Positions 1 through 64,000 of a DNA stretch of 64,000 nucleotides are shown piece after piece. The notes under the pieces were generated by a model that was not told the DNA's origin, did no database searches, and saw only the letters and a list, made by a program, of their open reading frames with translations. The stretch comes from an uncultured Methanolinea sp. (lineage in GTDB: Archaea > Halobacteriota > Methanomicrobia > Methanomicrobiales > Methanospirillaceae). Position 1 is the stretch's first letter. Every line of letters starts with the position of its first letter. The position numbers and the translations under genes are program-made. The DNA is taken from contig CAYVMJ010000001.1 in assembly GCA_964452625.1 (NCBI GenBank), forward strand, positions 489,914 to 553,913, in the 5' to 3' direction.

Positions 1-35
1 TGCAGGGGGTGAATACTCGTGTTAAAAATGTTATT

Positions 36-989
36 TTATGAAGGATTTTGCAAAGAAGATACTACTTTTTCTGCATATCCCCTCACTTCAGGGTTTTCAT
101 CATCTTTCAATTGAATAAAAATGGGTAAAAATCCATTATCTATTATTAAATGCGATTCTCCCCTTTTTGTAAATTCACGGAACATCGCACAAACAATTGC
201 CTTAGTATCCCATCCGCTGGTTGTTAAATACCTTTTAAAAAGATCTATTTTTCCCGCCTCGACAATTTGTGCAAAGGTAATTTTTCCTTCATTTACGCCG
301 CGTAATAGAACTGCGATTGCGTTATAGGGATCCTTAAGGAGGGCAAGGTATTTTAAATAGGATTTAATCGTGGTATTATCCAAAAATTCATCTAAAGGCC
401 GATGTTCTAAGAATCGCTGATAAATTTTAAATAATTCATAAGCTATTCTCGGCTCTTCTTCTCCTGTCATGGAATTAACAACATCCTTTGAAAAACCATT
501 TTCCCCAATATAGATAAGCAAAGAAATTGATTCAGTTTTTATTTTAGGGTCTTGGCTCCCAAGTAAGGGAATAAGGGCTGGAATAATGCCTGAATCTACT
601 AGTATTTTGGGATTTCGCTGTCGGCCGATAATATTCAGTATTGATAAGCATTTAACTTGGACGTTATTATCGGAATCGGACAAGCATCTAATTAAAAGGG
701 AAGGGACTTCGTTTTTTACGGCAAAGTCAATAATTTCATCTGAAAAATGACTTTCGAGGTATTCCAGATTCTCTAAATGAACATTACCTTGTTCATCAAT
801 TAAATTTCGATAATTCGCGACCAATTCGTTTTCTTTCTTGTAAATTTCACGCCACTTAATTAATCTTTTCCCGACATTTATCATTTTACGGTCGAAAATG
901 TCTAGAATTCTTGGTAAATATCTTCCAATGATTATTCCTAAAATAAGGAAGAATGCATACTTTATTACCTCAATTGTAAAATCAGACAT
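36..989 (-). CDS. Membrane-anchored HEAT/armadillo-type repeat protein (hypothetical)
   Basis: 317-aa ORF in an AT-rich block. It has an N-terminal hydrophobic helix (FFLILGIIIG) followed by repeated helical units typical of HEAT repeats (e.g. PEVRGYAEKVV). Confidence 0.45.
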   Translation of the reverse strand: MSDFTIEVIKYAFFLILGIIIGRYLPRILDIFDRKMINVGKRLIKWREIYKKENELVANYRNLIDEQGNVHLENLEYLESHFSDEIIDFAVKNEVPSLLIRCLSDSDNNVQVKCLSILNIIGRQRNPKILVDSGIIPALIPLLGSQDPKIKTESISLLIYIGENGFSKDVVNSMTGEEEPRIAYELFKIYQRFLEHRPLDEFLDNTTIKSYLKYLALLKDPYNAIAVLLRGVNEGKITFAQIVEAGKIDLFKRYLTTSGWDTKAIVCAMFREFTKRGESHLIIDNGFLPIFIQLKDDENPEVRGYAEKVVSSLQNPS

Positions 990-1034
990 TCAATAATCCT
1001 AATTCGCTAATTACAAAGAATAAGGTTTTGGGGG

Positions 1035-4019
1035 TTAAGATTGGAACCTATAACACCCCTCACACAACCTCACCCCGCTCTCTTTATCTTTCCAAACCGC
1101 CGGTTCAATATCGCAGACAGTGCAACGCCCGATTGAGACATTCACCCGTTCCATCTTCGATGGATCAATCACCCCGGGCAAAGGAGGGGCCGAGGACCGT
1201 TCCCGGTCCACCGCTGCTTTATGGCACGGCTTGCAGATCCTCCGGGCTCCCTGCTGGTCCTTCGGCCTGCTCTTCCGCTCCGGAGTGAACTTTTCAATGT
1301 ACCGGCTGTCCTTTCGTCCGCACACCCAGCAGGGGGTCCGCTCGGGGATATCCAGGACCTTGTAGTCCCGGGGATTGATTCGCCTTCTCGCTCCTTCCGC
1401 TCCCTTCAACGAGGACCGGGATCGATTCCCGCTTATATCCTCGCCCTGGTTGTCATTCAGGCAACACTCCGGGGAGATTTTTTCCTGCCCCTCTGCACTG
1501 CTCACCTTACTCACAGGTGCAGGAGTGCATGCACCCGGCGCTCCGCCCCGGTGCGTGTCTTCCACTCTACTGTAGGACACACATGTACTCACACACGTAC
1601 TGTGTGTACTAGAGAGAGATTCACCAGTCGCCGTCGCCGGCGCATGTTCTTCTCCTGCAACATCCGTGGAAGGACCGGGGAAGGGTGCCGGAGGATTGCA
1701 GGGGTCACCGCCCTCGTCCGGACCCACCTCTTCGATCCACACCCCGCCGCCGGCGATCCAGTGCTTGTAAAGCTCCTGGTCGAAGGTGTAGGCGTTGGTC
1801 CTCCGCCGCATCGAGAGCCCGCTCTCCTCCTCGGACACCACCGTCCGGTCGGTGAACGCGATCGCCGGGCACTTCTCGAGGAGCCCCGAGTAGGACATCC
1901 CCCGGCTCGTATACCCGTGGATCAGCTTGTGGATGCTCCCGTTGCTCCAGCCCGTCGCCCGCTGGAGCATGGGAATGGTGAACTCCGGCCACCGCTCCCT
2001 GCTGATCAGGTCCAGCAGGTCCGCCTCCCGCCGGGTGAGCTTGCTGGTCTGGCCGCCGGCCGACCCGTGGAGCAGGCCGTAGAGCCGGGCCGCTTCCCGG
2101 AAGTCATCCCGGGTGGCAACGATGCAGGCGACCCCGCTCACGTCCCGGGTCTCCCGCTGCATGAACCGGAAGAGCGTGTTCGCCTTGATCAGGTCCAGAA
2201 GCATCTCCGGGTTCCGCCGGTTGTCCCGGGCCTGGAACCGGATCCGGGAGGAGAACGGGACCACCACGTAGAACCGCTGCCGGCCGAGCACCTCCCACAT
2301 CGCCTGGCAGACCAGTACCTCGGGCCGCTCCTCATCCCCGTAGGCCGGGACGTCCTGGTCCCGGAGGAGGACCCGTGCCAGCACGAGGTCGTCCTGCTCC
2401 GGGGAGTCGTCGATCCAGCAGGTGAGCATCCGGTTGAAGACCTGGTCGTCGCCCGAGCCCTCGACCTTCGCCACCCACCACACGCACCGCTCCGGGATGG
2501 TGCAGACCTGCCCCTTCCGGTCCCGGCTCACGGTGCGGTAGATAAACGGCTCGCGAAACGAGGTGGTAACCCCCTTCAGGATCTCCTGCATCTCGTCCGA
2601 GAGCGTGGTATCGTCCAGGATGATCACCGTGCCCGGCTGCAGCGAGTCGTGGTAGAATAGGGCCTTGTTGCTCATCGCGCCTTTGAGCCGGAACCGTTCC
2701 GGGACCTGGCGGAGGATGGTGGAGAAGACGTGGCTCTTTCCCTTCCCGCTCTCCCCGGTGACGGAGACGTGCAGTCCGTTGGTATTGATCACCGATCGGG
2801 AGGCGAGGGAGAGGAGGAGGCACTCGGCCACGGTCCGGTCCCCGACGTGGTCCAGACCCCCGGTGTCCAGCATGGTCCGGAGCGGGTCGCCGGTGCGGAG
2901 GACCTCGGCGGCCTCCTCCAGCCCGGGATACGTCTCCAGGGCGGCGGGGTCGGAACCGGAGAAACAACCCTGCGCAGCGGGCGGACCGACAGGAGCCGGC
3001 CCGGTCCGGGCGGACGACGATGACCGCTCGTACTGCCGGCGCAGGTCGGGCCAGCGCTGGGCCCCGCCCCCGCAGGTCTGGTGGTGGCACCCGGCGAAGA
3101 TTGCCCCGTTCGGGAACTGGATAGCGAAGGCGCCGTCCTTGTGCGATCCCGAGAAGGGGCACTCCTCCAGGACGAAGAGGATCCCGCCCTGCCAGGGCCG
3201 CTCGGTCCGGACCGCCAGGCCGTGCGACGAGAGCCAGGCCCGGAGGTCGATCCCGGTCCCGGTCCGGGGTGCAGATGCACCCCCCGGGGAAGGTCCTGCC
3301 GGGAGAGCCCGGGCGAGCTGTTCCAGCAGGTCCCGGGAAACGGCCTCGACGGGGTCCGGCACGGCGAGGACACGGGACCTGCGGTGCGGCCGTTCGAGGG
3401 TGTGGTCGCCCTTCCGGGACGTGGTCCCGTAGAGCTTCCAGATCCGGGCCGGGTTGAAGTTCGCCGCGTCGACGGTGACCGTTCCATCGGAAAAGAGGGC
3501 GTCCAGGGTGACGAGGCACTTCTTCACCAGCTCGCCGGCGGCCTCGTCGTTGGGGAGGTCCACACGGTAGAGCAGGTGGGCCCCGTTGCCGGAGTCGGCC
3601 CGGACCGGTTCCGGAAACCCTCTCTCCGCGAGCCAGCCGGCCACCTGCCCGGCCCGGTCAAGTGCGGCCCGGTGCTCCTCCCCGGTGGATGAGACCCCGC
3701 TCGGCCGGACCGGGTCCAGGTCTACCGGGAGCCACCGGCGGCAGAGGATGTCCGCGTCGGCGGTGGTGGCGTCTTTCCGGGTGAGCCGGAGCTTCACCCG
3801 GTTAGCCCGCCGGGCGAGGAGGGCCGGGTTGACCGGGTTGAGAGTGATGTAGATCCCCTGCACCTCGGGGAGAGAGTCCAGGGACGATGCGTGGGATGCC
3901 AGGGCCTCGGGCCGGTCGAAGTACCCGGAGTGGACCGCGTTGTCCGCCAGCGCCCGGAGCTCGGCGATGCCCTGGTCGGGGAAGAGCAGGGAGAGGGCCT
4001 GGGCGATCTCCTCACTCAT
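1035..4019 (-). CDS. Replication protein: N-terminal primase-polymerase (PrimPol, pRN1-type) domain plus P-loop (SF3-like) helicase domain and C-terminal Zn-ribbons
   Basis: PrimPol motifs are visible: DxD (VDLDP), sGxGxHxxY (SGNGAHLLY) and a third D (TVDAANF). Walker A is GESGKGKS and Walker B is VIILDD. C-terminal CxxC pairs are present. Length is 994 aa. The start overlaps the upstream ORF by 8 nt. Confidence 0.7.
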   Translation of the reverse strand: MSEEIAQALSLLFPDQGIAELRALADNAVHSGYFDRPEALASHASSLDSLPEVQGIYITLNPVNPALLARRANRVKLRLTRKDATTADADILCRRWLPVDLDPVRPSGVSSTGEEHRAALDRAGQVAGWLAERGFPEPVRADSGNGAHLLYRVDLPNDEAAGELVKKCLVTLDALFSDGTVTVDAANFNPARIWKLYGTTSRKGDHTLERPHRRSRVLAVPDPVEAVSRDLLEQLARALPAGPSPGGASAPRTGTGIDLRAWLSSHGLAVRTERPWQGGILFVLEECPFSGSHKDGAFAIQFPNGAIFAGCHHQTCGGGAQRWPDLRRQYERSSSSARTGPAPVGPPAAQGCFSGSDPAALETYPGLEEAAEVLRTGDPLRTMLDTGGLDHVGDRTVAECLLLSLASRSVINTNGLHVSVTGESGKGKSHVFSTILRQVPERFRLKGAMSNKALFYHDSLQPGTVIILDDTTLSDEMQEILKGVTTSFREPFIYRTVSRDRKGQVCTIPERCVWWVAKVEGSGDDQVFNRMLTCWIDDSPEQDDLVLARVLLRDQDVPAYGDEERPEVLVCQAMWEVLGRQRFYVVVPFSSRIRFQARDNRRNPEMLLDLIKANTLFRFMQRETRDVSGVACIVATRDDFREAARLYGLLHGSAGGQTSKLTRREADLLDLISRERWPEFTIPMLQRATGWSNGSIHKLIHGYTSRGMSYSGLLEKCPAIAFTDRTVVSEEESGLSMRRRTNAYTFDQELYKHWIAGGGVWIEEVGPDEGGDPCNPPAPFPGPSTDVAGEEHAPATATGESLSSTHSTCVSTCVSYSRVEDTHRGGAPGACTPAPVSKVSSAEGQEKISPECCLNDNQGEDISGNRSRSSLKGAEGARRRINPRDYKVLDIPERTPCWVCGRKDSRYIEKFTPERKSRPKDQQGARRICKPCHKAAVDRERSSAPPLPGVIDPSKMERVNVSIGRCTVCDIEPAVWKDKESGVRLCEGCYRFQS

Positions 4020-4359
4020 TGTCTCCTCCCGTCTCGCCCGGGACGAGGGGGAAGAGCGGGGCGGACACTACGTCTCCCCGGGCAACCCGCCGGAAACTCA
4101 CCACCGGGATGATGAAGCGGCCCACCACGGAATAGAAGATGACTGCCTTTCCGGACCGGTTCAGGGCGCAGTGCCCCTCGATGGTGACCCGTGGCTGCTG
4201 CTCACCGGGGCCTGGTTTTTGGACCTTGATGAGCGGAGCGGACCGCCCGGTGAAGAGCAGGTTCCGCACGTCATCCGGGGGGAGCTGGTAGTGCTCGCCC
4301 TCCACCTCGATGTGGAGGATCTCCTGCTCGCCGAGGGAGAGAAGTCCCGGATCATTCAT
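4012..4359 (-). CDS. Hypothetical protein, translationally coupled to the replication protein
   Basis: 115-aa ORF whose stop overlaps the PrimPol-helicase start. A G-rich RBS-like stretch sits upstream. Confidence 0.4.
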   Translation of the reverse strand: MNDPGLLSLGEQEILHIEVEGEHYQLPPDDVRNLLFTGRSAPLIKVQKPGPGEQQPRVTIEGHCALNRSGKAVIFYSVVGRFIIPVVSFRRVARGDVVSAPLFPLVPGETGGDNE

Positions 4360-4617
4360 GGGACTCGTCCCCCCTGGCGGTGAAGAGCAGGAAGATCAGG
4401 TACTGGTGTCTCCGGGTCCGGCGGATACTCACTTCCAGGAGGTCCATTCCCTCCTGCCGGAGCTCGATCGAGATGGCCTGGGGGATGAGGAAGAGGGGGA
4501 CCGGCCCGGTCTCTCTCCTCACCGTGGGCGTTGAGCTTATGGTGTTGTTCGACGAAGATCTGGTGGCAGACTCTTCCTCCCGGTCAGTGAAGCCTGGTTC
4601 GTGGGGGGAGCTGCCGT

Positions 4618-4752
4618 CTATCCGCTCGCGGTGCATTTCTTCACCTCGGACGGTATGAGTCGTGCTTTTCCTTCGGCGATCCATTTCTCCCAGACCAGCT
4701 TTGCGATCGGGTCCGGGATGTGGTCCAGGGTTTCCTGGGATATTTCTTTCAT
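4618..4752 (-). CDS. Possible small protein (44 aa), below the ORF-track cutoff
   Basis: ATG preceded by AGGAGA 7 nt upstream. Hand translation gives MKEISQETLDHIPDPIAKLVWEKWIAEGKARLIPSEVKKCTASG. It competes with a dubious 150-aa ORF (4352..4804) in another frame. Confidence 0.25.
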   Translation of the reverse strand: MKEISQETLDHIPDPIAKLVWEKWIAEGKARLIPSEVKKCTASG

Positions 4753-4976
4753 AGATTTTCTCCTGTGCAGGAAGGCCTCCGGAATTGAAATGCTGGGAGG
4801 CCATGCTGCACGGAGACTAGGTCAGGATGGAGGAGGAGAAAAGGATGGAGTCCGGGGGGTGAAAGGGGGACATGTAATAAAATTTATACAGATCGTGATT
4901 TAGCTATTAATGAGGAAATATTACGCCCCGGAAAGGAAGAGACCTTGAACAGTTAATTGCACTTCTCGAGATTAAA

Positions 4977-5813
4977 TTGAGTGGGGAAGATGTACAGATA
5001 AAATCTCCTGATTTTATTGCAGATTCAATAACCGGTGAGAAAAGGGAAGTAGATATCTCATTAAGAGGCAAAATCGGATCGCATCCAATTTTAATTATCA
5101 TTGAAGTTCGGGATCGAGATAAAGTTCAGGATGTTACTTGGATTGAGCAATTAGCAACAAAAAGAGATAATATTGGAGCTGATAAAGCAATTGCTGTTTC
5201 AACTCATGGTTTTTCTAGAGGTGCCATAAGAAAAGCCAGAGCTTACGGCATTGAATTAAGAACAATCGAAGAAATCACTCAAGAAAAAGTAAAGAGATGG
5301 ATGTTTATAGATACATTAAAAGACGTTATTGAAAATTTTAACATAAATAAAGCAATCATTCATCCAATAAACCGAGAACATGCCGAAAAACTCACAGAAT
5401 TTTTAGAATCTAGGATGTTTGAAGTAAATCTGAATGAAAAAATTTTGTTTCCTCCTGGTCAAGAAAATGCCTTATCATTAAATGAATTATTTCGTTTGTT
5501 TTCTGAAATCAAGACTGTTTATCGAGATTTGACCCCTGGAAAAACAATTTCAATTCAAAGTACTATACACAGTGAAGACAATGTCTATTATAAGATAATA
5601 ACGAAAGAAGGGGAAATTTTAGTAGATACCATTATAATAGATGCTGATTTATGGGTTGAACTCAAGAATAAAAAAATTCAATCAATTAAAGAGTATAAAA
5701 CTTCAGAAAAAACATTTGCACGAGTCATCATATTGGATAATACAGCTACTTCAGGAGAGCCCCACCAAATTCATTTAGTTAGAATTTTTCGCGAAACAGG
5801 CGATGATATCTAA
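4977..5813 (+). CDS. PD-(D/E)xK restriction-endonuclease-like (Mrr-cat/NERD-like) domain protein with an unknown C-terminal domain
   Basis: The N-terminal about 100 aa carry a D...(I/V)IIEVRD...K core and an AVSTHGFSRGAIRKARAYGIEL segment typical of the Mrr catalytic domain. The gene is AT-rich and convergent with the neighbouring 190-aa ORF. Confidence 0.55.
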   Translation: MSGEDVQIKSPDFIADSITGEKREVDISLRGKIGSHPILIIIEVRDRDKVQDVTWIEQLATKRDNIGADKAIAVSTHGFSRGAIRKARAYGIELRTIEEITQEKVKRWMFIDTLKDVIENFNINKAIIHPINREHAEKLTEFLESRMFEVNLNEKILFPPGQENALSLNELFRLFSEIKTVYRDLTPGKTISIQSTIHSEDNVYYKIITKEGEILVDTIIIDADLWVELKNKKIQSIKEYKTSEKTFARVIILDNTATSGEPHQIHLVRIFRETGDDI

Positions 5814-5835
5814 ATTTTGAGAAGAATATTTTTAA

Positions 5836-6408
5836 CTAGTCCTCAATTTTTCCTTCATATAGACTGTATTCTCGTTTAAAATATGTTGAAAGATTCATTA
5901 AGAGGTTTAGATATTCATTCGATAAATGATGTCTACAAATTGTATCATTTTGATTAATGATCCAACAAACTCCATTTTCCGTAACTATACCCAATGTAAA
6001 TATCGTTTCCCAATCAGTATCCTTATAGCGTCTGGCTGGTTGATATTTTGCCAGAGGGATCCTAATCCTTTCAAATGAGATTTTAGTATCAAATATTTCT
6101 TTTTTAACATTATCGTCTTTAATAATTCCCTGTTTCTTGATTTGTTCATCTATAGAGCGGACAATTTCATAAACCCCTAATACCCAGAGATAAGATAGTG
6201 TATGAAATTCTGACAATTCATAAATAAATTCGCGATCTGTAGAAAAATTTTCCATCATTTCTAGAATAGATAATATTCTATAACGTAATTGATGCTCTAT
6301 TAAACCCAATCCCAAAGATGTATTTTGCATCATGGGATTAAATTCAACTAATGTATGAGAGTGATCAATCCATAATTGAACAAATTCTTCAATTTCATCA
6401 CATTTCAT
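5836..6408 (-). CDS. Hypothetical protein (190 aa), AT-rich cargo gene
   Basis: Clean ORF lying between the nuclease and the STAND gene. No motif was recognised. Confidence 0.45.
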   Translation of the reverse strand: MKCDEIEEFVQLWIDHSHTLVEFNPMMQNTSLGLGLIEHQLRYRILSILEMMENFSTDREFIYELSEFHTLSYLWVLGVYEIVRSIDEQIKKQGIIKDDNVKKEIFDTKISFERIRIPLAKYQPARRYKDTDWETIFTLGIVTENGVCWIINQNDTICRHHLSNEYLNLLMNLSTYFKREYSLYEGKIED

Positions 6409-6437
6409 ATGTTCAACTCATATTTTCTAATTAAATT

Positions 6438-9400
6438 TTATAACGTTGTGCGGATCTTCTCTGTCAATTCCATTGCTAGAGAAATCTGACAATCTGTAAG
6501 TCCCTTTAATAACCGTTTAAACGTGCTAAAAATTTCAAAATTATTTGTAATTGATTGTCGATCATTTTCCCAACACAAATTTAATAGTTCTGCAAGTTTT
6601 GAATTTTGTTCGCTATCCTTCCAAAATTGTTCTAATTGAACCGAATATCCGTATTGTTCTATCCAGTTTAAGGCGGAAACACGAATTCCAGAACATGCGG
6701 GGTATCTTAAAAAGGAAATAAAATTCTTCTGACAATGGAAGTGTGGGAGGTTAACTCTCGCCCATTTCTCAAAAAAATCTTTCATATCTGTAACAATTTC
6801 TTTAAATTCTATTTTCCATCGTGTAGAAACCCCCCGTTCAATTCCAATTAGTTCGCACCATCTCTCTTCTAGCGAGTGATTGTTTGATGGGTAATAATTC
6901 CATAACGGTGTTTTCAATGTATATTCAATCATTTTTTGCCATTCGTGAACAAATGATTTTGGGTTATCCATACAGTTATACATCTGAATAAACCAGAACG
7001 AAAAAAAAGTTTCTATCCAGTCGTTTTTTGATATCTCTAAATCAAGCAATGATTGCCAAATGTCTTCCGGATGTTCATAATCTCGCATTTCTGTAATAAA
7101 AGTCGCAGCTAATTGGAAGTACCATCTATCAAAGTCGTCCGGAAGATGGGTATCATTTTTGGGTCGTGAAGTATCATTGATCGAATAAATTACATATGCA
7201 TTAAGGTTTTTGACCAAGTTAATCCAACATTCACGTTCCTTTTCATCAAGAGCGGTGTTTAATGATGATAACCATTGAAACGAAGATTGTAGTGATAAGC
7301 GATTGTGAAATTCCGGTGCATTCCATTTCCGTCCACCGAAGTTTCCAGGGGGAGTGAATTCTCCAATTCTCCCAATTATCTCTATAATAGAAGGGGTTTT
7401 TGGAGAAAATTTTCCATGAATAAAATTGTGTAATTCTTGATTTAACCAAATTTCAAAATCTAAATTCGTTTTTCGAATTTTTGGATCACGGATACATAAC
7501 TGGCAAAACGTCCTAGATAATGAATTTATGACATTTAAGTGAATTAACTCGTAAAAATCATCTTTCAATAAGCCTCGAATGCTAAAACAACTATTAATAA
7601 GAATTTCAATCGTTTTGTAATGATAAGAAGTAGCGAGGTGGAAAATCATTTCGCGATTTCTTGTAGATTTTACATCATCAATCCAAATGTAGGGTGCAGC
7701 CCATGCACAGAATGAATCCCATTGCATTTCATTGGCGGTTTGCGGAACATCGAAAGGCCCTGGGGTAGGGGGATTGGCGATCAAATCGAATATATGATCT
7801 ATGCACCATTGTTTTTTATCAGGATTTTCTTCTAACCACTTTTTTCCTAACACAATTAATACTGCAATTCCTCCAGCGAGGACATCGGCATCTCGGAAAG
7901 GTCTATTAGTGCCAAATTTAGGATTACTCAAAGAAGAAAACGTTTGAATGTAGTCCCAAATCTGTTCTATTTTTATTGAATCCAACATTTCGGCTTTTTT
8001 TAATGCATTTGAACAAAAGAAAAGAAAATTTAAAGCGTAGCCTCCCTCTTGAGATTTATTAAATTCTTCTTCTCCTTTTTGAAGCAATTGTTTAAGTTCT
8101 TCGGGTTCGTTAAAATACCAATAATCGTTCCCATTGATGTTCTTCTTTGTAGTATAGTTTTCAATATTCATTTGTTGAATTAAACGAAATAGGAAAAAAT
8201 AGTCATGAGAATCTTGATTCGTTGAGATTAAACGTTCTTCCCACTTTTGACGATATTTTTCGATTTCTGAACGAATATTGGGATAATTTAGGAATAACCC
8301 AATTGCTAGATTATAAAAATGAATTTTCCTATGCTGTAAGGAATGCCATTCTGAAAATTGCTTTCTTGTTCTATCGCCAATAACTAATAATCCAAATATT
8401 GATAAACTACGTTCGTCGTAAAGCATCTCCCAACGATATATTTCAGGAATACTGAATTGATATTTTAAAGGTCCTTCAAAAAGTGATAGTTTATATTTTC
8501 CTACAGAAGTTAAAACACCTAATAGTGCAACTGAATTGGTTTTCTCATATATTATTTGTAGAAAGGAATCAATTGAGTCTTTTTTATCTATCTTAATATA
8601 TAGGAATCTCTCTAAAGCCATTAACATTGAACTTAAAATCCTTGGACAACAGGACACCACGGAATCTCTGTACCAAAAATATACTTCATGGTCTCCTTTC
8701 AAAATTTTCGGTGAATTTGCCAATAACAATTCAACTTCATTGACTGGATCGAAATCGGAGAATAAGTCAAGATCGGATTTAGAGTATTTTTTATGAATTT
8801 TAATTTTCCTTTCAATATGCCTTTCAGTTGCAAAATTAACAATTCGAATTATAAGATCTATTGCTTCGAGTGGATGATTAAAAAGAAAGTCTAGGAATGG
8901 GCCATTATAAGGTAAGGCTGGAATAACTCCCTGATAATCCTTGAGACCTAGCTCTCTCTCAAAAAAATCATCGTCATAATCAGAATCAACTATTCGAGGT
9001 TCTTCAATAATCAAACCAAATAAAATGTCTTTGGCTAGTTCAGGGTTGCATATGATTATAGGTAATAATTCATCTTCCTGAATACACATCTTTTGAAAAA
9101 GGTCATCCACATGTTTAAATGGTCCATCGGGCCAAGGAGGGAGCACTTTTTTAGAATACTCGCCTTGCTTTGATAGTATCTTTTGGTCTGTAATTTTTTC
9201 AGAAGGATCGATATTTCCCTTTCCTGATAAACTTAAGAGTAATTTTGTAACTCTTTCAGGATCGTCATTAACTGCGGCTATCGCACACGAATAAGCTTTT
9301 TTGGCTAAATCTGGGTTTTTATAATACCTGCGTGAGTTATCTTTCTTGATTTTTTCTGCAATTGTCAAAGAGAGATCTGCAATTTCCTGTCTATAGGTGG

Positions 9401-11672
9401 TGTTTAAAGGTGTATATTTCAACCAACCCTTTCCAATGTCGATAATTGATTCTGGAGCAATTTTTTCAAATTCGTCCTTTCTTTGATTAATAAATTGAAG
9501 AATTGGAATCCAATACTGAAGAATAGGAATTCTATCGATAAGCGCTGCTTCATTTTCACTTATCCCAAGAATTTTACCAATTATTAGAATTCTTCTATTC
9601 GGGATAGTTGCGATAATCAGAAATCGCTTGAGAAAACGTTTTAGTAAATTTCCATCATCTTTTTCAAATTCTGGCCACAATTTTTCTAAAATTGATTGAG
9701 GATTTACTGAAAAAATTATTGATTCTAAAAGTAAATCGTGGATAGTTGTAAACTCATTGTTCTCCTTTTGTATGCTGAAAAAAACCTTTAAAAACTCTGT
9801 AGGATTTTGATTTTGTTCTAAAAGGTAAAGCCCCAATAATCTAATTCCCCTGTGCCAGAGGGGAGAATCACATTTTTTTTTGAAAAAAGTCGAATCCTCT
9901 GGAATATGGCTGATCAGATATTGTTGTCGGGACCAGTCACCAAAAAGGTCGTGAGAGAATTGAATCCGATTTTGATTAATAGTACAAATTCCGCGTTTTT
10001 TAAAGTCATCAAATATCGTTAAATCTGACGGTAAGATTTCAGAAACAGGTGTTGAGATTTGCCAAGTTTCAGCTTGTCTCTTGGCGAGATTCTGAAGAAA
10101 ACTTGATTTTGCAGCTCCCAGAGGTCGACTGGTTACTTCATTTAACCAAAACCATTCGATTAGATCCGATTCTCCAACCCATTTTGATGTGTCGGGAGTT
10201 TCGTGAGTGGCAAGAAGATCAATAATTTTTGGTCTCGAAAGAATTAATTTTAAATGAGGATGTTGTAATATTTTTTTTAGAGAAGGAAATTCTTTCGTAA
10301 TCTGATTGATTTCTTCATCATTAAACAATTTAAGGTCGAAGGTGTTCCAATTGATGCGATTAAGATCGTGTCTTAAAAACTGAAACAAAACTCTATTATT
10401 CCACTCTTCAGTTTGACATGTAAGTAACATCTTCCAAGGCGTTGATTCTTCTGTAATGTTACACGATTTAATGATTTGAAAAAGTTGATTGAAACCATGT
10501 TCTATTACTATTCTGTCGAGTCCATCGATGATAATCCAACATTCATTGTCGGAAATATTTGTAAATAATTCAGAAATAGAATGAGATAATTGCCAATTTC
10601 TTTCCAGTTGGGGTATACTTTGATCATTAAACCAACCAGCATCAAACCAAATGATTTTTTGATCATTCCTTTTTTGTTCAGCGATTTTTTTAGCAATGAC
10701 ACTTTTTCCACTACCTGAAATGCCAAGAATAAGAGTTACCTTACCGTTTATTGCCAAAACTTCAGATATCTGTTTTTCCCTTTTAAGGGATAATTTTCCA
10801 CCAATTTTGTCTGGGATTGCATCTATAAAATTATTTGATGCAGTTTCTAGATTTCTAAAGTCATGTTCATAAACTGGAAAATTTTTCAAATCATACTTTA
10901 GACGGAATCTATCTAATAAAACCTTTAAATCAATATAACCATTTGTTTCATCCTTTTCGCTTGATAGCTCAATTAAATCTATCCAAAGTTTTTCCGCCTC
11001 AATTTGCGATCCACTAGAAAGAATGTTCTGACAATTTGAGATTGCGCTAATTTCCTTTTCAGAAGGATTAAACTCGAAATCAAATGGGTATACTTTGATA
11101 TGTTTTAACAAATCACCAATTTGATCATCTGTAATACCATATTTTTCAGCAATTTCCGGAGGACATTTAAAGCTAGAAAAATATGATCTGACCCTTTCAG
11201 AGGTATAATTAGGTCTAAAAATTCGGGCATCTAAGTCCTTGGAATCTTGGGAAAAAGCAAGATTTAATAGTTCATTAAGGTCTAGTTCATTTTCATGTCC
11301 ATATGGTGCACATGCTAAACCCAATAAATCCTTATCTTTATCAAATTTTGATCCAGAAAATCCTGTAAAGTCTATCCATGCAGCCTCAACAAAATCTTTT
11401 GGGGCAGCATTTTTCGTGAATTGGAAATTGCTTTTTACTGAAAGAAATAAACGCTTGTTTTCTCCCATAAAATTAAATGTAATGCATAAATCATCTATCT
11501 GGAAATAATCCCCACGCATCTGAAAATCGATTCTCAATATTTCTCCGAGAGATCGATCAAAGATTTTATTCGCGAGAAGATAAGAAAGGAAATACGCCGC
11601 TACCTTATGCTCAAAGTGATATCCACTTCCAGATTTGCTCTTAAGTGGAGCATTGCCTTTAATATTTACCAT
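6438..11672 (-). CDS. Giant STAND/NACHT-like P-loop NTPase (1744 aa). It has an unknown N-terminal domain of about 300 aa and a long C-terminal alpha-helical repeat region. Candidate antiviral STAND (Avs-like) protein.
   Basis: Walker A is LILGISGSGKS at about residue 310. The Walker B / STAND signature CWIIIDGLDR lies about 75 aa downstream. More than 1100 aa of helical repeat-like sequence follow. The gene sits in an AT-rich island next to a nuclease and an integrase. Confidence 0.55.
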   Translation of the reverse strand: MVNIKGNAPLKSKSGSGYHFEHKVAAYFLSYLLANKIFDRSLGEILRIDFQMRGDYFQIDDLCITFNFMGENKRLFLSVKSNFQFTKNAAPKDFVEAAWIDFTGFSGSKFDKDKDLLGLACAPYGHENELDLNELLNLAFSQDSKDLDARIFRPNYTSERVRSYFSSFKCPPEIAEKYGITDDQIGDLLKHIKVYPFDFEFNPSEKEISAISNCQNILSSGSQIEAEKLWIDLIELSSEKDETNGYIDLKVLLDRFRLKYDLKNFPVYEHDFRNLETASNNFIDAIPDKIGGKLSLKREKQISEVLAINGKVTLILGISGSGKSVIAKKIAEQKRNDQKIIWFDAGWFNDQSIPQLERNWQLSHSISELFTNISDNECWIIIDGLDRIVIEHGFNQLFQIIKSCNITEESTPWKMLLTCQTEEWNNRVLFQFLRHDLNRINWNTFDLKLFNDEEINQITKEFPSLKKILQHPHLKLILSRPKIIDLLATHETPDTSKWVGESDLIEWFWLNEVTSRPLGAAKSSFLQNLAKRQAETWQISTPVSEILPSDLTIFDDFKKRGICTINQNRIQFSHDLFGDWSRQQYLISHIPEDSTFFKKKCDSPLWHRGIRLLGLYLLEQNQNPTEFLKVFFSIQKENNEFTTIHDLLLESIIFSVNPQSILEKLWPEFEKDDGNLLKRFLKRFLIIATIPNRRILIIGKILGISENEAALIDRIPILQYWIPILQFINQRKDEFEKIAPESIIDIGKGWLKYTPLNTTYRQEIADLSLTIAEKIKKDNSRRYYKNPDLAKKAYSCAIAAVNDDPERVTKLLLSLSGKGNIDPSEKITDQKILSKQGEYSKKVLPPWPDGPFKHVDDLFQKMCIQEDELLPIIICNPELAKDILFGLIIEEPRIVDSDYDDDFFERELGLKDYQGVIPALPYNGPFLDFLFNHPLEAIDLIIRIVNFATERHIERKIKIHKKYSKSDLDLFSDFDPVNEVELLLANSPKILKGDHEVYFWYRDSVVSCCPRILSSMLMALERFLYIKIDKKDSIDSFLQIIYEKTNSVALLGVLTSVGKYKLSLFEGPLKYQFSIPEIYRWEMLYDERSLSIFGLLVIGDRTRKQFSEWHSLQHRKIHFYNLAIGLFLNYPNIRSEIEKYRQKWEERLISTNQDSHDYFFLFRLIQQMNIENYTTKKNINGNDYWYFNEPEELKQLLQKGEEEFNKSQEGGYALNFLFFCSNALKKAEMLDSIKIEQIWDYIQTFSSLSNPKFGTNRPFRDADVLAGGIAVLIVLGKKWLEENPDKKQWCIDHIFDLIANPPTPGPFDVPQTANEMQWDSFCAWAAPYIWIDDVKSTRNREMIFHLATSYHYKTIEILINSCFSIRGLLKDDFYELIHLNVINSLSRTFCQLCIRDPKIRKTNLDFEIWLNQELHNFIHGKFSPKTPSIIEIIGRIGEFTPPGNFGGRKWNAPEFHNRLSLQSSFQWLSSLNTALDEKERECWINLVKNLNAYVIYSINDTSRPKNDTHLPDDFDRWYFQLAATFITEMRDYEHPEDIWQSLLDLEISKNDWIETFFSFWFIQMYNCMDNPKSFVHEWQKMIEYTLKTPLWNYYPSNNHSLEERWCELIGIERGVSTRWKIEFKEIVTDMKDFFEKWARVNLPHFHCQKNFISFLRYPACSGIRVSALNWIEQYGYSVQLEQFWKDSEQNSKLAELLNLCWENDRQSITNNFEIFSTFKRLLKGLTDCQISLAMELTEKIRTTL

Positions 11673-11819
11673 TGAAACCTACTCTTGTTCCGAAAATAAA
11701 AATAGTATCGCTTTTATTAAAACATAGGAAATGATGAAGGAAACTACAAAATTTAGTCCCTCTATAACCTGTTCTGAACCACTTATCTGATTTTAGGAAA
11801 ATAAAAAAAACGAAGAGTT

Positions 11820-12968
11820 CTATTTAAAAATTGAATTAAGTCCCAATTCCCTCTTCACCGCCTCCACAATTTCCCTGTAATCCGGACTTACCTTCGCTTC
11901 CTTCACTGATTCATCCACATCCATCGCGGCCTTCTTATTCAGGGCCATGGAACATTGGGAGCAATACTGCGAATAATGTGAATTTTTCATCCCGCACCGG
12001 GGACACTTTACCGGTTCGAGTGTCGTCTCTGGCTTCGCTTTCTCATCTGCAAGAATTCCTGCTTTTTCCAGGACCTTTCTCTCCACGTCAGCGCCGGAAA
12101 GATGAACATAGACCTCTGGCATTGCACTGTTCCGTTCCCACCCTGCGACCAGGCGGAGCTCCATCTCGTTCAGGCCCAGGCGCCCGCCAGTACTTCGGGC
12201 CAGGTCGGTGAGCCGGGCATGCCGGATAGCGTGGGGATGGACCGGCTTGGTGATGTGCAAGGCCTCGGCGATGTGGGTGAGCTTGTTCTCCACGGTCCGG
12301 AGGTCCAGGCGTCGCGTGGTCCCTGAGTACCTCCGGCTGGTCACGAAGAGCGGGGCGTTGTTGTCGCTTCGAAGCGGGTGCATGTTTATCCACATCTGGA
12401 GGTCCGGGACCGAACTGACCAGGCGCAGCCTTCGCATCCCGGTCTTTCCGTTCACGATGATCACGGCTCCATACTGGTCGAACTGCACGTGCCCGATGTT
12501 CAGCGAGAGGATTTCAGTTATCCGGGCCCCGGAGTCCCACAGGAGCATTAAGAGGGCCCGGTCGCGCGGCATCTCGCAGGCCTCGACCATGCGGGAGAGG
12601 TCCTCTCTGGTGATGAGCTGGTCTACGGGGAGCTGGCGGCGGGGCCGCTTGATGACGATATTTTCAAAAAGTTTCTTCTCTTTTTTCGGGAGGAGGAAGC
12701 GGTAGAACATCTTCAGCTCCAGGATATTGCCCTGGAGCGTAAACGGGCTCACGGTCTGGCGCCGATGGATTATGTAGTCCTCGATGGCGCTTTGCGTAAC
12801 GGTTTTGGCGTCCTGGAACTTATACCACTTCAGGAACGGGTATACACGCCACACCTTGGTCCTGACCGTATGAAGTCTGAGCTGGCGCAGTTCAAGGTGT
12901 CTGATATACCGTTCGAGATGGATCCTGTTCGCAGGATCGATCGTTGGCAGGGTGTCGAGATCGAACAT
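11820..12968 (-). CDS. Tyrosine recombinase/integrase (phage-integrase family) with a C-terminal Zn-ribbon
   Basis: The catalytic region carries R (LLWDSGARITEI), H-x-x-R (HPHAIRHARLTDL) and a downstream Y (EVYVHLSG). C-terminal CPRCG...CSQC is present. The gene abuts the tRNA fragment. Confidence 0.8.
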   Translation of the reverse strand: MFDLDTLPTIDPANRIHLERYIRHLELRQLRLHTVRTKVWRVYPFLKWYKFQDAKTVTQSAIEDYIIHRRQTVSPFTLQGNILELKMFYRFLLPKKEKKLFENIVIKRPRRQLPVDQLITREDLSRMVEACEMPRDRALLMLLWDSGARITEILSLNIGHVQFDQYGAVIIVNGKTGMRRLRLVSSVPDLQMWINMHPLRSDNNAPLFVTSRRYSGTTRRLDLRTVENKLTHIAEALHITKPVHPHAIRHARLTDLARSTGGRLGLNEMELRLVAGWERNSAMPEVYVHLSGADVERKVLEKAGILADEKAKPETTLEPVKCPRCGMKNSHYSQYCSQCSMALNKKAAMDVDESVKEAKVSPDYREIVEAVKRELGLNSIFK

Positions 12969-13044
12969 TGGTCATACCTCCACAGGACCCAGATTTAATC
13001 CAAACCTGTGTCCGGTGAATGTTAGATCCTTAAGATCCGGTCAC

Positions 13045-13079
13045 GAAGGTGTTCGTGGGTTCGAATCCCATCCCTCGCA
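13045..13079 (+). tRNA. tRNA 3' fragment (T-arm plus 3' acceptor strand). Probably the att site of the integrated element, not a complete tRNA.
   Basis: GTGGG-TTCGAAT-CCCAT forms a T-arm and is followed by CCCTCGC-A. There is no complementary 5' acceptor strand (GCGAGGG) or foldable anticodon arm in the preceding 75 nt. Confidence 0.4.
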
Positions 13080-13203
13080 TTCTGTTTGATGACTTGCTAA
13101 AAATTTCCTAAAAAAATAATTTACATTCCTTTTAGTGTAATACAAAATTTTATCTATTTTTTTGTATTACAATATATTATACTACAATAATTCATTGAGA
13201 ATT

Positions 13204-14466
13204 ATGACTCTTCGAGATGCTATCCTCTTGCAGAAAAGGGAACTTGAACTGCGGATGCAGGAAAAGTATGTCCCACGTGACGCGAATTTGCCAGGGGAAG
13301 AAAACAGACTCATAAAGGTGATTATAGGTCCAAGACGGGCAGGAAAATCATTTTTTGCCGTCCATTCTCTGATGGACAAAGGGCAATTTGGCTACGTGAA
13401 CTTCGACGATGAACAGATGACTGGGAGTCAGGTATTATCAGAAATCGGTCCGGCAATTGAATCAGTATATGGCACCGTATCCACCCTCCTTCTTGATGAG
13501 GTGCAGAATCTCTTTGAATGGGAATTATTTGTGAATCGATTATCCAGGCAGGGGTACAATCTCTACATTACCGGAAGCAACGCCCATTTGCTTAGTAAAG
13601 ATCTTGCAACGCACCTTACCGGTCGACACACATTAACAACCATACTGCCGTTTTCTTATCGAGAGTATATCCGGTTGAAAGGGGAGGAACTGACCGAGAG
13701 CGAATATCGGGAACATCTGGATCTTTATTCAGAAACCGGTGGTTATCCCGAGCCATTGGTCACGAATATCAACCGGAAAGAATATCTTTCAAGGCTTTTT
13801 GATGCAATTATATTCAAGGATATTATCAGGAGATATAACGTGAGAGCACCACAGGGGCTTGGGGATCTTGCGACCTACCTCTGTTCAAACAGTGCGTCAG
13901 AATATTCTGTTCATCGATTGACCAAAGTAACCGGTTGTAAAAGCGATCTGACGGTGAAAAAATATCTTCATTACCTGGAAGAAGCGTTCCTGTTTTTTTC
14001 TATACCACGTTTCTCTTTCAAAGTAAAAGAGCAGTTATCATCACACAAGAAAATCTATTGTATTGACAACGGTTTCATCACTGCAAAGGGATTCAGAGTA
14101 TCTGGTGATAAGGGGAAACTCTACGAGAATCTTGTTGCAATTGCATTAAAGTATCAGGAATTTTTGGATAACCTGAGGGTATTTTACTGGAAAAATTCTC
14201 AAGCGGAAGAAGTCGATTTTGTTATCCAACGTGAGCGGCAGGTGTCGGAACTAATTCAGGTATGTGTCGATGCACAGAGCCCTGCTGCACGGCAGCGAGA
14301 GATGAAAGCCCTGGTGAAGGCAGGACGCGATCTGAAATGTGACAGACTCCTTCTCCTTACCAGAGAAGAGGAAGGGGAAGAGGAAATTGAGTGGTTTGGC
14401 ATGAAAGGAGTTGTGCGAATCATGCCTCTCTGGAAATGGCTCTTGGATACTGCACATGGCACATAA
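13204..14466 (+). CDS. Archaeal AAA+ superfamily ATPase (COG1373 / DUF4143 family)
   Basis: Walker A is GPRRAGKS and Walker B is LLLDEVQ. The family architecture matches. A TATA-like ATATATTA lies about 25 nt upstream of the chosen ATG, which is internal to the 13162 ORF. Confidence 0.75.
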   Translation: MTLRDAILLQKRELELRMQEKYVPRDANLPGEENRLIKVIIGPRRAGKSFFAVHSLMDKGQFGYVNFDDEQMTGSQVLSEIGPAIESVYGTVSTLLLDEVQNLFEWELFVNRLSRQGYNLYITGSNAHLLSKDLATHLTGRHTLTTILPFSYREYIRLKGEELTESEYREHLDLYSETGGYPEPLVTNINRKEYLSRLFDAIIFKDIIRRYNVRAPQGLGDLATYLCSNSASEYSVHRLTKVTGCKSDLTVKKYLHYLEEAFLFFSIPRFSFKVKEQLSSHKKIYCIDNGFITAKGFRVSGDKGKLYENLVAIALKYQEFLDNLRVFYWKNSQAEEVDFVIQRERQVSELIQVCVDAQSPAARQREMKALVKAGRDLKCDRLLLLTREEEGEEEIEWFGMKGVVRIMPLWKWLLDTAHGT

Positions 14467-15069
14467 TGAATGCTGGTTCAGAACGCAGAAATATAAAAAA
14501 TGATTGATGATACCCAGATGAGAGTATTTCTCATCACGCTCAAGGAGGGGCCATGCCCCCCCGGCCGTGTAGGATCCCACCCCAGACCTGTTCTATGATC
14601 CATATGCCGACCCGGAATGGTCACCTCCATTTCACTTCATTCCGCTCCTCCTCCATTTCGCTCCGCTTATATCACAAGCCTGCTTCTTTCAAGGTTGACT
14701 GTTGACGATGACGCTCCCGGTTTCGTCGTTTCACTCCTTCCCGGCAGTTGCTCCCCCCGTTCCTCGCAGACCACTAAGACGGACTGCTCGTTGCTGTAGC
14801 ACGAGACACTATGATGCTCCTCAAAATACACCAGAAAAGGGTCATGGCCCGAAGGGTCCCCCTCATGTTCCCTGCTTCTCCCTTTGAAAGAGAGGGAACC
14901 CGGAACTACGGGATGTTTGCCGCCGGATACAACACCACTCATCCTTGGCCCATGCAATTCCCTGCCTGCTGGTATGAGAAAAGGAACCCGTGGGTCCGCA
15001 GGTCCAGCGATGATATGGACCGGCACAGGAGGCGCGGGGCGACGAAAAGAAAAGGGGGGAGATCCGGAC

Positions 15070-15540
15070 TTAGCCGGTGACGACGAACTGCATGGTATAT
15101 GTAACATCGTCAGGAGACGGACCCTCCCACGGGCGGTGGTAGACCGCGGTGAAGGTCTGGTCGCCGGGCGCGACCGCCTCGACCGTCCACGCATGCATGC
15201 CGCCTGCTCCCGGCATCGGGTCAGCGGGGGGGATGTAGGTGTCGTTCACAATCGACAGCCCTGGCGTGACCGTCGCATTCCAGAGGTACCCGGTGGTCGG
15301 GTTCTCTATCAGTTCGATGTAGGTCGTCGTGTGCATCGCCATCGTCATCGGACCGTTTTCATCTGTCCTTTTCTGGATTATGGCTATCTTCTCGGCAAAT
15401 GAGAGAGGCTGTTCCGTGGTCCCGGTGACGGCTGCGGTCGGCTCCGTGGTCGCCGGCTCTGCCGGGGGGGTACTGGTGCAGCCGCAGAGCAGCAGCACCG
15501 CGACGACCAGCATGCAGAGGAGGAGTATGCTCTTCTTCAT
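15070..15540 (-). CDS. Chagasin-family (I42) cysteine-peptidase inhibitor, lipoprotein-like
   Basis: The NPTTGYLW motif is diagnostic of chagasin/I42. An N-terminal signal sequence with LLLCGC lipobox-like Cys is present. Confidence 0.75.
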   Translation of the reverse strand: MKKSILLLCMLVVAVLLLCGCTSTPPAEPATTEPTAAVTGTTEQPLSFAEKIAIIQKRTDENGPMTMAMHTTTYIELIENPTTGYLWNATVTPGLSIVNDTYIPPADPMPGAGGMHAWTVEAVAPGDQTFTAVYHRPWEGPSPDDVTYTMQFVVTG

Positions 15541-15709
15541 AAGAGAAAGCTAAAGCCGTAGACTCCATTAAACATGCTGATTTTTCTCTCATTGATTGAC
15601 AGGGGCCCGGAACGCGTTATTGCGCGGAGAATACGCGATCCGTGATTCTCCTGATGGCTCCTTCTGTCTTCTGCCACCGCCGGGAGGCATCCAATTCAGG
15701 GGCAGGCTT

Positions 15710-16384
15710 TTATCTCCAGAAAGGCGGGGCAGAGAGGAACCGTTCTGCAACCATCCTGCACACCATCTCGCTTTCGGGGAGGAAAAGGCTACTCCGGGCA
15801 AGAATATGCGACTGTTCCCGGGCCGGGCGGTCAGAAATCCAGTCCCGGATCATTTCAATGGTCAGCTCGCAATGGAACTGGAAGCCGAGTGCACTTCCCC
15901 TGCACAGTGCCTGGTTGGGCACCCCCTCTCCCCGGCAGACCAGTTCTGCTCCCGGGGGGATATCAAAGGTCTCACCGTGCATCTGAAAGACCTGGAACTG
16001 CCCGGGCAGTCCGGGGACAAGGTCTTTCTGAACCATGGAAACCGGTGACCATCCCAGTTCCTCGCCGCAGGGGTAGACCGCGGCACCGAATGCGGACGCA
16101 ATCATCTGGGCGCCGAGGCATATCCCGAGAACCGGTTGTCCCTTCGCCACCCTTTCCCGTATGATCCGCTTCTCTGTTTTCAGCCAGGGGAACTCATTTT
16201 CATCGTTCACGCTCATCGGGCCGCCCAGGATGAGAAGGTGTGTTGAGGTAATGGGCGGGACTTCGTGTGTTTCATACATGGGGACATACAGGAGCTCCAT
16301 GCCCTTCTCCCTGATATACTCCTCAAAAAGTCCGGAGGGCTCGTTTTTGACGTGCTGGAGGATAGCCACTTCCCGTTGTTGCAT
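15710..16384 (-). CDS. Class I glutamine amidotransferase-like protein
   Basis: GICLGAQ nucleophile elbow and a downstream His region (FQFHCE). Confidence 0.7.
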   Translation of the reverse strand: MQQREVAILQHVKNEPSGLFEEYIREKGMELLYVPMYETHEVPPITSTHLLILGGPMSVNDENEFPWLKTEKRIIRERVAKGQPVLGICLGAQMIASAFGAAVYPCGEELGWSPVSMVQKDLVPGLPGQFQVFQMHGETFDIPPGAELVCRGEGVPNQALCRGSALGFQFHCELTIEMIRDWISDRPAREQSHILARSSLFLPESEMVCRMVAERFLSAPPFWR

Positions 16385-16742
16385 TCCGGGGAGATTGGGA
16401 GTCCTTTCCCGATAATCATGGTGGTTCTTTTTTCACGATTGCTGTCAGGTTTCGGGCTCCCGGCCGTATGAAGTGTCAGGTCTCACAGGGAGTCTTATCC
16501 AGGCTGCCGGAATTGTGATATCGTCCGGTCCCACACCCTTTCATGACGCTGCAGCAGGTTTCTCTCGTTGGGATTTTCGTAAAACACCTCCCGTTTGCCG
16601 GAGCGGGTGACGGGAGGGCGGATATGATAACATGGAGAGACACACGTGTATATGAGGAAATGAAAGGACATCGCTGCTACCGGTGTCTTCTTGTTACAAT
16701 CAGAAAAAAGGCACTGCCTGGTGGTATGGGAGCTAGCCAGAT

Positions 16743-17378
16743 ATGAATCGTGAAGAAATTGCCAGAAAATGTTCGGAACTTGGTGCAATGAAGACCCGGG
16801 GAGAGCTTGGGCGAGCAATTGCAGGGATTGTGCTCTCGTACTCCCCAAAGGACCTCCAGCGACTGCGATGGAATTTTTCTGAAAATATCCGGGACATCAA
16901 CCCGCAACTGCGAAAAAAACTGGAAGAGACGATCACCGGTCACCTGCAAGGGACCTACCAGGCACTCCGGCTGATGAACCAGCAGGGTAGTTTCAACCGC
17001 ATGGCCGACCCAACTGCACATGAAACGGGTGCATACTGGAATATGGTGGCAGGCCGGTGTTCGGCGGGCGATGTGGAAAAGGTCAGGTTACGGTTCCTGA
17101 AATACCTTCTCTCCGGATTCTGCATGTTCGTGCAGCAACTCCCCGGCCACCCGGTCGGCATGCCGTTTCCCGGCGGAGACAGCGTCCAGGTCATCGACGG
17201 CGTCTTTTACTGCCCTGTCAGGGAGAAGGCAAACGATGTCGATTCCGCCCTCTGCCCTTTCTGCCCGGCCCTCCAGACGCCGGAGACAGGATACCTGAAA
17301 CCACCGGTAAAAGCGGGCAGGCGCCAGAAAGAGGAGTTCCTCCGCCAGACCTTTGACCGGCACCACTATAACGGGTGA
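16743..17378 (+). CDS. Conserved hypothetical protein with a Cys cluster
   Basis: 211-aa ORF with a CPVRE...CPFCP cysteine motif. The family was not recognised. Confidence 0.5.
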   Translation: MNREEIARKCSELGAMKTRGELGRAIAGIVLSYSPKDLQRLRWNFSENIRDINPQLRKKLEETITGHLQGTYQALRLMNQQGSFNRMADPTAHETGAYWNMVAGRCSAGDVEKVRLRFLKYLLSGFCMFVQQLPGHPVGMPFPGGDSVQVIDGVFYCPVREKANDVDSALCPFCPALQTPETGYLKPPVKAGRRQKEEFLRQTFDRHHYNG

Positions 17379-17615
17379 ATGCTGTATACGGGAATAACGG
17401 TTTTTTACAGATGCGATAAAGCCCGGTTCATTCACCATTGTAAAGGGATTGCCAGTTCGCGCCGAAAATAAAAGTGGAGACCTGGACCGCGAACGACAAT
17501 CGGGATTTCTCTCTCGCCGACAGTGAAGGGTCCCATGTGCGTGACACTATTAATAAAGAAATTCGTGAGCATCAGGGCATTCTTTTCCAATCCGGACGAC
17601 GCCGGGTATCCCGTG

Positions 17616-19985
17616 TTATTTCAATCTGTTGCAGAGATAGGACGAAGAGATCCAGGCATACTCTCTCCTGAAATCGTCCACGCTCACGTATGCGGGGACA
17701 GAGAGCGTGTAGTACAGCAATGCAAGGTAATATTGCCTGTTATCATCGTCGAGCAGCGTGATGGTGTCGGCATACCTGCGGAGTTGCCGTATCACCGTGA
17801 ATGCCTTGATGATATCCGGGTCGGTTATCCCCCCCGGAATTTCCGGGATCTCACCTGTCTTCTCCGGGTGCAGGAATGCTTTTTCCAGGGAAATGAGAGT
17901 GATTAAACGTTCTTCTGATGTGATGGGGATCATCTCGAATTTCAGGACCGCTTCGAGTTTCGCAATGTCCCGGAGGATATGCGAATGGCCTGTCATCGCA
18001 AAATCGATCAGCCACATATTCATCCCGTCATCCATCAGCACGTTCTTCATGTTCAGGTCGCCGTGGACGGAGCCTTCATACACGTTCCAGTTCTGTGAAA
18101 GGCGCTGGGGGAGGACGGATTCCATGAAATACAGGGGATTGCGGGATCTCCCTGCCCCAAAGGGAAGATCGATGAACTCATCATCCGGGGATATGCCGTA
18201 GCGTGCCTGTGCCCACGACCTGACCGCATCGTAGTTGAAAATATCGGCGTATATCCTGTAAAGGGGAAGATCCCGCAACCTCGGCTGGCCGTACCAGGCC
18301 CTGAGCACCTTCCGGAACAGCATGTCGAAGACTGCGCACACCTCTTCTGTGGTATGGGTGAGATAATACTCTTCGAGCGAGGATATCCGGCTTCCGGGCC
18401 CCCCGATTCCCACAAAAGAATACAGGATGCCCCCGTATTCCCCGCTCTGCCCCTGCTGGATGATCTGGGTCGCATTGTTCTGGATGTATCGCTTTACGTG
18501 CCCCTCGTACCCCTCGATCTCGGGTTTAATATTTTTCCATTTGTCCAGTTTCAGGACAAACGGCATCTCCCTCCGGCCGCTGCGGTCGTAGGCATCGTCC
18601 CGGAAGACGAGCGATCCGCTGTAGCCGCCGGAGATGGGGTGGAGGTGCACCTCCGAGCAGTCATGGTGCATCATGTGCACGATCTTCTCGTAATCCTGGT
18701 TCCATTCCCGAATGTCGCCCTCTATGAATACCGCAACCCCGGTGTTCAGCCGGATATCAGAAATGACAGAGAGGTGGATGGTTGCCCTCCGGATCCTGGT
18801 TTTAGGAGAGAGGTGGCGGAGAGATGCGGGACTGCCGGACGCAAGACCATCTGATGCGGCCTCCTCCGGCTGCACCTCGCTGTTGAACGGAAAACCAGGG
18901 AATACAAGGCTGAGAATCCGGGGAAGCATCCCGGGATGAGACGCGGGGTGGTGTACAAGGAGGTCTGTTGCAAGACCCCCGAACCGGGACTGCCCGACTG
19001 CCGGGTCCACTGCGACAGCACACCCTGCAAGTGTGGCACCACCGGAATCGCGGCCCGCACCGGAGCGGTCATCTTCACATCCCGTATCCGGCCCGCCAGT
19101 TGATGGAAAGAGGGTGCTGACACCCGCCGCCTCCGCAGAGAAGGAATAGGAGAGCACTCCGCAATATGCAGGGTCAAGACGGGAGGCAATGGAGGACAGC
19201 GCTTCATGCAGCGCAGTGAATGTGATGCCCTCATCGGAGGCGGCAACCACCCGGATATGGCACGCATCCGGACCCGCAGAAGAGATGAGAAACGAGGCAA
19301 CGAGAGGGACATTCATGGCCTTTTTATCCAGTACCAGGTAATCAAGAGTCCCGCCGGCACCAGGCATGAGCCAGACTGCGGTATGCCCGAGGGCGAGTAA
19401 ATCTCCCATGTATGCAGGGTCTACCTGCTGGAGGCCGGGGGCACCCCGGCCCAGGGACCAGGCATCCGTTCCCACACTCACAGGGATTGCCAGATCGTCC
19501 CCTTCCCCCTGCTGGAATCCGGGGGAGGGATGACCCGTGATTACGAGTTCTTTTGCGTCGGATCCCGCCGGGGTTACCGTGTATTCCGCCCCATCGATGG
19601 AAAAAGAGACAGAATCGCGCATGCGGGACGTCTCACTATGGGCACACACTTCCCTCGCCGCCCGCATTGCCTCTTCGCAGGTGGGATGAATGGAGAGGAG
19701 AGAGGAGAACCCGGTCATCTCGAGAACAGAGAGGGGATATTGCTGCACACGGGAGAGGTGGAGGCCGCCCTTCCGTCCTTTCAGTCGCTTCTCGGTTGCA
19801 ATAATGATCCGTATTCCCGCACTGCTCAGGTATCCTACTTTGGCCATATCCATGACCACGGCCCTGTCAGTATCAGAGATCCCGCTTTTCAGGGCATCCT
19901 CGAGTTCTATTGCGCCCTGCGCATCGAGCCGCCCTTCGAGTTTCAGGACGGGTACTCCGCCATCGCGTGTTGTTGTGATATGCAT
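17616..19985 (-). CDS. STAS-domain protein fused to a C-terminal protein-kinase-like (APH/ePK-fold) phosphotransferase domain
   Basis: N-terminal STAS/anti-sigma-antagonist-like segment (VLKLEGRLD...YLSSAGIRIII). C-terminal HGDLNMKNVLMD catalytic-loop-like motif and IDFAMTGH (DFG-like). Start is placed at the internal MHITTT. The ORF extends to 20111. Confidence 0.55.
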   Translation of the reverse strand: MHITTTRDGGVPVLKLEGRLDAQGAIELEDALKSGISDTDRAVVMDMAKVGYLSSAGIRIIIATEKRLKGRKGGLHLSRVQQYPLSVLEMTGFSSLLSIHPTCEEAMRAAREVCAHSETSRMRDSVSFSIDGAEYTVTPAGSDAKELVITGHPSPGFQQGEGDDLAIPVSVGTDAWSLGRGAPGLQQVDPAYMGDLLALGHTAVWLMPGAGGTLDYLVLDKKAMNVPLVASFLISSAGPDACHIRVVAASDEGITFTALHEALSSIASRLDPAYCGVLSYSFSAEAAGVSTLFPSTGGPDTGCEDDRSGAGRDSGGATLAGCAVAVDPAVGQSRFGGLATDLLVHHPASHPGMLPRILSLVFPGFPFNSEVQPEEAASDGLASGSPASLRHLSPKTRIRRATIHLSVISDIRLNTGVAVFIEGDIREWNQDYEKIVHMMHHDCSEVHLHPISGGYSGSLVFRDDAYDRSGRREMPFVLKLDKWKNIKPEIEGYEGHVKRYIQNNATQIIQQGQSGEYGGILYSFVGIGGPGSRISSLEEYYLTHTTEEVCAVFDMLFRKVLRAWYGQPRLRDLPLYRIYADIFNYDAVRSWAQARYGISPDDEFIDLPFGAGRSRNPLYFMESVLPQRLSQNWNVYEGSVHGDLNMKNVLMDDGMNMWLIDFAMTGHSHILRDIAKLEAVLKFEMIPITSEERLITLISLEKAFLHPEKTGEIPEIPGGITDPDIIKAFTVIRQLRRYADTITLLDDDNRQYYLALLYYTLSVPAYVSVDDFRREYAWISSSYLCNRLK

Positions 19986-20342
19986 GCGCACTGCCTCCCT
20001 TTTCGTCCTCCTTGCGTCAATACTATTGCGACATCGTATTCTATAAATGCAATCTGGAATTTTCATACCCCGAGCCCCACCCGGTCTGATCACCCCCGAG
20101 AAAGGCATCATCCCTCCCGGATTTGGAAAGGAAGTGGTAAAAAAGGCTCAAAACCGGGCGCGGGGAAAAAAATCATAAAATCGGGACATACCTCCAACTG
20201 CGATCGGTTTTCCCGTGTAGCTCTCCTGTGAACCACTCCTGATTCAGGGTGAGAAGGAGGGAGTTGCCGGGAGGATTTCGTGCCGCATATGTGGCTTTTT
20301 CATTCCCCTGGTAAAAGAAGACTGCCTGAGTGAAGTGACCCC

Positions 20343-20666
20343 TCATTTGCCGCCGGAAAGTGAGATAACTGTCCGGATCGAGGCCTCCCATTTGCCCGGG
20401 TTATCGACATACAGTGTTGTGGGTTCCATGTTTCCCTCAAAATGGACCCGGAGACCTTTCCTGCCTGACACGGACAGTGCCTGTATCGATCGAATCTGCT
20501 GGTCAATTTTGATCTCGGGTGTTTTGGAGAGGAATCCCCCTGTGATCACTTCAAACACCATACGGGTGTTCGTCAGGTACAGGGTCCCTTTCCCGAAAAA
20601 ATCTGACTTTGCAGAGTCCTGCAGGATGATATTTTCACCTTCCTGTAAAAAACCCATGAAAACCAC
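20343..20666 (-). CDS. Small PH/GRAM-like domain protein
   Basis: GTLYLTNTRMVFE pattern typical of bacterial PH-like domains. Assignment is weak. Confidence 0.4.
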   Translation of the reverse strand: MVFMGFLQEGENIILQDSAKSDFFGKGTLYLTNTRMVFEVITGGFLSKTPEIKIDQQIRSIQALSVSGRKGLRVHFEGNMEPTTLYVDNPGKWEASIRTVISLSGGK

Positions 20667-20948
20667 CGTTCCGGTATACCCAATGTCCTTCCCAAATCTA
20701 TAAGAATATATTGGAAGGGATCGTTCACCGGACGGGCGTCTCGCAATCCGTGACCGTTCAAGGGCGGGTCTGGTTCCAACAGAACGAAAATAACGGGTGA
20801 TACTGTCTTCTATTCACGCCATCCCCGTTCCAGGGGTCCGGTCACCCTGGCGGGTGAATCTGAAAGATGTCATCCCGTTATCGGGGAACCTTTTCCGGTC
20901 ACGTGGAGTCCCCCGCCTTTCACGCAGGAAAAAGGAAAAAATTCGCAA

Positions 20949-21863
20949 ATGGCAGGACTCATATCGTCACGCGTCAGGATCATAGGTATGCAGGACCCCT
21001 CTCTGCACGCCACCCCTGAAACGCTCGTCACGCTATCGTGTCCGGTGAGAAAGATCATCACTTTTCTCGCCGTCACCTTCCTCATTTCATCGATATTCTG
21101 GTATCTGGCCTCCCAGACCCCTCTGGTCGCAGAGAACGCATCGCGGCTCATGGTATATACCGTGGGAGCGATGTGGGCCCCGGCTCTTGCTGCAATCGCC
21201 ACCCGCCTTCTCTTCCAGCAAAATCTCATGGGTTTCGGCCTTCTCATCAGGAACCCCGCATAGCTCGCAGCAGGGATACTGCTCCCGGTCGCGGCAGGGC
21301 TCATCATGTTCGGTTCTGCATGGCTCACCGGCATCGCACCGTTCAACCCGGAAAAGGCAGGGATACTCTTTTCCATCGCGTTCATCCCGGCATTCCTCTC
21401 TGCCATCACCTTCAACTGCTTTGCCGCGGCCGGGGAGGAGTTCGGCTGGCGGGGTTTTCTCGTGCCCGAACTTGCACGCTGCATGAGTTTTACAAAACTT
21501 GCGCTCCTGTCAGGGGCGATATGGACTGTCTGGCATTTCCCGATGATGTTCCTGGGGACTTACCACGGCTCCGGTCCGATGTGGTACTCTCTTGCGGTGT
21601 TTATCCCCTCGGTGATGGGTGCCGGTCTCATACTGGCATGGCTCCGGCTCGCGTCCGGGAGTGTCTGGGTCGCTGTCCTCTTTCACGGGTTCTGGAATTA
21701 TTTTATCCAGGTGTTCTATCCCGCGCTGACGGTATCCACCCTGGCAGGAGAGATGATGCTTGGCGAGTTCGGCTGGTTCGTTGCGGTCTTTTACGTGGCT
21801 CTTGCACTGGTCTTCTGGTATTTCCGGGACAGGATTCCGGCACTCCCTGCCGGGGGGTTGTAA
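20949..21863 (+). pseudogene. CPBP-family (CAAX/Abi) intramembrane metalloprotease interrupted by one in-frame TAG at 21261-21263
   Basis: ORFs 20949-21263 and 21306-21863 are in the same frame and are separated only by TAG. The downstream part has the EExxxR motif (GEEFGWRGF) and FxxxH (LFHGFWN). The TM helices run continuously across the stop. Confidence 0.6.
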
Positions 21864-21985
21864 TGAGAGAGAAGATAAGGATCAACCCTTCCCTCTTTGT
21901 GACTCCCCGGGATTCTGGTATTTTTTCCGGCAAAACCCGGAACAGGGGATCTGCAGAACGGTTGAAAGAAAGAGAATATGGTTTT

Positions 21986-22546
21986 TTAGGCGGGCTGGGC
22001 CCGTATTTCGGGGGGAAGAATCCGTTCAATCAGAAAAGACGGCACCTGCTTTGACGTGCGTATGATGAGGTAAAAATCCGCGTTGTTCCCTGTGCTGCCG
22101 CGGTAGGTTGCCTCGATCCGGTAATTCGTGGAGAAAAGGGTTATACCGAGCATCGTGAAAAGCGCTCTTCGTTCGGATATTGTCTTTGTCTCACCGACAA
22201 CGAACTTCTCGTTCCGATCGCCGATCTTCATGATCATCTCGTCCCCCGCGGTAAGCGCTATGATGGGAATGCCTGCGATCTGGATAGACTGGCCTTCCGG
22301 TATCAGGATCGCGTAGGAGGTCGTAAAGGGATACGTGACACCCGGATCAGGGGCAAGGTTGGGCTCAACGGAGATCGAGAAGAAGGCGGCGATGACGATG
22401 ATGACAATGAGTGCGATGATTCCGCCTGCCATAAGGAGACGTGACTGTTTCTTCTTCGGATGTCCCGGGACAGGAGGGACCGTCCGGGTTGCCGGAGCAG
22501 CCTGATCATTCCGGGGTTCTTCCGTTGAGGGTGTTTCATCAGGCAT
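21986..22546 (-). CDS. Membrane-anchored hypothetical protein
   Basis: N-terminal Pro/Thr-rich stretch, a single TM helix (IIALIVIIVIAAFF) and an extracytoplasmic domain. Confidence 0.5.
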   Translation of the reverse strand: MPDETPSTEEPRNDQAAPATRTVPPVPGHPKKKQSRLLMAGGIIALIVIIVIAAFFSISVEPNLAPDPGVTYPFTTSYAILIPEGQSIQIAGIPIIALTAGDEMIMKIGDRNEKFVVGETKTISERRALFTMLGITLFSTNYRIEATYRGSTGNNADFYLIIRTSKQVPSFLIERILPPEIRAQPA

Positions 22547-22720
22547 AGTACTTCATCAGAATAGAACAGGATACTCAGTGTTAAATCTTGCGAATGCCGC
22601 ACGATCCGGGCCGGGTCGCAGAAAAGCCAGCGCAGGGCTGAAAAGCCCTCATCACATCGCCGGGCCTGTGTGCCATATCCTGACAGCAGCATGTATACTG
22701 TGACCACCCGGCCCGGACAG

Positions 22721-23554
22721 TCAGTCGGCCGGGCAGCGTGTGTGGGGCCGGGCACTTGGATCACAGAGATATTCGACAATCCGCTGGATCACTTCCGGGT
22801 TCCTGGGAAGGTGCAGGTGGCAGTACAGGTCAGGACTCCGGCGCAGCGAAACGGGGTCGGCAGGAAGGATATCATATCCTGCTCCCGGCAGGAATGAATC
22901 CACGTGGGGCACAATCCCGTCTCCTGCATACGTCGTCTCCCATCCGTCCCGCGAGGCAACGAGGGTCTTTCCCCGAAAAGGAGGAAAGAATGCGGGATTG
23001 GTGTCGCGGTTCTCGGTCAGGATCATCCTGTAGGAGAGATCCTCACGAATGCCGGCAGACCTGAGCATCCCCATCAACCTGCTCCCGGGCCGGAACTGCG
23101 TGACGATGATGTCTTCCGGGGGATTGAACCGGCGCGGCACGAATACGCCGCCAAGCACCCGGAGAATGCGGGGGCTGACGGAAGGATTGAAGAAGAGCTC
23201 AGCGAGGCTGGATCCGTTGTTGGGAGGACCGAGGGCGATCAGCTGGCCGACACGCTCCTCCTGCTCCCTGCCGTCGATCACTTCCAGGAGAAACCGTGCG
23301 ATCCCGGTCCCCATGGAATGGCAGATGATGTCAACCGGGCCGGAAAAACCCGTCGCATCCCTCTTTCGCCGCATGAAGTCCTGGAATGATCCGGCAATCA
23401 TGTCAAGCCCCGTTCCCCTCATCCACGAGTGATCAAAAAGCCAGCAGGGGATTGAACGCCCCGTTAAAGCCTCCACGAGGGGATCCCATATGCCGGGATG
23501 GCTCTTCCACCCATGGACCAGGACAACAGGACGGTGATCTGCAGTCACGAACAT
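22721..23554 (-). CDS. Alpha/beta-hydrolase fold esterase/lipase
   Basis: VVLVHGW and the nucleophile elbow CHSMG. Confidence 0.7.
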   Translation of the reverse strand: MFVTADHRPVVLVHGWKSHPGIWDPLVEALTGRSIPCWLFDHSWMRGTGLDMIAGSFQDFMRRKRDATGFSGPVDIICHSMGTGIARFLLEVIDGREQEERVGQLIALGPPNNGSSLAELFFNPSVSPRILRVLGGVFVPRRFNPPEDIIVTQFRPGSRLMGMLRSAGIREDLSYRMILTENRDTNPAFFPPFRGKTLVASRDGWETTYAGDGIVPHVDSFLPGAGYDILPADPVSLRRSPDLYCHLHLPRNPEVIQRIVEYLCDPSARPHTRCPAD

Positions 23555-23627
23555 TATTGTTCGCGTTCACCTGCCATAGAGGTTATGAATCGTGTCAGGA
23601 AAATCCAATGAACCCGGCCTGCACGGG

Positions 23628-26039
23628 CTATATGTGGGTCTCGCGGAGTGCATAACTCCCGGACCCGTCAGTCGCACGGACCATGACGTAATACCGCCCG
23701 GCTTCAGGGCTCTGGATGGTCACGGTTTTTGAAAATGTCCGGCCTGTGTTCGCGTAATCATAGGATGACCGGGTGGGATTCTCCCCCCTCTTTACATACA
23801 GGTCGAAGTTCCGGGACGCAATGCCTGAGAGGGACACCATGCATCTCCGGGCACCCGCCGGGATATCACAATAATACAGGGCTTCCTGCCCGGACGCGGT
23901 GAAACGCCCCTGGACCGAGCGAGAGGTGATCTCCTGTTCATTCTCTGCCGGTGTGGGGATGGGGGTCGCCGTACCCGTGGGTGTCACTGTCACCTGGTGG
24001 GACGATGCATGCGATTCCCTCACGATATAAGCCCCCTGCCCTGCGGCTGCATGGACCATGATATAATACCTGCCCGGCAGAGGATTCTGGATGACCACGG
24101 TCTCTGTCGATGCCTGCCCCGCTCCCTCATAATCATACGATGAAAGGGTGGGAAATGTATCCCGCTTCACGTACAGGTTGTAATCCCTGCCGCCAAGGCA
24201 TGTCAGGGTGATGGTGCATGCGCCGGAATCATCCGGGATGTCACAGTAATACAGGGCCTGCTGGCCGGACGCGGTGAACCGGCCCTGGACGATGCGGGAT
24301 GTGATGTCGGTCGCAGCAGCAGGGGGAGGTGTGGTCAGGGAAGGACTGGGGGTGGCGGTCGGAGTGACCGTGGGGGAACTCGTGACGTGCGACGCGGAGG
24401 TATGCGTCTCCCTGATCGTGTAGATGCCGGTTCCCGAATAGGAACAGACAAGGGCGTAGTATTTTCCCGCTTCAGGATAGGGAATAGTGAGTGTCTCCAT
24501 CGCCCCTGTCCCGGTTGACGCATGCTCGCAGGATGTCGTTGAGGGTGGTGATCCCCGTTGTATGTACAGGTCAAAATCAGCACCCGCCCCAAGCCCTGTC
24601 AGCGTCACGGTGCAGGTGCTGGCGCCGGCGGGGATATCAAAAGAGTACAGGGCCTGCTGGCCGGACGCGGTGAACCGCCCCTGGACGATGCGGGATGTGA
24701 TGTCAGTCACGGTGACTGTGGGGGTGGGAGTCGGGATGGTCGGGGCGATTGTGGGATCCGGCTGGTATGAACCCCGGACAAACACATCCTCGTAATGATG
24801 TATATCGGTGAAGGCCTCATCGTAAATCTCCCCGATGTTCGGCGGCCACGGATCATAAATCCTGAATTTTACCGATCCGAAATCATCCCGGTACCCTGCA
24901 CATGCACGGGCATGTATCAGGCCGTCAGGATAGGAGACGGAGCTGTCATACGGCCTCCCGGCATCGAGTTCGGTCTTCTCTTCGGCGACCGATGGGGTGG
25001 TATCGGAGAATGTGTCCTCCATGTCAAGCACATTTCTGAAGAAATTGATCTCCTGCTGGGTCGTGGTGCCTGCATTGTATGTGCCGGTCAGGCGGGCAAT
25101 CGTCTGCTGATCATAGATCTGCCCGTAATATTCGGAAATCATCTGGATTGTCGCGACAGTGCAGTAATAACTCGTTTCCTGGGGGTGGAGGTTCAGTGAA
25201 AGGTAATGCTCACCCCCTTTTGCGGTACCTGATCCCGCCAGGGAAGATGTGTAACGGCTGTCTATCCAGTCACTGAACCGGGGAATTTCTGCCAGGGACC
25301 GGCCAAGCGCCAGGAGAGCGGCTTTTCTTTCAGAGAGTGCTGCTCCTGGTCCGGGAGTCTGTACTCTTGCGAGAACCTGCGCATGTATCTGCTCTTCGCG
25401 TATCCACTGCTCGCGGTTCTTCATCAGGTCGCGTGCAGACACCATGTCATAATACGAGAGGGCGAATGCATATTCCACCGGCTCCGCGGTTGCAGCGTCG
25501 AGAATCACCTCGGTCGGAGAAGGAGAACCGGGTTCCTGGTATATGACCCTCTGGCCGATCTTTGGATACCTGTAGCATACGGGCTGCGCTGAAATGATGG
25601 TGCAATCCGGGCACTCTGCCGTGAGAAATTCTCCTGCATCCCTGTTCAGTTTCTCCCTGTCCCAGTACCCCGGGGTGAGGACGACGGCCATCACGGGGGA
25701 CGGGAGCACCCGGCTTGCACCGATCCTCACAGTCCCCAGATCGTCGTCCCCGCAGACGACATCGAACTGGTAAAAGAGGGGTTCACCGTTCATGTCATAG
25801 ATCGTGAGAGGATCAGGGGAGAGTGATGCACCTTCCCACAGGTGTGGGCCCGGTGCAGTGTGTCCGGAGAGTATGGACTCAAGAAGAGCCGATTGTGCCA
25901 GGTCCCGTGCATGATCCAGGGATATCTCCCCATCCCTTACATCACTGACAGGCACGGCCGATGCCGGGATTATTACCAAAATAAGGATGAGCAGGCTCAG
26001 GACGCCCGCGCATATCACGCGTCTTTGATAGTCTTTCAT
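23628..26039 (-). CDS. Secreted peptidase-C39-like cysteine protease with three C-terminal pre-peptidase (PPC) repeat domains
   Basis: N-terminal signal/TM. YYCTVATIQMISEYYG resembles the C39-like catalytic Cys region. Three repeats of about 100 aa have the form ITSRxVQGRFTASGQ.ALYY.DIP. Confidence 0.55.
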   Translation of the reverse strand: MKDYQRRVICAGVLSLLILILVIIPASAVPVSDVRDGEISLDHARDLAQSALLESILSGHTAPGPHLWEGASLSPDPLTIYDMNGEPLFYQFDVVCGDDDLGTVRIGASRVLPSPVMAVVLTPGYWDREKLNRDAGEFLTAECPDCTIISAQPVCYRYPKIGQRVIYQEPGSPSPTEVILDAATAEPVEYAFALSYYDMVSARDLMKNREQWIREEQIHAQVLARVQTPGPGAALSERKAALLALGRSLAEIPRFSDWIDSRYTSSLAGSGTAKGGEHYLSLNLHPQETSYYCTVATIQMISEYYGQIYDQQTIARLTGTYNAGTTTQQEINFFRNVLDMEDTFSDTTPSVAEEKTELDAGRPYDSSVSYPDGLIHARACAGYRDDFGSVKFRIYDPWPPNIGEIYDEAFTDIHHYEDVFVRGSYQPDPTIAPTIPTPTPTVTVTDITSRIVQGRFTASGQQALYSFDIPAGASTCTVTLTGLGAGADFDLYIQRGSPPSTTSCEHASTGTGAMETLTIPYPEAGKYYALVCSYSGTGIYTIRETHTSASHVTSSPTVTPTATPSPSLTTPPPAAATDITSRIVQGRFTASGQQALYYCDIPDDSGACTITLTCLGGRDYNLYVKRDTFPTLSSYDYEGAGQASTETVVIQNPLPGRYYIMVHAAAGQGAYIVRESHASSHQVTVTPTGTATPIPTPAENEQEITSRSVQGRFTASGQEALYYCDIPAGARRCMVSLSGIASRNFDLYVKRGENPTRSSYDYANTGRTFSKTVTIQSPEAGRYYVMVRATDGSGSYALRETHI

Positions 26040-26260
26040 CTGGCTGAATCACCGCCTTGCGGATTCCTGTATGGGAAAAAATCCCGGTCTTCCGGATTAT
26101 TGTGCAGGAATATGTGTCCTCGGATAATGAAGAATGTACCTGTGTGTATGGGTATTGCATACCGGGAGGATACGGGTGAATGCGCCTTGGGGTATCCGCA
26201 TGCAGTGTCCGGTTGAGGGCAGGAAACATTTGAGAGGGAGAAAGAAGATATTCCTACCAT

Positions 26261-27322
26261 ATGCTTCCGGTGGAATGGTCCAGGGCATCCCGGGCGCTCG
26301 TGCTCGCAGGATTCATCTTTCTCATCATTATCGGGCTAAAATTCACAGCCTATGTCTTCACCATCATCGTCATTTCTGTCATCCTGACGCTCATCGCCTG
26401 TCCTGCATTGGAACGGATGAGGAGGAGAGGTCTCCCTGATCTCCTGTCGGTCACACTCCTGACACTTCTTGCGGCAGGATGCCTCCTGGCACTTGTCGCA
26501 CTCTCTTTCTACTCGTTTGGTGTCCTGGTGCGGGATCTCCCCCTGTACCAGCAAGAACTCAATATAAGACTCGCAGAGATCTCCGGCGCACTCGGAAGAT
26601 ACGGGTTGTCGTCAAGCATGGTCCCGGCCTCCCCGGATCTCTCCTCGATGGTGAGCCTGGTCCTCTCATCGGTCATGAGCCTCTCTGATCTCGTCCTCTA
26701 TCTCTTCTTCATCGCTGTCACCACCTTCTTCATGATGCTCGAAGCTCCCCGGTTCTTCGACCGGCTCCGGCTCCTTCCCGGGATGGGCCCTGAAAGACTC
26801 TCGCGCCTCTCCGGCATGAGCCGCACCATGATCGACTTCCTGGTTGTCCGGACAGAGACGAATGTCATCCACGGGATCCTGTTTGGGGGAACGCTCTATG
26901 CAATGGGGGTGCATGCGGCGCTTCTCTGGGGTGTGCTGACCTTTGTGCTCTCCTTCATCCCGTTCATCGGGCTGATCATCGCGGCAGTCCCTGCAGTATT
27001 CTTTGCATGGATACAGTTCGGCGTATGGGGTGCGGCGGCAGTGATTGCACTTGTATGCATACTCAACCTGGTGGTCGAAAACCCTGTATTCTCGTATTTT
27101 GCATCAAGAACTTTCGAGATCCCTGCACTTGTGGTGATACTGTCCGTGGTCTTCTGGGGGTGGCTCCTCGGAATCGCGGGGATGGTCTTTGCCGTCCCCC
27201 TCACGCTCCTGACCCTCATCCTGTTCCAGTGCAGTGACGACCTCGCATGGGTGAACACTCTCCTCGGAGTGGACCGCCTTTTTGACAGCGGGAAGAAGGA
27301 ACCGGGGAAGGAATACACCTGA
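26261..27322 (+). CDS. AI-2E family transporter (PerM/UPF0118)
   Basis: Multi-TM protein whose topology and conserved C-terminal half (FIPFIGLIIAAVP...VFAVPLT) match AI-2E family transporters. Confidence 0.7.
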   Translation: MLPVEWSRASRALVLAGFIFLIIIGLKFTAYVFTIIVISVILTLIACPALERMRRRGLPDLLSVTLLTLLAAGCLLALVALSFYSFGVLVRDLPLYQQELNIRLAEISGALGRYGLSSSMVPASPDLSSMVSLVLSSVMSLSDLVLYLFFIAVTTFFMMLEAPRFFDRLRLLPGMGPERLSRLSGMSRTMIDFLVVRTETNVIHGILFGGTLYAMGVHAALLWGVLTFVLSFIPFIGLIIAAVPAVFFAWIQFGVWGAAAVIALVCILNLVVENPVFSYFASRTFEIPALVVILSVVFWGWLLGIAGMVFAVPLTLLTLILFQCSDDLAWVNTLLGVDRLFDSGKKEPGKEYT

Positions 27323-27409
27323 AAGCGGGGAAACCTCCCGAAAACACCCGGGGATACCCCTGATAGAGATGCGAAGAGCGCCCCGCGGATGGTTTTTTAG
27401 GGGAGAGGA

Positions 27410-27874
27410 GTGATCAGCCAGGAGGGATTGACGGAGTGCCTGTTGGGGGGAGAAGACGGGCCAAACTTTATCACATACTATCATGAAGCATCAGGTATGA
27501 CAGAGCGTCCACTTGGTGTCACGATCATCGGTATCCTCTGGATTATCGGAGGGCTGATCTTATTGATTGGCGGGCTGGGCCTTGCCGCTCTTTTAGCGGT
27601 GGTTACAGGACCCGTCGGTGGGGTGATAGGGCTTGCAATCGGGTTTATCCTGATCATTATCGGGATTATTGAGATCATTCTCGGCGTGGGATGCTTCAAG
27701 GGATGGGGATGGGTCTGGACGATAGGGGTGATCGTCACTGTCATCAGCCTGGTGCTTGGGATCTACAACCTGATTACAAGCGGGCCGAGCGCCCTGATTG
27801 GAATCATCATATCGGGCATCATCCTCTGGTACCTCTTCCAGGCAAACGTGAAGGCATACTTCGGAAAGACCTGA
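27410..27874 (+). CDS. Small integral membrane protein (the true start may be the internal MTERPLG at about 27497)
   Basis: Four predicted TM helices, Gly/Ile-rich. Confidence 0.5.
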   Translation: MISQEGLTECLLGGEDGPNFITYYHEASGMTERPLGVTIIGILWIIGGLILLIGGLGLAALLAVVTGPVGGVIGLAIGFILIIIGIIEIILGVGCFKGWGWVWTIGVIVTVISLVLGIYNLITSGPSALIGIIISGIILWYLFQANVKAYFGKT

Positions 27875-28091
27875 ATCTTTTCGGCCGGATCGGCACACCC
27901 CCTTTTTTTTTAATTACGGTTGAAAGGGAAACGTATTCCGTGTGTATGGGTCCCCCGGAGGCTGTGTGAACGCATCCCGGAGAAAACGGGAAGCCTGCCC
28001 GGTTATTATCGCAATACTATGGTGAGAATGGCGGTAATCCGGATCTATTGAGAGTGAAAAGTGAATCCCTTTTTAAAAAAAAAGGGATCTC

Positions 28092-28790
28092 CTATCTCTT
28101 CACACTGGCAGGCTCGAACAGGTATTTCCAGGCGTATGCGGCAATGAGAGCTCCTATGACCGGTGCGGCGATGAACATCCAGAGCTGGGAAAGTGCCGTT
28201 CCCCCGACAACCACGGCAGGTCCAATGCTCCGTGCAGGGTTCACTGATGTGCCGGTGAGGGGAATCGTCACAATGTGAATCATTGCAAGCGATATACCGA
28301 TTGCGATCCCTGCAAATCCCGCGGGGGCTTCTTTGCTCGTCGCCCCGAGAATGACCATAAGAAAGAGGAATGTCATGACGACCTCGGCAATAAAGCACGC
28401 CACCATGCTGTAACCCCCGGGCGATGCGATTCCGTACCCGTTCTGTCCGAGGCCTGAAAGAGACAGGTCATATCCTGGATGGCCTGACGCGATCGAGAGG
28501 AGAACAAGCGATGCAAGGATTGCACCGAGACACTGAACGAGAATATACGGGATTGCATCCCGGGCGGACATCTTCCCGTTCACCAGCATGGCGATGGTGA
28601 CTGCGGGGTTGATATGGCAGCCGGAGATATGCCCTGTCACATAGACCATCACCAGCAAAGAGAATCCAAATGCAAGCGAGATGCCGAGAAATCCGATATA
28701 CTCTCCCGCGATCACCGCGCTCCCTGTACCGATCAGGACGAGCACGAAGGTTCCAAGAAGTTCTGCAAGGTATTTTTTCAGAGTATTCAT
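28092..28790 (-). CDS. aqpM: Aquaporin (MIP family)
   Basis: Two NPA boxes (HINPAVT and SVNPARS) and a six-TM layout. Confidence 0.85.
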   Translation of the reverse strand: MNTLKKYLAELLGTFVLVLIGTGSAVIAGEYIGFLGISLAFGFSLLVMVYVTGHISGCHINPAVTIAMLVNGKMSARDAIPYILVQCLGAILASLVLLSIASGHPGYDLSLSGLGQNGYGIASPGGYSMVACFIAEVVMTFLFLMVILGATSKEAPAGFAGIAIGISLAMIHIVTIPLTGTSVNPARSIGPAVVVGGTALSQLWMFIAAPVIGALIAAYAWKYLFEPASVKR

Positions 28791-29000
28791 ACAGGGAATC
28801 CCCCGTTCCGTGGATAATCACTCCAGTAAGTGATTACCCCTCCATTCCTGCTTAAAGATTGTGCCACCGGTGTCCTGGAACGCCGTTGCGGTTTCGAGAC
28901 ACCGTGCGATACCCCTGCAATCCCTTGGACCGGTCATTTTTTAATCCCTGCATCGTGGTCGGTTTTTTTGGTACCGGAACGCGGGTGCGTGTCCGGAGAA

Positions 29001-29585
29001 TCAGGGGGCGTCGCGGCTGGTATGAAGTATATCCCCGAGTCTCCTGAAGTCTTGTTCAAGAGCGGTTCGGGCAGGAGGATTGTGGGTGATCACCGCCGGG
29101 TGATAGACAGGGATGACAAGGCAATCAGGGATGTCTTTTGACAGGGAAACCCTGAATACTCTCCCCCTGACCTCCCGGAATGAGGGGTGCGGGAGATCGA
29201 ATCTCGAAAAGACCGCGGAACTTGCAATTCTTCCCATGGGGACCAGGACTGCGGGAGAGAGGAGCATGATCTGTCGTTCGAGAAAGGGCATGCAGGAAGC
29301 AATCTCTTCCTTTTTGGGCGACCTGTTTTCCGGCGGGCGGCATTTCACGACACTGGTGATGAACACCTCGTCGCGGGAGAGCCCTATGCCCGCAAGAAGC
29401 CCGGTAAGAATTGCGCCCGCCCTGCCCACGAACGGCCTCCCGCTCTCATCCTCTTTCTTCCCGGGCCCCTCTCCAATCAGCATCACGCGGCACGGCACGG
29501 GTCCTTCCCCGGGGACCGTCAGGGTCCGGGATTCGCAGAGGCCGCAGCGCCTGCAGCTGCATATCTGTGCTGCCAGGGACGCCAT
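29001..29585 (-). CDS. udg: Uracil-DNA glycosylase family 4
   Basis: The family-4 signature GEGPGKKEDESGRPFVGRAG follows the CxxCxLC cluster. Start is placed at the internal MASLAAQ. The ORF is open to 29822 but its N-terminal part looks non-coding. Confidence 0.75.
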   Translation of the reverse strand: MASLAAQICSCRRCGLCESRTLTVPGEGPVPCRVMLIGEGPGKKEDESGRPFVGRAGAILTGLLAGIGLSRDEVFITSVVKCRPPENRSPKKEEIASCMPFLERQIMLLSPAVLVPMGRIASSAVFSRFDLPHPSFREVRGRVFRVSLSKDIPDCLVIPVYHPAVITHNPPARTALEQDFRRLGDILHTSRDAP

Positions 29586-29862
29586 CTCATCCGGGGCGGA
29601 CGCAGGCGTATCAGCAGCCACGCTCCACCACCACGGTGCAGGACAGGAACGGACACTCATGAGGATACAGGGAGGCATTCGCCGGCATTCCTCCCGGAAG
29701 TACGAGATGCATGGGAAAAAGATGGGGGATGATGGCTCATGGATGCATCGATTCGCGAAGGATTCGAACGGGCGGAGTGCGATCTCCTCCACCGGGATGC
29801 GGGAAGCGGGACGAATGCACATTACCTTTCAGCACATATACATGGAAGGAACCCCTTCGTCC

Positions 29863-30486
29863 ATGATCCAGACATTCCTCCTCGGCCTTGTCATCGGCCT
29901 CACGGGGGCACTCGTGCCCGGCCCCACGCTCATCGCCACCATCAATTCTTCGGCAAGGGACGGGTGGAGCACCGGCCCCCGCGTCATGGCAGGGCATGCC
30001 GCCGTCGAGGCAGCACTCTTCCTCCTCATCATCTTCGGGCTTGGATCAGTTGACGCATTGCAGGAATACATGCCCTTCATCGCGGTCTTCGGGGGTGTCG
30101 CGCTCCTGGTCTTTGGCGTCATGACGATTCGGGGGGCGGGGGGCGCGATACCTGAGGGCAAGGCCGGGCAGGCGGTGACACACCCGTGTTTTGCCGGGGC
30201 CCTCACCAGCATCTCCAATCCGTATTTCTGGATGTGGTGGCTCTCCATCGGGAGCGCACTGGTCCTGGCGGCGGCACAGAAGGCATTCCCTTTTGCTCTC
30301 GCCTTCCTGATTGGCCACTGGTCGGCCGACTTCGGATGGTACACCCTCGTCTCGACGAGCGTCCACCAGGGCCGCAGGGTCTTTGATGAACGGGTCTATT
30401 CCTGGGTCCTGCGGACCTGCGGGCTGTTCCTTATCCTCTTCGGGATCTATTACCTCGCAACTGCGTTCCCGCTGCTGCCCGGATAA
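29863..30486 (+). CDS. LysE/RhtB-family amino-acid exporter
   Basis: The C-terminal 207 aa of the 457-aa ORF form a six-TM LysE-type translocator (MIQTFLLGLVIGLTGALVPGP...). The upstream 250 aa are antisense to udg and were rejected. Confidence 0.65.
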   Translation: MIQTFLLGLVIGLTGALVPGPTLIATINSSARDGWSTGPRVMAGHAAVEAALFLLIIFGLGSVDALQEYMPFIAVFGGVALLVFGVMTIRGAGGAIPEGKAGQAVTHPCFAGALTSISNPYFWMWWLSIGSALVLAAAQKAFPFALAFLIGHWSADFGWYTLVSTSVHQGRRVFDERVYSWVLRTCGLFLILFGIYYLATAFPLLPG

Positions 30487-30566
30487 CCACATCGTGATTT
30501 CCCGGGTGTCCCTCCGCATCGTTCTCTTCTCCATGACGATCAGGGTGAAAGCGGCATATTTTCAAG

Positions 30567-31397
30567 TTGTGTCCGGTATACTGCATGAGAGAGATGGCCA
30601 TAAGAGATGACCTCCGGCATGTGCTCCCGCCTGACACAGTCAGTGAGATCCCTTCGGGATTCCAGGTCATAGGGAATGTCGCAGTCATCTCTCTGCCCCC
30701 GTCTCTCCATGATTACGGGGGACTGGTGGCACACGCAATCCTTGCCCGCCATAAGAATGTCCGCACAGTCATGAACAGGATACCTTCAGCCAGAAACGAT
30801 CTCCGCATTCCTGAAACCGAAGTCCTTGCGGGGGACTCGACTGTAACCCTCTGCAGGGAATATGGGTTCTCCTACCGCCTCGATGTGGCGGGGACATTTT
30901 ATACGAGCAGGCTTGCATCGGAGCGGCGGAGGGTCTGGATGCAGGTGATGCCTGAAGAGCGGGTGCTGGTCCCTTTTGCCGGTGTGGGACCGTGTGCAAT
31001 ACCGCCTGCTGCCCGTGGCGCACATGTGACTGCCGTCGAGAAAAACCCGGATTCGTGCCGGTACGTCTGGGAGAATATCAGGCAGAACCGCGTCGAATCG
31101 CAGGTGACCGTCCATGAGGGGGATCTGGAGCAGGTTCTTCCTTCGCTTTCAGAGGGGATGGACCGGGCCGTCATCCCCGCACCGTATGGGTATGACAGGG
31201 CCCTCCATCTCGTTGCTCCCCTGGTCCGGCAGGGCGGAATGATTCACTTCTACACCTTCAAGAAGGCTTCGCAAATCCCCGCACTCGAAAGGGAATACCT
31301 GCAAAAAGGGCTCGTGGCACACACAGTCAGGAGGTGCGGGTACGTGGCGCCGGGCATTGCGCGGTATGTTTTCGATCTGGCAAAAGGGGAAGACTGA
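30567..31397 (+). CDS. Class I SAM-dependent methyltransferase of the Trm5/Tyw2 (Met-10+) tRNA methyltransferase family
   Basis: Overall architecture and SAM-binding region (VLVPFAGVGPCAIPPA, VEKNPDS) match this family. Confidence 0.6.
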   Translation: MCPVYCMREMAIRDDLRHVLPPDTVSEIPSGFQVIGNVAVISLPPSLHDYGGLVAHAILARHKNVRTVMNRIPSARNDLRIPETEVLAGDSTVTLCREYGFSYRLDVAGTFYTSRLASERRRVWMQVMPEERVLVPFAGVGPCAIPPAARGAHVTAVEKNPDSCRYVWENIRQNRVESQVTVHEGDLEQVLPSLSEGMDRAVIPAPYGYDRALHLVAPLVRQGGMIHFYTFKKASQIPALEREYLQKGLVAHTVRRCGYVAPGIARYVFDLAKGED

Positions 31398-31516
31398 ACC
31401 TGCATGCCGGAAGGAAGATACGAACGACACTCCGCTTTGCTCCGGGACCAGTGGAAAATCCGCCTGTGTTCCGGCAACTAAAGTTTTATGTGATGGAGAG
31501 GGAGAGTGCAGGAAAT

Positions 31517-32485
31517 ATGAAGCAACCAAACCCGCTCCAGGCGGCGGTCTTCCTCATCCTTCTCCTGCTCGGCCTGTGGATTGCATACACCCTGTATTCC
31601 ATGACGGGGCAGTCCCTGTTCCTGGGAATCGGGATTGCGGCTCTGGTGGTCGCGCTGTACCTTGCCGCAGCCATACAGCTTGCAAACCAGTGGGAGAAGG
31701 CGGTGCTCCTCAGGCTGGGGAAGTACAGGGGTCTGTACGGCCCCGGGGTCTTCCTGATTACGCCTCTCGTGGAGACGGTCGCATACTGGATCGACACGAG
31801 GATCATCACCACGTCGTTTACAGCCGAGAAGACGCTCACCAAGGACACGGTCCCTGTTGATGTCGAGGCCGTCCTCTTCTGGAAGGTGGTGGACCCGCAG
31901 CGGGCGGCTCTCGAGGTCGAGGATTACAGGACAGCGGTGAGCTGGGCGGCACAGACGGCTCTCCGCGAAGTGATTGGGAGGTCCAACCTTGCCGAGATGC
32001 TGGAGGGCAGGGAGAAACTCGACCTGGAACTCCAGCGGATCATCGAGGGCAGGGCGGGGCACTGGGGCATCCACGTCTCCTCTGTCGAGATCCGCGACGT
32101 GCTGATCCCGAGCGAGCTGCAGGATGCGATGTCGATGCAGGCCCAGGCGGAACGCGAGCGACAGGCCCGGGTTATCCTGGGCGACTCAGAGCGCCAGGTC
32201 GCCGAGAAGTTCGAGGAAGCGGCCCGGACATACCAAGACAACCCCACAGCGTTACACCTCCGTGCGATGAACATGCTCTACGAGGGCCTGAAAGAGAAGG
32301 CGACACTCGTCATCGTCCCTTCATCAGTCCTCGACACGATGACTCTGGGGGATACATCAGGGGTGATAGCGCTTTCGCAGCAGCTCCAGGACAGGGCGTT
32401 GGCGAAAGGGAATCCGCCGGCGGGGCCCGGGACCCAGGAGAAGAAGAGGGAAGAGACGCAGGGGCCCGGTGAAGGAAAGGAATAA
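31517..32485 (+). CDS. SPFH/band-7 (stomatin/prohibitin-like) membrane protein
   Basis: N-terminal TM helix, then a band-7 domain (LGKYRGLYGPGVFLITPLVETV...VEIRDV) and a C-terminal coiled/charged tail. The start could also be the upstream ATG at 31493. Confidence 0.75.
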   Translation: MKQPNPLQAAVFLILLLLGLWIAYTLYSMTGQSLFLGIGIAALVVALYLAAAIQLANQWEKAVLLRLGKYRGLYGPGVFLITPLVETVAYWIDTRIITTSFTAEKTLTKDTVPVDVEAVLFWKVVDPQRAALEVEDYRTAVSWAAQTALREVIGRSNLAEMLEGREKLDLELQRIIEGRAGHWGIHVSSVEIRDVLIPSELQDAMSMQAQAERERQARVILGDSERQVAEKFEEAARTYQDNPTALHLRAMNMLYEGLKEKATLVIVPSSVLDTMTLGDTSGVIALSQQLQDRALAKGNPPAGPGTQEKKREETQGPGEGKE

Positions 32486-32652
32486 TCCGGCGTTCGATCA
32501 CAATTGAATGTCCCCCGTCATTTTTTTCGTATGTCGTGGCACTCACTCATGTAGTTTTTTATCAATACATCGCTTCAATCCGGAAAGGAGCACGAGCCGA
32601 CTCTCCCGCCGCTCCTGGAGATCGTTTTCCCGCTCTCCACAATGCTGCCACT

Positions 32653-33225
32653 TCATCTCTCGTCTTTTTCGCACATTGCACAGGCGAGAAGACATGCGCC
32701 GATAACCGGCATTCCCATGTACCACTGGATACCAAAGAAAGAGAGACTCGCATAGATACTCCCATGGAATAGGAAAAAATCCCTCGCGACGACAATGACG
32801 CCGATGAGAGAAATACAGCTGAAAAGGAAGGCCAGAAGTACTGAAGCGGTCCGGGTTCTCCTGCACGGGCGGGAAAAATAAAAGAAAGCGAGCGCACAGG
32901 GTGCAAGGAAGAGGCATCCCGTTCCTGTGATGGCAAATCCCAGGTCTCCGGGTAGTGTGCTCCACCCGGAAAGGACGAGTGCGCTCGTGCCCAGGAGAAA
33001 CAGGAGATTCAGGAACAGGGGAAGTACTGCGGCACGTTCAATCCGGGCGAACCGGCTCTCCATGGTGAGGAGACAGGCTCCTGTCAGGGAGACAAGAGAT
33101 GATATGAGAAGCACAGCATACAGCACCGGGAACTGGTGAGGGTGCATGAGAAATGCTGCGAGCAGAGAAAAATACATCCAGAAAAATACAACCGATGCCA
33201 GGACCAGCGCAACCCGGGTGTTCAT
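32653..33225 (-). CDS. Integral membrane protein (hypothetical)
   Basis: Five to six TM helices. Start is placed at the internal MNTRVALV. Confidence 0.5.
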   Translation of the reverse strand: MNTRVALVLASVVFFWMYFSLLAAFLMHPHQFPVLYAVLLISSLVSLTGACLLTMESRFARIERAAVLPLFLNLLFLLGTSALVLSGWSTLPGDLGFAITGTGCLFLAPCALAFFYFSRPCRRTRTASVLLAFLFSCISLIGVIVVARDFFLFHGSIYASLSFFGIQWYMGMPVIGACLLACAMCEKDER

Positions 33226-33298
33226 TCGGCATTCCCCCACCGCGCCGCAGAACAGCAGGGACGCAATTGAGCGGAGTCCTGTAATACATTCCCGGTTC

Positions 33299-33685
33299 TC
33301 ATGAGTCCTCGAGGGATGCGAGGATTGCCTTCCGGAAGAGTATCTCAGGGGCGCTGATGCACCGGTTCCCGGCATCATCGCGGGTGATGTGAACGTCCGA
33401 GAAAAAAGGCTCGCAGGGAGTGGAATGGCAGAGTGACTGCGCACGGTCGCACTCATGGAGTAATTTTTCGAGTGCGCGTCCGTTCAGGAAGATGCCCGCC
33501 TTTGTCGGATCATCAGGGGGACCGAGCAGTTGTTCCTCATACGTGACCATGATCCCATCGTTTTCAAGCAGGGGGCGGATGGCAGAGAGGAGGTCATCAA
33601 AAGCCAGGTGCGAATCGCTGCACAGAACACAGCGTGCGCTTTCCCCTGGCGTATGCCTCCACAGTACTTTGAGTGAGCATCCCAT
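33299..33685 (-). CDS. Small CxxC thioredoxin-fold-like protein (ArsD-like?)
   Basis: N-terminal CVLC and weak resemblance to ArsD-like proteins. Tentative. Confidence 0.35.
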   Translation of the reverse strand: MGCSLKVLWRHTPGESARCVLCSDSHLAFDDLLSAIRPLLENDGIMVTYEEQLLGPPDDPTKAGIFLNGRALEKLLHECDRAQSLCHSTPCEPFFSDVHITRDDAGNRCISAPEILFRKAILASLEDS

Positions 33686-33786
33686 CTGGCTTCCCCGCAG
33701 TTGTCTCTTTGAAAAAATTTTCCTTTTATAAGAGGGGAGTCAGGCCGGCATAAAAAATATTGCGGAGGATGTGATGAGGGTATGTG

Positions 33787-34239
33787 TCAGCGTTCCAGCA
33801 TGTCGATATGGGCATCTGCCTTCGCAGAGAGTTCGTTCATCGACTGCAAAGAAGCGATATCCCGGATAGCCTCGAGGACGTGAACGGAATCCTCGAGAAA
33901 GGAGAGGAGGTCCGCGGGATAGATATCGATCCCGTATTCCTCCAGGAGATACTGCGCGATCTGGCGGTGATCGAGGCCGTTTTCCCTGAGTTCCAGGATC
34001 TCCCGCGCGAATTTCTTTTCAGGACAGCCGCACTGGGGGGAATCGCGGCATTTGCAGCGCAGGAATGAGTGGATGAAGCTGAGCATCTGGTCATGGAGAG
34101 TATGATCCAGGCGGTCGTAATCGAGCCGTGTGGAGATTGCGTCCAGGGTTGCGCCGTGAAACGCCTGGTCGGGGATCCTGTAGCCCGCCAGACGCTCCAG
34201 TTTCCTGGCATGCCTGAAGCGGGCTTTCTGGGATATCAC
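33787..34239 (-). CDS. Conserved archaeal hypothetical protein
   Basis: 150-aa ORF. Its start overlaps the stop of the upstream gene (ATGA). Confidence 0.5.
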   Translation of the reverse strand: MISQKARFRHARKLERLAGYRIPDQAFHGATLDAISTRLDYDRLDHTLHDQMLSFIHSFLRCKCRDSPQCGCPEKKFAREILELRENGLDHRQIAQYLLEEYGIDIYPADLLSFLEDSVHVLEAIRDIASLQSMNELSAKADAHIDMLER

Positions 34240-34874
34240 GTCTCGCCGGCCTCTTCATCGAAATTCTTCAGGGAGGATACGGCCTCGGCCATGCTCTCCA
34301 CTTCGATGAGCCATTCGTCGAATAGGGTGGGCTGTTCGATATCGTCCTTCACGTACTTGCCGCAGCAGGAGGCCCCGTTGATGACGCTTGCTCCAATATC
34401 TGCCGCGATATCAAGCGCCTTCTCCATGTCATCCCCGACAGTCTTTCTGCCGTCTTTCACGAGACTCTTTATGTCGGTCTGGTATCCCCCTTCCAGGAAC
34501 TTCCTGCAGCCCGCGAAGAGGACGAGGAGCGAGAGCTGGAGCGACTCGATGTACTCTTCGAGTTCATCCTGGGGGGCTTCGCACATCACGATTCCCTCGA
34601 CAGCATTCAGTTTCTCGATCGCTTCCTGCTTGGTGTACCGTCCGTTCTGGAAGAGTTTTATGATCTTGAGCACCGACAGGGTGATGTCCATCGAGAAATT
34701 GTACAGTGTGGTGTACCCTTCCGGCAGGTCTTCGCTCCCGGGATCAGCCTCGAAATTTGACTCCCTGAGTGTCTGTATCCAGTTGTCCCAACGCTCCTGG
34801 TTGTAGAAGATATAGAACAATTTGAGCGGTTCTTCGGCACTCGCAGCCTTCTCCTTCTTTTTCGCCATTGTCAT
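34236..34874 (-). CDS. Conserved archaeal hypothetical protein
   Basis: 212-aa ORF, co-directional and overlapping with the next gene. Confidence 0.5.
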   Translation of the reverse strand: MTMAKKKEKAASAEEPLKLFYIFYNQERWDNWIQTLRESNFEADPGSEDLPEGYTTLYNFSMDITLSVLKIIKLFQNGRYTKQEAIEKLNAVEGIVMCEAPQDELEEYIESLQLSLLVLFAGCRKFLEGGYQTDIKSLVKDGRKTVGDDMEKALDIAADIGASVINGASCCGKYVKDDIEQPTLFDEWLIEVESMAEAVSSLKNFDEEAGET

Positions 34875-35135
34875 ACAGGTATTCTCCGGAATATTAAAGG
34901 TGTATCGGAACGGTATGCGAATCCACCCGTTTCCCGGATATTTTCAGGGTACACCGGGTCTTCTCCTGCCAGGGATATCTCCCTTTTCACCAGGATGTTT
35001 TTTTCACTTCGGCGGGGCATGCTATTGGGTCTCTGCCGGGACTGCCATTCCGGAGATATCCGGATGCATCGAATTCGTCGCTCCTGGCTTCTCTTCCTTT
35101 TATGTCCGGGCGTACCCATATCACTGTACATCTTT

Positions 35136-36338
35136 ATGCCGCCAGTTCCATCAGGGGATGAGAAAGTTGTCATGCTCCGGTATGGGGAAATCTTTCTCAA
35201 GAGCGAGCCGGTCAAGAGGCACTTTGTCGGCACACTGCTGCGCAATTGTGGAAAAGCACTCGATAGTGCGGGGCTCTCCTGCCAGCCCGAGGTCCATCGC
35301 GGGAGGATCATTCTGCACACAAAAAAGGCAGAGGAAGTGGCAGAAATCATATCGCGCCTCTTCGGCGTGGTGGACCTGTCAGTCTGCACCCTGACACCCC
35401 CAACCCCCGTGGCAGTGACGGAGGCCGCGGTAAGACTGGCATCTGGAGCCCTTCATCCCGGTGAGAGTTTCGCGGTCAGGGCACGGCGCCAGGGAGTCGA
35501 GGCGATGACAAGCCAGGAACTCGGTGCCCATGTGGGTTCCGCCATCCTCGATGCCATCCCCACTGCGACAGTGGATCTCTGTCACCCGCAATACGAGGTA
35601 TTCGTTGAATTGAGAGATTTCGGCGGGCTGGTGTACGATGCCCGCATCCCCGCACCCGGGGGCCTTCCCTGGGGGACACAGGGGAGAATACTCGCGCTCC
35701 TCTCTTCCGGCATCGACTCACCTGCAGCCATCTGGCTGATGATGAGGAGGGGCTGCGAGGTGGACGCATTGCATGTGAGTGCAGGAAGGTTTGAAGGGAA
35801 GGATGTCACCTCCACCACCCTCACACATCTCTGTGTCCTGTCGACATGGTGCGCAGGGTTTCCGGTCAGGCTTCACCTCGCAGATGCCGGTGAGTTCTAC
35901 GACGCTCTCGTTGCGGGGGCAACGCCGCGCCTCCGCTGTGTGCTGTGCAAGCGTTTCATGATGCGGCTCGGAAGCGCCCTTGCGAAAAGAGAAGGGTACC
36001 TTGCCCTCTGCACGGGGGACAGCCTCGGGCAGGTCGCCTCCCAGACGATGGCAAACCTCGCAGTGGTCTCACAGGCGGCAACAGTCCCGATCGTCCGTCC
36101 CCTCATCGCGTTCGACAAGCAGGAGGCAGTCAACCTGGCAAAAAAGGTGGGAACATTCGAACGGCAGCCCGGGGACCTCTCCTGTTCGGTTGTTCCACGG
36201 ATGCCGTCTACAGCATCGCGGATCGGGGAAGTGCTCCTGATGGAGGAGAAGGTCCGGATGGACTCCCACGTCTCGTCGATTCTCGCCGGCATGCAGGTAT
36301 ACACTGCGCTCAACGGGCATATCGTGGACCGGCAATAA
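35136..36338 (+). CDS. thiI: tRNA sulfurtransferase ThiI (THUMP plus PP-loop ATPase)
   Basis: VVMLRYGEIFLKS N-terminus, THUMP region and PP-loop SSGIDSPAA. The start could be 35172. Confidence 0.8.
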   Translation: MPPVPSGDEKVVMLRYGEIFLKSEPVKRHFVGTLLRNCGKALDSAGLSCQPEVHRGRIILHTKKAEEVAEIISRLFGVVDLSVCTLTPPTPVAVTEAAVRLASGALHPGESFAVRARRQGVEAMTSQELGAHVGSAILDAIPTATVDLCHPQYEVFVELRDFGGLVYDARIPAPGGLPWGTQGRILALLSSGIDSPAAIWLMMRRGCEVDALHVSAGRFEGKDVTSTTLTHLCVLSTWCAGFPVRLHLADAGEFYDALVAGATPRLRCVLCKRFMMRLGSALAKREGYLALCTGDSLGQVASQTMANLAVVSQAATVPIVRPLIAFDKQEAVNLAKKVGTFERQPGDLSCSVVPRMPSTASRIGEVLLMEEKVRMDSHVSSILAGMQVYTALNGHIVDRQ

Positions 36339-36347
36339 CAGGCCGGC

Positions 36348-37619
36348 TCACACGGAGGCGGTTGCGTTCGCGGTGATATTTCTCATCACACTGGCGTTGA
36401 GCGGAGCGGTTCCCTGGGTCGGGATGAACCGGACCCCGATATAGGAACAATATCCGTCGACGCAGGCGACCGCCCCCGAACGCTGGTCAAACAGGAGGCG
36501 CTGGCGGTTCCCGGTATCGGTAATCCAGGCGTCAATCGCCTGCCGCTCGATCCCGGGGGTGTACCCCGTCCATTGCCCGTACAGTGTCTCGATAACAGAT
36601 TCGTTATCCGGGAATCCGTAGAACCGCTTGAGTGCCAGTGCCGATGATCCTGTCACGGGATTGGTATAATTGAGATACCTGTATTCCGCCATATCCCTGG
36701 ACCTGGCAAGCGCGAGATCATATGCCCTGCTCTCGAACGCGATGGGCCCCTCCCCCTCCGCGATCCGGAGGCGGTTGAGATAAATAATGGACTGCTGACT
36801 TTCTTCCTGCGTCGTGTTGCTCTTGAGGGTATCCTTTGCCACCATGCGCATCCAGCTCCCTGCCATGGTGACGACCCCCTGGATTGCATGCGAGGCTGCC
36901 ATTTTTGCTCCGGGAACAGTTGTCACGATGAACAGCCCCGCGCAAAAAAGGCTGATAATGAGGAGCAGGATGATGAGGGTGTTCCGGGAGAGGAGCGGTC
37001 TCTTTTTTTGTCGTGCTGCAGGAACGAGGGCCGAGTCATCCTCGAATGAGTATTCTTCGAGCCGCAGTGCATCGACGATGGCATCCATATCCTGGATGCG
37101 CAGCGTGTACCCGGAATCCATGAACCTCATTTTCTGGATGAGGTCATCGGCAGTTGCGATGCGAAACCACTTCACCTTCCGGAAATCGATCTGCCCGTCC
37201 GGATAGGTGCTCCCGCGGCAGAAGTACACCCATGACCCGGTCTTTCTCAGGTTCGACTCTCCTATGTGCGGGAAATGCTCCCTGCACGTGGGGATCAGCC
37301 GATCGATGAAGTCCTGCCTGTGGATCTTTGCCTGGAGGAAGAGGTTCGGAAGCGCGATGGGACCCTCATCGGTGACGGCCTGCCAGTTCCCGTTCTCCGT
37401 CCCCGTGATCTCTCCGCGGAATGCCTTCAGGTCAAGGATGAGAGGGCCGTTCTTTGTCAGGATCACGCAGTCGATCTGCCCGTTTGCGACGAGCACGCCC
37501 GTGAGGAGGTAGACCGGCTCGCGTGGATACTCTTTCCTAAGGATCCTGACGATCTCCCCGAGCTGCCTGAACTCGTGTTCGTACTTTACTTTCTGTCCTC
37601 GAAAAAAACGGATTCCCAT
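36348..37619 (-). CDS. NERD (nuclease-related) domain membrane protein with an extracytoplasmic C-terminal domain
   Basis: The N-terminal about 110 aa match the NERD pattern (VLVANGQIDCVILTKNGPLILDLK...GNW). There is a central TM helix and N-glycosylation-type NxT/S sites in the C-terminal domain. Confidence 0.55.
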   Translation of the reverse strand: MGIRFFRGQKVKYEHEFRQLGEIVRILRKEYPREPVYLLTGVLVANGQIDCVILTKNGPLILDLKAFRGEITGTENGNWQAVTDEGPIALPNLFLQAKIHRQDFIDRLIPTCREHFPHIGESNLRKTGSWVYFCRGSTYPDGQIDFRKVKWFRIATADDLIQKMRFMDSGYTLRIQDMDAIVDALRLEEYSFEDDSALVPAARQKKRPLLSRNTLIILLLIISLFCAGLFIVTTVPGAKMAASHAIQGVVTMAGSWMRMVAKDTLKSNTTQEESQQSIIYLNRLRIAEGEGPIAFESRAYDLALARSRDMAEYRYLNYTNPVTGSSALALKRFYGFPDNESVIETLYGQWTGYTPGIERQAIDAWITDTGNRQRLLFDQRSGAVACVDGYCSYIGVRFIPTQGTAPLNASVMRNITANATASV

Positions 37620-37770
37620 ATCCCGTCCCTAAAGCCTTTCAGCGGTTGTATCCTTCCAGTCATTGACATTAACCTTTCTTTTTGATATAACTTGCCCGAT
37701 CACATCTGCACAGTGTGCAGTCAAAAAGCGTATTCATTATCCAGCAAGACAGATCCAGGAAGGAAGACGC

Positions 37771-38823
37771 ATGAAAGGGAAGTTCCGGGGATGGGAGAAT
37801 GTGGCTGTCACCGACGACCGGGGGGTCCCACGGCAGGCCGTAGCCCCTGTCATCATATCGGCGAGCAGGTCAACGGATATCCCGGCATTCTTCGGCGAGT
37901 GGTTCACACACCGCCTGCAAAGGGGGCATGTGGCCTGGATCAACCCGTGGAACAATAAAAAGACGTTCGTCTCCTTTGCACGCGCCAGGGTCATCGTGTT
38001 CTGGTCCAAGAATCCCCGCCCCCTCATCCCCAGGCTCCCGCTCGTCGAATCAGAGGGGCTTTTGTATTATTTCCTTTATACCCTGAACGATTACCAGGAA
38101 GAGGGCCTTGAACCGCGCCTCCCCGATCTTTCCGAACGGGAAAAGACGTTTCAGGAGCTCTCCGGCAGGATCGGGAAGGGGAGGATGGTATGGCGTTTTG
38201 ATCCTCTCCTCCTCTCCGATACACTGAGGGTGGACGATCTGCTCGGCAGGGTGGAGCGGGTGGGCTCGAAGATCCACCGGTTCACCCGTAGGATGGTGAT
38301 AAGTTTCGTGGATATCGCGAAGTATCCCCGCGTCAGGCATTCACTCGACAGGATGGGTTGCCAGGGTGTCCGGGAATTCTCCCATAAAGAGGTGGAAAGT
38401 TTTTGCTGCGGCCTGCAGGAGATCAACGAGGACTGGGGGCTTTCCATCTCGTCCTGCGGGGAAGGGGAGGATCTCTCGCAGTATGGTATCGGACGCGGCC
38501 AGTGCATCAACGGGGAACTCATGAGCGAAGAGTTTTCGCAGGACCAGGAACTGATGCGTTTTCTCTTTCCCACAGGCAAAATGCCTGATTACATGGGTAA
38601 AGCGCACACATTCCGGTATCTCAAGGACCCGGGCCAGAGGGGCGCCTGCGGGTGCATCGCGAGCAAGGACATCGGCCAGTATTCGACGTGCATGCACCAG
38701 TGCCGGTACTGCTATGCAAATGCGCGGCCCCTGACTGTAGAGAAGAATTACGAGGCTCACCTTGCAAGGGTGAGTCGGGGGGTATATCCTGAATCGATCA
38801 CGGGTGACCGGGAAGACATATAA
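37771..38823 (+). CDS. DUF1848-like protein with a C-terminal Cys cluster
   Basis: CGC...C..CRYCYA motif near the C-terminus. Start is placed at the internal MKGKF. Confidence 0.5.
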   Translation: MKGKFRGWENVAVTDDRGVPRQAVAPVIISASRSTDIPAFFGEWFTHRLQRGHVAWINPWNNKKTFVSFARARVIVFWSKNPRPLIPRLPLVESEGLLYYFLYTLNDYQEEGLEPRLPDLSEREKTFQELSGRIGKGRMVWRFDPLLLSDTLRVDDLLGRVERVGSKIHRFTRRMVISFVDIAKYPRVRHSLDRMGCQGVREFSHKEVESFCCGLQEINEDWGLSISSCGEGEDLSQYGIGRGQCINGELMSEEFSQDQELMRFLFPTGKMPDYMGKAHTFRYLKDPGQRGACGCIASKDIGQYSTCMHQCRYCYANARPLTVEKNYEAHLARVSRGVYPESITGDREDI

Positions 38824-38847
38824 ATTCCGCCCTGCAAACACCACAAT

Positions 38848-39366
38848 ATGCCCGCCCGGGACCCCCTCCCACCTGAACTGAAATGGCAGGTTGCCTCCCG
38901 CCTGGTCTCCACGCTGCCTGTCCTGTACGACATCACGTTCCGCGATGCCGTCGGTGAGGAATACGATGCCATGGAACAGCAGATATGGGTCCACATGGCA
39001 ATGGAAGCACGGGCCCTTGCCGGGAGCGCGAATCTACCTGTTGCAGATGCAGGCGACCTGATGGACACGCTCAGGGTCATCTTCCTGGTCTTCTTCGGCC
39101 CGGATCTCCGCACCGAGGAGGTCCCCATTAGCCGGGACCGTTCCGTCCTGATGATCAAGTACTGTCCCTTTGTCGCAAGGGAGATGGAGGTGCGGGGAAA
39201 CACGGGCTGCCTTCTCAGCCGCTGCGTTGCCTTCTCCATTGCAGCGATTGAAGCATTGAACCCGGCCTATACGCTCCGGTTTGTGCGGAGCATGTGCACG
39301 GGGGATCGTACCTGCGAGCTCAAGATCATGAAGCGCGAGGATGCGGAGAAGGACGACAGGGCCTGA
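38848..39366 (+). CDS. Hypothetical protein (possible ATC-hydrolase-like)
   Basis: 172-aa ORF with several conserved Cys. The family call is tentative. Confidence 0.4.
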   Translation: MPARDPLPPELKWQVASRLVSTLPVLYDITFRDAVGEEYDAMEQQIWVHMAMEARALAGSANLPVADAGDLMDTLRVIFLVFFGPDLRTEEVPISRDRSVLMIKYCPFVAREMEVRGNTGCLLSRCVAFSIAAIEALNPAYTLRFVRSMCTGDRTCELKIMKREDAEKDDRA

Positions 39367-39428
39367 TCCTTCATCAACGGCGGCATTAACCTTTCCACCG
39401 TCCCTCCCATCCGCTCCTTTCCCGGAAA

Positions 39429-40841
39429 TCACGCGCCTGTATTTTTTCCCCGTACAAGAGAGCATGCGATCCCTGCCACGCACATGACGGAGAAGAGGAT
39501 GAATGCCACGTGCACGCTCTGCGTGAACAGGGCTGTATCCGCGTACTCGAGCTGCTCTCTCCCGATGAATATGGCAAAGACGGTCATTGCCAGTCCCATG
39601 GACAGCATCTGGCCAAGGAGGCGCATGGTCCCCACCATGCCCGAGGCCACCCCGTAGAACATGCGGTTGACAGAACTGATGATCGCATTGGTGTTGGGGG
39701 AAGAGAAGATGCCAAAACCTGCCCCGAGGAGGACCAGGCATCCAATGATGAAGAGTACGGACTTTTCGGAATCAAGAAAGGTCAGGAGGAGAAGGCCTGC
39801 GGCAGTCAGCATCATGCCGGCGGAGGCCACGCGGCCCGGATCCATGCGATCTGAGAGTTTTCCTGCGACCGGGGAGAAAATGGCCTGGACCAGCGGTTGT
39901 GCGACAAGGACAAGGCCTGCATATTCAGCGGAAAATCCCCGTGCTATCTGGAGATAGAGCGAGAGGAGGAAGGTCACCGCGTACGTCGCACTGTAATTGA
40001 TGAGTGCGGCAAGGTTAGAGAACGCAAAGACCCTGTTTTTGAGGAAGAGCTGCATGTTCAGGACCGGGTTGCTGATCCGCAATTCGAGGAGAATGAAAAT
40101 GACAAGTGCAAGGATACCTCCACCGATAAGCACAATCCCTGTGATATCCGGGAGGATGGACAACCCATATATCAGGGCGACGAGGGAGAGGGCCCATACG
40201 ATTGAGCCGGCAAGGTCGAACCGTTCCCCCGCCGCATCCCTCCATTCCATGGGGAGTTTCGCGAGCGTGAAGAGGATGCAGAGAATCCCGAGGGGAATGT
40301 TCACGAAAAAGATACTTCGCCATCCCAGCGTTTCGGTCAGGATGCCCCCGAGGAACGGGCCGAGCGAGAGGCCGAGATAGACCGCGGCGATTGTGATGCC
40401 AAGCGCCTTTCCCCTCTCTCCGGGCGGATAGGCCGCTGAGAGAATGGCGAGGCTTGTGCCGAAGATCATGGCGCACCCTGCCCCCTGGAGGAGACGGAAT
40501 CCAATGAGCATTGCGGCGTTCATCGAGAAGGTGACAAAGAAGGATGCTCCCGTGAAAGTGGAGATGCCCAGGAGGAATATGCACTTCCTCCCCACGATAT
40601 CGGCCAGCTTTCCAAACGGGACAAGCAGGATGGAGATTGAGAGGAGGTAGGCGGTGGTGATCCAGGAAAGCGTGATCGCATCGAGGGAGAATTCTTCCCC
40701 GATGGAGGGGAGAGCGATATTGACCGAGGATCCGTCGAACGGCGTGATGAAGCTGCTGATGATGGCGATGAAAAGGATGATCCTTTTCATCGTGGGGGTG
40801 ATATAGGGAAAGGGAGCGCTACAGGACGTAATGTATTTCAC
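39429..40841 (-). CDS. MFS transporter, DHA2 (EmrB/QacA-like) 14-TM subfamily
   Basis: 14 predicted TM helices and MFS signature regions (GKLADIVGRK, LQGAGCAMIF). Confidence 0.8.
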   Translation of the reverse strand: MKYITSCSAPFPYITPTMKRIILFIAIISSFITPFDGSSVNIALPSIGEEFSLDAITLSWITTAYLLSISILLVPFGKLADIVGRKCIFLLGISTFTGASFFVTFSMNAAMLIGFRLLQGAGCAMIFGTSLAILSAAYPPGERGKALGITIAAVYLGLSLGPFLGGILTETLGWRSIFFVNIPLGILCILFTLAKLPMEWRDAAGERFDLAGSIVWALSLVALIYGLSILPDITGIVLIGGGILALVIFILLELRISNPVLNMQLFLKNRVFAFSNLAALINYSATYAVTFLLSLYLQIARGFSAEYAGLVLVAQPLVQAIFSPVAGKLSDRMDPGRVASAGMMLTAAGLLLLTFLDSEKSVLFIIGCLVLLGAGFGIFSSPNTNAIISSVNRMFYGVASGMVGTMRLLGQMLSMGLAMTVFAIFIGREQLEYADTALFTQSVHVAFILFSVMCVAGIACSLVRGKNTGA

Positions 40842-40916
40842 CCCGTATATGTGTTCTTTCCCGGTCTGGATCCATGTCTCGCATACCTTTGGTGAAATAA
40901 ACCTTAAAGAGAGACC

Positions 40917-43523
40917 CTACACTACCGCAAGGCCATTTTGGATTGCTGCTTCTGATACCCGGATGGTCCTGTTCTCGCCGATAATTACATAGGGGCCAAG
41001 GGCGCTGACTGCACCATTGGGTGCATCTGTTGCATAGGGAACGATGAATTCCCCATTGCGACTTTCCTGGACGTACGAGAAACGGCGCCCGGTATTTGTC
41101 TCGAGGTCAATCCGGATTATTCCCGAACCCTCTATTCTTGCCCCTTTCACATATTCGAACATCTTGACCTGCTTCACATCCTCATGTATGTCGTATCCCC
41201 GAGGCAGGGATGCATCCTCCGGAGATTCGTAGATGAGACGGAAATGGGATAATGCAGGAACGACGGATGCAGGGACCATGTAATCTCCCGTGACCACCAT
41301 CGCACGGAGTGAGGAGTCCATCTCCCCATTCCTTGAATGTATGTGGTCCTGCAACGCAACCCATGAAATATTCTCGACTGATTGGATCTCGGGGAGGGAC
41401 CCTCCCCCTGAGGGAGGAGCATACTCGATGTATGTCACGTATGAAGGGATCTTTTCTGACCCGTCAAAGAGATGAAGCCTTGCGACCAGCGTCCTGTGAT
41501 ATGCAGGTGTCAGGAACTGGAGTGACTGGGAGGATCTTGTTGCAGGATCAACAGGCATGTTAAACCGAATGATATAGGGGGATGTTGCATTGGGGGTGTC
41601 GTGCCATGCCGCAATCGCCCAGAATTTTGAGGTGGCCATCCTGGCATCGGTCACGATGTATCGTGTTCCGAGCGTCCCTGCGATCGCTTCTGCAGTGCTC
41701 TCATCCTGCTCCATGAAAAACGCAGCTGCCCCGCTCTTTCCCCGGACACCTGCCTGGAAGGGATTACTGTTCGGGATGCGTTTTCCGAAGTAGGTGATCA
41801 GATGGCCATAATCCCACCATGACATGATCCCGTATGCCTGAGTGGGATAGGAAAAATCCTGGAAGGTGTATATTGTCGTATAACCGATTCCCGGGTCCGG
41901 TGTGTTATTCTCAATCCAGGCCATTGAAGCCCTCCAACCGGCAGGAACTGATACAGGCTCCCTGTGTATATCGACCCATAAAGCGTTGAGGATAAATGCT
42001 GCGCATATGAAGATGGTGCATCCTACGGCAATTTCTTTCCATTCGACAGGCGCATGTTCCTTCTGCACGCGGGTTTTTTTCTTCTTGTTCGCGGTTCCTC
42101 CCGTTTCGGCCTGCTCCTTCTTTTTCGGATGCAGCCATGCAAGGAACGCCCGGTATTCCCGGTTGCCGTATTCGATCACGCTCATGACGAAGTATCCCGA
42201 GACCAGCGCGAAGGGGACTGCAAGGAGGTAATTATAGCGAAGGTGCTGGTATGATGCAAGAAGTATAAGCCCGGTCCAGGTGGCCATGAAGAGCAATTCG
42301 GGCCTCGTCTTTTTCCACACCCTGTAACCAAGGAGCACGATCCCGGCAAAAAAGAGGATCAGTCCGAAGGAATAGAGCTCCCACAGGCCGGCAGCGCCGA
42401 CCACCTCAGTCTCCAAAATTGTGAGTGCCAGTTCTTTTTGTCCAAAGATTTCACGCAAGCCGTTGAGAGCGACACTGAGGATATGGGGAACAAGAAGGGC
42501 GATACCTGCGATACACGTGGCAATCAGTCCCGAGAGGATACACATATACGTCCTGAAAGATCGTCCATGGAGCACCCGTCCGAAGAGAAAGAGTGCTGCG
42601 GTCCCCAAGATGATCATCAGATACATGGCAGGGTGACCGAGGGAATACATTGTCAGGAGAAACGTCCCGGATTCCTGCATGAAGAGATACGAGCCCGCAG
42701 CCGCAATCCCGAACACACAGGCATTCAGGACGAGAAGGCTCACGTTCTGTATTCCTGCCCTGAAATCCATAAGGTACTGCAGGAAGGTGAATGCTGCGGC
42801 GATGAGCGCAAAGATGATCATCGTCGGCATGTTGAGGAAGCCGAGAAGGTAGAGGAGCCCGGAAAGGAGAGAGACGATGATGAATGCCGGTTCTTTGAAG
42901 ACTTCGATCTGGCGGTCCTTCCGGTTCATCATCATGAGAGCGGTCATGCAGGAGAGGCAGAATGCAGTGCCGAAGAGGACTTCTGCGACATGGTGGTCTA
43001 TCACTCCGTAATACGAGGTGAAAAAGAACGAGCCGGGCAGTACCGCGAGGATTGCCGCCGCAACAATCCCGCACCAGGTGGAATGGATCTTTCTCCCGAT
43101 CAGATAGACGAGGGGGATGGCGAGAGCGGCAAGGAGGGGTGGAACGAATACTGCAGTCTTCACAATTTCCTCCCGTGTAGCAGCCCCGGCAAGGATACAG
43201 AATACCGTCAGGATATACCCGTAGACGGGACCCCAGTTGACGAGATAGCCATACGGGAAGAAGGTCATCGGGTCAAAGAACGGGTAGGATGGAAAATTTT
43301 CCACCATCAGTTCTACCTGGCGGAGCTGGTAGAGAGAATCACCGCTCTCGATGCCGTTGAGGGGATCTCCCTGGGAATAAAACAGCGGGATGATACGGAT
43401 GAGGAATGCGACGCATGAAATCAGGACGATCAGTATGAGGAGGAGGTATCCGCCCGATGAACCACCGGAGGATGAATTTTTGAAAGTATCTGAAGATCCT
43501 GGTTTTTTCATTCCCTGACACAA
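40917..43523 (-). CDS. aglB: Archaeal oligosaccharyltransferase AglB (STT3 homolog)
   Basis: The WWDYG motif (IMSWWDYGHLI) is present, with 13 N-terminal TM helices and a large C-terminal soluble domain. Confidence 0.85.
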   Translation of the reverse strand: MCQGMKKPGSSDTFKNSSSGGSSGGYLLLILIVLISCVAFLIRIIPLFYSQGDPLNGIESGDSLYQLRQVELMVENFPSYPFFDPMTFFPYGYLVNWGPVYGYILTVFCILAGAATREEIVKTAVFVPPLLAALAIPLVYLIGRKIHSTWCGIVAAAILAVLPGSFFFTSYYGVIDHHVAEVLFGTAFCLSCMTALMMMNRKDRQIEVFKEPAFIIVSLLSGLLYLLGFLNMPTMIIFALIAAAFTFLQYLMDFRAGIQNVSLLVLNACVFGIAAAGSYLFMQESGTFLLTMYSLGHPAMYLMIILGTAALFLFGRVLHGRSFRTYMCILSGLIATCIAGIALLVPHILSVALNGLREIFGQKELALTILETEVVGAAGLWELYSFGLILFFAGIVLLGYRVWKKTRPELLFMATWTGLILLASYQHLRYNYLLAVPFALVSGYFVMSVIEYGNREYRAFLAWLHPKKKEQAETGGTANKKKKTRVQKEHAPVEWKEIAVGCTIFICAAFILNALWVDIHREPVSVPAGWRASMAWIENNTPDPGIGYTTIYTFQDFSYPTQAYGIMSWWDYGHLITYFGKRIPNSNPFQAGVRGKSGAAAFFMEQDESTAEAIAGTLGTRYIVTDARMATSKFWAIAAWHDTPNATSPYIIRFNMPVDPATRSSQSLQFLTPAYHRTLVARLHLFDGSEKIPSYVTYIEYAPPSGGGSLPEIQSVENISWVALQDHIHSRNGEMDSSLRAMVVTGDYMVPASVVPALSHFRLIYESPEDASLPRGYDIHEDVKQVKMFEYVKGARIEGSGIIRIDLETNTGRRFSYVQESRNGEFIVPYATDAPNGAVSALGPYVIIGENRTIRVSEAAIQNGLAVV

Positions 43524-43667
43524 GATTGTGTGGGATTCCCTTTAAGCTAATTGTAATGATTGAAGGCATAATCCTGAGTCTCCGGATCGAACGGATGCAT
43601 AGAGAAGGATGACATCACTCTTTTTATCAATGATAAGTACAGGTATAGAAAAGAAGGAAGTACCTGT

Positions 43668-43952
43668 ATGGGCAGGATATCAATGCGATCCACCGTCTGT
43701 GCAAAAAAGAACCAGGTCTCCTGCGATCTTGCCGGGGAAGCGGTGATTCTCTCTCTTGATCAGGGGATGTATTACACGATGAACCCCGTCGGAGCGAGGA
43801 TTTGGAGCATGCTGCAGACATCCATGCCGGTACAGGAGATCCGGGATGTACTCGTGTCGGAATTCGAGATCGGAGCAGAGATATGTGAAGCGGATCTGCT
43901 GGCTGTCCTGGAAGACCTCGCGCGGGAAGGGCTGATAGAGGTTGAAAATTAG
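43668..43952 (+). CDS. Lasso-peptide B1 protein (PqqD-like RiPP recognition element)
   Basis: Sequence pattern and size (94 aa) fit PqqD. It overlaps the start of B2. Confidence 0.7.
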   Translation: MGRISMRSTVCAKKNQVSCDLAGEAVILSLDQGMYYTMNPVGARIWSMLQTSMPVQEIRDVLVSEFEIGAEICEADLLAVLEDLAREGLIEVEN

Positions 43953-44385
43953 CTCGTTTCATCGGTTTTTTCACTATGCCCGGGCAGGGCGTATTGTCCT
44001 CATCAGGGCATTTGCAATATCAGGACTGATCCGGCTGGGACTCTGGATTTTCCCGTTCAACACAGTACTCAAACTCGTTTCTTACATCAATCCCAAACCA
44101 CGCCGGGAGTTGGATCCTTCAATACCAGTCCCGCTGGTTATATGGGCCGTGAAGATTGTGAATTTTCATATCCCGCGGTCCACGTGCCTCGTGCAGGCGC
44201 TTGCATCGCAGGCAATGCTTGCTCTGAAAGGGGTTCCTTCCTGTCTCTGCATAGGGGTTTCCAGGGGGCAGGAGTCGTTCATCGATGCCCATGCCTGGCT
44301 CGAGGTCGATGGAAAGGCGGTCATAGGCGAACCGGAACCTGGCAGGTTTACAAGGCTCACCGGGATTGGCACGAGTCCGGAATGA
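43942..44385 (+). CDS. Lasso-peptide B2 leader peptidase (transglutaminase-like cysteine protease)
   Basis: Catalytic triad context C (RSTCLVQA), H (DAHAWLEVDG) and D. Size is 147 aa. Confidence 0.7.
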   Translation: MKISSFHRFFHYARAGRIVLIRAFAISGLIRLGLWIFPFNTVLKLVSYINPKPRRELDPSIPVPLVIWAVKIVNFHIPRSTCLVQALASQAMLALKGVPSCLCIGVSRGQESFIDAHAWLEVDGKAVIGEPEPGRFTRLTGIGTSPE

Positions 44386-44585
44386 ATCAGGGCCGGATTC
44401 TCGTCCAGAGGTGTAAATACTCATAAGGGCACATCATCCCCTGGACTCAGGGGAACAGAACCGGTGGAAAAGGAAGCGTAAGGATTCGAAGAAAAAACCG
44501 TGGAGAGTGCGGGAGAAATAAAGCGTATCGTTCTTATATCGAGTTATTCAATTGAAATCTGCAATTATTGCTGAAATGAAGTGCT

Positions 44586-46493
44586 ATGAGTGGAATAGGG
44601 GGTATACTGAACCTGGACGGATCAGAGGTTTCTTCCGGGTTGCTCGAACACATTGCCGGTTCAATTAAGAGCCGCGGTCCCGACGGTGTCAGGATATGGA
44701 AAGCGAAGAATATCGGGATGGTGCACAGCCATTTCTGGACGACTCCCGAGGATACGGGAGAAGAACAGCCCATCTCGATGGGTCATTACACCCTTGCGGC
44801 CGACGCAAGAATTGATAACCGGCAGGAACTCCTCCCCCTTTTAAAGGATTATATCAGCCGTGAAGTTCCCAGCGATGCCGAGATCATCCTTGCTGCATAT
44901 CAGAAATGGAATGAAGAGTGTCCGAAATACCTTATCGGAGATTTTGCATTCGCGATATGGGATGCAGAACGGGAATGCCTTTTTCTTGCCCGAGATCCGG
45001 TCGGAATACGACTCCTTCATTATTCGGTGGCAGGGAAGTCATTCGTCTTTGGTTCGGGCGTGGGATCCGTTGTCGCGACCATGAATACAGTCCCTGAGCC
45101 GAACATTCCTATGGTCGCAGACCTTCTGGCAGGCAGATACGATCGCTGGATCGATGAGACTGCCTTCAAGGACGTGCACCGGCTCCCTCCTGCATATTCC
45201 ATGACGGTTCTTGCATCGGGCATTCGCCTGACAAGGTACTGGACATTTGGGGCGCGGAAGGAGTCTCCTCTGGCAACAGAGGAGGAATATGTCGCCCGGT
45301 TCGGGGAATTATTCCGGGAAGCCGTCCGATGCCGGATGAGAGTGAATGACTCTCTTGCAATGACAGTGAGCGGCGGCATCGATTCATCTTCCATCGCCTG
45401 CATGGCACATCATCTCATCTCGTCCGGGGATGTCCGTACAACGGGAAGAATGTACTCTGCGGTATTCGAAGATACCCCCTCTGCCGACGAGAAGGAGTAT
45501 CTTGATGAATTGATTGCTGCCTGCCCTTGCTTCCCGGCCACCGAGATTCCATCCGATACCTTCTGGGGCCTTTGCGAATTTGCAGATGACGCCGGATATC
45601 CCCTTGACGATCCCGAGATCGAGGCGACCCGTGCAGTGATGCTGGCGCAGCTTTTCCACATCGCGCAGGATGGTCATAGGGTCGTTCTAAGCGGCCATGG
45701 TGGTGACCAGGTGATGTATACTGATGCATATGATATTCCTCCCAGCCTGAATGATATTGGCCTCACCAGGCTGCCCTCAGAATTCCGTCATTTCCTGCGG
45801 AATGGAATCCCCGTCACGAAGTTGCTGGAAGAAGCATACGTAATCCCCCTGATCCCGGTTGTCCTCAGGAAACGTCTCTCAAGACTTCTGAGAGATCCCA
45901 CGATAGGAGGCCTGTTGGCTCCCGGGTGTATCAGCATTCCGTCACCGGACCCCGCTGACGTACATCCGGGGTTTCGAACCGCAACCTCCACGAACATTTA
46001 CCTTGCTGTGACCGAAGGACTCAATTCCGTCTACCGGGTCACGCAGGACACGTATGCCTCGTATGCAGGTATCGACTGGCGATTTCCTTTCTATGATCGC
46101 CGCCTGATCGACTTTTTGCTCTCCGTTCCTCCTCTCTATATGTTCCGGGATGGATTCTCACGATGCCTCATCCGCGGGTACATGAAGGGACTTTTACCCG
46201 AAAAGATACGGCACCGGACAACGAAATGTCACCTTGGGGATATCCAGGAGCGTGGAATACAAGAGAAGGAGATATGCAGGGTCCAGGAATTGATCAACGA
46301 TTCCCGGGCTGTGGAGATGGGATTGGTCAACCCGGATGCACTCAAAAAAGCATGGGATTCCTGCTGGAACGGAGAGGAGTACCCTGCCCGTCCCCTCGTC
46401 AGGTTCCTCTGTGCCGAGGCGTGGCTCCGGTATTACGACAGGAAGTACGGGTTACCCCATAGAGCGGAAGCCGGGATGCCCGGAACGGACTGA
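44586..46493 (+). CDS. Lasso-peptide cyclase C (asparagine-synthetase homolog)
   Basis: N-terminal MSGIGGI (AsnB-type) and PP-loop SGGIDSS. Length is 635 aa. Confidence 0.75.
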   Translation: MSGIGGILNLDGSEVSSGLLEHIAGSIKSRGPDGVRIWKAKNIGMVHSHFWTTPEDTGEEQPISMGHYTLAADARIDNRQELLPLLKDYISREVPSDAEIILAAYQKWNEECPKYLIGDFAFAIWDAERECLFLARDPVGIRLLHYSVAGKSFVFGSGVGSVVATMNTVPEPNIPMVADLLAGRYDRWIDETAFKDVHRLPPAYSMTVLASGIRLTRYWTFGARKESPLATEEEYVARFGELFREAVRCRMRVNDSLAMTVSGGIDSSSIACMAHHLISSGDVRTTGRMYSAVFEDTPSADEKEYLDELIAACPCFPATEIPSDTFWGLCEFADDAGYPLDDPEIEATRAVMLAQLFHIAQDGHRVVLSGHGGDQVMYTDAYDIPPSLNDIGLTRLPSEFRHFLRNGIPVTKLLEEAYVIPLIPVVLRKRLSRLLRDPTIGGLLAPGCISIPSPDPADVHPGFRTATSTNIYLAVTEGLNSVYRVTQDTYASYAGIDWRFPFYDRRLIDFLLSVPPLYMFRDGFSRCLIRGYMKGLLPEKIRHRTTKCHLGDIQERGIQEKEICRVQELINDSRAVEMGLVNPDALKKAWDSCWNGEEYPARPLVRFLCAEAWLRYYDRKYGLPHRAEAGMPGTD

Positions 46494-46552
46494 GAATGGC
46501 GGATCTTTGTGAAATTGAAGGACAATATCTACGATCATTTCCAAAATAAAAA

Positions 46553-46601
46553 ACAAATCTCTTTATACAAAGAAAGTGAGGCTTGTACAGCCCTCGATAG
46601 G
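46553..46601 (+). promoter_or_regulatory. Conserved upstream element (TATA-like TTTATACAAA) of lasso precursor A1
   Basis: About 80% identical to 47056-47105, at the same distance (about 80 nt) from the ATG. Confidence 0.5.
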
Positions 46602-46633
46602 GGGCAGTAAAGTACTATACCAGGATCGATACA

Positions 46634-46765
46634 ATGAAGAAAGAATTGTATACAGCTCCAAAGCTTGAAAAAGTCGGAAATGTGAAGGATTTGACACGCG
46701 GCGGCACCGGTGTTTATCAGGATAATGGAGGAGCCGGTAGTTATTCACCTGTAAGACTCGACTGA
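46634..46765 (+). CDS. Lasso-peptide precursor A1 (43 aa)
   Basis: Hand-translated as MKKELYTAPKLEKVGNVKDLTR/GGTGVYQDNGGAGSYSPVRLD. Thr is at -2 of the leader, the core starts with Gly and Asp is at core position 8. An oligo-T terminator follows. Confidence 0.65.
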   Translation: MKKELYTAPKLEKVGNVKDLTRGGTGVYQDNGGAGSYSPVRLD

Positions 46766-47055
46766 TGGGCATTATCGGGTTCAGCGGTTTTCATTTATCT
46801 TTTTTTTCAAGAGCCTATTACTCATGAGACTGCAATATCCGGGATTCCTTTTCCATCGGGTGACCATACGCGTACATTTATGTCAGTGCATACCCAGGAT
46901 TCGAATAACCTGTTGATATTCTGCCCTTTTCAGGACCTTTCTCTGCCGTTTTAGGCGATGTTTTTTTTCTTGTAATACATCTGGAGAATTTACTCACATC
47001 AAAATATGACTGTAATGTCAAATGATTTTGAGATACTACATCAATGAAAATGAAT

Positions 47056-47105
47056 ACAAATCTCTTTATACAAAGATATTGAGGCTTGTACAACCCTTGA
47101 TATGG
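47056..47105 (+). promoter_or_regulatory. Conserved upstream element of lasso precursor A2
   Basis: Paralogous to 46553-46601. Confidence 0.5.
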
Positions 47106-47138
47106 GAATCATGTATTTATCCGGCAGGGATAGATGCC

Positions 47139-47264
47139 ATGAAGAAAGCAGTCTATGAACCTCCAAAACTCGAAAAAGTAGGAAACATGAAGGATTTGAT
47201 ACGTGGAAGTCTGGGAGATCTGCAGGATGCCGGGGGTGCCGATAGTTACAACCCCGAACCGTAA
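47139..47264 (+). CDS. Lasso-peptide precursor A2 (41 aa), with Ile instead of Thr at leader position -2
   Basis: Translated as MKKAVYEPPKLEKVGNMKDLIR/GSLGDLQDAGGADSYNPEP. The leader is paralogous to A1 and is preceded by the same conserved upstream element. Confidence 0.6.
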   Translation: MKKAVYEPPKLEKVGNMKDLIRGSLGDLQDAGGADSYNPEP

Positions 47265-47340
47265 CCGGAGGCAGTGTAGGCACAGGAGCGTTCTTTTCAG
47301 TTACAAACAAGATTTTTTTCATCAGGAAGGAAGGGTTTCT

Positions 47341-48513
47341 GTGAATACCAACGAAGCAGGCTTTCGGATTCTCCCTGTGGATGCATCAGGTGTTGAGAGA
47401 TTCCACCATGCAGTCCCTTCCTCACATGACCCTGCTGTCATTGGTCTTGCACATGGTATTGCCTCAAGTCCGATCTGGTCTTTGATGCCGGGGGCTACCC
47501 TTTTTGTCAGACCGACGCCTCCACTTATCGCAGTGGTTGGACACTTCGATGATGCGTCGGAGGCACGCCTGGAGGCGCTCTCATTCCAGGCACAATTTGC
47601 CTTGCGGACTCTCCGGTACGTGGATTTTTCCCGGGCAGAGGAAGACTGCAGGATCCTCGCATCCCTCCTGAAAGAGCGATTCGGGGAAGAAAAATTGAAA
47701 CAATGCTATTTTTCCGCGATGCCGAGAGGCGGATACCTCATCCTGGGATTGCTGGCATATATCCTTGGTGTGCATCCGTCCCGGCTGGACTCTCCCGCAC
47801 CCCGGGATGCAACCCTTATCGTTCTCGATGATTGCGCCATCTCCGGCGCCCGCTTCCAGGACTTCCTGATGAGATCGGAGAACGAGAGGATCATCTTCGC
47901 ACCATTATACTCGCATCCGGAGTTACGGGAATCTATCGAAACGCGGGAACACCGCGTTGTTGCCTGCATCAGCGCCCATGACCTGGCAGATTATTCCGGC
48001 GAAACCAGGGGAGGAAAAGACGCGTACAGGGAGCTCTGGAGAACCCGGCATCCTGACAATCGGTACTGGATTGGCCTCCCTGAATACATCTGTTTTGCCT
48101 GGAACGAGCCCGACAGGCCGTTCTGGAACCATGTATCCGGAAAGACCGAATGCGGCTGGACACTCATCCCCCATGAATGCTGCCTCAAGAACGGTCCACC
48201 CCGCATCCCGGTATATGTCCAACCGGAGGCGAAGGGTCTAATCAGGCCTTCGGATCACGTGATATACCTGATGGACGGAGACTCGGTTGTAATCGGCGAT
48301 CTCGATTCGAACGCGAGTTACCATCTTGGTGGGGTCGGTGCAGGTATCTGGAATGAGATCATCGAATCCGGAGACCGGGAGGCTGCTATGAAAAAGATAC
48401 GGGAAAAATACGGGGCGGATGACAAAACTGTCCGGGAGAATGTTACAGCATTTCTTGAGGACCTGATCGGAAGAGGGATCCTTGAAGAGACCTGCATGGA
48501 TTCATCAGTATAG
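47341..48513 (+). CDS. Phosphoribosyltransferase-like nucleotide-binding domain fused to a C-terminal PqqD-like (RRE) domain
   Basis: PRTase-type motif ATLIVLDDCAISGARF. The C-terminal about 90 aa (HVIYLMDGDSVVIGDLDSNASYHLGGVGAGIWNEI...) are PqqD-like. A GTG start with an upstream AGGAAGG is proposed because the ATG-started ORF overlaps precursor A2. Confidence 0.5.
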   Translation: MNTNEAGFRILPVDASGVERFHHAVPSSHDPAVIGLAHGIASSPIWSLMPGATLFVRPTPPLIAVVGHFDDASEARLEALSFQAQFALRTLRYVDFSRAEEDCRILASLLKERFGEEKLKQCYFSAMPRGGYLILGLLAYILGVHPSRLDSPAPRDATLIVLDDCAISGARFQDFLMRSENERIIFAPLYSHPELRESIETREHRVVACISAHDLADYSGETRGGKDAYRELWRTRHPDNRYWIGLPEYICFAWNEPDRPFWNHVSGKTECGWTLIPHECCLKNGPPRIPVYVQPEAKGLIRPSDHVIYLMDGDSVVIGDLDSNASYHLGGVGAGIWNEIIESGDREAAMKKIREKYGADDKTVRENVTAFLEDLIGRGILEETCMDSSV

Positions 48514-48529
48514 AAAACCGGATCGTGAA

Positions 48530-49498
48530 ATGAGACTTCACCGGCTTTACGGACTGACCGTTGCAAGCGATTTTCCTTTCAAAAACAGGTTTCCCGGAGG
48601 GTCGGGAAGCCCCGATGTTACTTTTACGTGCAGGAAGAGGCCTCCAGTTCCGGATCATTGGCAGAATACAACGCCATTATTTGCGTCCGGAATGAAATCA
48701 GAACGTGGGGAGAGCATCCTCTCCATCTTCAGGACCGATGGATATCATGTTGCACATTATCCCGGGTTGGTTGATTTTTATATCTGGCCTGATCGAATCA
48801 CTGCACACCTGTGTGACACCTCGCATGACTATCTGGTTGAAATTTACCTCATTGGAGATATCTTCTCCCTCTGGCTTGAACTCCATGGAATTCCCGCAAT
48901 CCATGCATCATCAGTGGTGATCGATGGTCAGGCGATCGGCTTCCTCTCATCCAATAAAGGTGGGAAAAGCGCACTTGCCGCAGCGTTATTGAAGAAAGGA
49001 TATCCCCTCCTTACCGATGATATCCTCCCGATTGAGAAAAGGGATGGCATATATTTTGGCCGGCCCGGGTATCCCCAGATGCGGATGTGGCCGGATGAAG
49101 CCGGTTTTTTTCTTGGAGGCTATGAGGATCTCGATATTGTTCATCCCAGGTATTCCAAACGCAGAATACCGGTAGGGGGGAAGGGATTCGGATCATTTTA
49201 TAGCGATTCAATTCCGATTGGAGCACTCTATATCCCGGAACGGCAGGATCATTGCGAGAATATTGGAATTAAACCGATATCACAAAAAGACGCATTCATC
49301 GAGATGATTCGCCATTCATTCTCGGTCAGCATCGTCGAAGCCCTCGAGCTCCAGGTTCCCCGGATGCAGTTCTTTTCAGGTCTGGTTCAGAACGTTCCCG
49401 TACGACGGTTCATGTACCCTTCAGGATTTTCTCACCTCTCTGATGTTGCGGATACCCTGGTCGATGATATCAGGTCAATAGAACCAAAAATGCAATAA
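48530..49498 (+). CDS. HPr-kinase/phosphorylase C-domain-like P-loop protein (candidate RiPP/lasso-peptide kinase)
   Basis: GFLSSNKGGKSALAAALLKKGYPLLTDD matches the HprK P-loop/DD region. Confidence 0.6.
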   Translation: MRLHRLYGLTVASDFPFKNRFPGGSGSPDVTFTCRKRPPVPDHWQNTTPLFASGMKSERGESILSIFRTDGYHVAHYPGLVDFYIWPDRITAHLCDTSHDYLVEIYLIGDIFSLWLELHGIPAIHASSVVIDGQAIGFLSSNKGGKSALAAALLKKGYPLLTDDILPIEKRDGIYFGRPGYPQMRMWPDEAGFFLGGYEDLDIVHPRYSKRRIPVGGKGFGSFYSDSIPIGALYIPERQDHCENIGIKPISQKDAFIEMIRHSFSVSIVEALELQVPRMQFFSGLVQNVPVRRFMYPSGFSHLSDVADTLVDDIRSIEPKMQ

Positions 49499-49608
49499 AT
49501 TGAATCCTATTCCCGGATATTTAAAAATGTAAATCTAGAAATGGAATTGATAAGATATATGGTTCCCTGTATCATCCTCATCATATATTTTTGTAAGGGG
49601 ACGTCTAG

Positions 49609-51447
49609 ATGACAGAAGTACCGCCTCCACCAGCAGGAATACGTGATCTCGGCCAGAGGATACATACCCTGTTTGGTATCCGGCGGGCTGTCGCCATGGT
49701 CTGGGCAAGTGCACCGGGCTGGACCATTGCAGGCGGAATCCTGATCGTCCTCCAGGGGATCCTTCCGCTGGCCACACTCTACCTGTTGAAGCTCATCATT
49801 GATGCAGTCACAACAGGTACTACAACGGGTCACGTGGAGGGATCATTTGGGACCATACTCCCCTTGCTTGTCGTTTTTTGCGTCCTCCTCCTGATTACAA
49901 TTTTTACCCGATCACTCTCGGGTTATGTGAGCGAAGCCCAGTCTCGGTATACTACAGATCATGCACAGGAGATCATCCATGCCAAGTCCATAGAGGTCGA
50001 CCTTGAATATTACGAGAATCCTTCCTATTATGACGCGTTTTACCGGGCCCAGGCAGAAGCACCGGCAAGGCCTACCAGAATCGTTAATGGACTGGTCCAG
50101 GTTGGCCAGAGCACGATTACCCTGTGCGCAACGCTCATCATACTCATATCTTTCAGCTGGACTCTTGCAGCCCTGCTGCTCGTTGCCATAGTGCCGGTTG
50201 CTTATATCCGCTGGAAATACGCGGATATCGAATACCAGTGGAGGAAAAGCAGGACTTCGAAGGAGAGGGAGTCGTTTTATTTTCACTGGCTTCTCACCGG
50301 AGAGGGCCATGCAAAAGAGATCCGGCTCTTCAACCTGGGAGAGAGATTCGCACAACGCTATCGGCAACTCCGGGCTCAAGTGAGGCAGGAACACCTGTCG
50401 ATATCGAGGAAAAAGGTGATTGCGGATATTGCCGCACAATCGGTAGCAGTCCTCGCGCTTTTTGTTTCGTTTCTTTTTATCGCGTACAAAACCATCGAGG
50501 GAAGTATTTCCCTCGGCGACCTCGTTTTGTATTTTGGCCTTATCCAGCAGAGCCAGTCGTATATGAACACGCTGCTTTCAGGCCTCGCAGGCCTCTACGA
50601 AGATACGATATTCCTGACAAACATATATGAGTTCCTTGATCTCCACCCGAAGGTGAAAGAACCCGAGCATCCGCTTCAGATCCCTGTTCCTGTGACGAGA
50701 GGCATCTCGTTCGAACATGTCGATTTCCGGTATCCCGGATCGGAATCCCTCACACTTACAGATATCAACATCACGATACCAGCGGGCAAGACTGTCGCCC
50801 TTGTTGGAGAGAATGGTTCCGGGAAGACCACCCTGATAAAACTCCTCTGCAGGCTCTATGACCCTGAATCAGGGAGGATCACCCTTGATGGCACCGATAT
50901 CCGCATGTTCAGGACTCTCGACCTGCGAAAAGAGATCAGCATCATTTTCCAGGACTATGCCAGGTATAACCTGACAGCACGGGAAAATATCGCAATCGGG
51001 AGCAGGGAACAATTGGTGGATGATGAGGATGTAACAAGAGCGGCGGAGGCATCCGGAGCAGACTCCGTGATCAATCAACTGGACCAGAGTTACGAGACAA
51101 TTCTTGGGAAAATGTTCGAGAAAGGGGCGGAACTCTCGATCGGGGAATGGCAAAAAATTGCACTGGCAAGGGCATTCATCCGGGATGCACAACTCATTGT
51201 CATGGATGAACCGACGAGTTCCCTCGACCCTCTTGCCGAGGCCGAGGTCCTTAAACAGTTAAAGAAGATCTCCGAAGGTCGCACTACAGTCATCATCAGC
51301 CACAGGCTCTCGTCGGTCAAGGCAGCGGATATTATTTATTATCTGGATGGAGGGAGAGTAGTTGAAATGGGGACTCATGATGAACTTATTAATGTAAAAG
51401 GATCTTATGCACATTTGTATGAGACCCAGGCCCGGCAATACAAATAA
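49609..51447 (+). CDS. ABC exporter, fused permease plus ATPase (McjD-like RiPP exporter)
   Basis: Six N-terminal TM helices. Walker A is GENGSGKTT, the signature is LSIGEWQ and Walker B is LIVMDEPTS. Confidence 0.8.
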   Translation: MTEVPPPPAGIRDLGQRIHTLFGIRRAVAMVWASAPGWTIAGGILIVLQGILPLATLYLLKLIIDAVTTGTTTGHVEGSFGTILPLLVVFCVLLLITIFTRSLSGYVSEAQSRYTTDHAQEIIHAKSIEVDLEYYENPSYYDAFYRAQAEAPARPTRIVNGLVQVGQSTITLCATLIILISFSWTLAALLLVAIVPVAYIRWKYADIEYQWRKSRTSKERESFYFHWLLTGEGHAKEIRLFNLGERFAQRYRQLRAQVRQEHLSISRKKVIADIAAQSVAVLALFVSFLFIAYKTIEGSISLGDLVLYFGLIQQSQSYMNTLLSGLAGLYEDTIFLTNIYEFLDLHPKVKEPEHPLQIPVPVTRGISFEHVDFRYPGSESLTLTDINITIPAGKTVALVGENGSGKTTLIKLLCRLYDPESGRITLDGTDIRMFRTLDLRKEISIIFQDYARYNLTARENIAIGSREQLVDDEDVTRAAEASGADSVINQLDQSYETILGKMFEKGAELSIGEWQKIALARAFIRDAQLIVMDEPTSSLDPLAEAEVLKQLKKISEGRTTVIISHRLSSVKAADIIYYLDGGRVVEMGTHDELINVKGSYAHLYETQARQYK

Positions 51448-51507
51448 AATGACTGAACTTATTTGAATAAAAAATAAGTGATTTGGCAGGTTTTTTTTAT
51501 TTTGCAA

Positions 51508-51570
51508 GGAGAATCAGAATTGATTTTCACTATATAAAAGACAGGTACGCAAAGGATGAAAAAGAACATT
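51508..51570 (+). repeat. Conserved 63-nt element upstream of Cys-rich precursor 1, containing the mini-ORF MKKNIVSI at 51556-51582
   Basis: About 90% identical to 52083-52145 (GGAGAATCAGAATTGATTTTSACTATA..AAAGACAG.TACGCAAAGGATGAAAAARAACATT). Confidence 0.5.
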
Positions 51571-51712
51571 GTTTCAATCTAAAAAATTTTTAAAAAATAA
51601 ACCATTTTTTTAATCAATCAGTAAACTTTTCGTTTTTCCAATAAATTCTATAACTCCAATTTGAAAAGAAAAACAGGTAGGTATAAATACTCGGATAGAA
51701 ATCAACTAACAT

Positions 51713-51928
51713 ATGGTTCTGAGGGTATATGAAAAACCGGAATTGATAGACCTTAACGAACAACCAGGATATGGTTCCTGCGAAAATGGGAGTGGAGATC
51801 CCGGGTGTAATAACGGCAATGCGGCGGGGGAGGTCTGCCTAGCAGGAACAGGGGGAGCAAGAGTTACATACTGTGTGGGTGGATTGGGTGATGCCACTGG
51901 TTGTATCGCGGGAGAAGGTGGCGATTAA
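51713..51928 (+). CDS. Cys/Gly-rich RiPP precursor-like peptide 1 (71 aa)
   Basis: Translated as MVLRVYEKPELIDLNEQPGYGSCENGSGDPGCNNGNAAG followed by EVCLAGTGGARVTYCVGGLGDATGCIAGEGGD. The first 39 aa are identical to the paralog at 52303. Confidence 0.6.
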   Translation: MVLRVYEKPELIDLNEQPGYGSCENGSGDPGCNNGNAAGEVCLAGTGGARVTYCVGGLGDATGCIAGEGGD

Positions 51929-52082
51929 TAATTATGTTCATTTTTCATCCTCTTTAGAAAACCTCAATGAAATAAAATCGTAGGTGTCCTTGGATAATAC
52001 AGACAACCATTTTCGATAATTTCCATCTTCCGGATGAGAAAGACTCTTAATATAAAATCGCAGGCCGTACTTTCATTTCAGT

Positions 52083-52145
52083 GGAGAATCAGAATTGATT
52101 TTGACTATACCAAAGACAGTTACGCAAAGGATGAAAAAAAACATT
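52083..52145 (+). repeat. Second copy of the conserved 63-nt element, with the mini-ORF MKKNIFQ at 52131-52154
   Basis: See 51508-51570. Confidence 0.5.
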
Positions 52146-52302
52146 TTCCAGTAAGTATTGTCTAATTAAAGTCTGGAATACCATTTTTGCTGATCATGCA
52201 GAGGGTTACTATTCTCTATAGTTATTCAACTGATTCAAATACTCCCTGTTGATGGAAAAATATAGGAAATCTTAAATACCACGATCGAGGTCAATGATAG
52301 TT

Positions 52303-52527
52303 ATGGTTCTGAGGGTATATGAAAAACCGGAATTGATAGACCTTAACGAACAACCGGGATATGGTTCCTGTGAAAATGGAAGTGGGGATCCCGGGTGTAA
52401 TAACGGGAATGCAGCTGGGACGGTTTGCTTCGATGGGGCGGGTGGCATTCCTACAGGGACCAACTGTCTCGCAGGAGGTGCGGCAAATTATCACTGCGAT
52501 TCAGGCTCTTCCGGGTATGATTTTTAG
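52303..52527 (+). CDS. Cys/Gly-rich RiPP precursor-like peptide 2 (74 aa)
   Basis: Same 39-aa leader as peptide 1, then a divergent core TVCFDGAGGIPTGTNCLAGGAANYHCDSGSSGYDF. The leader-coding DNA is about 95% identical between the two genes. Confidence 0.6.
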   Translation: MVLRVYEKPELIDLNEQPGYGSCENGSGDPGCNNGNAAGTVCFDGAGGIPTGTNCLAGGAANYHCDSGSSGYDF

Positions 52528-52718
52528 AGATAACATTTTTTATGTTAAGACACATTCATTATGTCTCTCTAATTGAATGAATATCTCACATTAAAGCCAA
52601 TGAGTCATCAATTCTATCATCATTGAAGTCCATTTTTTATCTATGCATTAAAATATGGCTGTATCATTTAATCAATGAAAATGAATTTTCTGTACTATTG
52701 AATATCTCCAGTCCTCTT

Positions 52719-53834
52719 TCAGCAGCGCCCTGCAATCCTCCGCGACTCCGGGAAGAGACCCGATTGGAAAGCTGATCGGCAAAACCAGTAATCCGAGAAG
52801 AGATCTCCGGACGTATAATAGTTCTGGGCGATACAGGACCCAAGGCAGCGCCACTTCATCACACACTCCTGGCAGATCCCCTGCATCTCCCGCGGCAATT
52901 TTTCCCGTATCTCTTTCAGTACTGGAGTTTCTTTCCAGATTTTTTCAAGGGGATCCACCCTGGCATCCCCGAATACCATCGACGGAGTCGATTCCCCTAT
53001 CCCGCAGAGGGCATACTTACCACTGGAAAGAACACCAAGGATGTTGAAGATCCCACATACACCGCAGTCTACTCCGGCATTCCGGAAGAGCGAACTCATT
53101 GGACGGAACGCCATCGGGAGGCTCGTGAAGATGCGAATTTTGGCATTCTTCTGGAAGTCTTTCTCCATCCAGTTCCCCAGATCGATGAGTTCCGGGACCG
53201 AGAGTGTCTCGTTCCGTGTATGCATCACTTTTCCGCGTTCGGTGGGCTGAACGAAATTGAACTTGATGGATTTTGCTCCAAGGTCTTTTGCGAGTGCTGC
53301 AACATCGGGGATATCGTCTTTATTGGCCCGCATCACCGTCATGATAATCTGAAGGGGGATCTTTGCTTCTGACACCAGTCTCGCTCCTTCACAGGCTTTT
53401 TCGAAAGACCCCTGTACACCCCTTATGTGCTCGTGGTTTTCAGCCAGCCCGTCAATGGAGACTGATACAAAGGGAGCAACGCATTCGCTCACGATTTTTG
53501 CGATATCAGGAGTAATGCATAACCCGTTGGTCTCAATTTTCAATCCGATATGCTGGTCGCGTATAAACTGAAGAATCCCGGTGATTTCGGGGTGAATAAG
53601 TGGTTCTCCCCCCGTCAGTTTCACAGAAGACAGCCCTAAATGTTTTGCCTGATCGATAATATGATGAAACAGGGGAATATCGAGTGCTCTGGTGCTGACC
53701 CCCTGTTTCTGGTATGTCGGGGAAATCCAGCAGTGACGGCAGGCAAGATTACAATCACCGCACAGATAGAAATACAGGGTATTAAGCTGAGGGATTGCCT
53801 TTATTTTCTGCTCTGATGGCTCCGGGTTCATCAT
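52719..53834 (-). CDS. Radical SAM/SPASM-domain peptide-modifying enzyme (ScmE/ScmF-like)
   Basis: CGDCNLACRHC radical-SAM cluster motif. The C-terminal SPASM Cys cluster is CGVCG...CQECVMKWRCLGSC. Confidence 0.75.
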   Translation of the reverse strand: MMNPEPSEQKIKAIPQLNTLYFYLCGDCNLACRHCWISPTYQKQGVSTRALDIPLFHHIIDQAKHLGLSSVKLTGGEPLIHPEITGILQFIRDQHIGLKIETNGLCITPDIAKIVSECVAPFVSVSIDGLAENHEHIRGVQGSFEKACEGARLVSEAKIPLQIIMTVMRANKDDIPDVAALAKDLGAKSIKFNFVQPTERGKVMHTRNETLSVPELIDLGNWMEKDFQKNAKIRIFTSLPMAFRPMSSLFRNAGVDCGVCGIFNILGVLSSGKYALCGIGESTPSMVFGDARVDPLEKIWKETPVLKEIREKLPREMQGICQECVMKWRCLGSCIAQNYYTSGDLFSDYWFCRSAFQSGLFPESRRIAGRC

Positions 53835-54967
53835 TTCGAGCGCTCCAGGCTATCAGACCCGTTTTTATACAAATAGATTATCTCGCCTCCTGATTCGAGA
53901 TATCTCCTCAGGCAGTTTTCAGGGTTTGGTGCGAATACCGTTCCGGTCAGGTTATACCCGACACCCGGGCAATTCCCTGTACAATAGGTTTGGTACAGGC
54001 AGTCCCTGCAATAGGGGAAATCCGATAAGGGTATCTCCCTTCGGTTTCGCAGACGCTCCAGCTCGGGGTGATGCTGCCATACTTCTTTTAGAGAATCGTC
54101 ATTGATATGTCCGAGCATGATATGAGCGAGGTGGCTGCAGGGGACGATCACTCCATCCGCCCTTACGGTGATTTTACTCCACAGGCACCCGCATCCGACA
54201 AGATAGCCGGCCCATCCCGGCTCATTATTTTTCCGTGCCTTTTCCATCTTCGCATACATTTTTGCATCCGCAAAAGGACCGGCAGCAGCGGTGATACGCC
54301 CCGGATATTTTTGATCTAACTGAAGAAGACTTCTCATTGCATGGACTTTCTCATCAATAGTCAGCTGCACTTCATCCGAATGCTTCATGGAGAGTCCCAT
54401 GAACGAGACATAGTTCGTACTGAATCCCGGGATCCCTATCTCTTCAAGGAGGAAGCGGGCGATTTCTTCGAGTGTGTCATAATTTTCCTTGTGAACGGTA
54501 ACACGGACCGTCACAGGGACTCCTTCCTCCTGGAGGATTCTTAATCCGGCGACCGCTTTTTCAAAAACACCTTCACCCCTGAAAGAATCGTGGACGGCAG
54601 GAGTTGCACCGTCGATGGACACCTGCACATAATTACAACGGCGGGTTGCAGCAATCATCCTGGCAAGGTCCCGTGTTATTCTTGTTCCATTTGTCAGAAT
54701 GGAAAATCTCATCCTGTTCCGGACTATCCCATCGATCAGTTCCAGAATATCATCACGAAGAAGGGCTTCACCCCCGGTAAGGGTGGCATTCATCACTCCC
54801 AAATCACCCAATTCCTTGAAGAATGTAAGCCATTCAGAAGTCGGTAAATCCCTGGTGACATCGCCCGGGCTGGTGAAGTGGGAGCAATAGCGGCAGCGGA
54901 GATTACAGGCATTGGTGATCTCGATATCGATCTCCCGGGGAGTCTTCATAAGGGCCAGGGGTTTCAT
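53831..54967 (-). CDS. Radical SAM/SPASM-domain peptide-modifying enzyme (second paralog)
   Basis: CNLRCRYC motif. C-terminal SPASM Cys cluster (CGCLW...CSHL...CRDC...CTGNC). It overlaps the downstream rSAM gene by 4 nt. Confidence 0.75.
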   Translation of the reverse strand: MKPLALMKTPREIDIEITNACNLRCRYCSHFTSPGDVTRDLPTSEWLTFFKELGDLGVMNATLTGGEALLRDDILELIDGIVRNRMRFSILTNGTRITRDLARMIAATRRCNYVQVSIDGATPAVHDSFRGEGVFEKAVAGLRILQEEGVPVTVRVTVHKENYDTLEEIARFLLEEIGIPGFSTNYVSFMGLSMKHSDEVQLTIDEKVHAMRSLLQLDQKYPGRITAAAGPFADAKMYAKMEKARKNNEPGWAGYLVGCGCLWSKITVRADGVIVPCSHLAHIMLGHINDDSLKEVWQHHPELERLRNRREIPLSDFPYCRDCLYQTYCTGNCPGVGYNLTGTVFAPNPENCLRRYLESGGEIIYLYKNGSDSLERSK

Positions 54968-54974
54968 CTGTCAC

Positions 54975-55250
54975 CTATCCTTCTTTAAATGAAATGAAGT
55001 TATTTTGTATCAGCCGATCGAGAAAATCGCTGATATCCTTGATGATCTCAGTGTAATCCTTATCAAAAGTGTGAGCAATATACAGAGAAATTTTTTCAAG
55101 GGAGCTAGTCCCGTCCATGTGTTTCCATACCATCACACCTGTAGGATTGATACCGAATACTCTTCCTGTATCCGGGTCGAATAAGAGGGCCCAGTCATCG
55201 AATTCCTCCCTGATAACAATATTGGGATTTTTTAATGGAATTTTTTCCAT
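54975..55250 (-). CDS. PqqD-family protein (RRE) of the rSAM cassette
   Basis: WALLFDPDTGRVFGINPTGVMVWKHMDG is PqqD-like. Start is placed at the internal MEKIPLK. The ORF extends to 55343. Confidence 0.65.
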   Translation of the reverse strand: MEKIPLKNPNIVIREEFDDWALLFDPDTGRVFGINPTGVMVWKHMDGTSSLEKISLYIAHTFDKDYTEIIKDISDFLDRLIQNNFISFKEG

Positions 55251-55379
55251 GGAAGAAGAACCTGTCATTACTAATGAATGCGATGAAGAATACATAAAAA
55301 TTATGAATAATAAGGAATTATTTCCCTTTGATATTTTCATCATAAGATATCAATACACGACAATCCAGGGTATGCTCGT

Positions 55380-56036
55380 ATGTATGAAGGGAGTATTGTA
55401 ATCCGCTATACCGGTTGGAGCATGTATCCTACATTTTTCCCCCATGACCTGTTGACCTGCAGGGCCACTTCGGTTCATTCCCTTCACCGTGGTGATATTG
55501 TTGTGGTCAGATCGAAGAAATCAATTCCCGAACACATGACTGTCCACCGGGTTTGTGAAATTAAAGAGGGAAAGATCATTACCAGAGGAGACAATACCGA
55601 TCGACCCGATGAAGATCCTGTCACACCTGATAATTTTGTGGGAGTCGTGGTAAGGGCAAAAAGAAGAGAAAAGGAGTTCCCTGTGCGTTCAGGCGGCACA
55701 GGATACGCCAGGCATTATCTCCTGATTCTGAAAAAGGCATTATTCAAGTCAACGGGACCTGTAATATTGCAATTGGAAAAATTGGGGGATGTACGGCAAC
55801 CCATGAAGCACCTGATCCCACGCATTGTCCCGGGAAAAATCATTGGTATCCGGACGCCGGGAGGAATCGATCTCCAACTCTTTTTCCATAATATTCTCAT
55901 AGGATGGTTGTTGTTCAATGGTCCATCCTGGTATATACGGCCAATATTTCGGCCTTTTGTGGATTCACACTCTCTGCCGGAGAGTTATCGATCAGTCTTT
56001 CCTGGTTTCAATCCGGATGGAGGGGAATTCATCTGA
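55380..56036 (+). CDS. S26/S24-type signal-peptidase-like serine protease (candidate leader peptidase)
   Basis: GWSMYPT matches the SGSMxPT nucleophile motif of type I signal peptidases, and GDIVVV follows. Confidence 0.55.
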   Translation: MYEGSIVIRYTGWSMYPTFFPHDLLTCRATSVHSLHRGDIVVVRSKKSIPEHMTVHRVCEIKEGKIITRGDNTDRPDEDPVTPDNFVGVVVRAKRREKEFPVRSGGTGYARHYLLILKKALFKSTGPVILQLEKLGDVRQPMKHLIPRIVPGKIIGIRTPGGIDLQLFFHNILIGWLLFNGPSWYIRPIFRPFVDSHSLPESYRSVFPGFNPDGGEFI

Positions 56037-56073
56037 AGAGTTCTGTTTCAGTATCGATTCCCTCCCCGGAAGC

Positions 56074-57253
56074 ATTGCGGAAGTACTGCAAAAATTATTT
56101 TCCTTCCGAAAAAAATGGTTTCCAGATACTGGATGCACCTGATGCATTTCTCTCGTGGTTGCTGGGAATATTACATCGAGTCCCTGTACCTGCACCATCA
56201 CTCACCGATGAAGAATGGAATCAGGTCATGAACTTGCTGGGACCTCATGGCATAATACCCTACCTCTCGTACCTGCTGAGCGCGATGCCTCCTTTCTGCC
56301 ATCCGCCCAGCCATATCAGGAGGGTGTTTGCCGTCCAGTATCTCAAGAGCAGTTTTCATTCGGATCAGGCCATGAAACAGGCTGAGAATGTCTGTATGGC
56401 CTGTGAGAAGAACGGAATACATGTGCTGGTCCTGAAGAGTCCCGCGATTGGCCATGCATACTACCCCGAACCGGGTCTTCGAACGGGGAGCGACATCGAT
56501 ATCCTCGTGGCTCCGGAACAGTATGAACAATGCAGGGGGGTATTGTGCAATCTTGGCTATGATCTCAGATATGATACCTATCGGATCATGCCCCGGTTCT
56601 ATCATCACGCATGCTATTATCCCCGGAAAAAAAACCAGCAGGTGATCGAACTGCACTGGAGGCCTTTGTTCCTTCCGGGACCTGGTGACAGTGTCGACCC
56701 CGTTGAACTGATTGCCAGGTCGGAAAGAATCCAGACCCCCCATGGACATATTCAAAGACTCGACCCTGCAGATGCGCTCCTGTACTTGTCAATCCACATG
56801 AGCCTTTTTCATGAGCCCGTGCTCAGAATCTCGTGGGTATGCGATATTGAACGCATCTGTGAGTATATTACATCCCATGCTCTCTGGCCAAGGGTGAAAG
56901 AGCGGAGTGAAATATGGCAGGGAAGAAGTGCGGTTGAGAGGGCATTAGGTATTGCACAGCAATGGACAGGGTTGACGCTCCCGGATGAGTATGATCTCTC
57001 CTCATGGCCAGGGGCTGGGGCTGATGATGAGTATGCACGCACCCACATGCAGGAAAGACGTGCCGGGAAGGAGCTTCTCCTTCACCAGATTATTGCCCGG
57101 ATGCCCACCTTTTCCTTAAAGGTACGGGCCATGTATCACTGGGCCTTCAGGCCTGACCTGATACACGATGGTTTTCCCTCGATGAAATGGTGGGAATATC
57201 CTATAAGATATGCCCAGATGTTTCACAATAATTATCAACAAATCCGTCGATAA
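56074..57253 (+). CDS. Nucleotidyltransferase-family protein (NTP_transf_5-like). Start is uncertain.
   Basis: GIHVLVLKSPAIGHAYYPEPGLRTGSDIDILV matches the uncharacterised nucleotidyltransferase family often found in RiPP clusters. The frame is open from 55904 and overlaps the peptidase. A TTG at about 56074 or the ATG at 56225 are candidate starts. Confidence 0.5.
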
Positions 57254-57280
57254 AGTGGAAGTAAATATCTTCAAGAATCT

Positions 57281-58252
57281 TTGGATGTTTCACCGCTCAA
57301 AGATATGCCACCCAAATTTCTGTTACACTCAAATGCGCAGTCTGCTGGAAAAATGGTAATGACCGAAAAGACACCGATTTCATCTGTTTACTCATTATCT
57401 CTTTCAAATGGGCATTCCTGGGATATACATGCAGATATAAATCTCGAAAAGTGGCTGTTGAATTTTGCGACAATCCTTGGCCTGTCACAAACACTACCCA
57501 GAGATGGTGTGAGTGATTTTTACATTACACTTGAGGAAAGTGTCGAAGAAAATCTTTCAATTGGAACCTGGCAGGAACTTCCAAACAGGTATGTCAGGAT
57601 ATTCCTCTCCAATAAGAACCGGGACATCGTCTGTATCCCGAACAGGGAGTTCCTCACATCACGTCTCGATGAAACTGTATTAATGCTGTTTGTGATGCAG
57701 GCAATATACGCATCAGAGATATCAAGCGGGGGTCTTCCGCTTCATGCAGCGATGGTGCACTGGAATGAATGCGGGATACTCCTTGCAGGACAGGGAGGTA
57801 TTGGGAAATCAACCTGTGCCATGAGGCTTCCCCTCCCCTGGCAGGCAATATCTGATGACACGTGCCTCGCGGTTTATTCGGGCGAAAATACCTTTTCCAT
57901 GCATCCTATGCCCACCTGGAGTGTCTTTTTTGATTATCAGGACTGGGAAGCATCCTGGAAGGTGGAAAAATCATTCCCGATACAATTGATTTGTTTTCTT
58001 GAACGCGGTGCCTCAGATGAGATTATCGCCCTCGGGAGCGGGGAAGCAGCGGCATGCCTGTATCAATCTGCACTACAGGTCTGGCGGGGAACACACTCTA
58101 CACCCAGCGCCCCGGACCTGCATCAGCAATGGGTGAAAAGAATATTTCAAAACTCATGTTCACTCTCTCACATGATACCCTCAGCAAGACTCAAATTCAC
58201 AAAAGAGGGGCGTTTCTGGGAGAAAATTGAAACTTTTCTGGGTATAACCTAG
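57281..58252 (+). CDS. Second HPr-kinase C-domain-like P-loop protein
   Basis: GILLAGQGGIGKSTCAMRLPLPWQAISDD matches the HprK P-loop/DD region. Confidence 0.6.
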   Translation: MDVSPLKDMPPKFLLHSNAQSAGKMVMTEKTPISSVYSLSLSNGHSWDIHADINLEKWLLNFATILGLSQTLPRDGVSDFYITLEESVEENLSIGTWQELPNRYVRIFLSNKNRDIVCIPNREFLTSRLDETVLMLFVMQAIYASEISSGGLPLHAAMVHWNECGILLAGQGGIGKSTCAMRLPLPWQAISDDTCLAVYSGENTFSMHPMPTWSVFFDYQDWEASWKVEKSFPIQLICFLERGASDEIIALGSGEAAACLYQSALQVWRGTHSTPSAPDLHQQWVKRIFQNSCSLSHMIPSARLKFTKEGRFWEKIETFLGIT

Positions 58253-58346
58253 TCTTTTGGTCAAACTGTAGTGTAAAACCGGATTACATCAGGCAGTGTA
58301 ATTCTTCTGCTTAACCGTCCGAGTATGATTGGAGAGAGAATTCTCC

Positions 58347-59027
58347 ATGAGACTCGGGGTGCTGTGTTCGGGGGGTAAGGATTCGCTCTTTGCATGCTGC
58401 CGGGCGATGCAGGAGGAGGAGGTAGCCTGCCTTATCACGCTGGTCCCGGAGAACCCCGAGAGTTATATGTTTCACACCCCGAACCTCCACATGGTGCCCC
58501 TGCAGGCAGAGGCGGCGGGCATTCCCCACGTGGTTGTGAAAACCGAAGGAGTGGAGGAAAAGGAACTCGATGACCTCTCTAGGGCGATCTCCCTTGCCGT
58601 GGAGCGCCACGGGATCGATGGAGTGGTCACGGGGGCCCTGATGTCGGTATACCAGTCCTCCCGCATCCAGCGAATCTGCCGTGCCCTTGACCTCTGGTGT
58701 TTCAACCCGCTGTGGTATACAGACCCTGCTTCATACATGGAAAAAATGCTCTCTTCCGGTTTTCAGGTGATCATCTCCGGCGTCTCTTCAGCCCCGTTCG
58801 ATGAGTCATGGCTGGGGCGTCCGCTCGACCGGGAGGCCCTTGTTGAACTGCGACACTATGCCCGGAAATACCGCATCACCGTGACAGGGGAGGGAGGCGA
58901 ATACGAAACACTTGTGCTGGATGCGCCCTTTTTCCAGAAGAGGATCGTCATAGAGGAATCAGAGACGAGGTTCCGGAACCACCGGGGAATTCTTGGAGTG
59001 AAAAGGGCCAGGCTGGAGGAGCGATGA
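58347..59027 (+). CDS. dph6: Diphthine-ammonia ligase (Dph6, MJ0570-type PP-loop ATPase)
   Basis: PP-loop VLCSGGKDS and EGGEYET motif. Confidence 0.75.
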   Translation: MRLGVLCSGGKDSLFACCRAMQEEEVACLITLVPENPESYMFHTPNLHMVPLQAEAAGIPHVVVKTEGVEEKELDDLSRAISLAVERHGIDGVVTGALMSVYQSSRIQRICRALDLWCFNPLWYTDPASYMEKMLSSGFQVIISGVSSAPFDESWLGRPLDREALVELRHYARKYRITVTGEGGEYETLVLDAPFFQKRIVIEESETRFRNHRGILGVKRARLEER

Positions 59028-59584
59028 TCCTCCTCGTCGATCCGGCATACCGGCCACATTCTCTTTCGTGCGATGAATTCGTGGACCCCGTGGCACGGAT
59101 CGTCAAAAGATGCGGGAGATCGTGGAGATACTGGCACTATGCAGGTATGCCTGACTGGGAATGGGAGGAAATCGAAGGCATCATCCTCTGTGGAACCGCA
59201 CTGAAGGATAACGGGTTCATGGATCACCTTGATCGATTCTCCTGGATAAGGGAATCCACGGTTCCGGTCATGGGAATCTGTGCTGGGATGCAGATCCTCT
59301 GTCTGGCATGCGGGGGATCGGTCTGCGAGGGCTGCGAGATAGGGATGACGGATATCCATGTCTCGGTCCCGCACCCGTTCCTGCCCCCTCCCCCGTCATT
59401 CCAGGCTTATGAACTCCACTCGTTCTCGTGTGAACCGCCCCCCGGGTGGAAGACGCTCGCGGTCTCGGGCAGAAGCATCCAGGCGGTTCGCGATCCGTAT
59501 CGCCCCCTCTTTGGAGTGATGTTCCACCCGGAAGTCAGGAACGAACGCGTCCTGGAGGTATTCCTCGGGATGTGCGGGGATTGA
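59024..59584 (+). CDS. Class I glutamine amidotransferase
   Basis: GICAGMQIL nucleophile elbow and FHPE His region. The start overlaps the dph6 stop. Confidence 0.65.
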   Translation: MILLVDPAYRPHSLSCDEFVDPVARIVKRCGRSWRYWHYAGMPDWEWEEIEGIILCGTALKDNGFMDHLDRFSWIRESTVPVMGICAGMQILCLACGGSVCEGCEIGMTDIHVSVPHPFLPPPPSFQAYELHSFSCEPPPGWKTLAVSGRSIQAVRDPYRPLFGVMFHPEVRNERVLEVFLGMCGD

Positions 59585-59804
59585 AGGATCCTGCCGGGTG
59601 TTTTGAGAAGAGATGAATGAGAGGGTTATCAAAGGGGGAATTCACCGGAATATCTGCTGGTAAAAACCACATGATTCACTTCGAGACACACGAATACAAA
59701 ATGAAAAATTGCGAATGCGATTTTCATAGTAACTGCCCGTGACCGCCATGCCGTCGAACCTACCCGATGAAAATCACGAAGTGAGTTTGATTCGAAAAGG
59801 TATA

Positions 59805-60983
59805 CTACCTGGCCGGGATCCCGTTCTCCTCTGCTATCTCTCTGAAGGCCGAGGCCACGTATTCGGCCTGTTCACGGGTCATCCCGTAGGAATTGAACTT
59901 CCAGACCTTCGTTGCCCCGGGGATTATCCCGGCAATTCCGCGTGCTTTCAGCGCGCTTGAAAGGAAGTATCCGCGCTTCTTGTGAGTTTTTGCCACTTCA
60001 TCGAAGGACTGGCTCGTGTCCACACGGGTGAGCGTGTGCTTCCTCGGGTATTCGCTCCGGATCTCGGTGCCCCCGATTCCCTTCAGCGCATCGGTGATCA
60101 TCCTGCCATTCGCCAGTTCCTGGTCCCAGTGCTTTACCCGCTCCCTTACATGCGGGAATGATGCCATCATCCCGACGAGTGTCACGCCCATCAGGGTGCA
60201 CCCCATCATCTCCACTTCCTTGATCCCGAATGACCGGGAGGTCACATCGGTTTTTGCCGAAGTGGTGCGGAAGACGTCGGCCGCCCGCTCGGCCGTTGCC
60301 GCGAGCACGCCGGACGGTGCAGGAGCGGCCATGCTCTTGTGCCCTGATCCCACGATGAAGTCAGCCCCGATATCTTTTCCGTCGACTCCCATGATGCCCA
60401 CTGTATAGGCGCCGTTTACGAGGACTGGGATATCATACTGGTGGGCTGTCCGTGTAATCTCCTTCACAGGGTGCACGTTTCCATACTGGTAATCCACGTG
60501 ATCAACGAAGAGGAGGGCAGGAGTCTTCCCCGTCTCCCGCATGACTGCTTCGATCTTTTCTGCTGCTGCGTCCGGTGTGATGAGGTTTCCGGGAGTCTTT
60601 GGTATCTCCCGCAGAAGCCCTCCCCTGCTCTCGACAGCGAGCACTTCGGTATAGTGAGAGAGTGCAGTGATAAGGACCGGATCTCCCTTCTGCACGTAGG
60701 TATCCGCAACGGCCTGGAACCCCCGTCGGGCACCGGGGACCACCCGGGCAACGTCCATCTGGAGGAACGCGGCGAGATCGCGGATGAATGCATCAACAGG
60801 CGGGATTTTTATATAGTCCAGCCTGAAAGGCTTACGGCAGTTGTCACAGATCGAGTATCCGTCCCCATACGAAATGACTGCCTTCATCGCTTCCGCAGTC
60901 AGGCGCCCTCCCACCTGGATCGGGTCGATGTTGATACACGCTTCATCCACATCACGCACATCGATCGGGCCTGCACACTTCAT
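59805..60983 (-). CDS. pscS: O-phosphoseryl-tRNA:Cys-tRNA synthase (SepCysS)
   Basis: PLP-lysine region GSGHKSMAAPAPSG is characteristic of SepCysS. Length is 392 aa. Confidence 0.85.
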   Translation of the reverse strand: MKCAGPIDVRDVDEACINIDPIQVGGRLTAEAMKAVISYGDGYSICDNCRKPFRLDYIKIPPVDAFIRDLAAFLQMDVARVVPGARRGFQAVADTYVQKGDPVLITALSHYTEVLAVESRGGLLREIPKTPGNLITPDAAAEKIEAVMRETGKTPALLFVDHVDYQYGNVHPVKEITRTAHQYDIPVLVNGAYTVGIMGVDGKDIGADFIVGSGHKSMAAPAPSGVLAATAERAADVFRTTSAKTDVTSRSFGIKEVEMMGCTLMGVTLVGMMASFPHVRERVKHWDQELANGRMITDALKGIGGTEIRSEYPRKHTLTRVDTSQSFDEVAKTHKKRGYFLSSALKARGIAGIIPGATKVWKFNSYGMTREQAEYVASAFREIAEENGIPAR

Positions 60984-61162
60984 GGCACGAGCTCCCGCCG
61001 GAGAATCTCCACTCTCTTCTCGAGCGTGTCAAGCAATGCGGCTGCTTCCTCCCGCTGGGCGGGCGAGAGCACGTGGGCAGGGGCTGTCTCGCGAAGCATC
61101 ACCCGGATATCAGTGAGGATGAACATCGACTCGAAAAGTGCATCTATCGCTGGCCTGGACAC
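60980..61162 (-). CDS. Small helical protein translationally coupled upstream of SepCysS (possible SepCysSn/SepCysE-like helper)
   Basis: 60-aa ORF with a 4-nt overlap with the pscS start. Confidence 0.35.
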   Translation of the reverse strand: MSRPAIDALFESMFILTDIRVMLRETAPAHVLSPAQREEAAALLDTLEKRVEILRRELVP

Positions 61163-61324
61163 CGAATCACCATACTAATATGAGAGACCCCCACTATAAG
61201 ATTCCCTGCAGGCCCGGGTGCAATCCCGCTCCGCCGGATATGGGCATAACGCTCTTTTCACCTGCCGTGAGACAAGGGATGGATACACGACGCCGGCACG
61301 AACGCTGTTGCGGGAATAGCGCAG

Positions 61325-62959
61325 TCAGAAACTCTTCTCCAGCCCGTCGGAGAGGGAGGTTCTCTTCTCCCGGTTCAGTTCCGCGATGTAATCCTCGAAC
61401 CTGTGGATGCGGGTGCTGACCGGGAACGGGATGCCGATGGTGCTGATGATCGCTTCACCCCGGTCGAGGGTCTGGATCTCGATCTCCATCCGCGAGAGGT
61501 CCTGCTTCGCACTTCCCACGATGATGTCCCGGTCTCCCCGGTCGCCGAGGCCCATGACCACGAACGTGTTGATCTGGGCGAGCACCTTGGGATCGATGTT
61601 CTTCGGCTGCTGCGTGATGACGCAGAGCCCGACGCCGAATTTCCTCCCTTCCATGGCACATTCCCTGAATACCTGCGTGGAAGACCCGCCGCTTGCAAGC
61701 ACCCTCTGCGCCTCTTCGATGGTGATCAGCACCTGGTGGGATGCCTCCTGTCTTTCATCGATGCCGAATGTCCGTGCATCGGAGCGGTGCCGTTCCATGA
61801 TCATGCGGGTGATGATCGAGAGCACGAAGAGTTCGCTTCTTTCACTCATGTCCGGGATGTCAATCAGGACCACCCTGTCCTCGTGGAGATTGCCAATAAT
61901 TTCGGAGATGGAAGAGCCCCTTGACCTGAAAAACGCACTGTTTCCATTGACTATGTTATCGATATGGCTCTTGATCACGCGGACGGGTCCTCCCATGGAG
62001 TTGCGGATCTTCCAGGCCAGGCTCCCCTCCACGACTCCCGCAGCCGCAGGGTCCCTGATGGGGAACAACTCCGGGTCAACAGTCCTGAAGAAATTGATCA
62101 CCTCGCTGCCCTTCACTCCGGAGAACGCTTCCACTATCTCGTGCTGGGCCGCGGAGAGGTCATAGAGGATGGAGAGATCCCCGATCTTGAGGTCGTCGTA
62201 CTCTATCCAGAGCCTGTTCATCCCGTACTTCTTCCGGTCGGCTTCGGGCCGGATGGTAAAGATTGCGAGACCTTCCCTTCCGGCCGTATAATGGACAAGT
62301 CCCCCAGTGGGTTCACCGATCGAGGATCTCCCGCCGCTCACGTACTCCCCATGGGGATCGACTATGAGAAGGCCGAACTTCCTTTCATCCATGCAGGAGG
62401 CGCAGAAGGTCTTCATGAAGTTGCTCTTGCCCATCCCTGTCGTGGCAAACACGCCCATGTGCTGAGGAAGGACTCGTGCGGGGATCCTGACGGCGACATC
62501 ACGGATCACGTCCTGGCCGCTCCGCATCAGGCCGACCTCGATCTCGCCCATCTGTTCGGTCAGGAACCGGAAATCGTCTGCATCAGGGTCTTCCACCCGG
62601 GAGAATTTGGAGGGGATCGTCCGGGGCTTGTGGAATTTGCCATCAGCACTATCAACGAACCCGAGCGGCACTGCATCCACGGTGAAAAACACGTCCTCCC
62701 CGAGGCCATAGAACTTTTCGGCATACACCCGGGTGTCCCACCTGGTATCGGCGAAATTGCTGTCGTGGGAGAGATCGGTCACCTTTGCAAAGAAGACGAC
62801 TCCCTTGGTATCATCTGTAATCTTCTTGATATCGCCGATGTAGGGCCTGGAGTCGTAGGGTGCGATGAAGCGGTATGAAAGAACGCTTCGCCCGATCAAC
62901 CGGTATTTGGAATGATCAACTCTTTCAATATCGTGCAAATTCGTCATGATAATCTCCAA
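61325..62959 (-). CDS. herA: HerA-type (DUF87) ATPase/helicase
   Basis: Walker A GVFATTGMGKSNF. It is operonic with nurA. Confidence 0.75.
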   Translation of the reverse strand: MEIIMTNLHDIERVDHSKYRLIGRSVLSYRFIAPYDSRPYIGDIKKITDDTKGVVFFAKVTDLSHDSNFADTRWDTRVYAEKFYGLGEDVFFTVDAVPLGFVDSADGKFHKPRTIPSKFSRVEDPDADDFRFLTEQMGEIEVGLMRSGQDVIRDVAVRIPARVLPQHMGVFATTGMGKSNFMKTFCASCMDERKFGLLIVDPHGEYVSGGRSSIGEPTGGLVHYTAGREGLAIFTIRPEADRKKYGMNRLWIEYDDLKIGDLSILYDLSAAQHEIVEAFSGVKGSEVINFFRTVDPELFPIRDPAAAGVVEGSLAWKIRNSMGGPVRVIKSHIDNIVNGNSAFFRSRGSSISEIIGNLHEDRVVLIDIPDMSERSELFVLSIITRMIMERHRSDARTFGIDERQEASHQVLITIEEAQRVLASGGSSTQVFRECAMEGRKFGVGLCVITQQPKNIDPKVLAQINTFVVMGLGDRGDRDIIVGSAKQDLSRMEIEIQTLDRGEAIISTIGIPFPVSTRIHRFEDYIAELNREKRTSLSDGLEKSF

Positions 62960-63956
62960 ACAGGATGTCGAAGGTCTGTCGCCTGATGCCCGTTTCGGTG
63001 ATGCGGCGTATCAGGTCCGACCTGACCTGTTCTGTGATCTCCTCTGTCAGTACGACTGTGCGGTGAGCATCGAAGAGGGGGTATGGATACCCGGGAATCC
63101 GGCCGTCGCCTGAGCATGCCGCAAGACGATCCATGATGTTCTTCTCGCGTGACTCGGGCAGATCCTTTGAGAGTTCGATCTTCATGGGGCCTTTTGCCTG
63201 TTGGTGGAGGTATGCCACGTATATCCGGCCGTGCTGCCACTGGGGAAACTGGGAATGGTCGAGAATGGCAGGATCTATCCGGACCCACCAGGGAGCGGGT
63301 ATCCCGTATGCCTCCGCCAGCCCGAAGACGGATGGCAGAAGGGGATGACCCCCGCCCCATGTAGCCGATGTGCGCTTGCTCACTCCGGCAAGGTCGATCT
63401 GGCGTGCCCTGCATATCTCCTCAATCCTGGAAAGGACCGGGTCATGGCTTGCATGGGAGACCCGGAGCGGACCGTCACGCAAGAGGAGCGATCCCTTCTC
63501 CAGGGTCGCCGCCATCTGTTCGGCGACCCAGTACTCGAGGGTGTCACGGAGGATCCCGGCGACACGGGTGCGGTCATCGTTTTTCAGGGGGGTGCCGGGG
63601 CTCTCGCCGAAGCATTCCTCGTAGAGAACGAAAAAATCCTCGTTGTCCGGACCGGGGCCGATGATTCCGAATTGCATCGAGGAGAGAGACCTCCGTCTTC
63701 TCTCTGTGTTGAAGAAGGTGCTCTGGGCTGCCCGGAAGAGAACGATCGCCATGCTCCCCGACTCCATCAGGACGGCATTGCTCCCGTCCACCGCACATAT
63801 ATCATGTGTGGGGCAGGGTTCGCAGGAAGAGAAATCGGAAGCCCTGATTCCCCCGTGCTCCCCAAACTTTTCCACGAGGTTTCCGGGCACTGTGTCCCGG
63901 ATGCGTATCGCCATTTCATCGGCTGCTCTCTCGTATTCCCGGTCGCCTTTCGTCAT
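62925..63956 (-). CDS. nurA: NurA 5'-3' nuclease
   Basis: NurA-type ICAVDGSN motif. It overlaps the herA start. Confidence 0.7.
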   Translation of the reverse strand: MTKGDREYERAADEMAIRIRDTVPGNLVEKFGEHGGIRASDFSSCEPCPTHDICAVDGSNAVLMESGSMAIVLFRAAQSTFFNTERRRRSLSSMQFGIIGPGPDNEDFFVLYEECFGESPGTPLKNDDRTRVAGILRDTLEYWVAEQMAATLEKGSLLLRDGPLRVSHASHDPVLSRIEEICRARQIDLAGVSKRTSATWGGGHPLLPSVFGLAEAYGIPAPWWVRIDPAILDHSQFPQWQHGRIYVAYLHQQAKGPMKIELSKDLPESREKNIMDRLAACSGDGRIPGYPYPLFDAHRTVVLTEEITEQVRSDLIRRITETGIRRQTFDILFGDYHDEFARY

Positions 63957-64000
63957 GTCAGCTCCTGCACCCTGCTCGACTGGTCGGCCGCCATCTCGAC

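Follow-up and report, generated by a model that had tools for sequence, protein, structure and literature searches.

An Avs4-like STAND protein with a predicted Cap4-type nuclease domain, encoded by an integrative element in a Methanolinea-like methanogen

The locus and its integrative element

The open reading frame discussed here occupies positions 6438..11672 on the minus strand of the window, i.e., the whole stretch of 64,000 nucleotides that was analysed. It starts with ATG, is complete and encodes 1744 aa plus a stop, which bears out the length and position given in a sequence-only reading of the same DNA; the strand is added here. With a local GC of 0.336, 1744 codons in a row would be free of stops by chance with a probability of ~1e-58. 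The sequence of the gene is identical on 11 public contigs, and the full-length homologues of its product measure 1690-1800 aa. The gene is part of a low-GC block (~0.33) that spans about 4800-11900, against 0.54-0.57 for the bulk of the window.

The order of genes on the element is integrase, Avs-like gene, 190-aa ORF, Mrr-like gene, two small ORFs, a 994-aa replication protein, a HEAT-repeat protein and an Orc1/Cdc6-like gene, followed by host genes. The integrase (11820..12968, minus strand) is a XerA/XerC-like tyrosine recombinase with a C-terminal zinc ribbon (Pfam Phage_integrase, 1.4e-15; NCBIfam XerA_Arch, 1.7e-27). The low-GC cargo block also contains the 190-aa ORF (5836..6408, minus), which lies 29 nt downstream of the Avs-like gene and has no family match, and a 278-aa Mrr_cat-domain protein (4977..5813, plus; Pfam Mrr_cat, 9.1e-6). 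Both were considered as conserved partners of the Avs-like gene and rejected, as neither has a tblastn match in 89 family loci. The replication protein (1035..4019, minus; GC 0.70; Pfam PF27228) is a relative of the plasmid pMTBMA4-type/D5-like primase-helicases. Its N-terminal 330 aa are 58% identical to D5_N/DUF5906 genes that neighbour the Avs homologue at three sites in Methanoregula (loci L001, L006 and L010).

One end of the element surfaced only by contig comparison. Positions 1-13080 of the window are 99.98% identical to contigs L090-L092, and this identity stops at 13080, coinciding exactly with the 3' end of a tRNA 3' fragment of ~48 nt (13030..13079, plus strand). The fragment comprises the T arm and acceptor end, is located ~60-110 nt beyond the start codon of the integrase and resembles an att site. 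It is present as a single copy in the window; a second copy occurs 3.5 kb away in L090 and L091. The search for tRNA and Rfam families found none, att direct repeats within the window were limited to chance-level repeats, and neither an intact tRNA nor the other end of the element turned up in the searches for them. As for the host, the window contains an archaeosortase-associated AglB (TIGR04154, 4.5e-210) and an archaea-specific DUF2115 protein, and the cluster mates of the integrase and the replication protein carry the name Methanolinea. The archaeal host and the integrative element proposed in the sequence-only reading are thus supported by the integrase, the tRNA-fragment att site, the replication genes and the archaeal markers. 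The evidence likewise supports the Avs-like gene as cargo of a tRNA-targeting integrative element, situated between the integrase and the plasmid-type replication genes.

The STAND NTPase module

The domains of the protein could be resolved only by profiles and structure prediction. The NTPase module (aa 300-590; 9903..10775, minus strand) consists of a nucleotide-binding domain, a helical domain and a winged helix, and aligns by profile with residues 208-657 of EcAvs4. The Walker A motif GISGSGKS (aa 317-324; 10701..10724, minus) and the Walker B motif IIIDGLDR (aa 380-387; 10512..10535, minus) are indeed found about 300 aa from the N-terminus, where they had first been noticed, and both are recovered in the family alignment. 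Residues G317, G320, G322, K323 and D383 are invariant across 22 full-length relatives. The Walker B motif shows a NACHT-like D-G-x-D pattern; most family members keep DGLD, and the last position is R or E/Q. Further along the family alignment, the sensor-1 position is polar (TCQ, TCR or SLR) and Pro463 is invariant.

The winged helix contains the MHD-like motif RIQFSHDLFGDW (aa 569-580; 9933..9968, minus), which aligns with HDIYEEWA of EcAvs4 and in which F572, H574, D575 and W580 are invariant in the family. In the profile alignment, F572-x-H574-D575 is matched to the HD of EcAvs4; the His at this place may be the one that contacts the nucleotide in STAND proteins. All Pfam STAND models stay below their gathering cut-offs for this protein (nSTAND_NTPase5 25.7 for a cut-off of 34, NPHP3_N 22.3 for 24.8 and nSTAND3 19 for 27.2). 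Its membership of the STAND NTPase superfamily is supported by the P-loop, the Walker B motif and the domain arrangement.

The sensor region and its likeness to EcAvs4

About 1150 aa lie C-terminal of the NTPase module, and they can be subdivided into two parts. Sensor part 1 (aa 591-1190; 8103..9902, minus strand) is mostly alpha-helical and homologous to the sensor of EcAvs4. Sensor part 2 (aa 1191-1744; 6441..8102, minus) is conserved in the family and has no detectable sequence similarity to solved structures; a 7-sequence profile of aa 1150-1744 gave no match among the PDB sequences. The region had initially been described as more than 1100 aa of helical repeats. Its helical nature holds for the modelled aa 591-1200 (helix 63%, strand 8%); as to repeats, a BLASTP self-comparison of aa 591-1744 detected none in the sequence.

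The relationship with EcAvs4 emerges from both sequence and predicted structure. A profile of aa 291-1200, built from 16 sequences and run against all PDB sequences, returned a single strong match, 8dgf_A ('ATP-binding protein Avs4'), with an E-value of 1.8e-29. Two stretches are aligned (profile 4-476 with Avs4 208-657, and profile 618-893 with Avs4 764-1058), and the next matches are generic P-loop proteins at ~1e-5. With the full-length profile, EcAvs4 is matched at 2.8e-32, with no other PDB match at E <= 1e-5. The AlphaFold2 model of aa 291-1200 (pLDDT 86.5, pTM 0.79) likewise has 8dgf_A as its best Foldseek match (5e-26 over 952 columns, identity ~16%), followed by SeAvs3 (1.5e-8) and then by SAMD9, NLRP9, EfAvs5, WRR4A and the NLRP3 NACHT. 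The Foldseek probability is 1.0 for Avs4, Avs3, SAMD9, NLRP9, EfAvs5, WRR4A, RPP1 and the NLRP3 NACHT. Judged by these profiles and models, homology to EcAvs4 extends over the NTPase and the first ~600 aa of the sensor, covering aa 280-1190. The earlier proposals of a tripartite effector-NTPase-sensor layout and of an Avs-like protein are supported in turn, the former by the profile and structural matches of aa 291-1200 to STAND proteins, the latter by EcAvs4, which has no strong rival in the sequence searches and leads the structural matches by a wide margin.

PADLOC models, also suggested in the sequence-only reading, gave PDC-M54A as the sole match of the window protein (2.4e-17; aa 15-386 on profile positions 18-395 of 1621), and this model also matches 12 of 22 relatives. 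The PADLOC Avs4 model does not match the window protein at E <= 0.01. It does match 16 of the 22 relatives, with 1.3e-27 as the best value and coverage that is always partial, and these matches fall on the region of sensor part 1. Among them, at 1.2e-23, is P0002, a protein with 68% identity to that of the window. A Pantoea plasmid homologue (L050, 1588 aa), which can be aligned to aa 310-1740 of the window protein (E 1e-106), was tried as a bridge between EcAvs4 and the C-terminal third. It has no match to the PDB or to the PADLOC Avs4 model and thus provides no such bridge. No match to Avs4 was detected for the last 550 aa, and the surface that binds the target may therefore be unlike that of EcAvs4.

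The N-terminal effector domain

The N-terminal domain (aa 1-290; 10803..11672, minus strand) is predicted to be a Cap4-like PD-(D/E)xK nuclease followed by a helical bundle. Queried as single sequences, neither the full-length protein nor its first 300 aa gave a useful match in Pfam, NCBIfam or the PDB sequences. None of 19 N-domains matches a relevant Pfam family at E <= 5, and the domain has no match among PDB sequences at E <= 10. The observation that these 300 aa contain no recognised domain is thus true for the Pfam, NCBIfam and PDB sequence models.

An AlphaFold2 model was made from the 19-sequence alignment (pLDDT 87, pTM 0.81). It predicts a restriction-endonuclease-like core with a helical extension that is structurally closest to the Cap4-family nucleases. 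The secondary structure of the model places the nuclease core, with the order alpha-beta-beta-beta-alpha-beta, at aa 17-121 (11310..11624, minus). In the comparison of this model with known structures, the highest value was obtained for SeAvs3 (13.9), followed by AbCap4 (12.2), HamA (12.0), EcCap4 (11.8) and LmuA (10.3); ordinary restriction endonucleases reached 5-7.

The putative active site in the model is formed by E21 (helix 1), D60-D61 (before strand 2), S78-V79-K80 (end of strand 3) and D115. Across the 19 sequences, D60, D61, K80 and D115 never vary, while conservation of E21 and Q51 reaches at least 90%. In the predicted fold these conserved residues occupy the places of the PD and (D/E)xK motifs, and we infer a catalytic role for them. 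The position two before K80, where an acidic residue belongs in (D/E)xK, is Ser in most of the family (Ser78 here) and Gln in its three most distant members. Catalysis would then need an acid from elsewhere, either E21 or the D60-D61 pair, and E21 on helix 1 may supply it. Variants of the S-x-K type that recruit their acid from elsewhere are known in enzymes of the Cfr10I/NgoMIV type. From the predicted fold and the placement of these residues, the domain is assigned as a divergent Cap4-type nuclease, the effector class of SeAvs3 and SeAvs7. The earlier suggestion of a new effector is contradicted by this prediction, the modelled fold being the nuclease of SeAvs3, SeAvs7, Cap4, HamA and LmuA.

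Family distribution and exchange of effectors

A word-indexed search, which returned 26 relatives, had given the impression of a rare family. This was overturned by an exhaustive profile search with the N-domain, which at E <= 1e-3 yielded 3309 representatives, each standing for one protein cluster at 50% identity, 856 of them at E <= 1e-30, and by 124 family loci found in a scan of one genome per species. Among the best 150 of the 3309 representatives, the N-domain starts within the first 76 residues in all, and 81 are 1594-1853 aa long. Eighty of the 124 loci were listed; two of these are archaeal, both from Methanoregula, and all others come from bacteria (Acidobacteriota, Planctomycetota, Cyanobacteria, Proteobacteria, Actinomycetota and others). 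Bacteria account for most of this large family, and its archaeal copies are confined to the Methanoregulaceae. These archaeal copies have a GC of 0.34-0.37 versus 0.42-0.54 in their flanks; most bacterial copies track the GC of their host.

Relatives swap the effector while keeping the NTPase and the sensor. [quoted passage not shown] This pair of trypsin and upstream MBL is an effector module that AVAST, Hachiman, Lamassu and DRT systems have acquired repeatedly (PMC12799240). Other N-termini found on the same NTPase-sensor are CHAT (L048), PNP_UDP_1 (L084) and EAD10 (L014 and L022), and two further relatives (L050 and L085) have short N-terminal domains of no recognised family.

The homologues are encountered in defence islands and in mobile-element contexts. 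Their neighbours include CBASS, RES and P4 cII (L008), Dsr2 (2.1e-178) and a patatin CBASS (L009), an OLD-family nuclease (L006), AbiJ and an integrase (L007), and dense toxin-antitoxin clusters with a ScoMcrA-HNH gene (L002 and L003). No neighbour gene is conserved; the neighbours differ in every homologue locus examined. Together with the failure of the 190-aa ORF and the Mrr-like gene to recur in the 89 loci, this suggests a single-gene system.

Proposed function and trigger

The gene is best read as encoding a single-chain Avs-type (NLR-like) antiviral STAND receptor and as part of the cargo of an integrative element in a Methanolinea-like methanogen; we put the probability of this reading at roughly 0.8. 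Its central part, a sensor-nuclease of the Avs type, is slightly more probable still. Counting against this reading are the lack of a match to the PADLOC Avs4 model, the sub-threshold scores of all Pfam STAND models, the low identity to EcAvs4, the unmatched last 550 aa and the Ser in place of the acidic residue of (D/E)xK. We infer the following mode of action. At rest, the C-terminal helical sensor would hold the NTPase closed. A conserved viral protein, for which the portal of archaeal tailed viruses is the leading candidate, would bind the sensor directly and open the NTPase. The ATP-bound NTPase domains would oligomerise, probably into a tetramer, and the N-terminal Cap4-like domains would thereby assemble into an active nuclease. 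The assembled nuclease would degrade DNA and abort the infection. We know of no virus of Methanolinea, nor of any Avs protein that has been tested in an archaeon. The proposed succession of sensor binding, oligomerisation and nuclease action follows the published account of SeAvs3, EcAvs4 and SeAvs7 (PMC12803255).

The portal is put forward as trigger because the sensor has ~600 aa of homology to EcAvs4, which binds the portal, because tailed archaeal viruses encode portals (PMC8651126) and because the Methanomicrobiales are infected by tailed viruses (PMC9796341). The unmatched C-terminal third keeps this assignment tentative, at somewhat below an even chance. The same third of the protein is the starting point for a different trigger: an Avs-type sensor with a Cap4-like nuclease might use its divergent C-terminus to read some other conserved protein, encoded either by archaeal viruses or by competing plasmids. 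Such a trigger is possible, if doubtful. It fits with the absence of similarity between aa 1191-1744 and Avs4 or any other PDB sequence, with the identity to EcAvs4 of only ~16%, and with the existence of at least 90 sensor architectures with many different targets (PMC12803255). However, the homology of ~600 aa to the Avs4 sensor speaks against it, as do the presence of portals in the tailed viruses of archaea and the dominance of one sensor type in most defence-associated STAND clades (PMC12803255). In a more far-reaching version, which we consider unlikely, the Methanoregulaceae clade would be an archaea-adapted offshoot of Avs4. Its C-terminal 550 aa would have been retuned to an archaeal virus or plasmid protein other than the portal, and it would serve as an inter-element exclusion weapon on the AT-rich cargo of integrative plasmids. 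If true, this would be the first tractable archaeal NLR-like pattern-recognition receptor, with a trigger unseen in bacteria.

Two other explanations depart further from an Avs-type single-protein receptor. A two- or multi-gene system with the 190-aa ORF or the adjacent Mrr-like gene could be imagined from the common strand, the 29-nt gap and the equally low GC of the former, and from the match to PDC-M54A, itself a multi-gene candidate. That match is nevertheless limited to profile positions 18-395, the two genes do not recur in the 89 family loci, the neighbours of the homologues vary from locus to locus, and the characterised Avs3, Avs4 and Avs7 work as single proteins, all of which makes such a system improbable. 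Slightly less probable still is a STAND NTPase without an immune role, acting as a regulator or in the maintenance or addiction of the integrative element. The gene does sit between the integrase and the replication genes of the element, and STAND clades that serve in defence are interspersed with others that do not (PMC12803255). On the other hand, its predicted nuclease effector is of a type common to four defence systems, its relatives exchange the N-domain for other immune effectors, its homologues adjoin CBASS, Dsr2 and toxin-antitoxin genes, and its closest solved relative is Avs4.

Significance

Bacteria, plants and animals have all been shown to use STAND/NLR-like proteins for pattern-recognition immunity. 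For archaea, to our knowledge, such immunity has so far been a matter of computational prediction. An archaeal Avs-like protein on an integrative element had been expected in the sequence-only reading to be notable. The archaeal host and the element stand; the notability is weakened by published surveys that already place Avs families in archaea (PMC12803255), by the 3309 representatives and by the mostly bacterial membership of the family. Given its distant kinship with Avs4 and the known Cap4-like type of its predicted effector domain, the window gene is a new archaeal member of a known Avs4-like family with a known effector type, not a new kind of system, and the locus reveals no new effector and no new principle. 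As an archaeal example the locus is clean and intact: its effector can be identified and its sensor is related to a solved receptor, which makes direct testing against the portal or other proteins of archaeal tailed viruses possible. It also illustrates how one sensor chassis moves between bacteria and archaea, exchanging its effectors.

Comparison with known systems

Among the systems compared, PDC-M54 is represented by its protein A, for which the match to the window protein covers the N-domain and the start of the NTPase only; no conserved partner gene was found here, and no mention of this system was found in the literature searched. Cap4 (CBASS), HamA (Hachiman) and LmuA (Lamassu) have the same nuclease fold as that predicted for the N-domain. 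Their activation differs, as Cap4 is controlled by a cyclic-nucleotide-binding SAVED domain, HamA by a helicase partner and LmuA by an SMC-like partner, while the window protein has a fused STAND sensor.

SeAvs3 (PDB 8DGC) and SeAvs7 contain a Cap4-type nuclease effector, as is predicted for the window protein. Their sensors are different and recognise the terminase (Avs3) and the major capsid protein (Avs7). In the NTPase-sensor region, Avs3 is matched far less well than Avs4 in the structural comparison (1.5e-8 versus 5e-26).

The closest counterpart is EcAvs4, whose structure was solved in complex with the portal of phage PhiV-1 (PDB 8DGF). It is a single-gene system with the same layout of effector, STAND NTPase and large helical sensor, and with its 1587 aa it is similar in size to the 1744-aa protein described here. 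The effector of EcAvs4 is reportedly an Mrr-like nuclease, according to the work of Gao et al. in 2022, in contrast to the predicted Cap4-like domain of the window protein. The two proteins further differ in host, the one described here being archaeal, and in their C-terminal 550 aa, which show no detectable similarity, and their identity is only ~16%. What they share, as indicated by profile (E 1.8e-29) and by model (Foldseek 5e-26), is a homologous NTPase together with the first 600 aa of the sensor.

Mosaic structure of the element

The integrative element that carries the Avs-like gene (window 1-13080) is a GC mosaic, made up of blocks of about 0.35, 0.70, 0.33 and 0.60. At its left end lies a low-GC gene for a HEAT/Armadillo-repeat protein (36-989, minus strand). 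The neighboring gene for a 994-aa replication protein (1035-4019, minus strand) displays a GC of 0.70, well over that of the host (0.54). The protein belongs to PF27228, the name of which derives from a Methanothermobacter plasmid gene, and is related to the D5_N/DUF5906 genes that adjoin Avs homologues in Methanoregula. The low-GC cargo block holds the Avs-like gene together with a 278-aa Mrr_cat protein whose C-terminal half is unknown (4977-5813, plus strand) and a 190-aa ORF without family match (5836-6408, minus strand). Among the loci examined, these two companions are present only in the near-identical public contigs.

Two of those contigs, L090 and L091, contain the 48-nt tRNA fragment twice, on either side of a 3.5-kb segment (L090 5041-8616) with genes for an abhydrolase and for one ferredoxin-like and one flavodoxin-like protein. 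An intact tRNA matching the fragment was looked for, but not found. Taken together, the repeated tRNA fragment and the GC mosaic suggest tandem accretion at a single tRNA site.

Immediately outside the tRNA-fragment att site, an AAA_14 + DUF4143 ATPase is encoded (13162-14466, plus strand; GC about 0.44), which matches the PADLOC candidate PDC-S01 (1.6e-99). This gene is absent from the corresponding position in all three near-identical contigs (L090-L092). It is probably a separate islet that has its integration hot spot in common with the element.

Other genes of the window

The HerA (DUF87) and NurA gene pair (61325-63956, minus strand) gives weak matches to the anti-phage HerA models, far under the model cut-offs, and looks like an ordinary archaeal repair pair. 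The host part encodes a protein of 423 aa that carries a NERD nuclease-related domain (36348-37619, minus strand). The gene for AglB (40917-43523) adjoins those for an asparagine-synthase-like protein (44586-46493, plus strand) and an MsbA-like ABC exporter (49609-51447, plus strand). The asparagine-synthase-like protein scores 398.7 bits against the lasso-peptide cyclase model NF033535, below the cut-off of 525; it and the exporter could be part of a glycosylation or peptide-modification cluster.

AT-richness of the Avs-like genes

Every Methanoregulaceae copy of the Avs-like gene (that of the window and those of L001, L002, L006, L007 and L010) has a GC of 0.34-0.37. This low GC is retained even though the amino-acid identity between the copies drops to 65-70%. 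For most of the bacterial copies, the GC follows that of the host.

Follow-up and report, generated by a model that had tools for sequence, protein, structure and literature searches.

The 64,000-nucleotide stretch of DNA analysed here (the window) comes from a Methanoregulaceae methanogen and very probably carries a class II lasso-peptide cluster, split-B and apparently functional, that belongs with the phosphorylated, paeninodin-like systems. The new element of the cluster is a gene pair encoding a fusion of a phosphoribosyltransferase (PRTase) fold with a second lasso-type leader-binding domain (RiPP recognition element, RRE) and an HPr-kinase-like protein. The initial annotation had described a cassette of B1, B2, C and two small precursor genes, A1 and A2, all five of which were found on the forward strand at the positions given for them. 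The cassette is, however, no more than the front half of the cluster, which goes on with the PRTase-RRE fusion, the HPr-kinase-like protein and an ABC exporter, and to which a nucleotidyltransferase probably belongs too. It is this extension by a BsfK-homologous kinase, an MsbA-like pump and a probable nucleotidyltransferase that places the locus in the paeninodin-like group. The features are as follows.

43668-43952, + strand: B1, discrete PqqD-like RRE, 94 aa (Pfam PqqD 2.3e-17; NCBIfam lasso_PqqD_Bac 2.3e-20)
43942-44385, + strand: B2, transglutaminase-like leader peptidase, 147 aa, TTG start, 11-nt overlap with B1 (Transglut_core3 2.6e-18; lasso_biosyn_B2 2.9e-24)
44586-46493, + strand: C, asparagine-synthetase-like lasso cyclase, 635 aa (Asn_synthase 7.7e-34, GATase_7, GATase_6; lass_lactam_cya 5.1e-119)
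46550-46603, + strand: conserved element before A1, TATA-like TTTATACAAAGA followed by the near-palindrome GGCTTGTACAGCC
46634-46765, + strand: precursor A1, 43 aa, leader MKKELYTAPKLEKVGNVKDLTR, core GGTGVYQDNGGAGSYSPVRLD (lasso_leader_L3 4.9e-6, 26.3 bits against a cut-off of 19)
47053-47106, + strand: second copy of the element, before A2 (89% identity, spacing 503-505 nt)
47139-47264, + strand: precursor A2, 41 aa, leader MKKAVYEPPKLEKVGNMKDLIR, core GSLGDLQDAGGADSYNPEP, inside an 80-aa ORF (47022-47264)
47341-48513, + strand: PRTase-fold and RRE fusion, 390 aa, GTG start set by homology (gene callers: 428 aa from 47227)
48530-49498, + strand: HPr-kinase-like lasso precursor kinase homologue, 322 aa
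49609-51447, + strand: D, MsbA-like ABC exporter, 612 aa (ABC_tran 7.8e-33; ABC_membrane 3.2e-11)
55904-57253, + strand: N, PF14907 nucleotidyltransferase (NTP_transf_5 1.6e-42; homology from near 56033)

Core enzymes, exporter and genomic setting

As far as sequence can show, all the defining features of split-B lasso clusters are present. The PqqD-like B1 matches PDB entry 9x90_B ('lasso peptide biosynthesis PqqD family chaperone', 7.3e-12) and TbiB1 (1.4e-9) in phmmer searches. B2, correctly annotated as transglutaminase-like and overlapping B1, reaches 85.9 bits against a lasso_biosyn_B2 cut-off of 33 bits and retains the two residues of its catalytic triad that were examined, Cys82 and His117 (the latter in AHAW), both invariant in all 51 aligned homologues; a PDB sequence search with B2 taken alone returned zero matches. 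The resemblance of C to asparagine synthetases likewise holds, the protein keeping the ATP-pyrophosphatase motif VSGGIDSSS (SGGxDS). Its best NCBIfam match, lass_lactam_cya, scores 398.7 bits, below the cut-off of 525 of a model that is specific for a clade (cyanobacterial), and the named members among its 2743 homologues are designated 'lasso peptide isopeptide bond-forming cyclase'.

The gene order between aglB and dph6 is kept in relatives with 56-89% cyclase identity, each with one or two precursors, and the exporter is syntenic in loci L085 (65% identity) and L090 (82%). The archaeal nature of the host is borne out by the neighbouring AglB and SepCysS and by NurA, which falls into clusters of at least 90% identity with proteins from Methanoregulaceae/Methanolinea MAGs. 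An Rfam search of the whole window gave zero matches.

The nucleotidyltransferase N lies 4.5 kb downstream of the exporter, past a set of SynChlorMet genes, and is 68% identical to the product of L090 7025-8245, the gene right after the lasso ABC gene of that locus. The lasso cluster thus probably ends with N, which inserted SynChlorMet genes would have pushed away from the exporter, the alternative being that N belongs to the neighbouring cluster. That neighbour, a second RiPP cluster of SynChlorMet/LPP-like type directly downstream (51.7-58.3 kb), encodes an SpI-like peptidase, a discrete RRE (ScmD), the HprK-like ScmC, an NTP transferase and precursors whose leaders have YEKPEL; with its two radical SAM/SPASM enzymes it is a separate cluster, outside the lasso finding. 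In Bacilli, clusters for linear polyphosphorylated peptides (LPPs) are co-localised with a lasso cluster, as here. Within 15 kb, this locus thus brings together three RRE proteins and four precursors whose leaders are of the YxxPxL type, and it lends itself to studying in an archaeon how leaders are told apart, a question addressed recently in Bacilli.

Precursors and the duplicated upstream element

The hand translations of A1 and A2 in the initial annotation agree with our leader and core assignments, and so do its claims of Gly1 and Asp8 in both cores, residues that are invariant among 10 aligned precursors. In an alignment including the relatives and BsfA, Pro(-14) is invariant together with Gly1 and Asp8. 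The start of A2 was set at 47139, rather than at that of the 80-aa ORF given by the ORF lister and the gene callers, because of its homology to A1 and of the duplicated upstream element. A1 carries Tyr(-17), Pro(-14), Leu(-12), Thr(-2), Gly1 and Asp8; A2 has the same leader spacing and the same residues except Ile(-2), and its leader scores 17 bits against lasso_leader_L3, slightly under the cut-off of 19. The leader context proposed earlier, YxxP with Thr(-2), stands as regards a YxxPxL motif at -17 to -12 in both precursors, but Thr(-2) applies to A1 only. Ile(-2) is no defect, since this residue has been validated experimentally in BsfA, the precursor of the kinase-associated bsf lasso system (PMC10368454). 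The L171 orthologue of the second precursor has Thr(-2), as does the other precursor of that locus.

Counterparts of the two small ORFs, alike in leader, Gly1 and Asp8, occur in homologous clusters between C and the next gene: in L171 (C 89% identical), L090 (67%), L085 (56%) and about 45 more distant loci, with leaders conserved and cores variable across relatives. Judged by this comparison, the two small ORFs are more than chance. The leader-cleaved, -18 Da products would have computed monoisotopic masses of 2050.934 Da (A1) and 1843.786 Da (A2). A complete conserved cluster with short precursors offers a concrete expression target.

Each precursor is preceded by a copy of a 54-nt direct repeat that is better conserved (89% identical) than the coding repeat (73%), and its ATACAA-AGA stretch aligns in L090. 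The duplicated element is a probable archaeal promoter or operator. A scan of sigma-70 promoters and terminators gave 8 promoter-like sites against 9.4 expected, the bacterial consensus being uninformative for an archaeal host.

The PRTase-RRE fusion and its kinase

The fusion, encoded between the precursors and the kinase, has the PRTase core fold, and its RRE is 25% identical to B1. In a PRPP-binding loop of this family, four hydrophobic residues and two acidic ones are followed by a Ser/Thr-Gly phosphate loop. Two motifs, LIVLDDCAISGAR, which we take to be the PRPP-binding loop, and PRGG, presumably the PPi loop, both assigned from the motifs of the family, are invariant or nearly so across 47 diverse sequences, and the hood motif CFAWNEPD is strongly conserved. 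The protein is only 9-18% identical to type I PRTases (OPRT, APRT, HGXPRT, UPRT), from which it also differs by its unique hood subdomain, its lasso RRE and its location in RiPP clusters. Fused as it is to a lasso RRE and encoded in such clusters, it presumably has a peptide as substrate.

The neighbouring kinase is homologous to the characterised lasso kinase BsfK (29% identity, E 3e-15). A kinase gene lies directly downstream in 49 of the 68 PRTase-RRE loci with enough downstream sequence, and elsewhere in the locus in 7 more; the cyclase is just upstream of the fusion in 26 of 35 loci. Kinases beside a PRTase-RRE are 40-56% identical to that of the window, against 22-34% for lasso-locus kinases without one, and the pair forms about 400 clusters at 50% identity, nearly always beside lasso precursors. 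We found no description of this pair in the searchable literature, nor anything relevant linking lasso peptides or RREs with phosphoribosyltransferases or phosphoribosyl chemistry. A kinship between the window kinase and the neighbouring ScmC was also considered and not retained: their direct similarity is not significant (BLASTP E 0.46). Each weakly matches Hpr_kinase_C, and some relatives of the kinase carry Pfam ScmC.

The cores associated with the pair suggest where it acts. A Ser or Thr at +5/+6 from the ring Asp occurs in 36 of 48 of them and in 9 of 38 other lasso cores, a control set hand-curated from regex hits (Fisher p = 3e-6), whereas a C-terminal Ser is found in 2 of 48 and 9 of 38, respectively. 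Ser14 lies six residues past the ring Asp and is followed by a bulky Tyr or Phe; a Methanothrix precursor has Gly13-Ser14 too. Neither of the known acceptor sites, the C-terminal Ser of paeninodin or Ser3 of BsfA, is conserved here: the window precursors end in Asp and Pro, and position 3 is Thr in A1, Leu in A2 and variable in relatives. It is therefore the correlation that points to the conserved Ser14 as the most likely phosphorylation site. The enzyme pair as a whole probably decorates this one serine, the Ser/Thr signal applying to kinase and fusion jointly, since the two nearly always co-occur.

Having a leader-binding domain to itself and a PRPP-type nucleotide/phosphosugar pocket that looks intact, the fusion probably adds or processes a second group. 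It could instead be a mere adaptor that uses its RRE to hold precursor and kinase together, the part played by B1 for BsfK, with the PRTase-like domain a catalytically dead scaffold or an allosteric nucleotide/PRPP sensor in the style of PyrR/PurR and a plain phospho-lasso peptide as product; we regard this as a realistic possibility. Type I PRTases normally act on nitrogen nucleophiles, none of which is conserved in the cores, so the PRTase domain could be a non-catalytic ligand-binding or scaffolding module. Against this, the constancy of PRGG, VVDDCAxSGxR and CFAWNEPD over such diverse sequences is the pattern expected of a selected active site, and a discrete B1 is already available to serve the kinase. 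A bolder and less likely reading is that the fusion represents a new kind of leader-guided tailoring enzyme which, together with the kinase, would place a phosphoribosyl-type group on the post-ring Ser/Thr (+5/+6). As a possible route, by analogy with the phosphoglycosylation of pseudomycoidin, the phospho-Ser might attack PRPP to give a phosphodiester-linked ribose-5-phosphate. If true, this post-translational modification would be new to RiPPs, and it would define a lasso sub-family across methanogens, Acidobacteriota, Chloroflexota and other phyla.

A replacement of B1/B2 by the fusion was suggested by two bacterial loci, L005 and L033, which have a cyclase, a precursor and the fusion with subtilases nearby, and in which B1/B2 were not found within 8 kb by tblastn, a weak search for a divergent 147-aa protein. 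This was not adopted, as L088, from the same group, has B2, kinase and PqqD genes 6 kb downstream, separated from the front of the cluster by the gene for a giant surface protein.

It is unlikely that the fusion and kinase form a separate pathway diverting one precursor (e.g. A2, with its Ile(-2)) to a linear phosphorylated, LPP-like product. The divergence of the two RREs and the difference between the two precursors at -2 would fit such a division of labour, and LPP clusters share the kinase/RRE/exporter logic and adjoin lasso clusters (PMC13381572). But the closest relative, L171, with Thr(-2) in both its precursors, does not show that difference, and many PRTase-RRE loci have a single precursor between cyclase and fusion with Gly1 and Asp8 kept, which argues that the module acts on lasso precursors. 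Very unlikely, finally, is a decaying or silent relic of bacterial origin, productless in this archaeon, for while the G+C content of the cluster (0.48-0.55 against 0.55-0.59 in the flanks) and the bacterial affinity of the nearest cyclases outside the methanogen group among the matches listed (Chloroflexota/Anaerolineae and Thermoanaerobaculia, 38-41% identity) would be in line with it, every gene is intact with its catalytic residues, gene order and chromosomal site are constant in relatives down to 56% cyclase identity, and leaders and promoter-like element are conserved beside variable cores, all signs of continued purifying selection.

Proposed pathway

[quoted passage not shown] The HPr-kinase-like enzyme would then phosphorylate a Ser/Thr, likeliest Ser14, on the linear precursor, with the PRTase-RRE fusion recruiting the kinase or cooperating with it. 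B1 would present the leader to the cysteine protease B2 for cleavage after Arg(-1), and C would adenylate Asp8 and close the 8-residue Gly1-Asp8 isopeptide ring around the tail, giving the predicted threaded topology. Export would be by the MsbA-like pump, and N, the PF14907 enzyme, may lengthen the phosphate in the manner of pseudomycoidin.

Relation to known systems

The initial annotation had called lasso peptides very rare in archaea, which overstates the novelty of the find. Euryarchaeota are already counted among the phyla bearing lasso clusters by RODEO, as cited in PMC7533575, and by LassoPred (PMC12214591), and lasso loci of Methanobacterium and Methanothrix MAGs turned up in our cyclase-alignment scan of genome contigs (at most 39% identity among the matches listed). 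Archaeal lasso clusters having thus been predicted by genome mining, this part of the locus belongs to a known kind; the predicted euryarchaeal clusters share the cluster class and the phylum-level group of the window, and none is characterised. Three bacterial phyla account for all 47 lasso structures solved, our search for archaeal lasso peptides retrieved nothing relevant from the searchable literature, and it appears that none has been isolated so far.

[quoted passage not shown] With the paeninodin/pseudomycoidin-type clusters of Bacillota the window shares the split B1/B2, C, the HprK-like kinase, the MsbA-like exporter and the YxxPxL leader, and probably PF14907 as a cluster member. It differs in being archaeal, in having precursors without the C-terminal Ser on which the paeninodin kinase acts, in its additional PRTase-RRE gene and in a nucleotidyltransferase set apart by another RiPP cluster. 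The bsf cluster of Bradymonas sediminis, whose product itself was never obtained, shares the Gly1-Asp8 ring and YxxPxL at -17 to -12, and its leader ends in ...IIR|G, against ...LIR|G in A2, with Ile(-2) in both (PMC10368454). BsfK, which is speeded up by B1, phosphorylates Ser3 (PMC10368454), a position not conserved in the window cluster, and the bsf cluster, unlike the window, is without a PRTase-RRE gene. What the archaeal cluster exposes beyond these systems is an uncharacterised gene pair, the PRTase-fold-RRE fusion and a dedicated kinase subfamily, that tracks a conserved Ser/Thr and, if the PRTase domain is catalytic, would represent a new peptide modification chemistry.

Gene content of the lasso cluster

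The five genes that the initial annotation had read as a lasso-peptide cassette were all recovered by ORF listing on the + strand at exactly matching coordinates, its hand translations of the two tandem precursors proved correct, and the assignment of B1, B2 and C to lasso biosynthesis was borne out by Pfam and NCBIfam model matches. The cluster extends past this cassette, with three further genes after A2, and probably also includes, as judged from homology, a more distant nucleotidyltransferase gene.

Genes of the lasso cluster
43668-43952, + strand, B1, PqqD-like RRE (PqqD family: Pfam, 2.3e-17; NCBIfam lasso_PqqD_Bac, 2.3e-20)
43942-44385, + strand, B2, leader peptidase (85.9 bits in the NCBIfam lasso B2 model, cut-off 33)
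44586-46493, + strand, C, asparagine-synthetase-like cyclase (best NCBIfam match: lasso isopeptide cyclase model, 5.1e-119)
46634-46765, + strand, A1, precursor (26.3 bits in the curated lasso leader model, cut-off 19)
47139 (start placed by homology), + strand, A2, precursor (lasso leader model, 17 bits, slightly under the cut-off of 19)
47341-48513, PRTase-RRE, 390-aa fusion of a phosphoribosyltransferase fold and a leader-binding domain
48530-49498, HPr-kinase-like BsfK homologue
49609-51447, MsbA-like ABC exporter, third gene after A2
55904-57253, PF14907 nucleotidyltransferase, probable member, 68% identical to the gene directly after the exporter in the related locus L090

B2 starts 11 nt ahead of the B1 stop, and its Cys82 and His117 are invariant in an alignment of homologues. 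Every sequence-level hallmark of a lasso cluster that we tested was found, and the reading of the locus as a lasso-peptide cluster is supported, with a threaded topology predicted for its products.

Precursors and their duplicated upstream element

[quoted passage not shown] All readable related clusters have small ORFs of this design directly after the cyclase gene and ahead of the one that follows. L171, L090 and L085 (89%, 67% and 56% cyclase identity, respectively) each have two such ORFs, and a Methanothrix MAG (L175) and about 45 metagenome loci are further examples. Aligning nine archaeal precursors with BsfA, the precursor of the kinase-associated bsf system of Bradymonas sediminis, revealed conserved leaders and variable cores, Pro(-14), Gly1 and Asp8 being invariant. 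The second precursor of L171, the closest relative, is orthologous to A2 and carries Thr(-2) as against Ile(-2) in the window. This Ile is no defect: Ile(-2) is the validated penultimate residue of BsfA, whose leader end IIR|G resembles LIR|G of A2, and Ile/Val(-2) is reported to recur in phosphorylated lasso precursors (PMC10368454).

A1 and A2 are tandem copies of a unit of about 505 bp, in which the coding part is 73% identical and a 54-nt upstream element 89%. In ORF listing and in public gene annotation A2 is an 80-aa ORF that begins at 47022; its likeness to A1 and the position of the duplicated upstream element put the real start at 47139. The element includes TTTATACAAAGA and, after it, a near-palindrome centred on TGTACA (GGCTTGTACAGCC at 46579-46593 and GGCTTGTACAACC at 47082-47096), about 10 nt past a TATA-like box in both genes. 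We infer that selection has preserved the element as an archaeal promoter or operator; the near-palindrome could serve as an operator or form a hairpin in the 5' UTR.

A conserved PRTase-RRE/kinase module

Three motifs are invariant or nearly so among 47 diverse PRTase-RRE members, PRGG, VVDDCAxSGxR and CFAWNEPD, of which we take the first to resemble the PPi loop and the second the PRPP loop of phosphoribosyltransferases. The RRE of the fusion is just 25% identical to B1. The family of the fusion protein comprises 418 clusters at 50% identity (E 1e-30 or better). Where a member bears a name, it is no more than 'PqqD family protein' or 'hypothetical'; the named members belong to Methanothrix, Desulfobacteraceae, Anaerolineales, Egibacteraceae and Thermoanaerobaculia. 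Our literature search, outside which subscription journals largely fell, found no paper that connects a phosphoribosyltransferase with lasso peptides or with RREs.

In a neighbourhood survey of 80 metagenome loci plus genome loci, the kinase gene lay immediately 3' of the PRTase-RRE gene in 49 of the 68 loci whose sequence ran far enough, and 7 others carried it at another position; the cyclase ended at most 1.5 kb upstream in 26/35, and the gene directly before was usually a lasso-type precursor. Next to a PRTase-RRE, kinases share 40-56% identity with that of the window, whereas those of lasso loci lacking one reach 22-34%, a split that marks a co-evolving subfamily. One homologue of the lasso-type kinase, P0336 (50% identity), is labelled as from a 'Candidatus Helarchaeota' (Asgard) MAG, which hints at the module reaching further into archaea. 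Six loci of Acidobacteriota and Thermoanaerobaculia (L005, L033, L088, L147, L149 and L157) have a compact triad of cyclase, precursor and PRTase-RRE, after which come genes for subtilases and giant SdrD_B/PKD surface proteins. The genes for B2, kinase and B1 lie 6 kb from the triad in L088, and were not seen within 8 kb of it in the others.

The cores associated with this module carry a signature of their own: a Ser/Thr at +5/+6 from the ring Asp in 36 of 48, against 9 of 38 other lasso cores (Fisher p = 3e-6), a statistic that is indicative only, since the control cores were hand-picked from regex hits. It often forms part of a Gly-Ser pair, with a bulky or charged side chain next in line. 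In the window it is Ser14 of both cores (GAGSY and GADSY), and the Methanothrix precursor likewise has Gly13-Ser14. A C-terminal Ser occurs in 2/48 associated cores versus 9/38 from other lasso loci.

Proposed pathway

In the order of steps that we infer, the RRE domains would bind the precursor leaders and the kinase would phosphorylate the precursor while it is still linear, with Ser14 as the most likely acceptor; in the bsf system phosphorylation takes place on the precursor and is sped up by B1 (PMC10368454). The PRTase-RRE would hold the leader by a domain of its own and probably contribute a second chemistry. Its main rival role, a non-catalytic adaptor or sensor, is a real possibility though not one we favour, and a true phosphoribosyl-type transfer is rather unlikely. 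Under the proposed pathway B2 would then cleave after Arg(-1), C would close the ring between Gly1 and Asp8, and the MsbA-like pump would export the product. The predicted masses of the leader-free, ring-closed peptides are 2050.934 Da for A1 and 1843.786 Da for A2.

Chromosomal setting and neighbouring features

Upstream of the cluster lies an archaeosortase-A-associated aglB (TIGR04154, 4.5e-210), and downstream are genes for SepCysS and archaeal Dph6; the NurA of the window clusters at 90% identity with proteins whose names refer to Methanoregulaceae and Methanolinea MAGs. These genes identify the host as a methanogen of the Methanoregulaceae (Methanomicrobiales). Since L085 repeats the order aglB / B1 B2 C A(A) and L090 joins the far end of the lasso cluster to dph6, the cluster has been inherited at a single chromosomal site across considerable divergence. 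The G+C of the cluster (0.48-0.55) is somewhat under that of its flanks (0.55-0.59). The closest cyclases outside methanogens, among the matches listed, are bacterial, which makes an ancient acquisition from bacteria plausible.

Directly after the lasso exporter stands a second RiPP cluster (51508-58252), a SynChlorMet cassette, where G+C falls to 0.41-0.50. Its tandem precursor-like ORFs code for MVLRVYEKPELIDLNEQPGYGSCENGSGDPGCNNGNAAG..., whose leader motif YEKPEL is lasso-like, in repeats 88-92% identical, upstream region included. In L085 (1-4398 and 14845-16403), SynChlorMet-type genes, among them fusions of radical SAM with ScmC and of an S24/S26 peptidase with GNAT, lie across aglB on the other side, and the genes after the lasso exporter are those of an M50-like peptidase and a methyltransferase in place of the nucleotidyltransferase. 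The two cluster types travel together in a fluid arrangement. Elsewhere in the window, a low-G+C island (0.33-0.34; 6001-12968) is probably an integrated element, and a 994-aa ORF overlapped by several long ORFs in other frames occupies a stretch of G+C 0.70 against about 0.55 for the window; Pfam searches with this ORF and with the 1744-aa ORF of the island gave no match.

Other features of the window
1035-4019, - strand, 994-aa ORF
6438-11672, - strand, 1744-aa ORF
11820-12968, - strand, phage-integrase-family gene adjoining the 1744-aa ORF
51713-51928, precursor-like ORF of the second RiPP cluster
52294-52527, precursor-like ORF of the second RiPP cluster, start probably 52303

Comparison with known lasso systems

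Paeninodin-like lasso clusters have a kinase, a nucleotidyltransferase and an MsbA-like pump as accessory set (PMC13381572), of which the window cluster shares the kinase and the exporter. In Bacilli they co-localise with LPP clusters (PMC13381572), whose core gene set is that of the SynChlorMet cassette minus its two radical SAM enzymes. Neither acceptor site of the known kinases, the C-terminal Ser of paeninodin or Ser3 of BsfA, is present in the window cores. The initial annotation called lasso peptides very rare in archaea, which is overstated as a mark of novelty, for archaeal lasso clusters had been predicted before: Euryarchaeota are named an under-explored source by RODEO, as cited in PMC7533575, and belong to the predicted set of LassoPred (PMC12214591), and the matches listed in our contig scan include Methanobacterium lasso loci with precursors (L024 and L038). 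Three bacterial phyla account for all 47 solved lasso structures (PMC12214591). What sets the window cluster apart as a lasso cluster is the conserved PRTase-RRE/kinase module together with the Ser/Thr signature of its cores.

Follow-up and report, generated by a model that had tools for sequence, protein, structure and literature searches.

The SynChlorMet (SCM) cassette, for which NCBIfam holds models of ScmD (TIGR04248, cut-off 100 bits), ScmC (TIGR04249, 125 bits), ScmE (TIGR04250, 400 bits), ScmF (TIGR04251, 400 bits) and ScmA (TIGR04252, 35 bits), is an orphan RiPP system that has been catalogued in silico. We found no experimental paper on this system in the searched literature, so that all statements on its chemistry, i.e. 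thioether formation or another reaction, the residues involved and the roles of ScmC and the nucleotidyltransferase, are inferred. The system resembles those of sactipeptides and ranthipeptides (SkfB, AlbA, CteB, PapB) in its Cys-rich precursor, its full-SPASM radical SAM enzymes and the presumed leader recognition by a PqqD-type RRE, and its Cys repeat recalls the repeated CX3D units of freyrasin/PapB. It differs from them in that the RRE is a separate protein, that two radical SAM enzymes are always paired, that its repeat C-x-x-G-x-x-A-x3 has no conserved acceptor side chain, and that ScmC, an NTP_transf_5 protein and an S26-like protease are conserved additions. Lasso leaders carry a Y-x-x-P-x-L motif, which is resembled by the ScmA leader motif. 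With the lasso peptides paeninodin and pseudomycoidin the SCM system shares a leader motif of this type, the PqqD-type RRE and, as a tailoring pair, an HPr-kinase-like protein and a nucleotidyltransferase, a combination with a precedent in phosphorylated and glycosylated lasso peptides (PMC8498205). In contrast to these, the SCM cassette contains neither a lasso cyclase nor a B2 protease, and the C-terminal Ser targeted by lasso kinases is not consistently present in ScmA-type peptides, so that the analogy to these kinases is not directly transferable.

Here, we analysed a stretch of 64,000 nucleotides from an uncultured Methanolinea sp., an archaeon encoding SepCysS, which is referred to as the window. 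The genes for two radical SAM/SPASM enzymes, scmF (52719..53834) and scmE (53831..54967), are located on the minus strand, as is the PqqD-family gene scmD (54975..55343), which adjoins scmE, its expected position, and whose true start is probably the Met at 55250. The original prediction had assigned these genes to a SynChlorMet cassette and proposed a comparison of the radical SAM proteins with the ScmE and ScmF profiles, and the assignment held: ScmE reached 541.6 bits with TIGR04250 (profile positions 1-357 of 358), ScmF 491.9 bits with TIGR04251 (positions 3-352 of 353) and ScmC 202.6 bits with TIGR04249, all of which pass the equivalog cut-offs. For the PqqD-family protein, TIGR04248 (ScmD) was the best match, yet with 81.0 bits it stays below the cut-off of 100; the runner-up PqqD model scored 29 bits, and lasso-PqqD models match this protein, too. 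The translation of ScmF contains CNLACRHC and a complete SPASM Cys set, and that of ScmE CNLRCRYC together with CX2CX5CX3C; both enzymes thus show the CX3CX2C motif and the complete SPASM Cys motif that are expected of sacti- and ranthipeptide maturases. The closest solved structures are SkfB, PqqE and CteB for ScmF and SkfB, PqqE and SuiB for ScmE, all of which are enzymes that cross-link peptides. Neither enzyme has an N-terminal extension able to hold an RRE, and ScmD is presumed to be the leader-binding (RRE) subunit.

Convergent with these three genes, two small genes on the plus strand, pepA (51713..51928, 71 aa) and pepB (52303..52527, 74 aa, or 77 aa from an alternative upstream ATG at 52294), encode scmA-like precursors. 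As predicted, the ORF translations are identical over residues 1-39; the accompanying claim of about 95% identical DNA applies to the initial 117 nt (94.0% identity), whereas the 144-nt direct repeat identified by a repeat search of the window is 88% identical. All 7 differences within the 117 nt are synonymous and none is non-synonymous, which corresponds to a dS of 0.35 and a dN of 0 (Nei-Gojobori). If a variant from a metagenome contig (L001) is included, the three pairings give dS values of 0.18-0.35 and dN values of at most 0.011 for codons 1-39. Beyond codon 39 the genes diverge strongly (dN about 0.6, dS at least 0.63 or saturated), and the frame and the Cys and Gly positions are preserved through the highly diverged 3' halves of the three variants. 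Each peptide has five Cys, namely the three that had been noticed in the diverging part and two in the shared part. The 220 nt upstream of pepB are 94% identical to the upstream region of the single-copy gene in L001, from which we conclude that pepB is the positional orthologue of that gene.

The family comparison reveals where leader and core are to be separated. The ScmA-type leader motif is [KR]-Y-E-K-P-x-L-[IV]-x-L, and the leader ends near a G-x-G that is located about 13-16 residues past the Pro across the family. The core consists of 3-7 units of a repeat of about 10 residues, C-x-x-G-[SGNT]-x-A-x3, with a modal Cys spacing of 10 and a Gly at position +3 in 83%; the Cys is the only side chain that is invariant in every unit. 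In pepA the leader MVLRVYEKPELIDLNEQPGYG is followed by five such units about 10 residues apart, and pepB likewise has five, the last three of which differ from those of pepA. The 39 identical residues had been taken as the leader as a whole, which applies to about 21 of them (YEKPxLxxL), whereas the rest represents the first two Cys-repeat units with the conserved pattern C-x-x-G-S-G-D...C-x-x-G-N-x-A. The two genes show the features by which RiPP precursors are recognised, i.e. short ORFs with a conserved leader and a variable core in a cluster that also encodes an RRE protein and modifying enzymes.

The view that no precursor had been assigned to the SCM system proved wrong, since NCBIfam includes SCM_precur_ScmA (TIGR04252), and relatives of pepA and pepB match all 49 positions of this model with a best E-value of 1.8e-6. 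The model is matched by 13 of the 50 cassette-adjacent peptides, the best of which scores 28.1 bits against the cut-off of 35, and by 23 of 42 small proteins from the search with a profile of the three close variants; the scores of the relatives are 20-28 bits, and none of the 10 among the matches listed reaches the cut-off. Neither pepA nor pepB matches TIGR04252 up to E = 10, and pepA has no Pfam match either. Of the five components, the precursors and ScmD thus fall short of formal equivalog membership, and the link of pepA and pepB to TIGR04252 is a transitive one. The curated ScmA model looks too narrow, and the two genes represent a new divergent member of a catalogued, apparently uncharacterised RiPP system.

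We compared the window with 57 other SCM loci, which were gathered via ScmC using one ScmC motif. The original prediction had suggested a search for similar small ORFs near homologous cassettes, and ORFs with the leader and the Cys repeat are indeed present in all 32 other loci that have ScmC, ScmE and ScmF. Such ORFs immediately precede an scmC copy in 51 of 71 cases, and in the 700 nt upstream of scmC one is present for 47 of the 63 copies. Of the 47 peptides defined by a regex, 44 are located no more than 700 nt from an Scm gene, whereas sequence this close to an Scm gene makes up only 37% of the loci. An HMM that was built from foreign cassette ORFs, without window sequences, ranked pepB (E = 2.1e-10) and pepA (9.8e-9) first among 954 window ORFs, with the next ORF at 0.15, a test that is not fully blind because the regex collecting the foreign peptides had been devised with those of the window in mind. 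From 1.84 billion proteins, the profile of the three close variants retrieved 45 small ones that share this leader and Cys pattern, and homologues occur in both bacteria and archaea. One of the peptides (P0033) is flanked by a radical SAM gene and by genes for ScmC, Peptidase_S26 and NTP_transf_5, and another (P0036) has a PqqD gene on one side and an ScmC homologue on the other. A close relative (L059-L061), whose ScmC is 81% identical, lacks the region corresponding to window positions 51390-55804, i.e. both scmA genes, scmF, scmE, scmD and the 5' end of the protease gene, but keeps a 3' remnant of the latter and the whole adjacent lasso cluster. From this co-deletion and the comparative evidence we conclude that the two peptides are very probably substrates of the cassette, as had been proposed.

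The cassette is larger than the radical SAM pair and the PqqD homolog that had been described correctly, since its conserved parts include a signal-peptidase-like protease, an NTP_transf_5 protein and an ABC exporter as well. The signal-peptidase-I-like (S26/S24) protease (55380..56036, plus strand; TIGR02228, E = 4e-13; Peptidase_S24/Peptidase_S26), which adjoins ScmC in most loci, is a candidate leader peptidase; its catalytic motifs G-x-S-M-x-P, H-R-V and G-D are kept in at least 85% of 30 aligned sequences, comprising the window protein and cassette homologues. The NTP_transf_5-family nucleotidyltransferase (55904..57253, plus strand; PF14907, 146 bits) is kept in most cassettes; since the listed ORF overlaps the protease gene, its true start is probably downstream of 56036, and the gene call of the L059 orthologue has 309 aa. 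ScmC (57281..58252, plus strand) is a P-loop protein with an HprK/PEPCK fold, whose homologues bear Pfam PF27840 (ScmC). Its AlphaFold model (pLDDT 86) has PEPCK as top Foldseek matches (E about 1e-7, TM 0.42-0.47), the matches to HprK models are weak (E 5e-5 to 1e-3), and the GxGKST loop, a His and an Asp-Asp are invariant in 21 homologues. The gene of the ABC exporter, a fused permease and ATPase with matches of the MsbA/bacteriocin-exporter type, separates the lasso cluster from the scmA genes (49609..51447, plus strand). ABC genes of 42-50% identity adjoin eight other SCM cassettes (L022, L028, L033, L039, L041, L050, L052, L054). The exporter is kept in the relative without scmA, scmD, scmE and scmF, and it could belong to the lasso cluster rather than to the SCM cassette. 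About 200 nt upstream of each precursor gene start, the repeat search identified a 63-nt element (51508..51570 and 52083..52145, 92% identity), the first copy of which holds the inverted repeat GAGAATCA-GAAT-TGATTTTC. Its 20-nt 5' end has just two sites in the window, compared to 0.01 expected, and the element is also found in L001. It has neither an Rfam match nor a significant fold and is possibly a regulator site.

Taken together, the most convincing explanation, which we regard as likely, is that pepA and pepB, a tandem duplication, belong to the ScmA family as divergent members and are the ribosomal precursors of the SCM cassette. In line with this, ScmC, ScmE and ScmF are equivalogs of the NCBIfam cassette, and pepA and pepB have the leader motif and the Cys pattern in common with the TIGR04252-matching peptides. 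Compared with the canonical order scmD-E-F-A-C, however, the window is rearranged: the precursor gene is tandemly duplicated, both copies are convergent with scmF, and scmC lies about 5 kb away from them. The leader and core anatomy of the proposed pathway comes from the comparisons; we infer the later steps, from ScmD binding to export. ScmD, a PqqD-type RRE, would bind the leader, and ScmE and ScmF would act on the Cys units, with intramolecular thioethers from Cys sulfur to carbon as the most likely products. Conservation within a unit is confined to the Cys and the Gly at +3, which is in better agreement with a side-chain-independent link to a C-alpha (sactionine type) or a Gly acceptor than with a linkage to one specific side chain. 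By analogy, ScmC and the NTP_transf_5 protein might attach a phosphate and one more group, the Ser/His signal-peptidase-like protease would cut off the leader after the small residues of G-x-G, and the product would be exported by the ABC transporter. Cores that vary behind an unchanging N-terminal part point to a secreted product of the bacteriocin or signal type more than to a cofactor.

The SCM system might even constitute a new RiPP class, in which two SPASM enzymes install one cross-link per C-x-x-G decapeptide unit on side-chain-independent acceptors, possibly the Gly C-alpha, followed by phosphorylation and decoration by the HprK/PEPCK-fold protein and the NTP_transf_5 protein, a proposal that we put forward tentatively. 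It is conceivable, though less likely than not, that the peptides are precursors but that the radical SAM enzymes carry out a reaction other than thioether formation (C-C or C-O cross-linking, epimerisation or conversion of Cys to another residue), or that a metal-binding or redox peptide is made instead of a cross-linked, bacteriocin-like compound. ScmE and ScmF score about equally against AhbD, NirJ, WgkB, MftC, PqqE, StsB and PapB, whose chemistry is very different, their solved relatives include the C-C formers PqqE and SuiB, and the constant presence of two different radical SAM enzymes suggests two reactions. Against this, Cys is the sole invariant side chain of the units, and to our knowledge every Cys-rich precursor with a SPASM enzyme as partner has to date been a sacti- or ranthipeptide, while the hypervariable cores and the dedicated exporter and protease argue against a cofactor.

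Less probable is that ScmC is the primary partner of the peptides, as a kinase-substrate, adenylation or immunity pair, with the radical SAM enzymes acting elsewhere. In most cases a peptide gene neighbours scmC, and the two are multiplied jointly: loci with two to four scmC copies (L006, L017, L029, L036) have several peptide genes, typically one just upstream of an scmC, and orphan scmC genes without radical SAM genes occur in L007 and L059. However, L059 lost the peptides along with the radical SAM genes and kept scmC, every locus having ScmE and ScmF encodes a peptide, and the window peptides are located about 5 kb from scmC but 190 nt from scmF.

The lasso-peptide cluster immediately upstream (43942-49498) has its own HprK-like gene and two precursors (46634-46765 and 47142-47264) with Y-x-x-P-K-L in the leader, which the Y-E-K-P-E-L of pepA and pepB resembles. 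One cassette peptide also matches a lasso leader model weakly (E = 0.025), and the tailoring of lasso peptides is known to involve HprK-like and nucleotidyltransferase genes (PMC8498205). Nevertheless, we consider it very improbable that pepA and pepB are precursors or tailoring substrates of this cluster instead of the radical SAM enzymes: homologues of the lasso B2 protein, cyclase and precursors are absent from the 57 other SCM loci, which have peptides all the same and in which the lasso cyclase and B2 protease that co-occur with lasso precursors do not accompany them, and the relative with the complete lasso cluster lost scmA together with scmD, scmE and scmF. That pepA and pepB are merely fortuitous ORFs within non-coding DNA that was duplicated is hardly credible in view of the purely synonymous changes over 39 codons, the preserved frame and Cys/Gly positions and the homologues in two domains, even though the non-coding 63-nt element is duplicated, too, and a protein identical to pepA is recorded in ENA only, so that it may be uncalled in the NCBI record.

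The locus provides concrete, well-supported candidate substrates of ScmE and ScmF in an archaeon. Most real precursors are missed by the curated ScmA model and are annotated as hypothetical proteins or remain nameless, and some are perhaps uncalled. The comparison yields a repeat grammar of the core, C-x-x-G-x-x-A-x3, and a fuller parts list of the SCM system, which includes the S26-like protease, the NTP_transf_5 protein, the ABC exporter and co-multiplying scmA-scmC pairs. Nothing known is overturned, and the chemistry of ScmE and ScmF is now directly testable. If the proposed new RiPP class is real, the window would offer an archaeal pair of natural core variants on one constant N-terminal part and thus ready-made substrates.

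The two scmA-like small ORFs, pepA (51713-51928, + strand, 71 aa) and pepB (52303-52527, + strand, 74 aa), are very probably the precursor peptides of the SynChlorMet (SCM) cassette, and the original prediction was right in substance; we conclude this from a reverse HMM search, from the presence of such peptides in other SCM loci and from their loss together with the radical SAM (rSAM) genes in a relative. The assignment of the cassette itself held for ScmE (53831-54967, − strand; TIGR04250, 541.6 bits, cutoff 400), ScmF (52719-53834, − strand; TIGR04251, 491.9 bits, cutoff 400) and ScmC (57281-58252, + strand; TIGR04249, 202.6 bits, cutoff 125), which all exceed the NCBIfam cutoffs, but is less firm for the protein encoded at 54975-55343 (− strand), for which ScmD (TIGR04248) is the best match, yet with 81 bits under the cutoff of 100. 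Genes for a signal-peptidase-I-like protease (55380-56036; TIGR02228, E = 4e-13; Peptidase_S24, Peptidase_S26) and an NTP_transf_5 protein (within the ORF 55904-57253; PF14907, 146 bits) are located between scmD and scmC, and an ABC exporter gene lies upstream of pepA and pepB (49609-51447). As read from their translations, ScmE and ScmF each begin directly with the CX3CX2C motif and carry the complete SPASM cysteine set, and the closest solved structures are the peptide cross-linkers SkfB, PqqE, SuiB and CteB. In an alignment of 30 sequences (the window's protease and its cassette homologues), the motifs typical of ER/archaeal-type signal peptidases are kept: one with Ser (G-x-S-M-x-P), one with His (H-R-V) and one with Asp. 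ScmC is predicted to adopt a two-domain PEPCK/HprK-type P-loop fold (pLDDT 86), for which Foldseek returned the general PEPCK/HprK fold with modest TM-scores and no specific functional match; the GxGKST loop, a His and an Asp-Asp pair are invariant among its aligned homologues.

The alignment of ScmC homologues yielded 57 loci among 185,579 species genomes, with hosts including Desulfobacterota/Syntrophia-type bacteria, Chlorobiaceae, Omnitrophota, WOR-3, Aminicenantes, Clostridia and several Methanomicrobiales, among them a cultured Methanogenium (L024, L058). Tblastn revealed the conserved order scmD, scmE, scmF, a gap, scmC, protease, NTP_transf_5 and ABC gene, and small ORFs were detected in the scmF-scmC gaps with a profile of three window-type peptides; the wider collection of such ORFs exceeds 50. 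When homologous peptides were looked for near related cassettes, at least one peptide ORF was present in all 32 loci holding ScmC, ScmE and ScmF, and the loci without a peptide were mostly those in which scmC abuts a contig end. Peptides defined by a regular expression were located within 700 nt of an Scm gene in 44 of 47 cases, while such sequence makes up only 37% of the bases examined. Conversely, an HMM built from the short foreign ORFs alone, containing no sequence from the window, identified pepB (E = 2.1e-10) and pepA (E = 9.8e-9) among the 954 window ORFs of at least 20 aa, the next ORF following at 0.15. Since a word-indexed protein search with pepA returned just three near-identical peptides, an exhaustive profile search (three close variants against 1.84 billion representative proteins) was needed to see the family, and it retrieved 45 small proteins of the same architecture; the peptides collected in the whole analysis number roughly 120. 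Among these, peptide P0033 is flanked by an rSAM gene on one side and by scmC, a Peptidase_S26 gene and an NTP_transf_5 gene on the other, and P0036 by a PqqD gene and a ScmC homologue; the gene adjoining P0029 does not encode ScmF, and its contig of 1.2 kb is uninformative.

The 92 family members share the consensus x(0-12)-[KR]-Y-E-K-P-x-L-[IV]-x-L-x(5-9)-G-x-G-x-C, after which the repeat units come. Invariant positions are the Pro, the initial Cys and the Gly at +3 from that Cys, and the second and third Cys are nearly invariant. The 75 short members contain three to seven Cys, spaced by 10 residues in 118 of 256 intervals and by 9-11 in 201; unit position +3 is Gly in 83% of the units, position +4 is S, G, N or T, and Ala is commonest at position +6 (37%). 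A longer form of 105-140 aa with 9-17 Cys occurs in Syntrophia-type loci. The first two units, C-E-N-G-S-G-D-P-G and C-N-N-G-N-A-A-G-E/T-V in the window peptides, show the strongest conservation within the core across the family. The 39-aa leader described originally is therefore a leader of about 21 residues plus two repeat units, and each window peptide has five units instead of three Cys in a variable core.

ScmD, the sole RRE-type protein, should bind the Y-E-K-P-x-L leader, and the Cys units would most likely be cross-linked by ScmE and ScmF. Because only the Cys and the Gly at +3 are conserved per unit, the best fit would be a C-alpha thioether that does not depend on the side chain, or Gly as acceptor. 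That the same precursors undergo another chemistry is a live alternative, since ScmE and ScmF match C-C formers and tetrapyrrole enzymes with equal scores. Beyond the proposed cross-linking, ScmC and the NTP_transf_5 protein parallel the kinase and nucleotidyltransferase pair which phosphorylates and glycosylates lasso peptides (PMC8498205). However, the C-terminal Ser targeted by the lasso kinase cannot be the target residue here; a candidate is the Ser in the G-S-G unit, which is nearly invariant. Ahead of the first Cys, the conserved G-x-G offers small residues that would match the −3/−1 preference of the protease, and the leader is proposed to end there (…PGYG/SC…). Variable cores, an exporter and presence in some but not other close relatives suggest that the product is a secreted accessory compound.

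In other genomes scmC directly follows the peptide gene for 51 of 71 peptides, and a same-strand peptide ORF lies within 700 nt upstream of 47 of the 63 scmC copies with upstream sequence. The explanation that ScmC is the real partner of the peptides is nevertheless weakened, because the window's own gene order speaks against it and because three contigs, L059-L061, whose ScmC is 81% identical to that of the window, kept scmC but lost the peptides with the rSAM genes. These contigs follow the window's gene order across the lasso cluster up to and including the ABC gene (83.5% DNA identity), and collinearity resumes at 55804; they lack 51390-55804, which holds both scmA genes, scmF, scmE, scmD and two-thirds of the protease gene, counted from its 5' end (corresponding to L059 8027-8444; also in L060 and L061). 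Since a 3' remnant of the protease gene is kept, this represents a deletion in the relative and not an insertion in the window's lineage. Thus the peptides disappeared along with the rSAM and PqqD genes, but the lasso cluster, NTP_transf_5 and scmC were retained. In L059, scmC and the nucleotidyltransferase gene are either decaying or now serving the lasso peptides. A link of pepA and pepB to the adjacent lasso cluster was rejected, as none of the 57 other SCM loci contained lasso genes and the peptides disappeared with the rSAM genes rather than with the lasso genes.

This lasso-peptide cluster (43942-49498), located directly upstream, is complete and comprises a B2 protease (43942-44385; NF033537, 86 bits), a cyclase (44586-46493; NF033535, 399 bits, under the cutoff of 525), two paralogous precursors (46634-46765, …DLTR/GGTGVYQD…; 47142-47264, …DLIR/GSLGDLQD…, with Ile at −2), an unusual PRTase-PqqD fusion (47203-48513) and an HprK-like gene (48482-49498).

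As predicted originally, the first 39 residues of pepA and pepB are identical. Their first 117 nt differ at seven positions (94.0% identity), all synonymous, a substitution pattern on which spurious ORFs were rejected. For codons 1-39, the Nei-Gojobori estimates are dS 0.35 and dN 0 between the two genes, and dS 0.18-0.35 and dN ≤ 0.011 over all three pairings once a third variant is included; from codon 40 on, dN rises to about 0.6, and dS reaches 0.63 or more or is saturated. The third variant, a single copy located between the same ABC gene and scmF on metagenome contig L001, shares 38 of the 39 N-terminal residues and has a different C-terminal part again. Since the boundary at codon 39 is sharp at synonymous sites too, the pattern points to a constant 5' module placed onto different 3' modules by recombination or gene conversion, and not to selection alone. 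The pepA gene may be uncalled in the NCBI genome annotation, because the exact protein is recorded from ENA metagenome assemblies only, whereas pepB is recorded from both NCBI (657,739-bp contig) and ENA.

About 200 nt upstream of each scmA start lies a duplicated 63-nt element (51508-51570 and 52083-52145, 92% identity; about 1016-1078 in L001), which contains the inverted repeat GAGAATCA-GAAT-TGATTTTC. Tested as RNA, it had no match in Rfam and no significant fold (z-scores −0.8 to +0.7). It is probably non-coding, because, judging from the translations, each of the five differences between the two copies would change an amino acid in the small ORF that overlaps it, and it may be a putative regulator-binding site.

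In eight comparison loci (L006, L017, L018, L023, L026, L029, L030 and L036), scmA and scmC multiply together: two to four scmC copies accompany several peptide genes, typically with one directly upstream of an scmC copy, and the peptides are often of the longer form (105-140 aa, 9-17 Cys). Some SCM loci encode a second, different small-peptide type (e.g. KEYSKPGITRVKLDAKCAVLGFCKTSGSIGPG…CSGPGS; L003 11640-11804, L014 1777-1941, L033 3321-3524, L052 5001-5183, L053 813-986), which adjoins an additional PqqD gene and an rSAM gene with distant similarity to ScmE (22-28% identity), apparently as a distinct rSAM RiPP module sited alongside SCM. Elsewhere in the window, SepCysS is encoded at 59805-60983. 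An AT-rich island (6000-13000; GC 33-34% versus about 55% elsewhere), probably horizontally acquired, carries a 1744-aa ORF (6438-11672, − strand) with weak STAND-NTPase and P-loop matches and, adjoining it, a phage-type integrase gene (11820-12968, − strand). A 994-aa ORF (1035-4019, − strand) without a Pfam match lies in a stretch of 70% GC, far over the window average.

The claim that no precursor had been assigned is wrong at the database level, since NCBIfam holds TIGR04252 (SCM_precur_ScmA; 49 positions, cutoff 35 bits). This model matched 23 of the 42 relatives from the profile search and 13 of the 50 peptides located next to cassettes; the four matches given in full span essentially the whole model, and the scores listed all fall under the cutoff (best 28.1 bits, E = 1.8e-6, also the best E-value in the 50-peptide set). 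Neither pepA nor pepB matched TIGR04252 or any other Pfam or NCBIfam model, and the curated precursor model is too narrow. In public sources, including a profile search with a 51-peptide alignment, the family peptides appear only as "hypothetical protein" or nameless, and no source calls them ScmA. A search of 8 million full texts turned up no paper on the SCM system, nor is it mentioned in the rSAM mapping paper PMC9062424; the system is known in silico and appears to be experimentally untouched. pepA and pepB add new, divergent and duplicated members to the catalogued ScmA family, from an archaeal cassette whose gene order is rearranged, and the locus gives this uncharacterised RiPP system concrete substrates and a repeat grammar.
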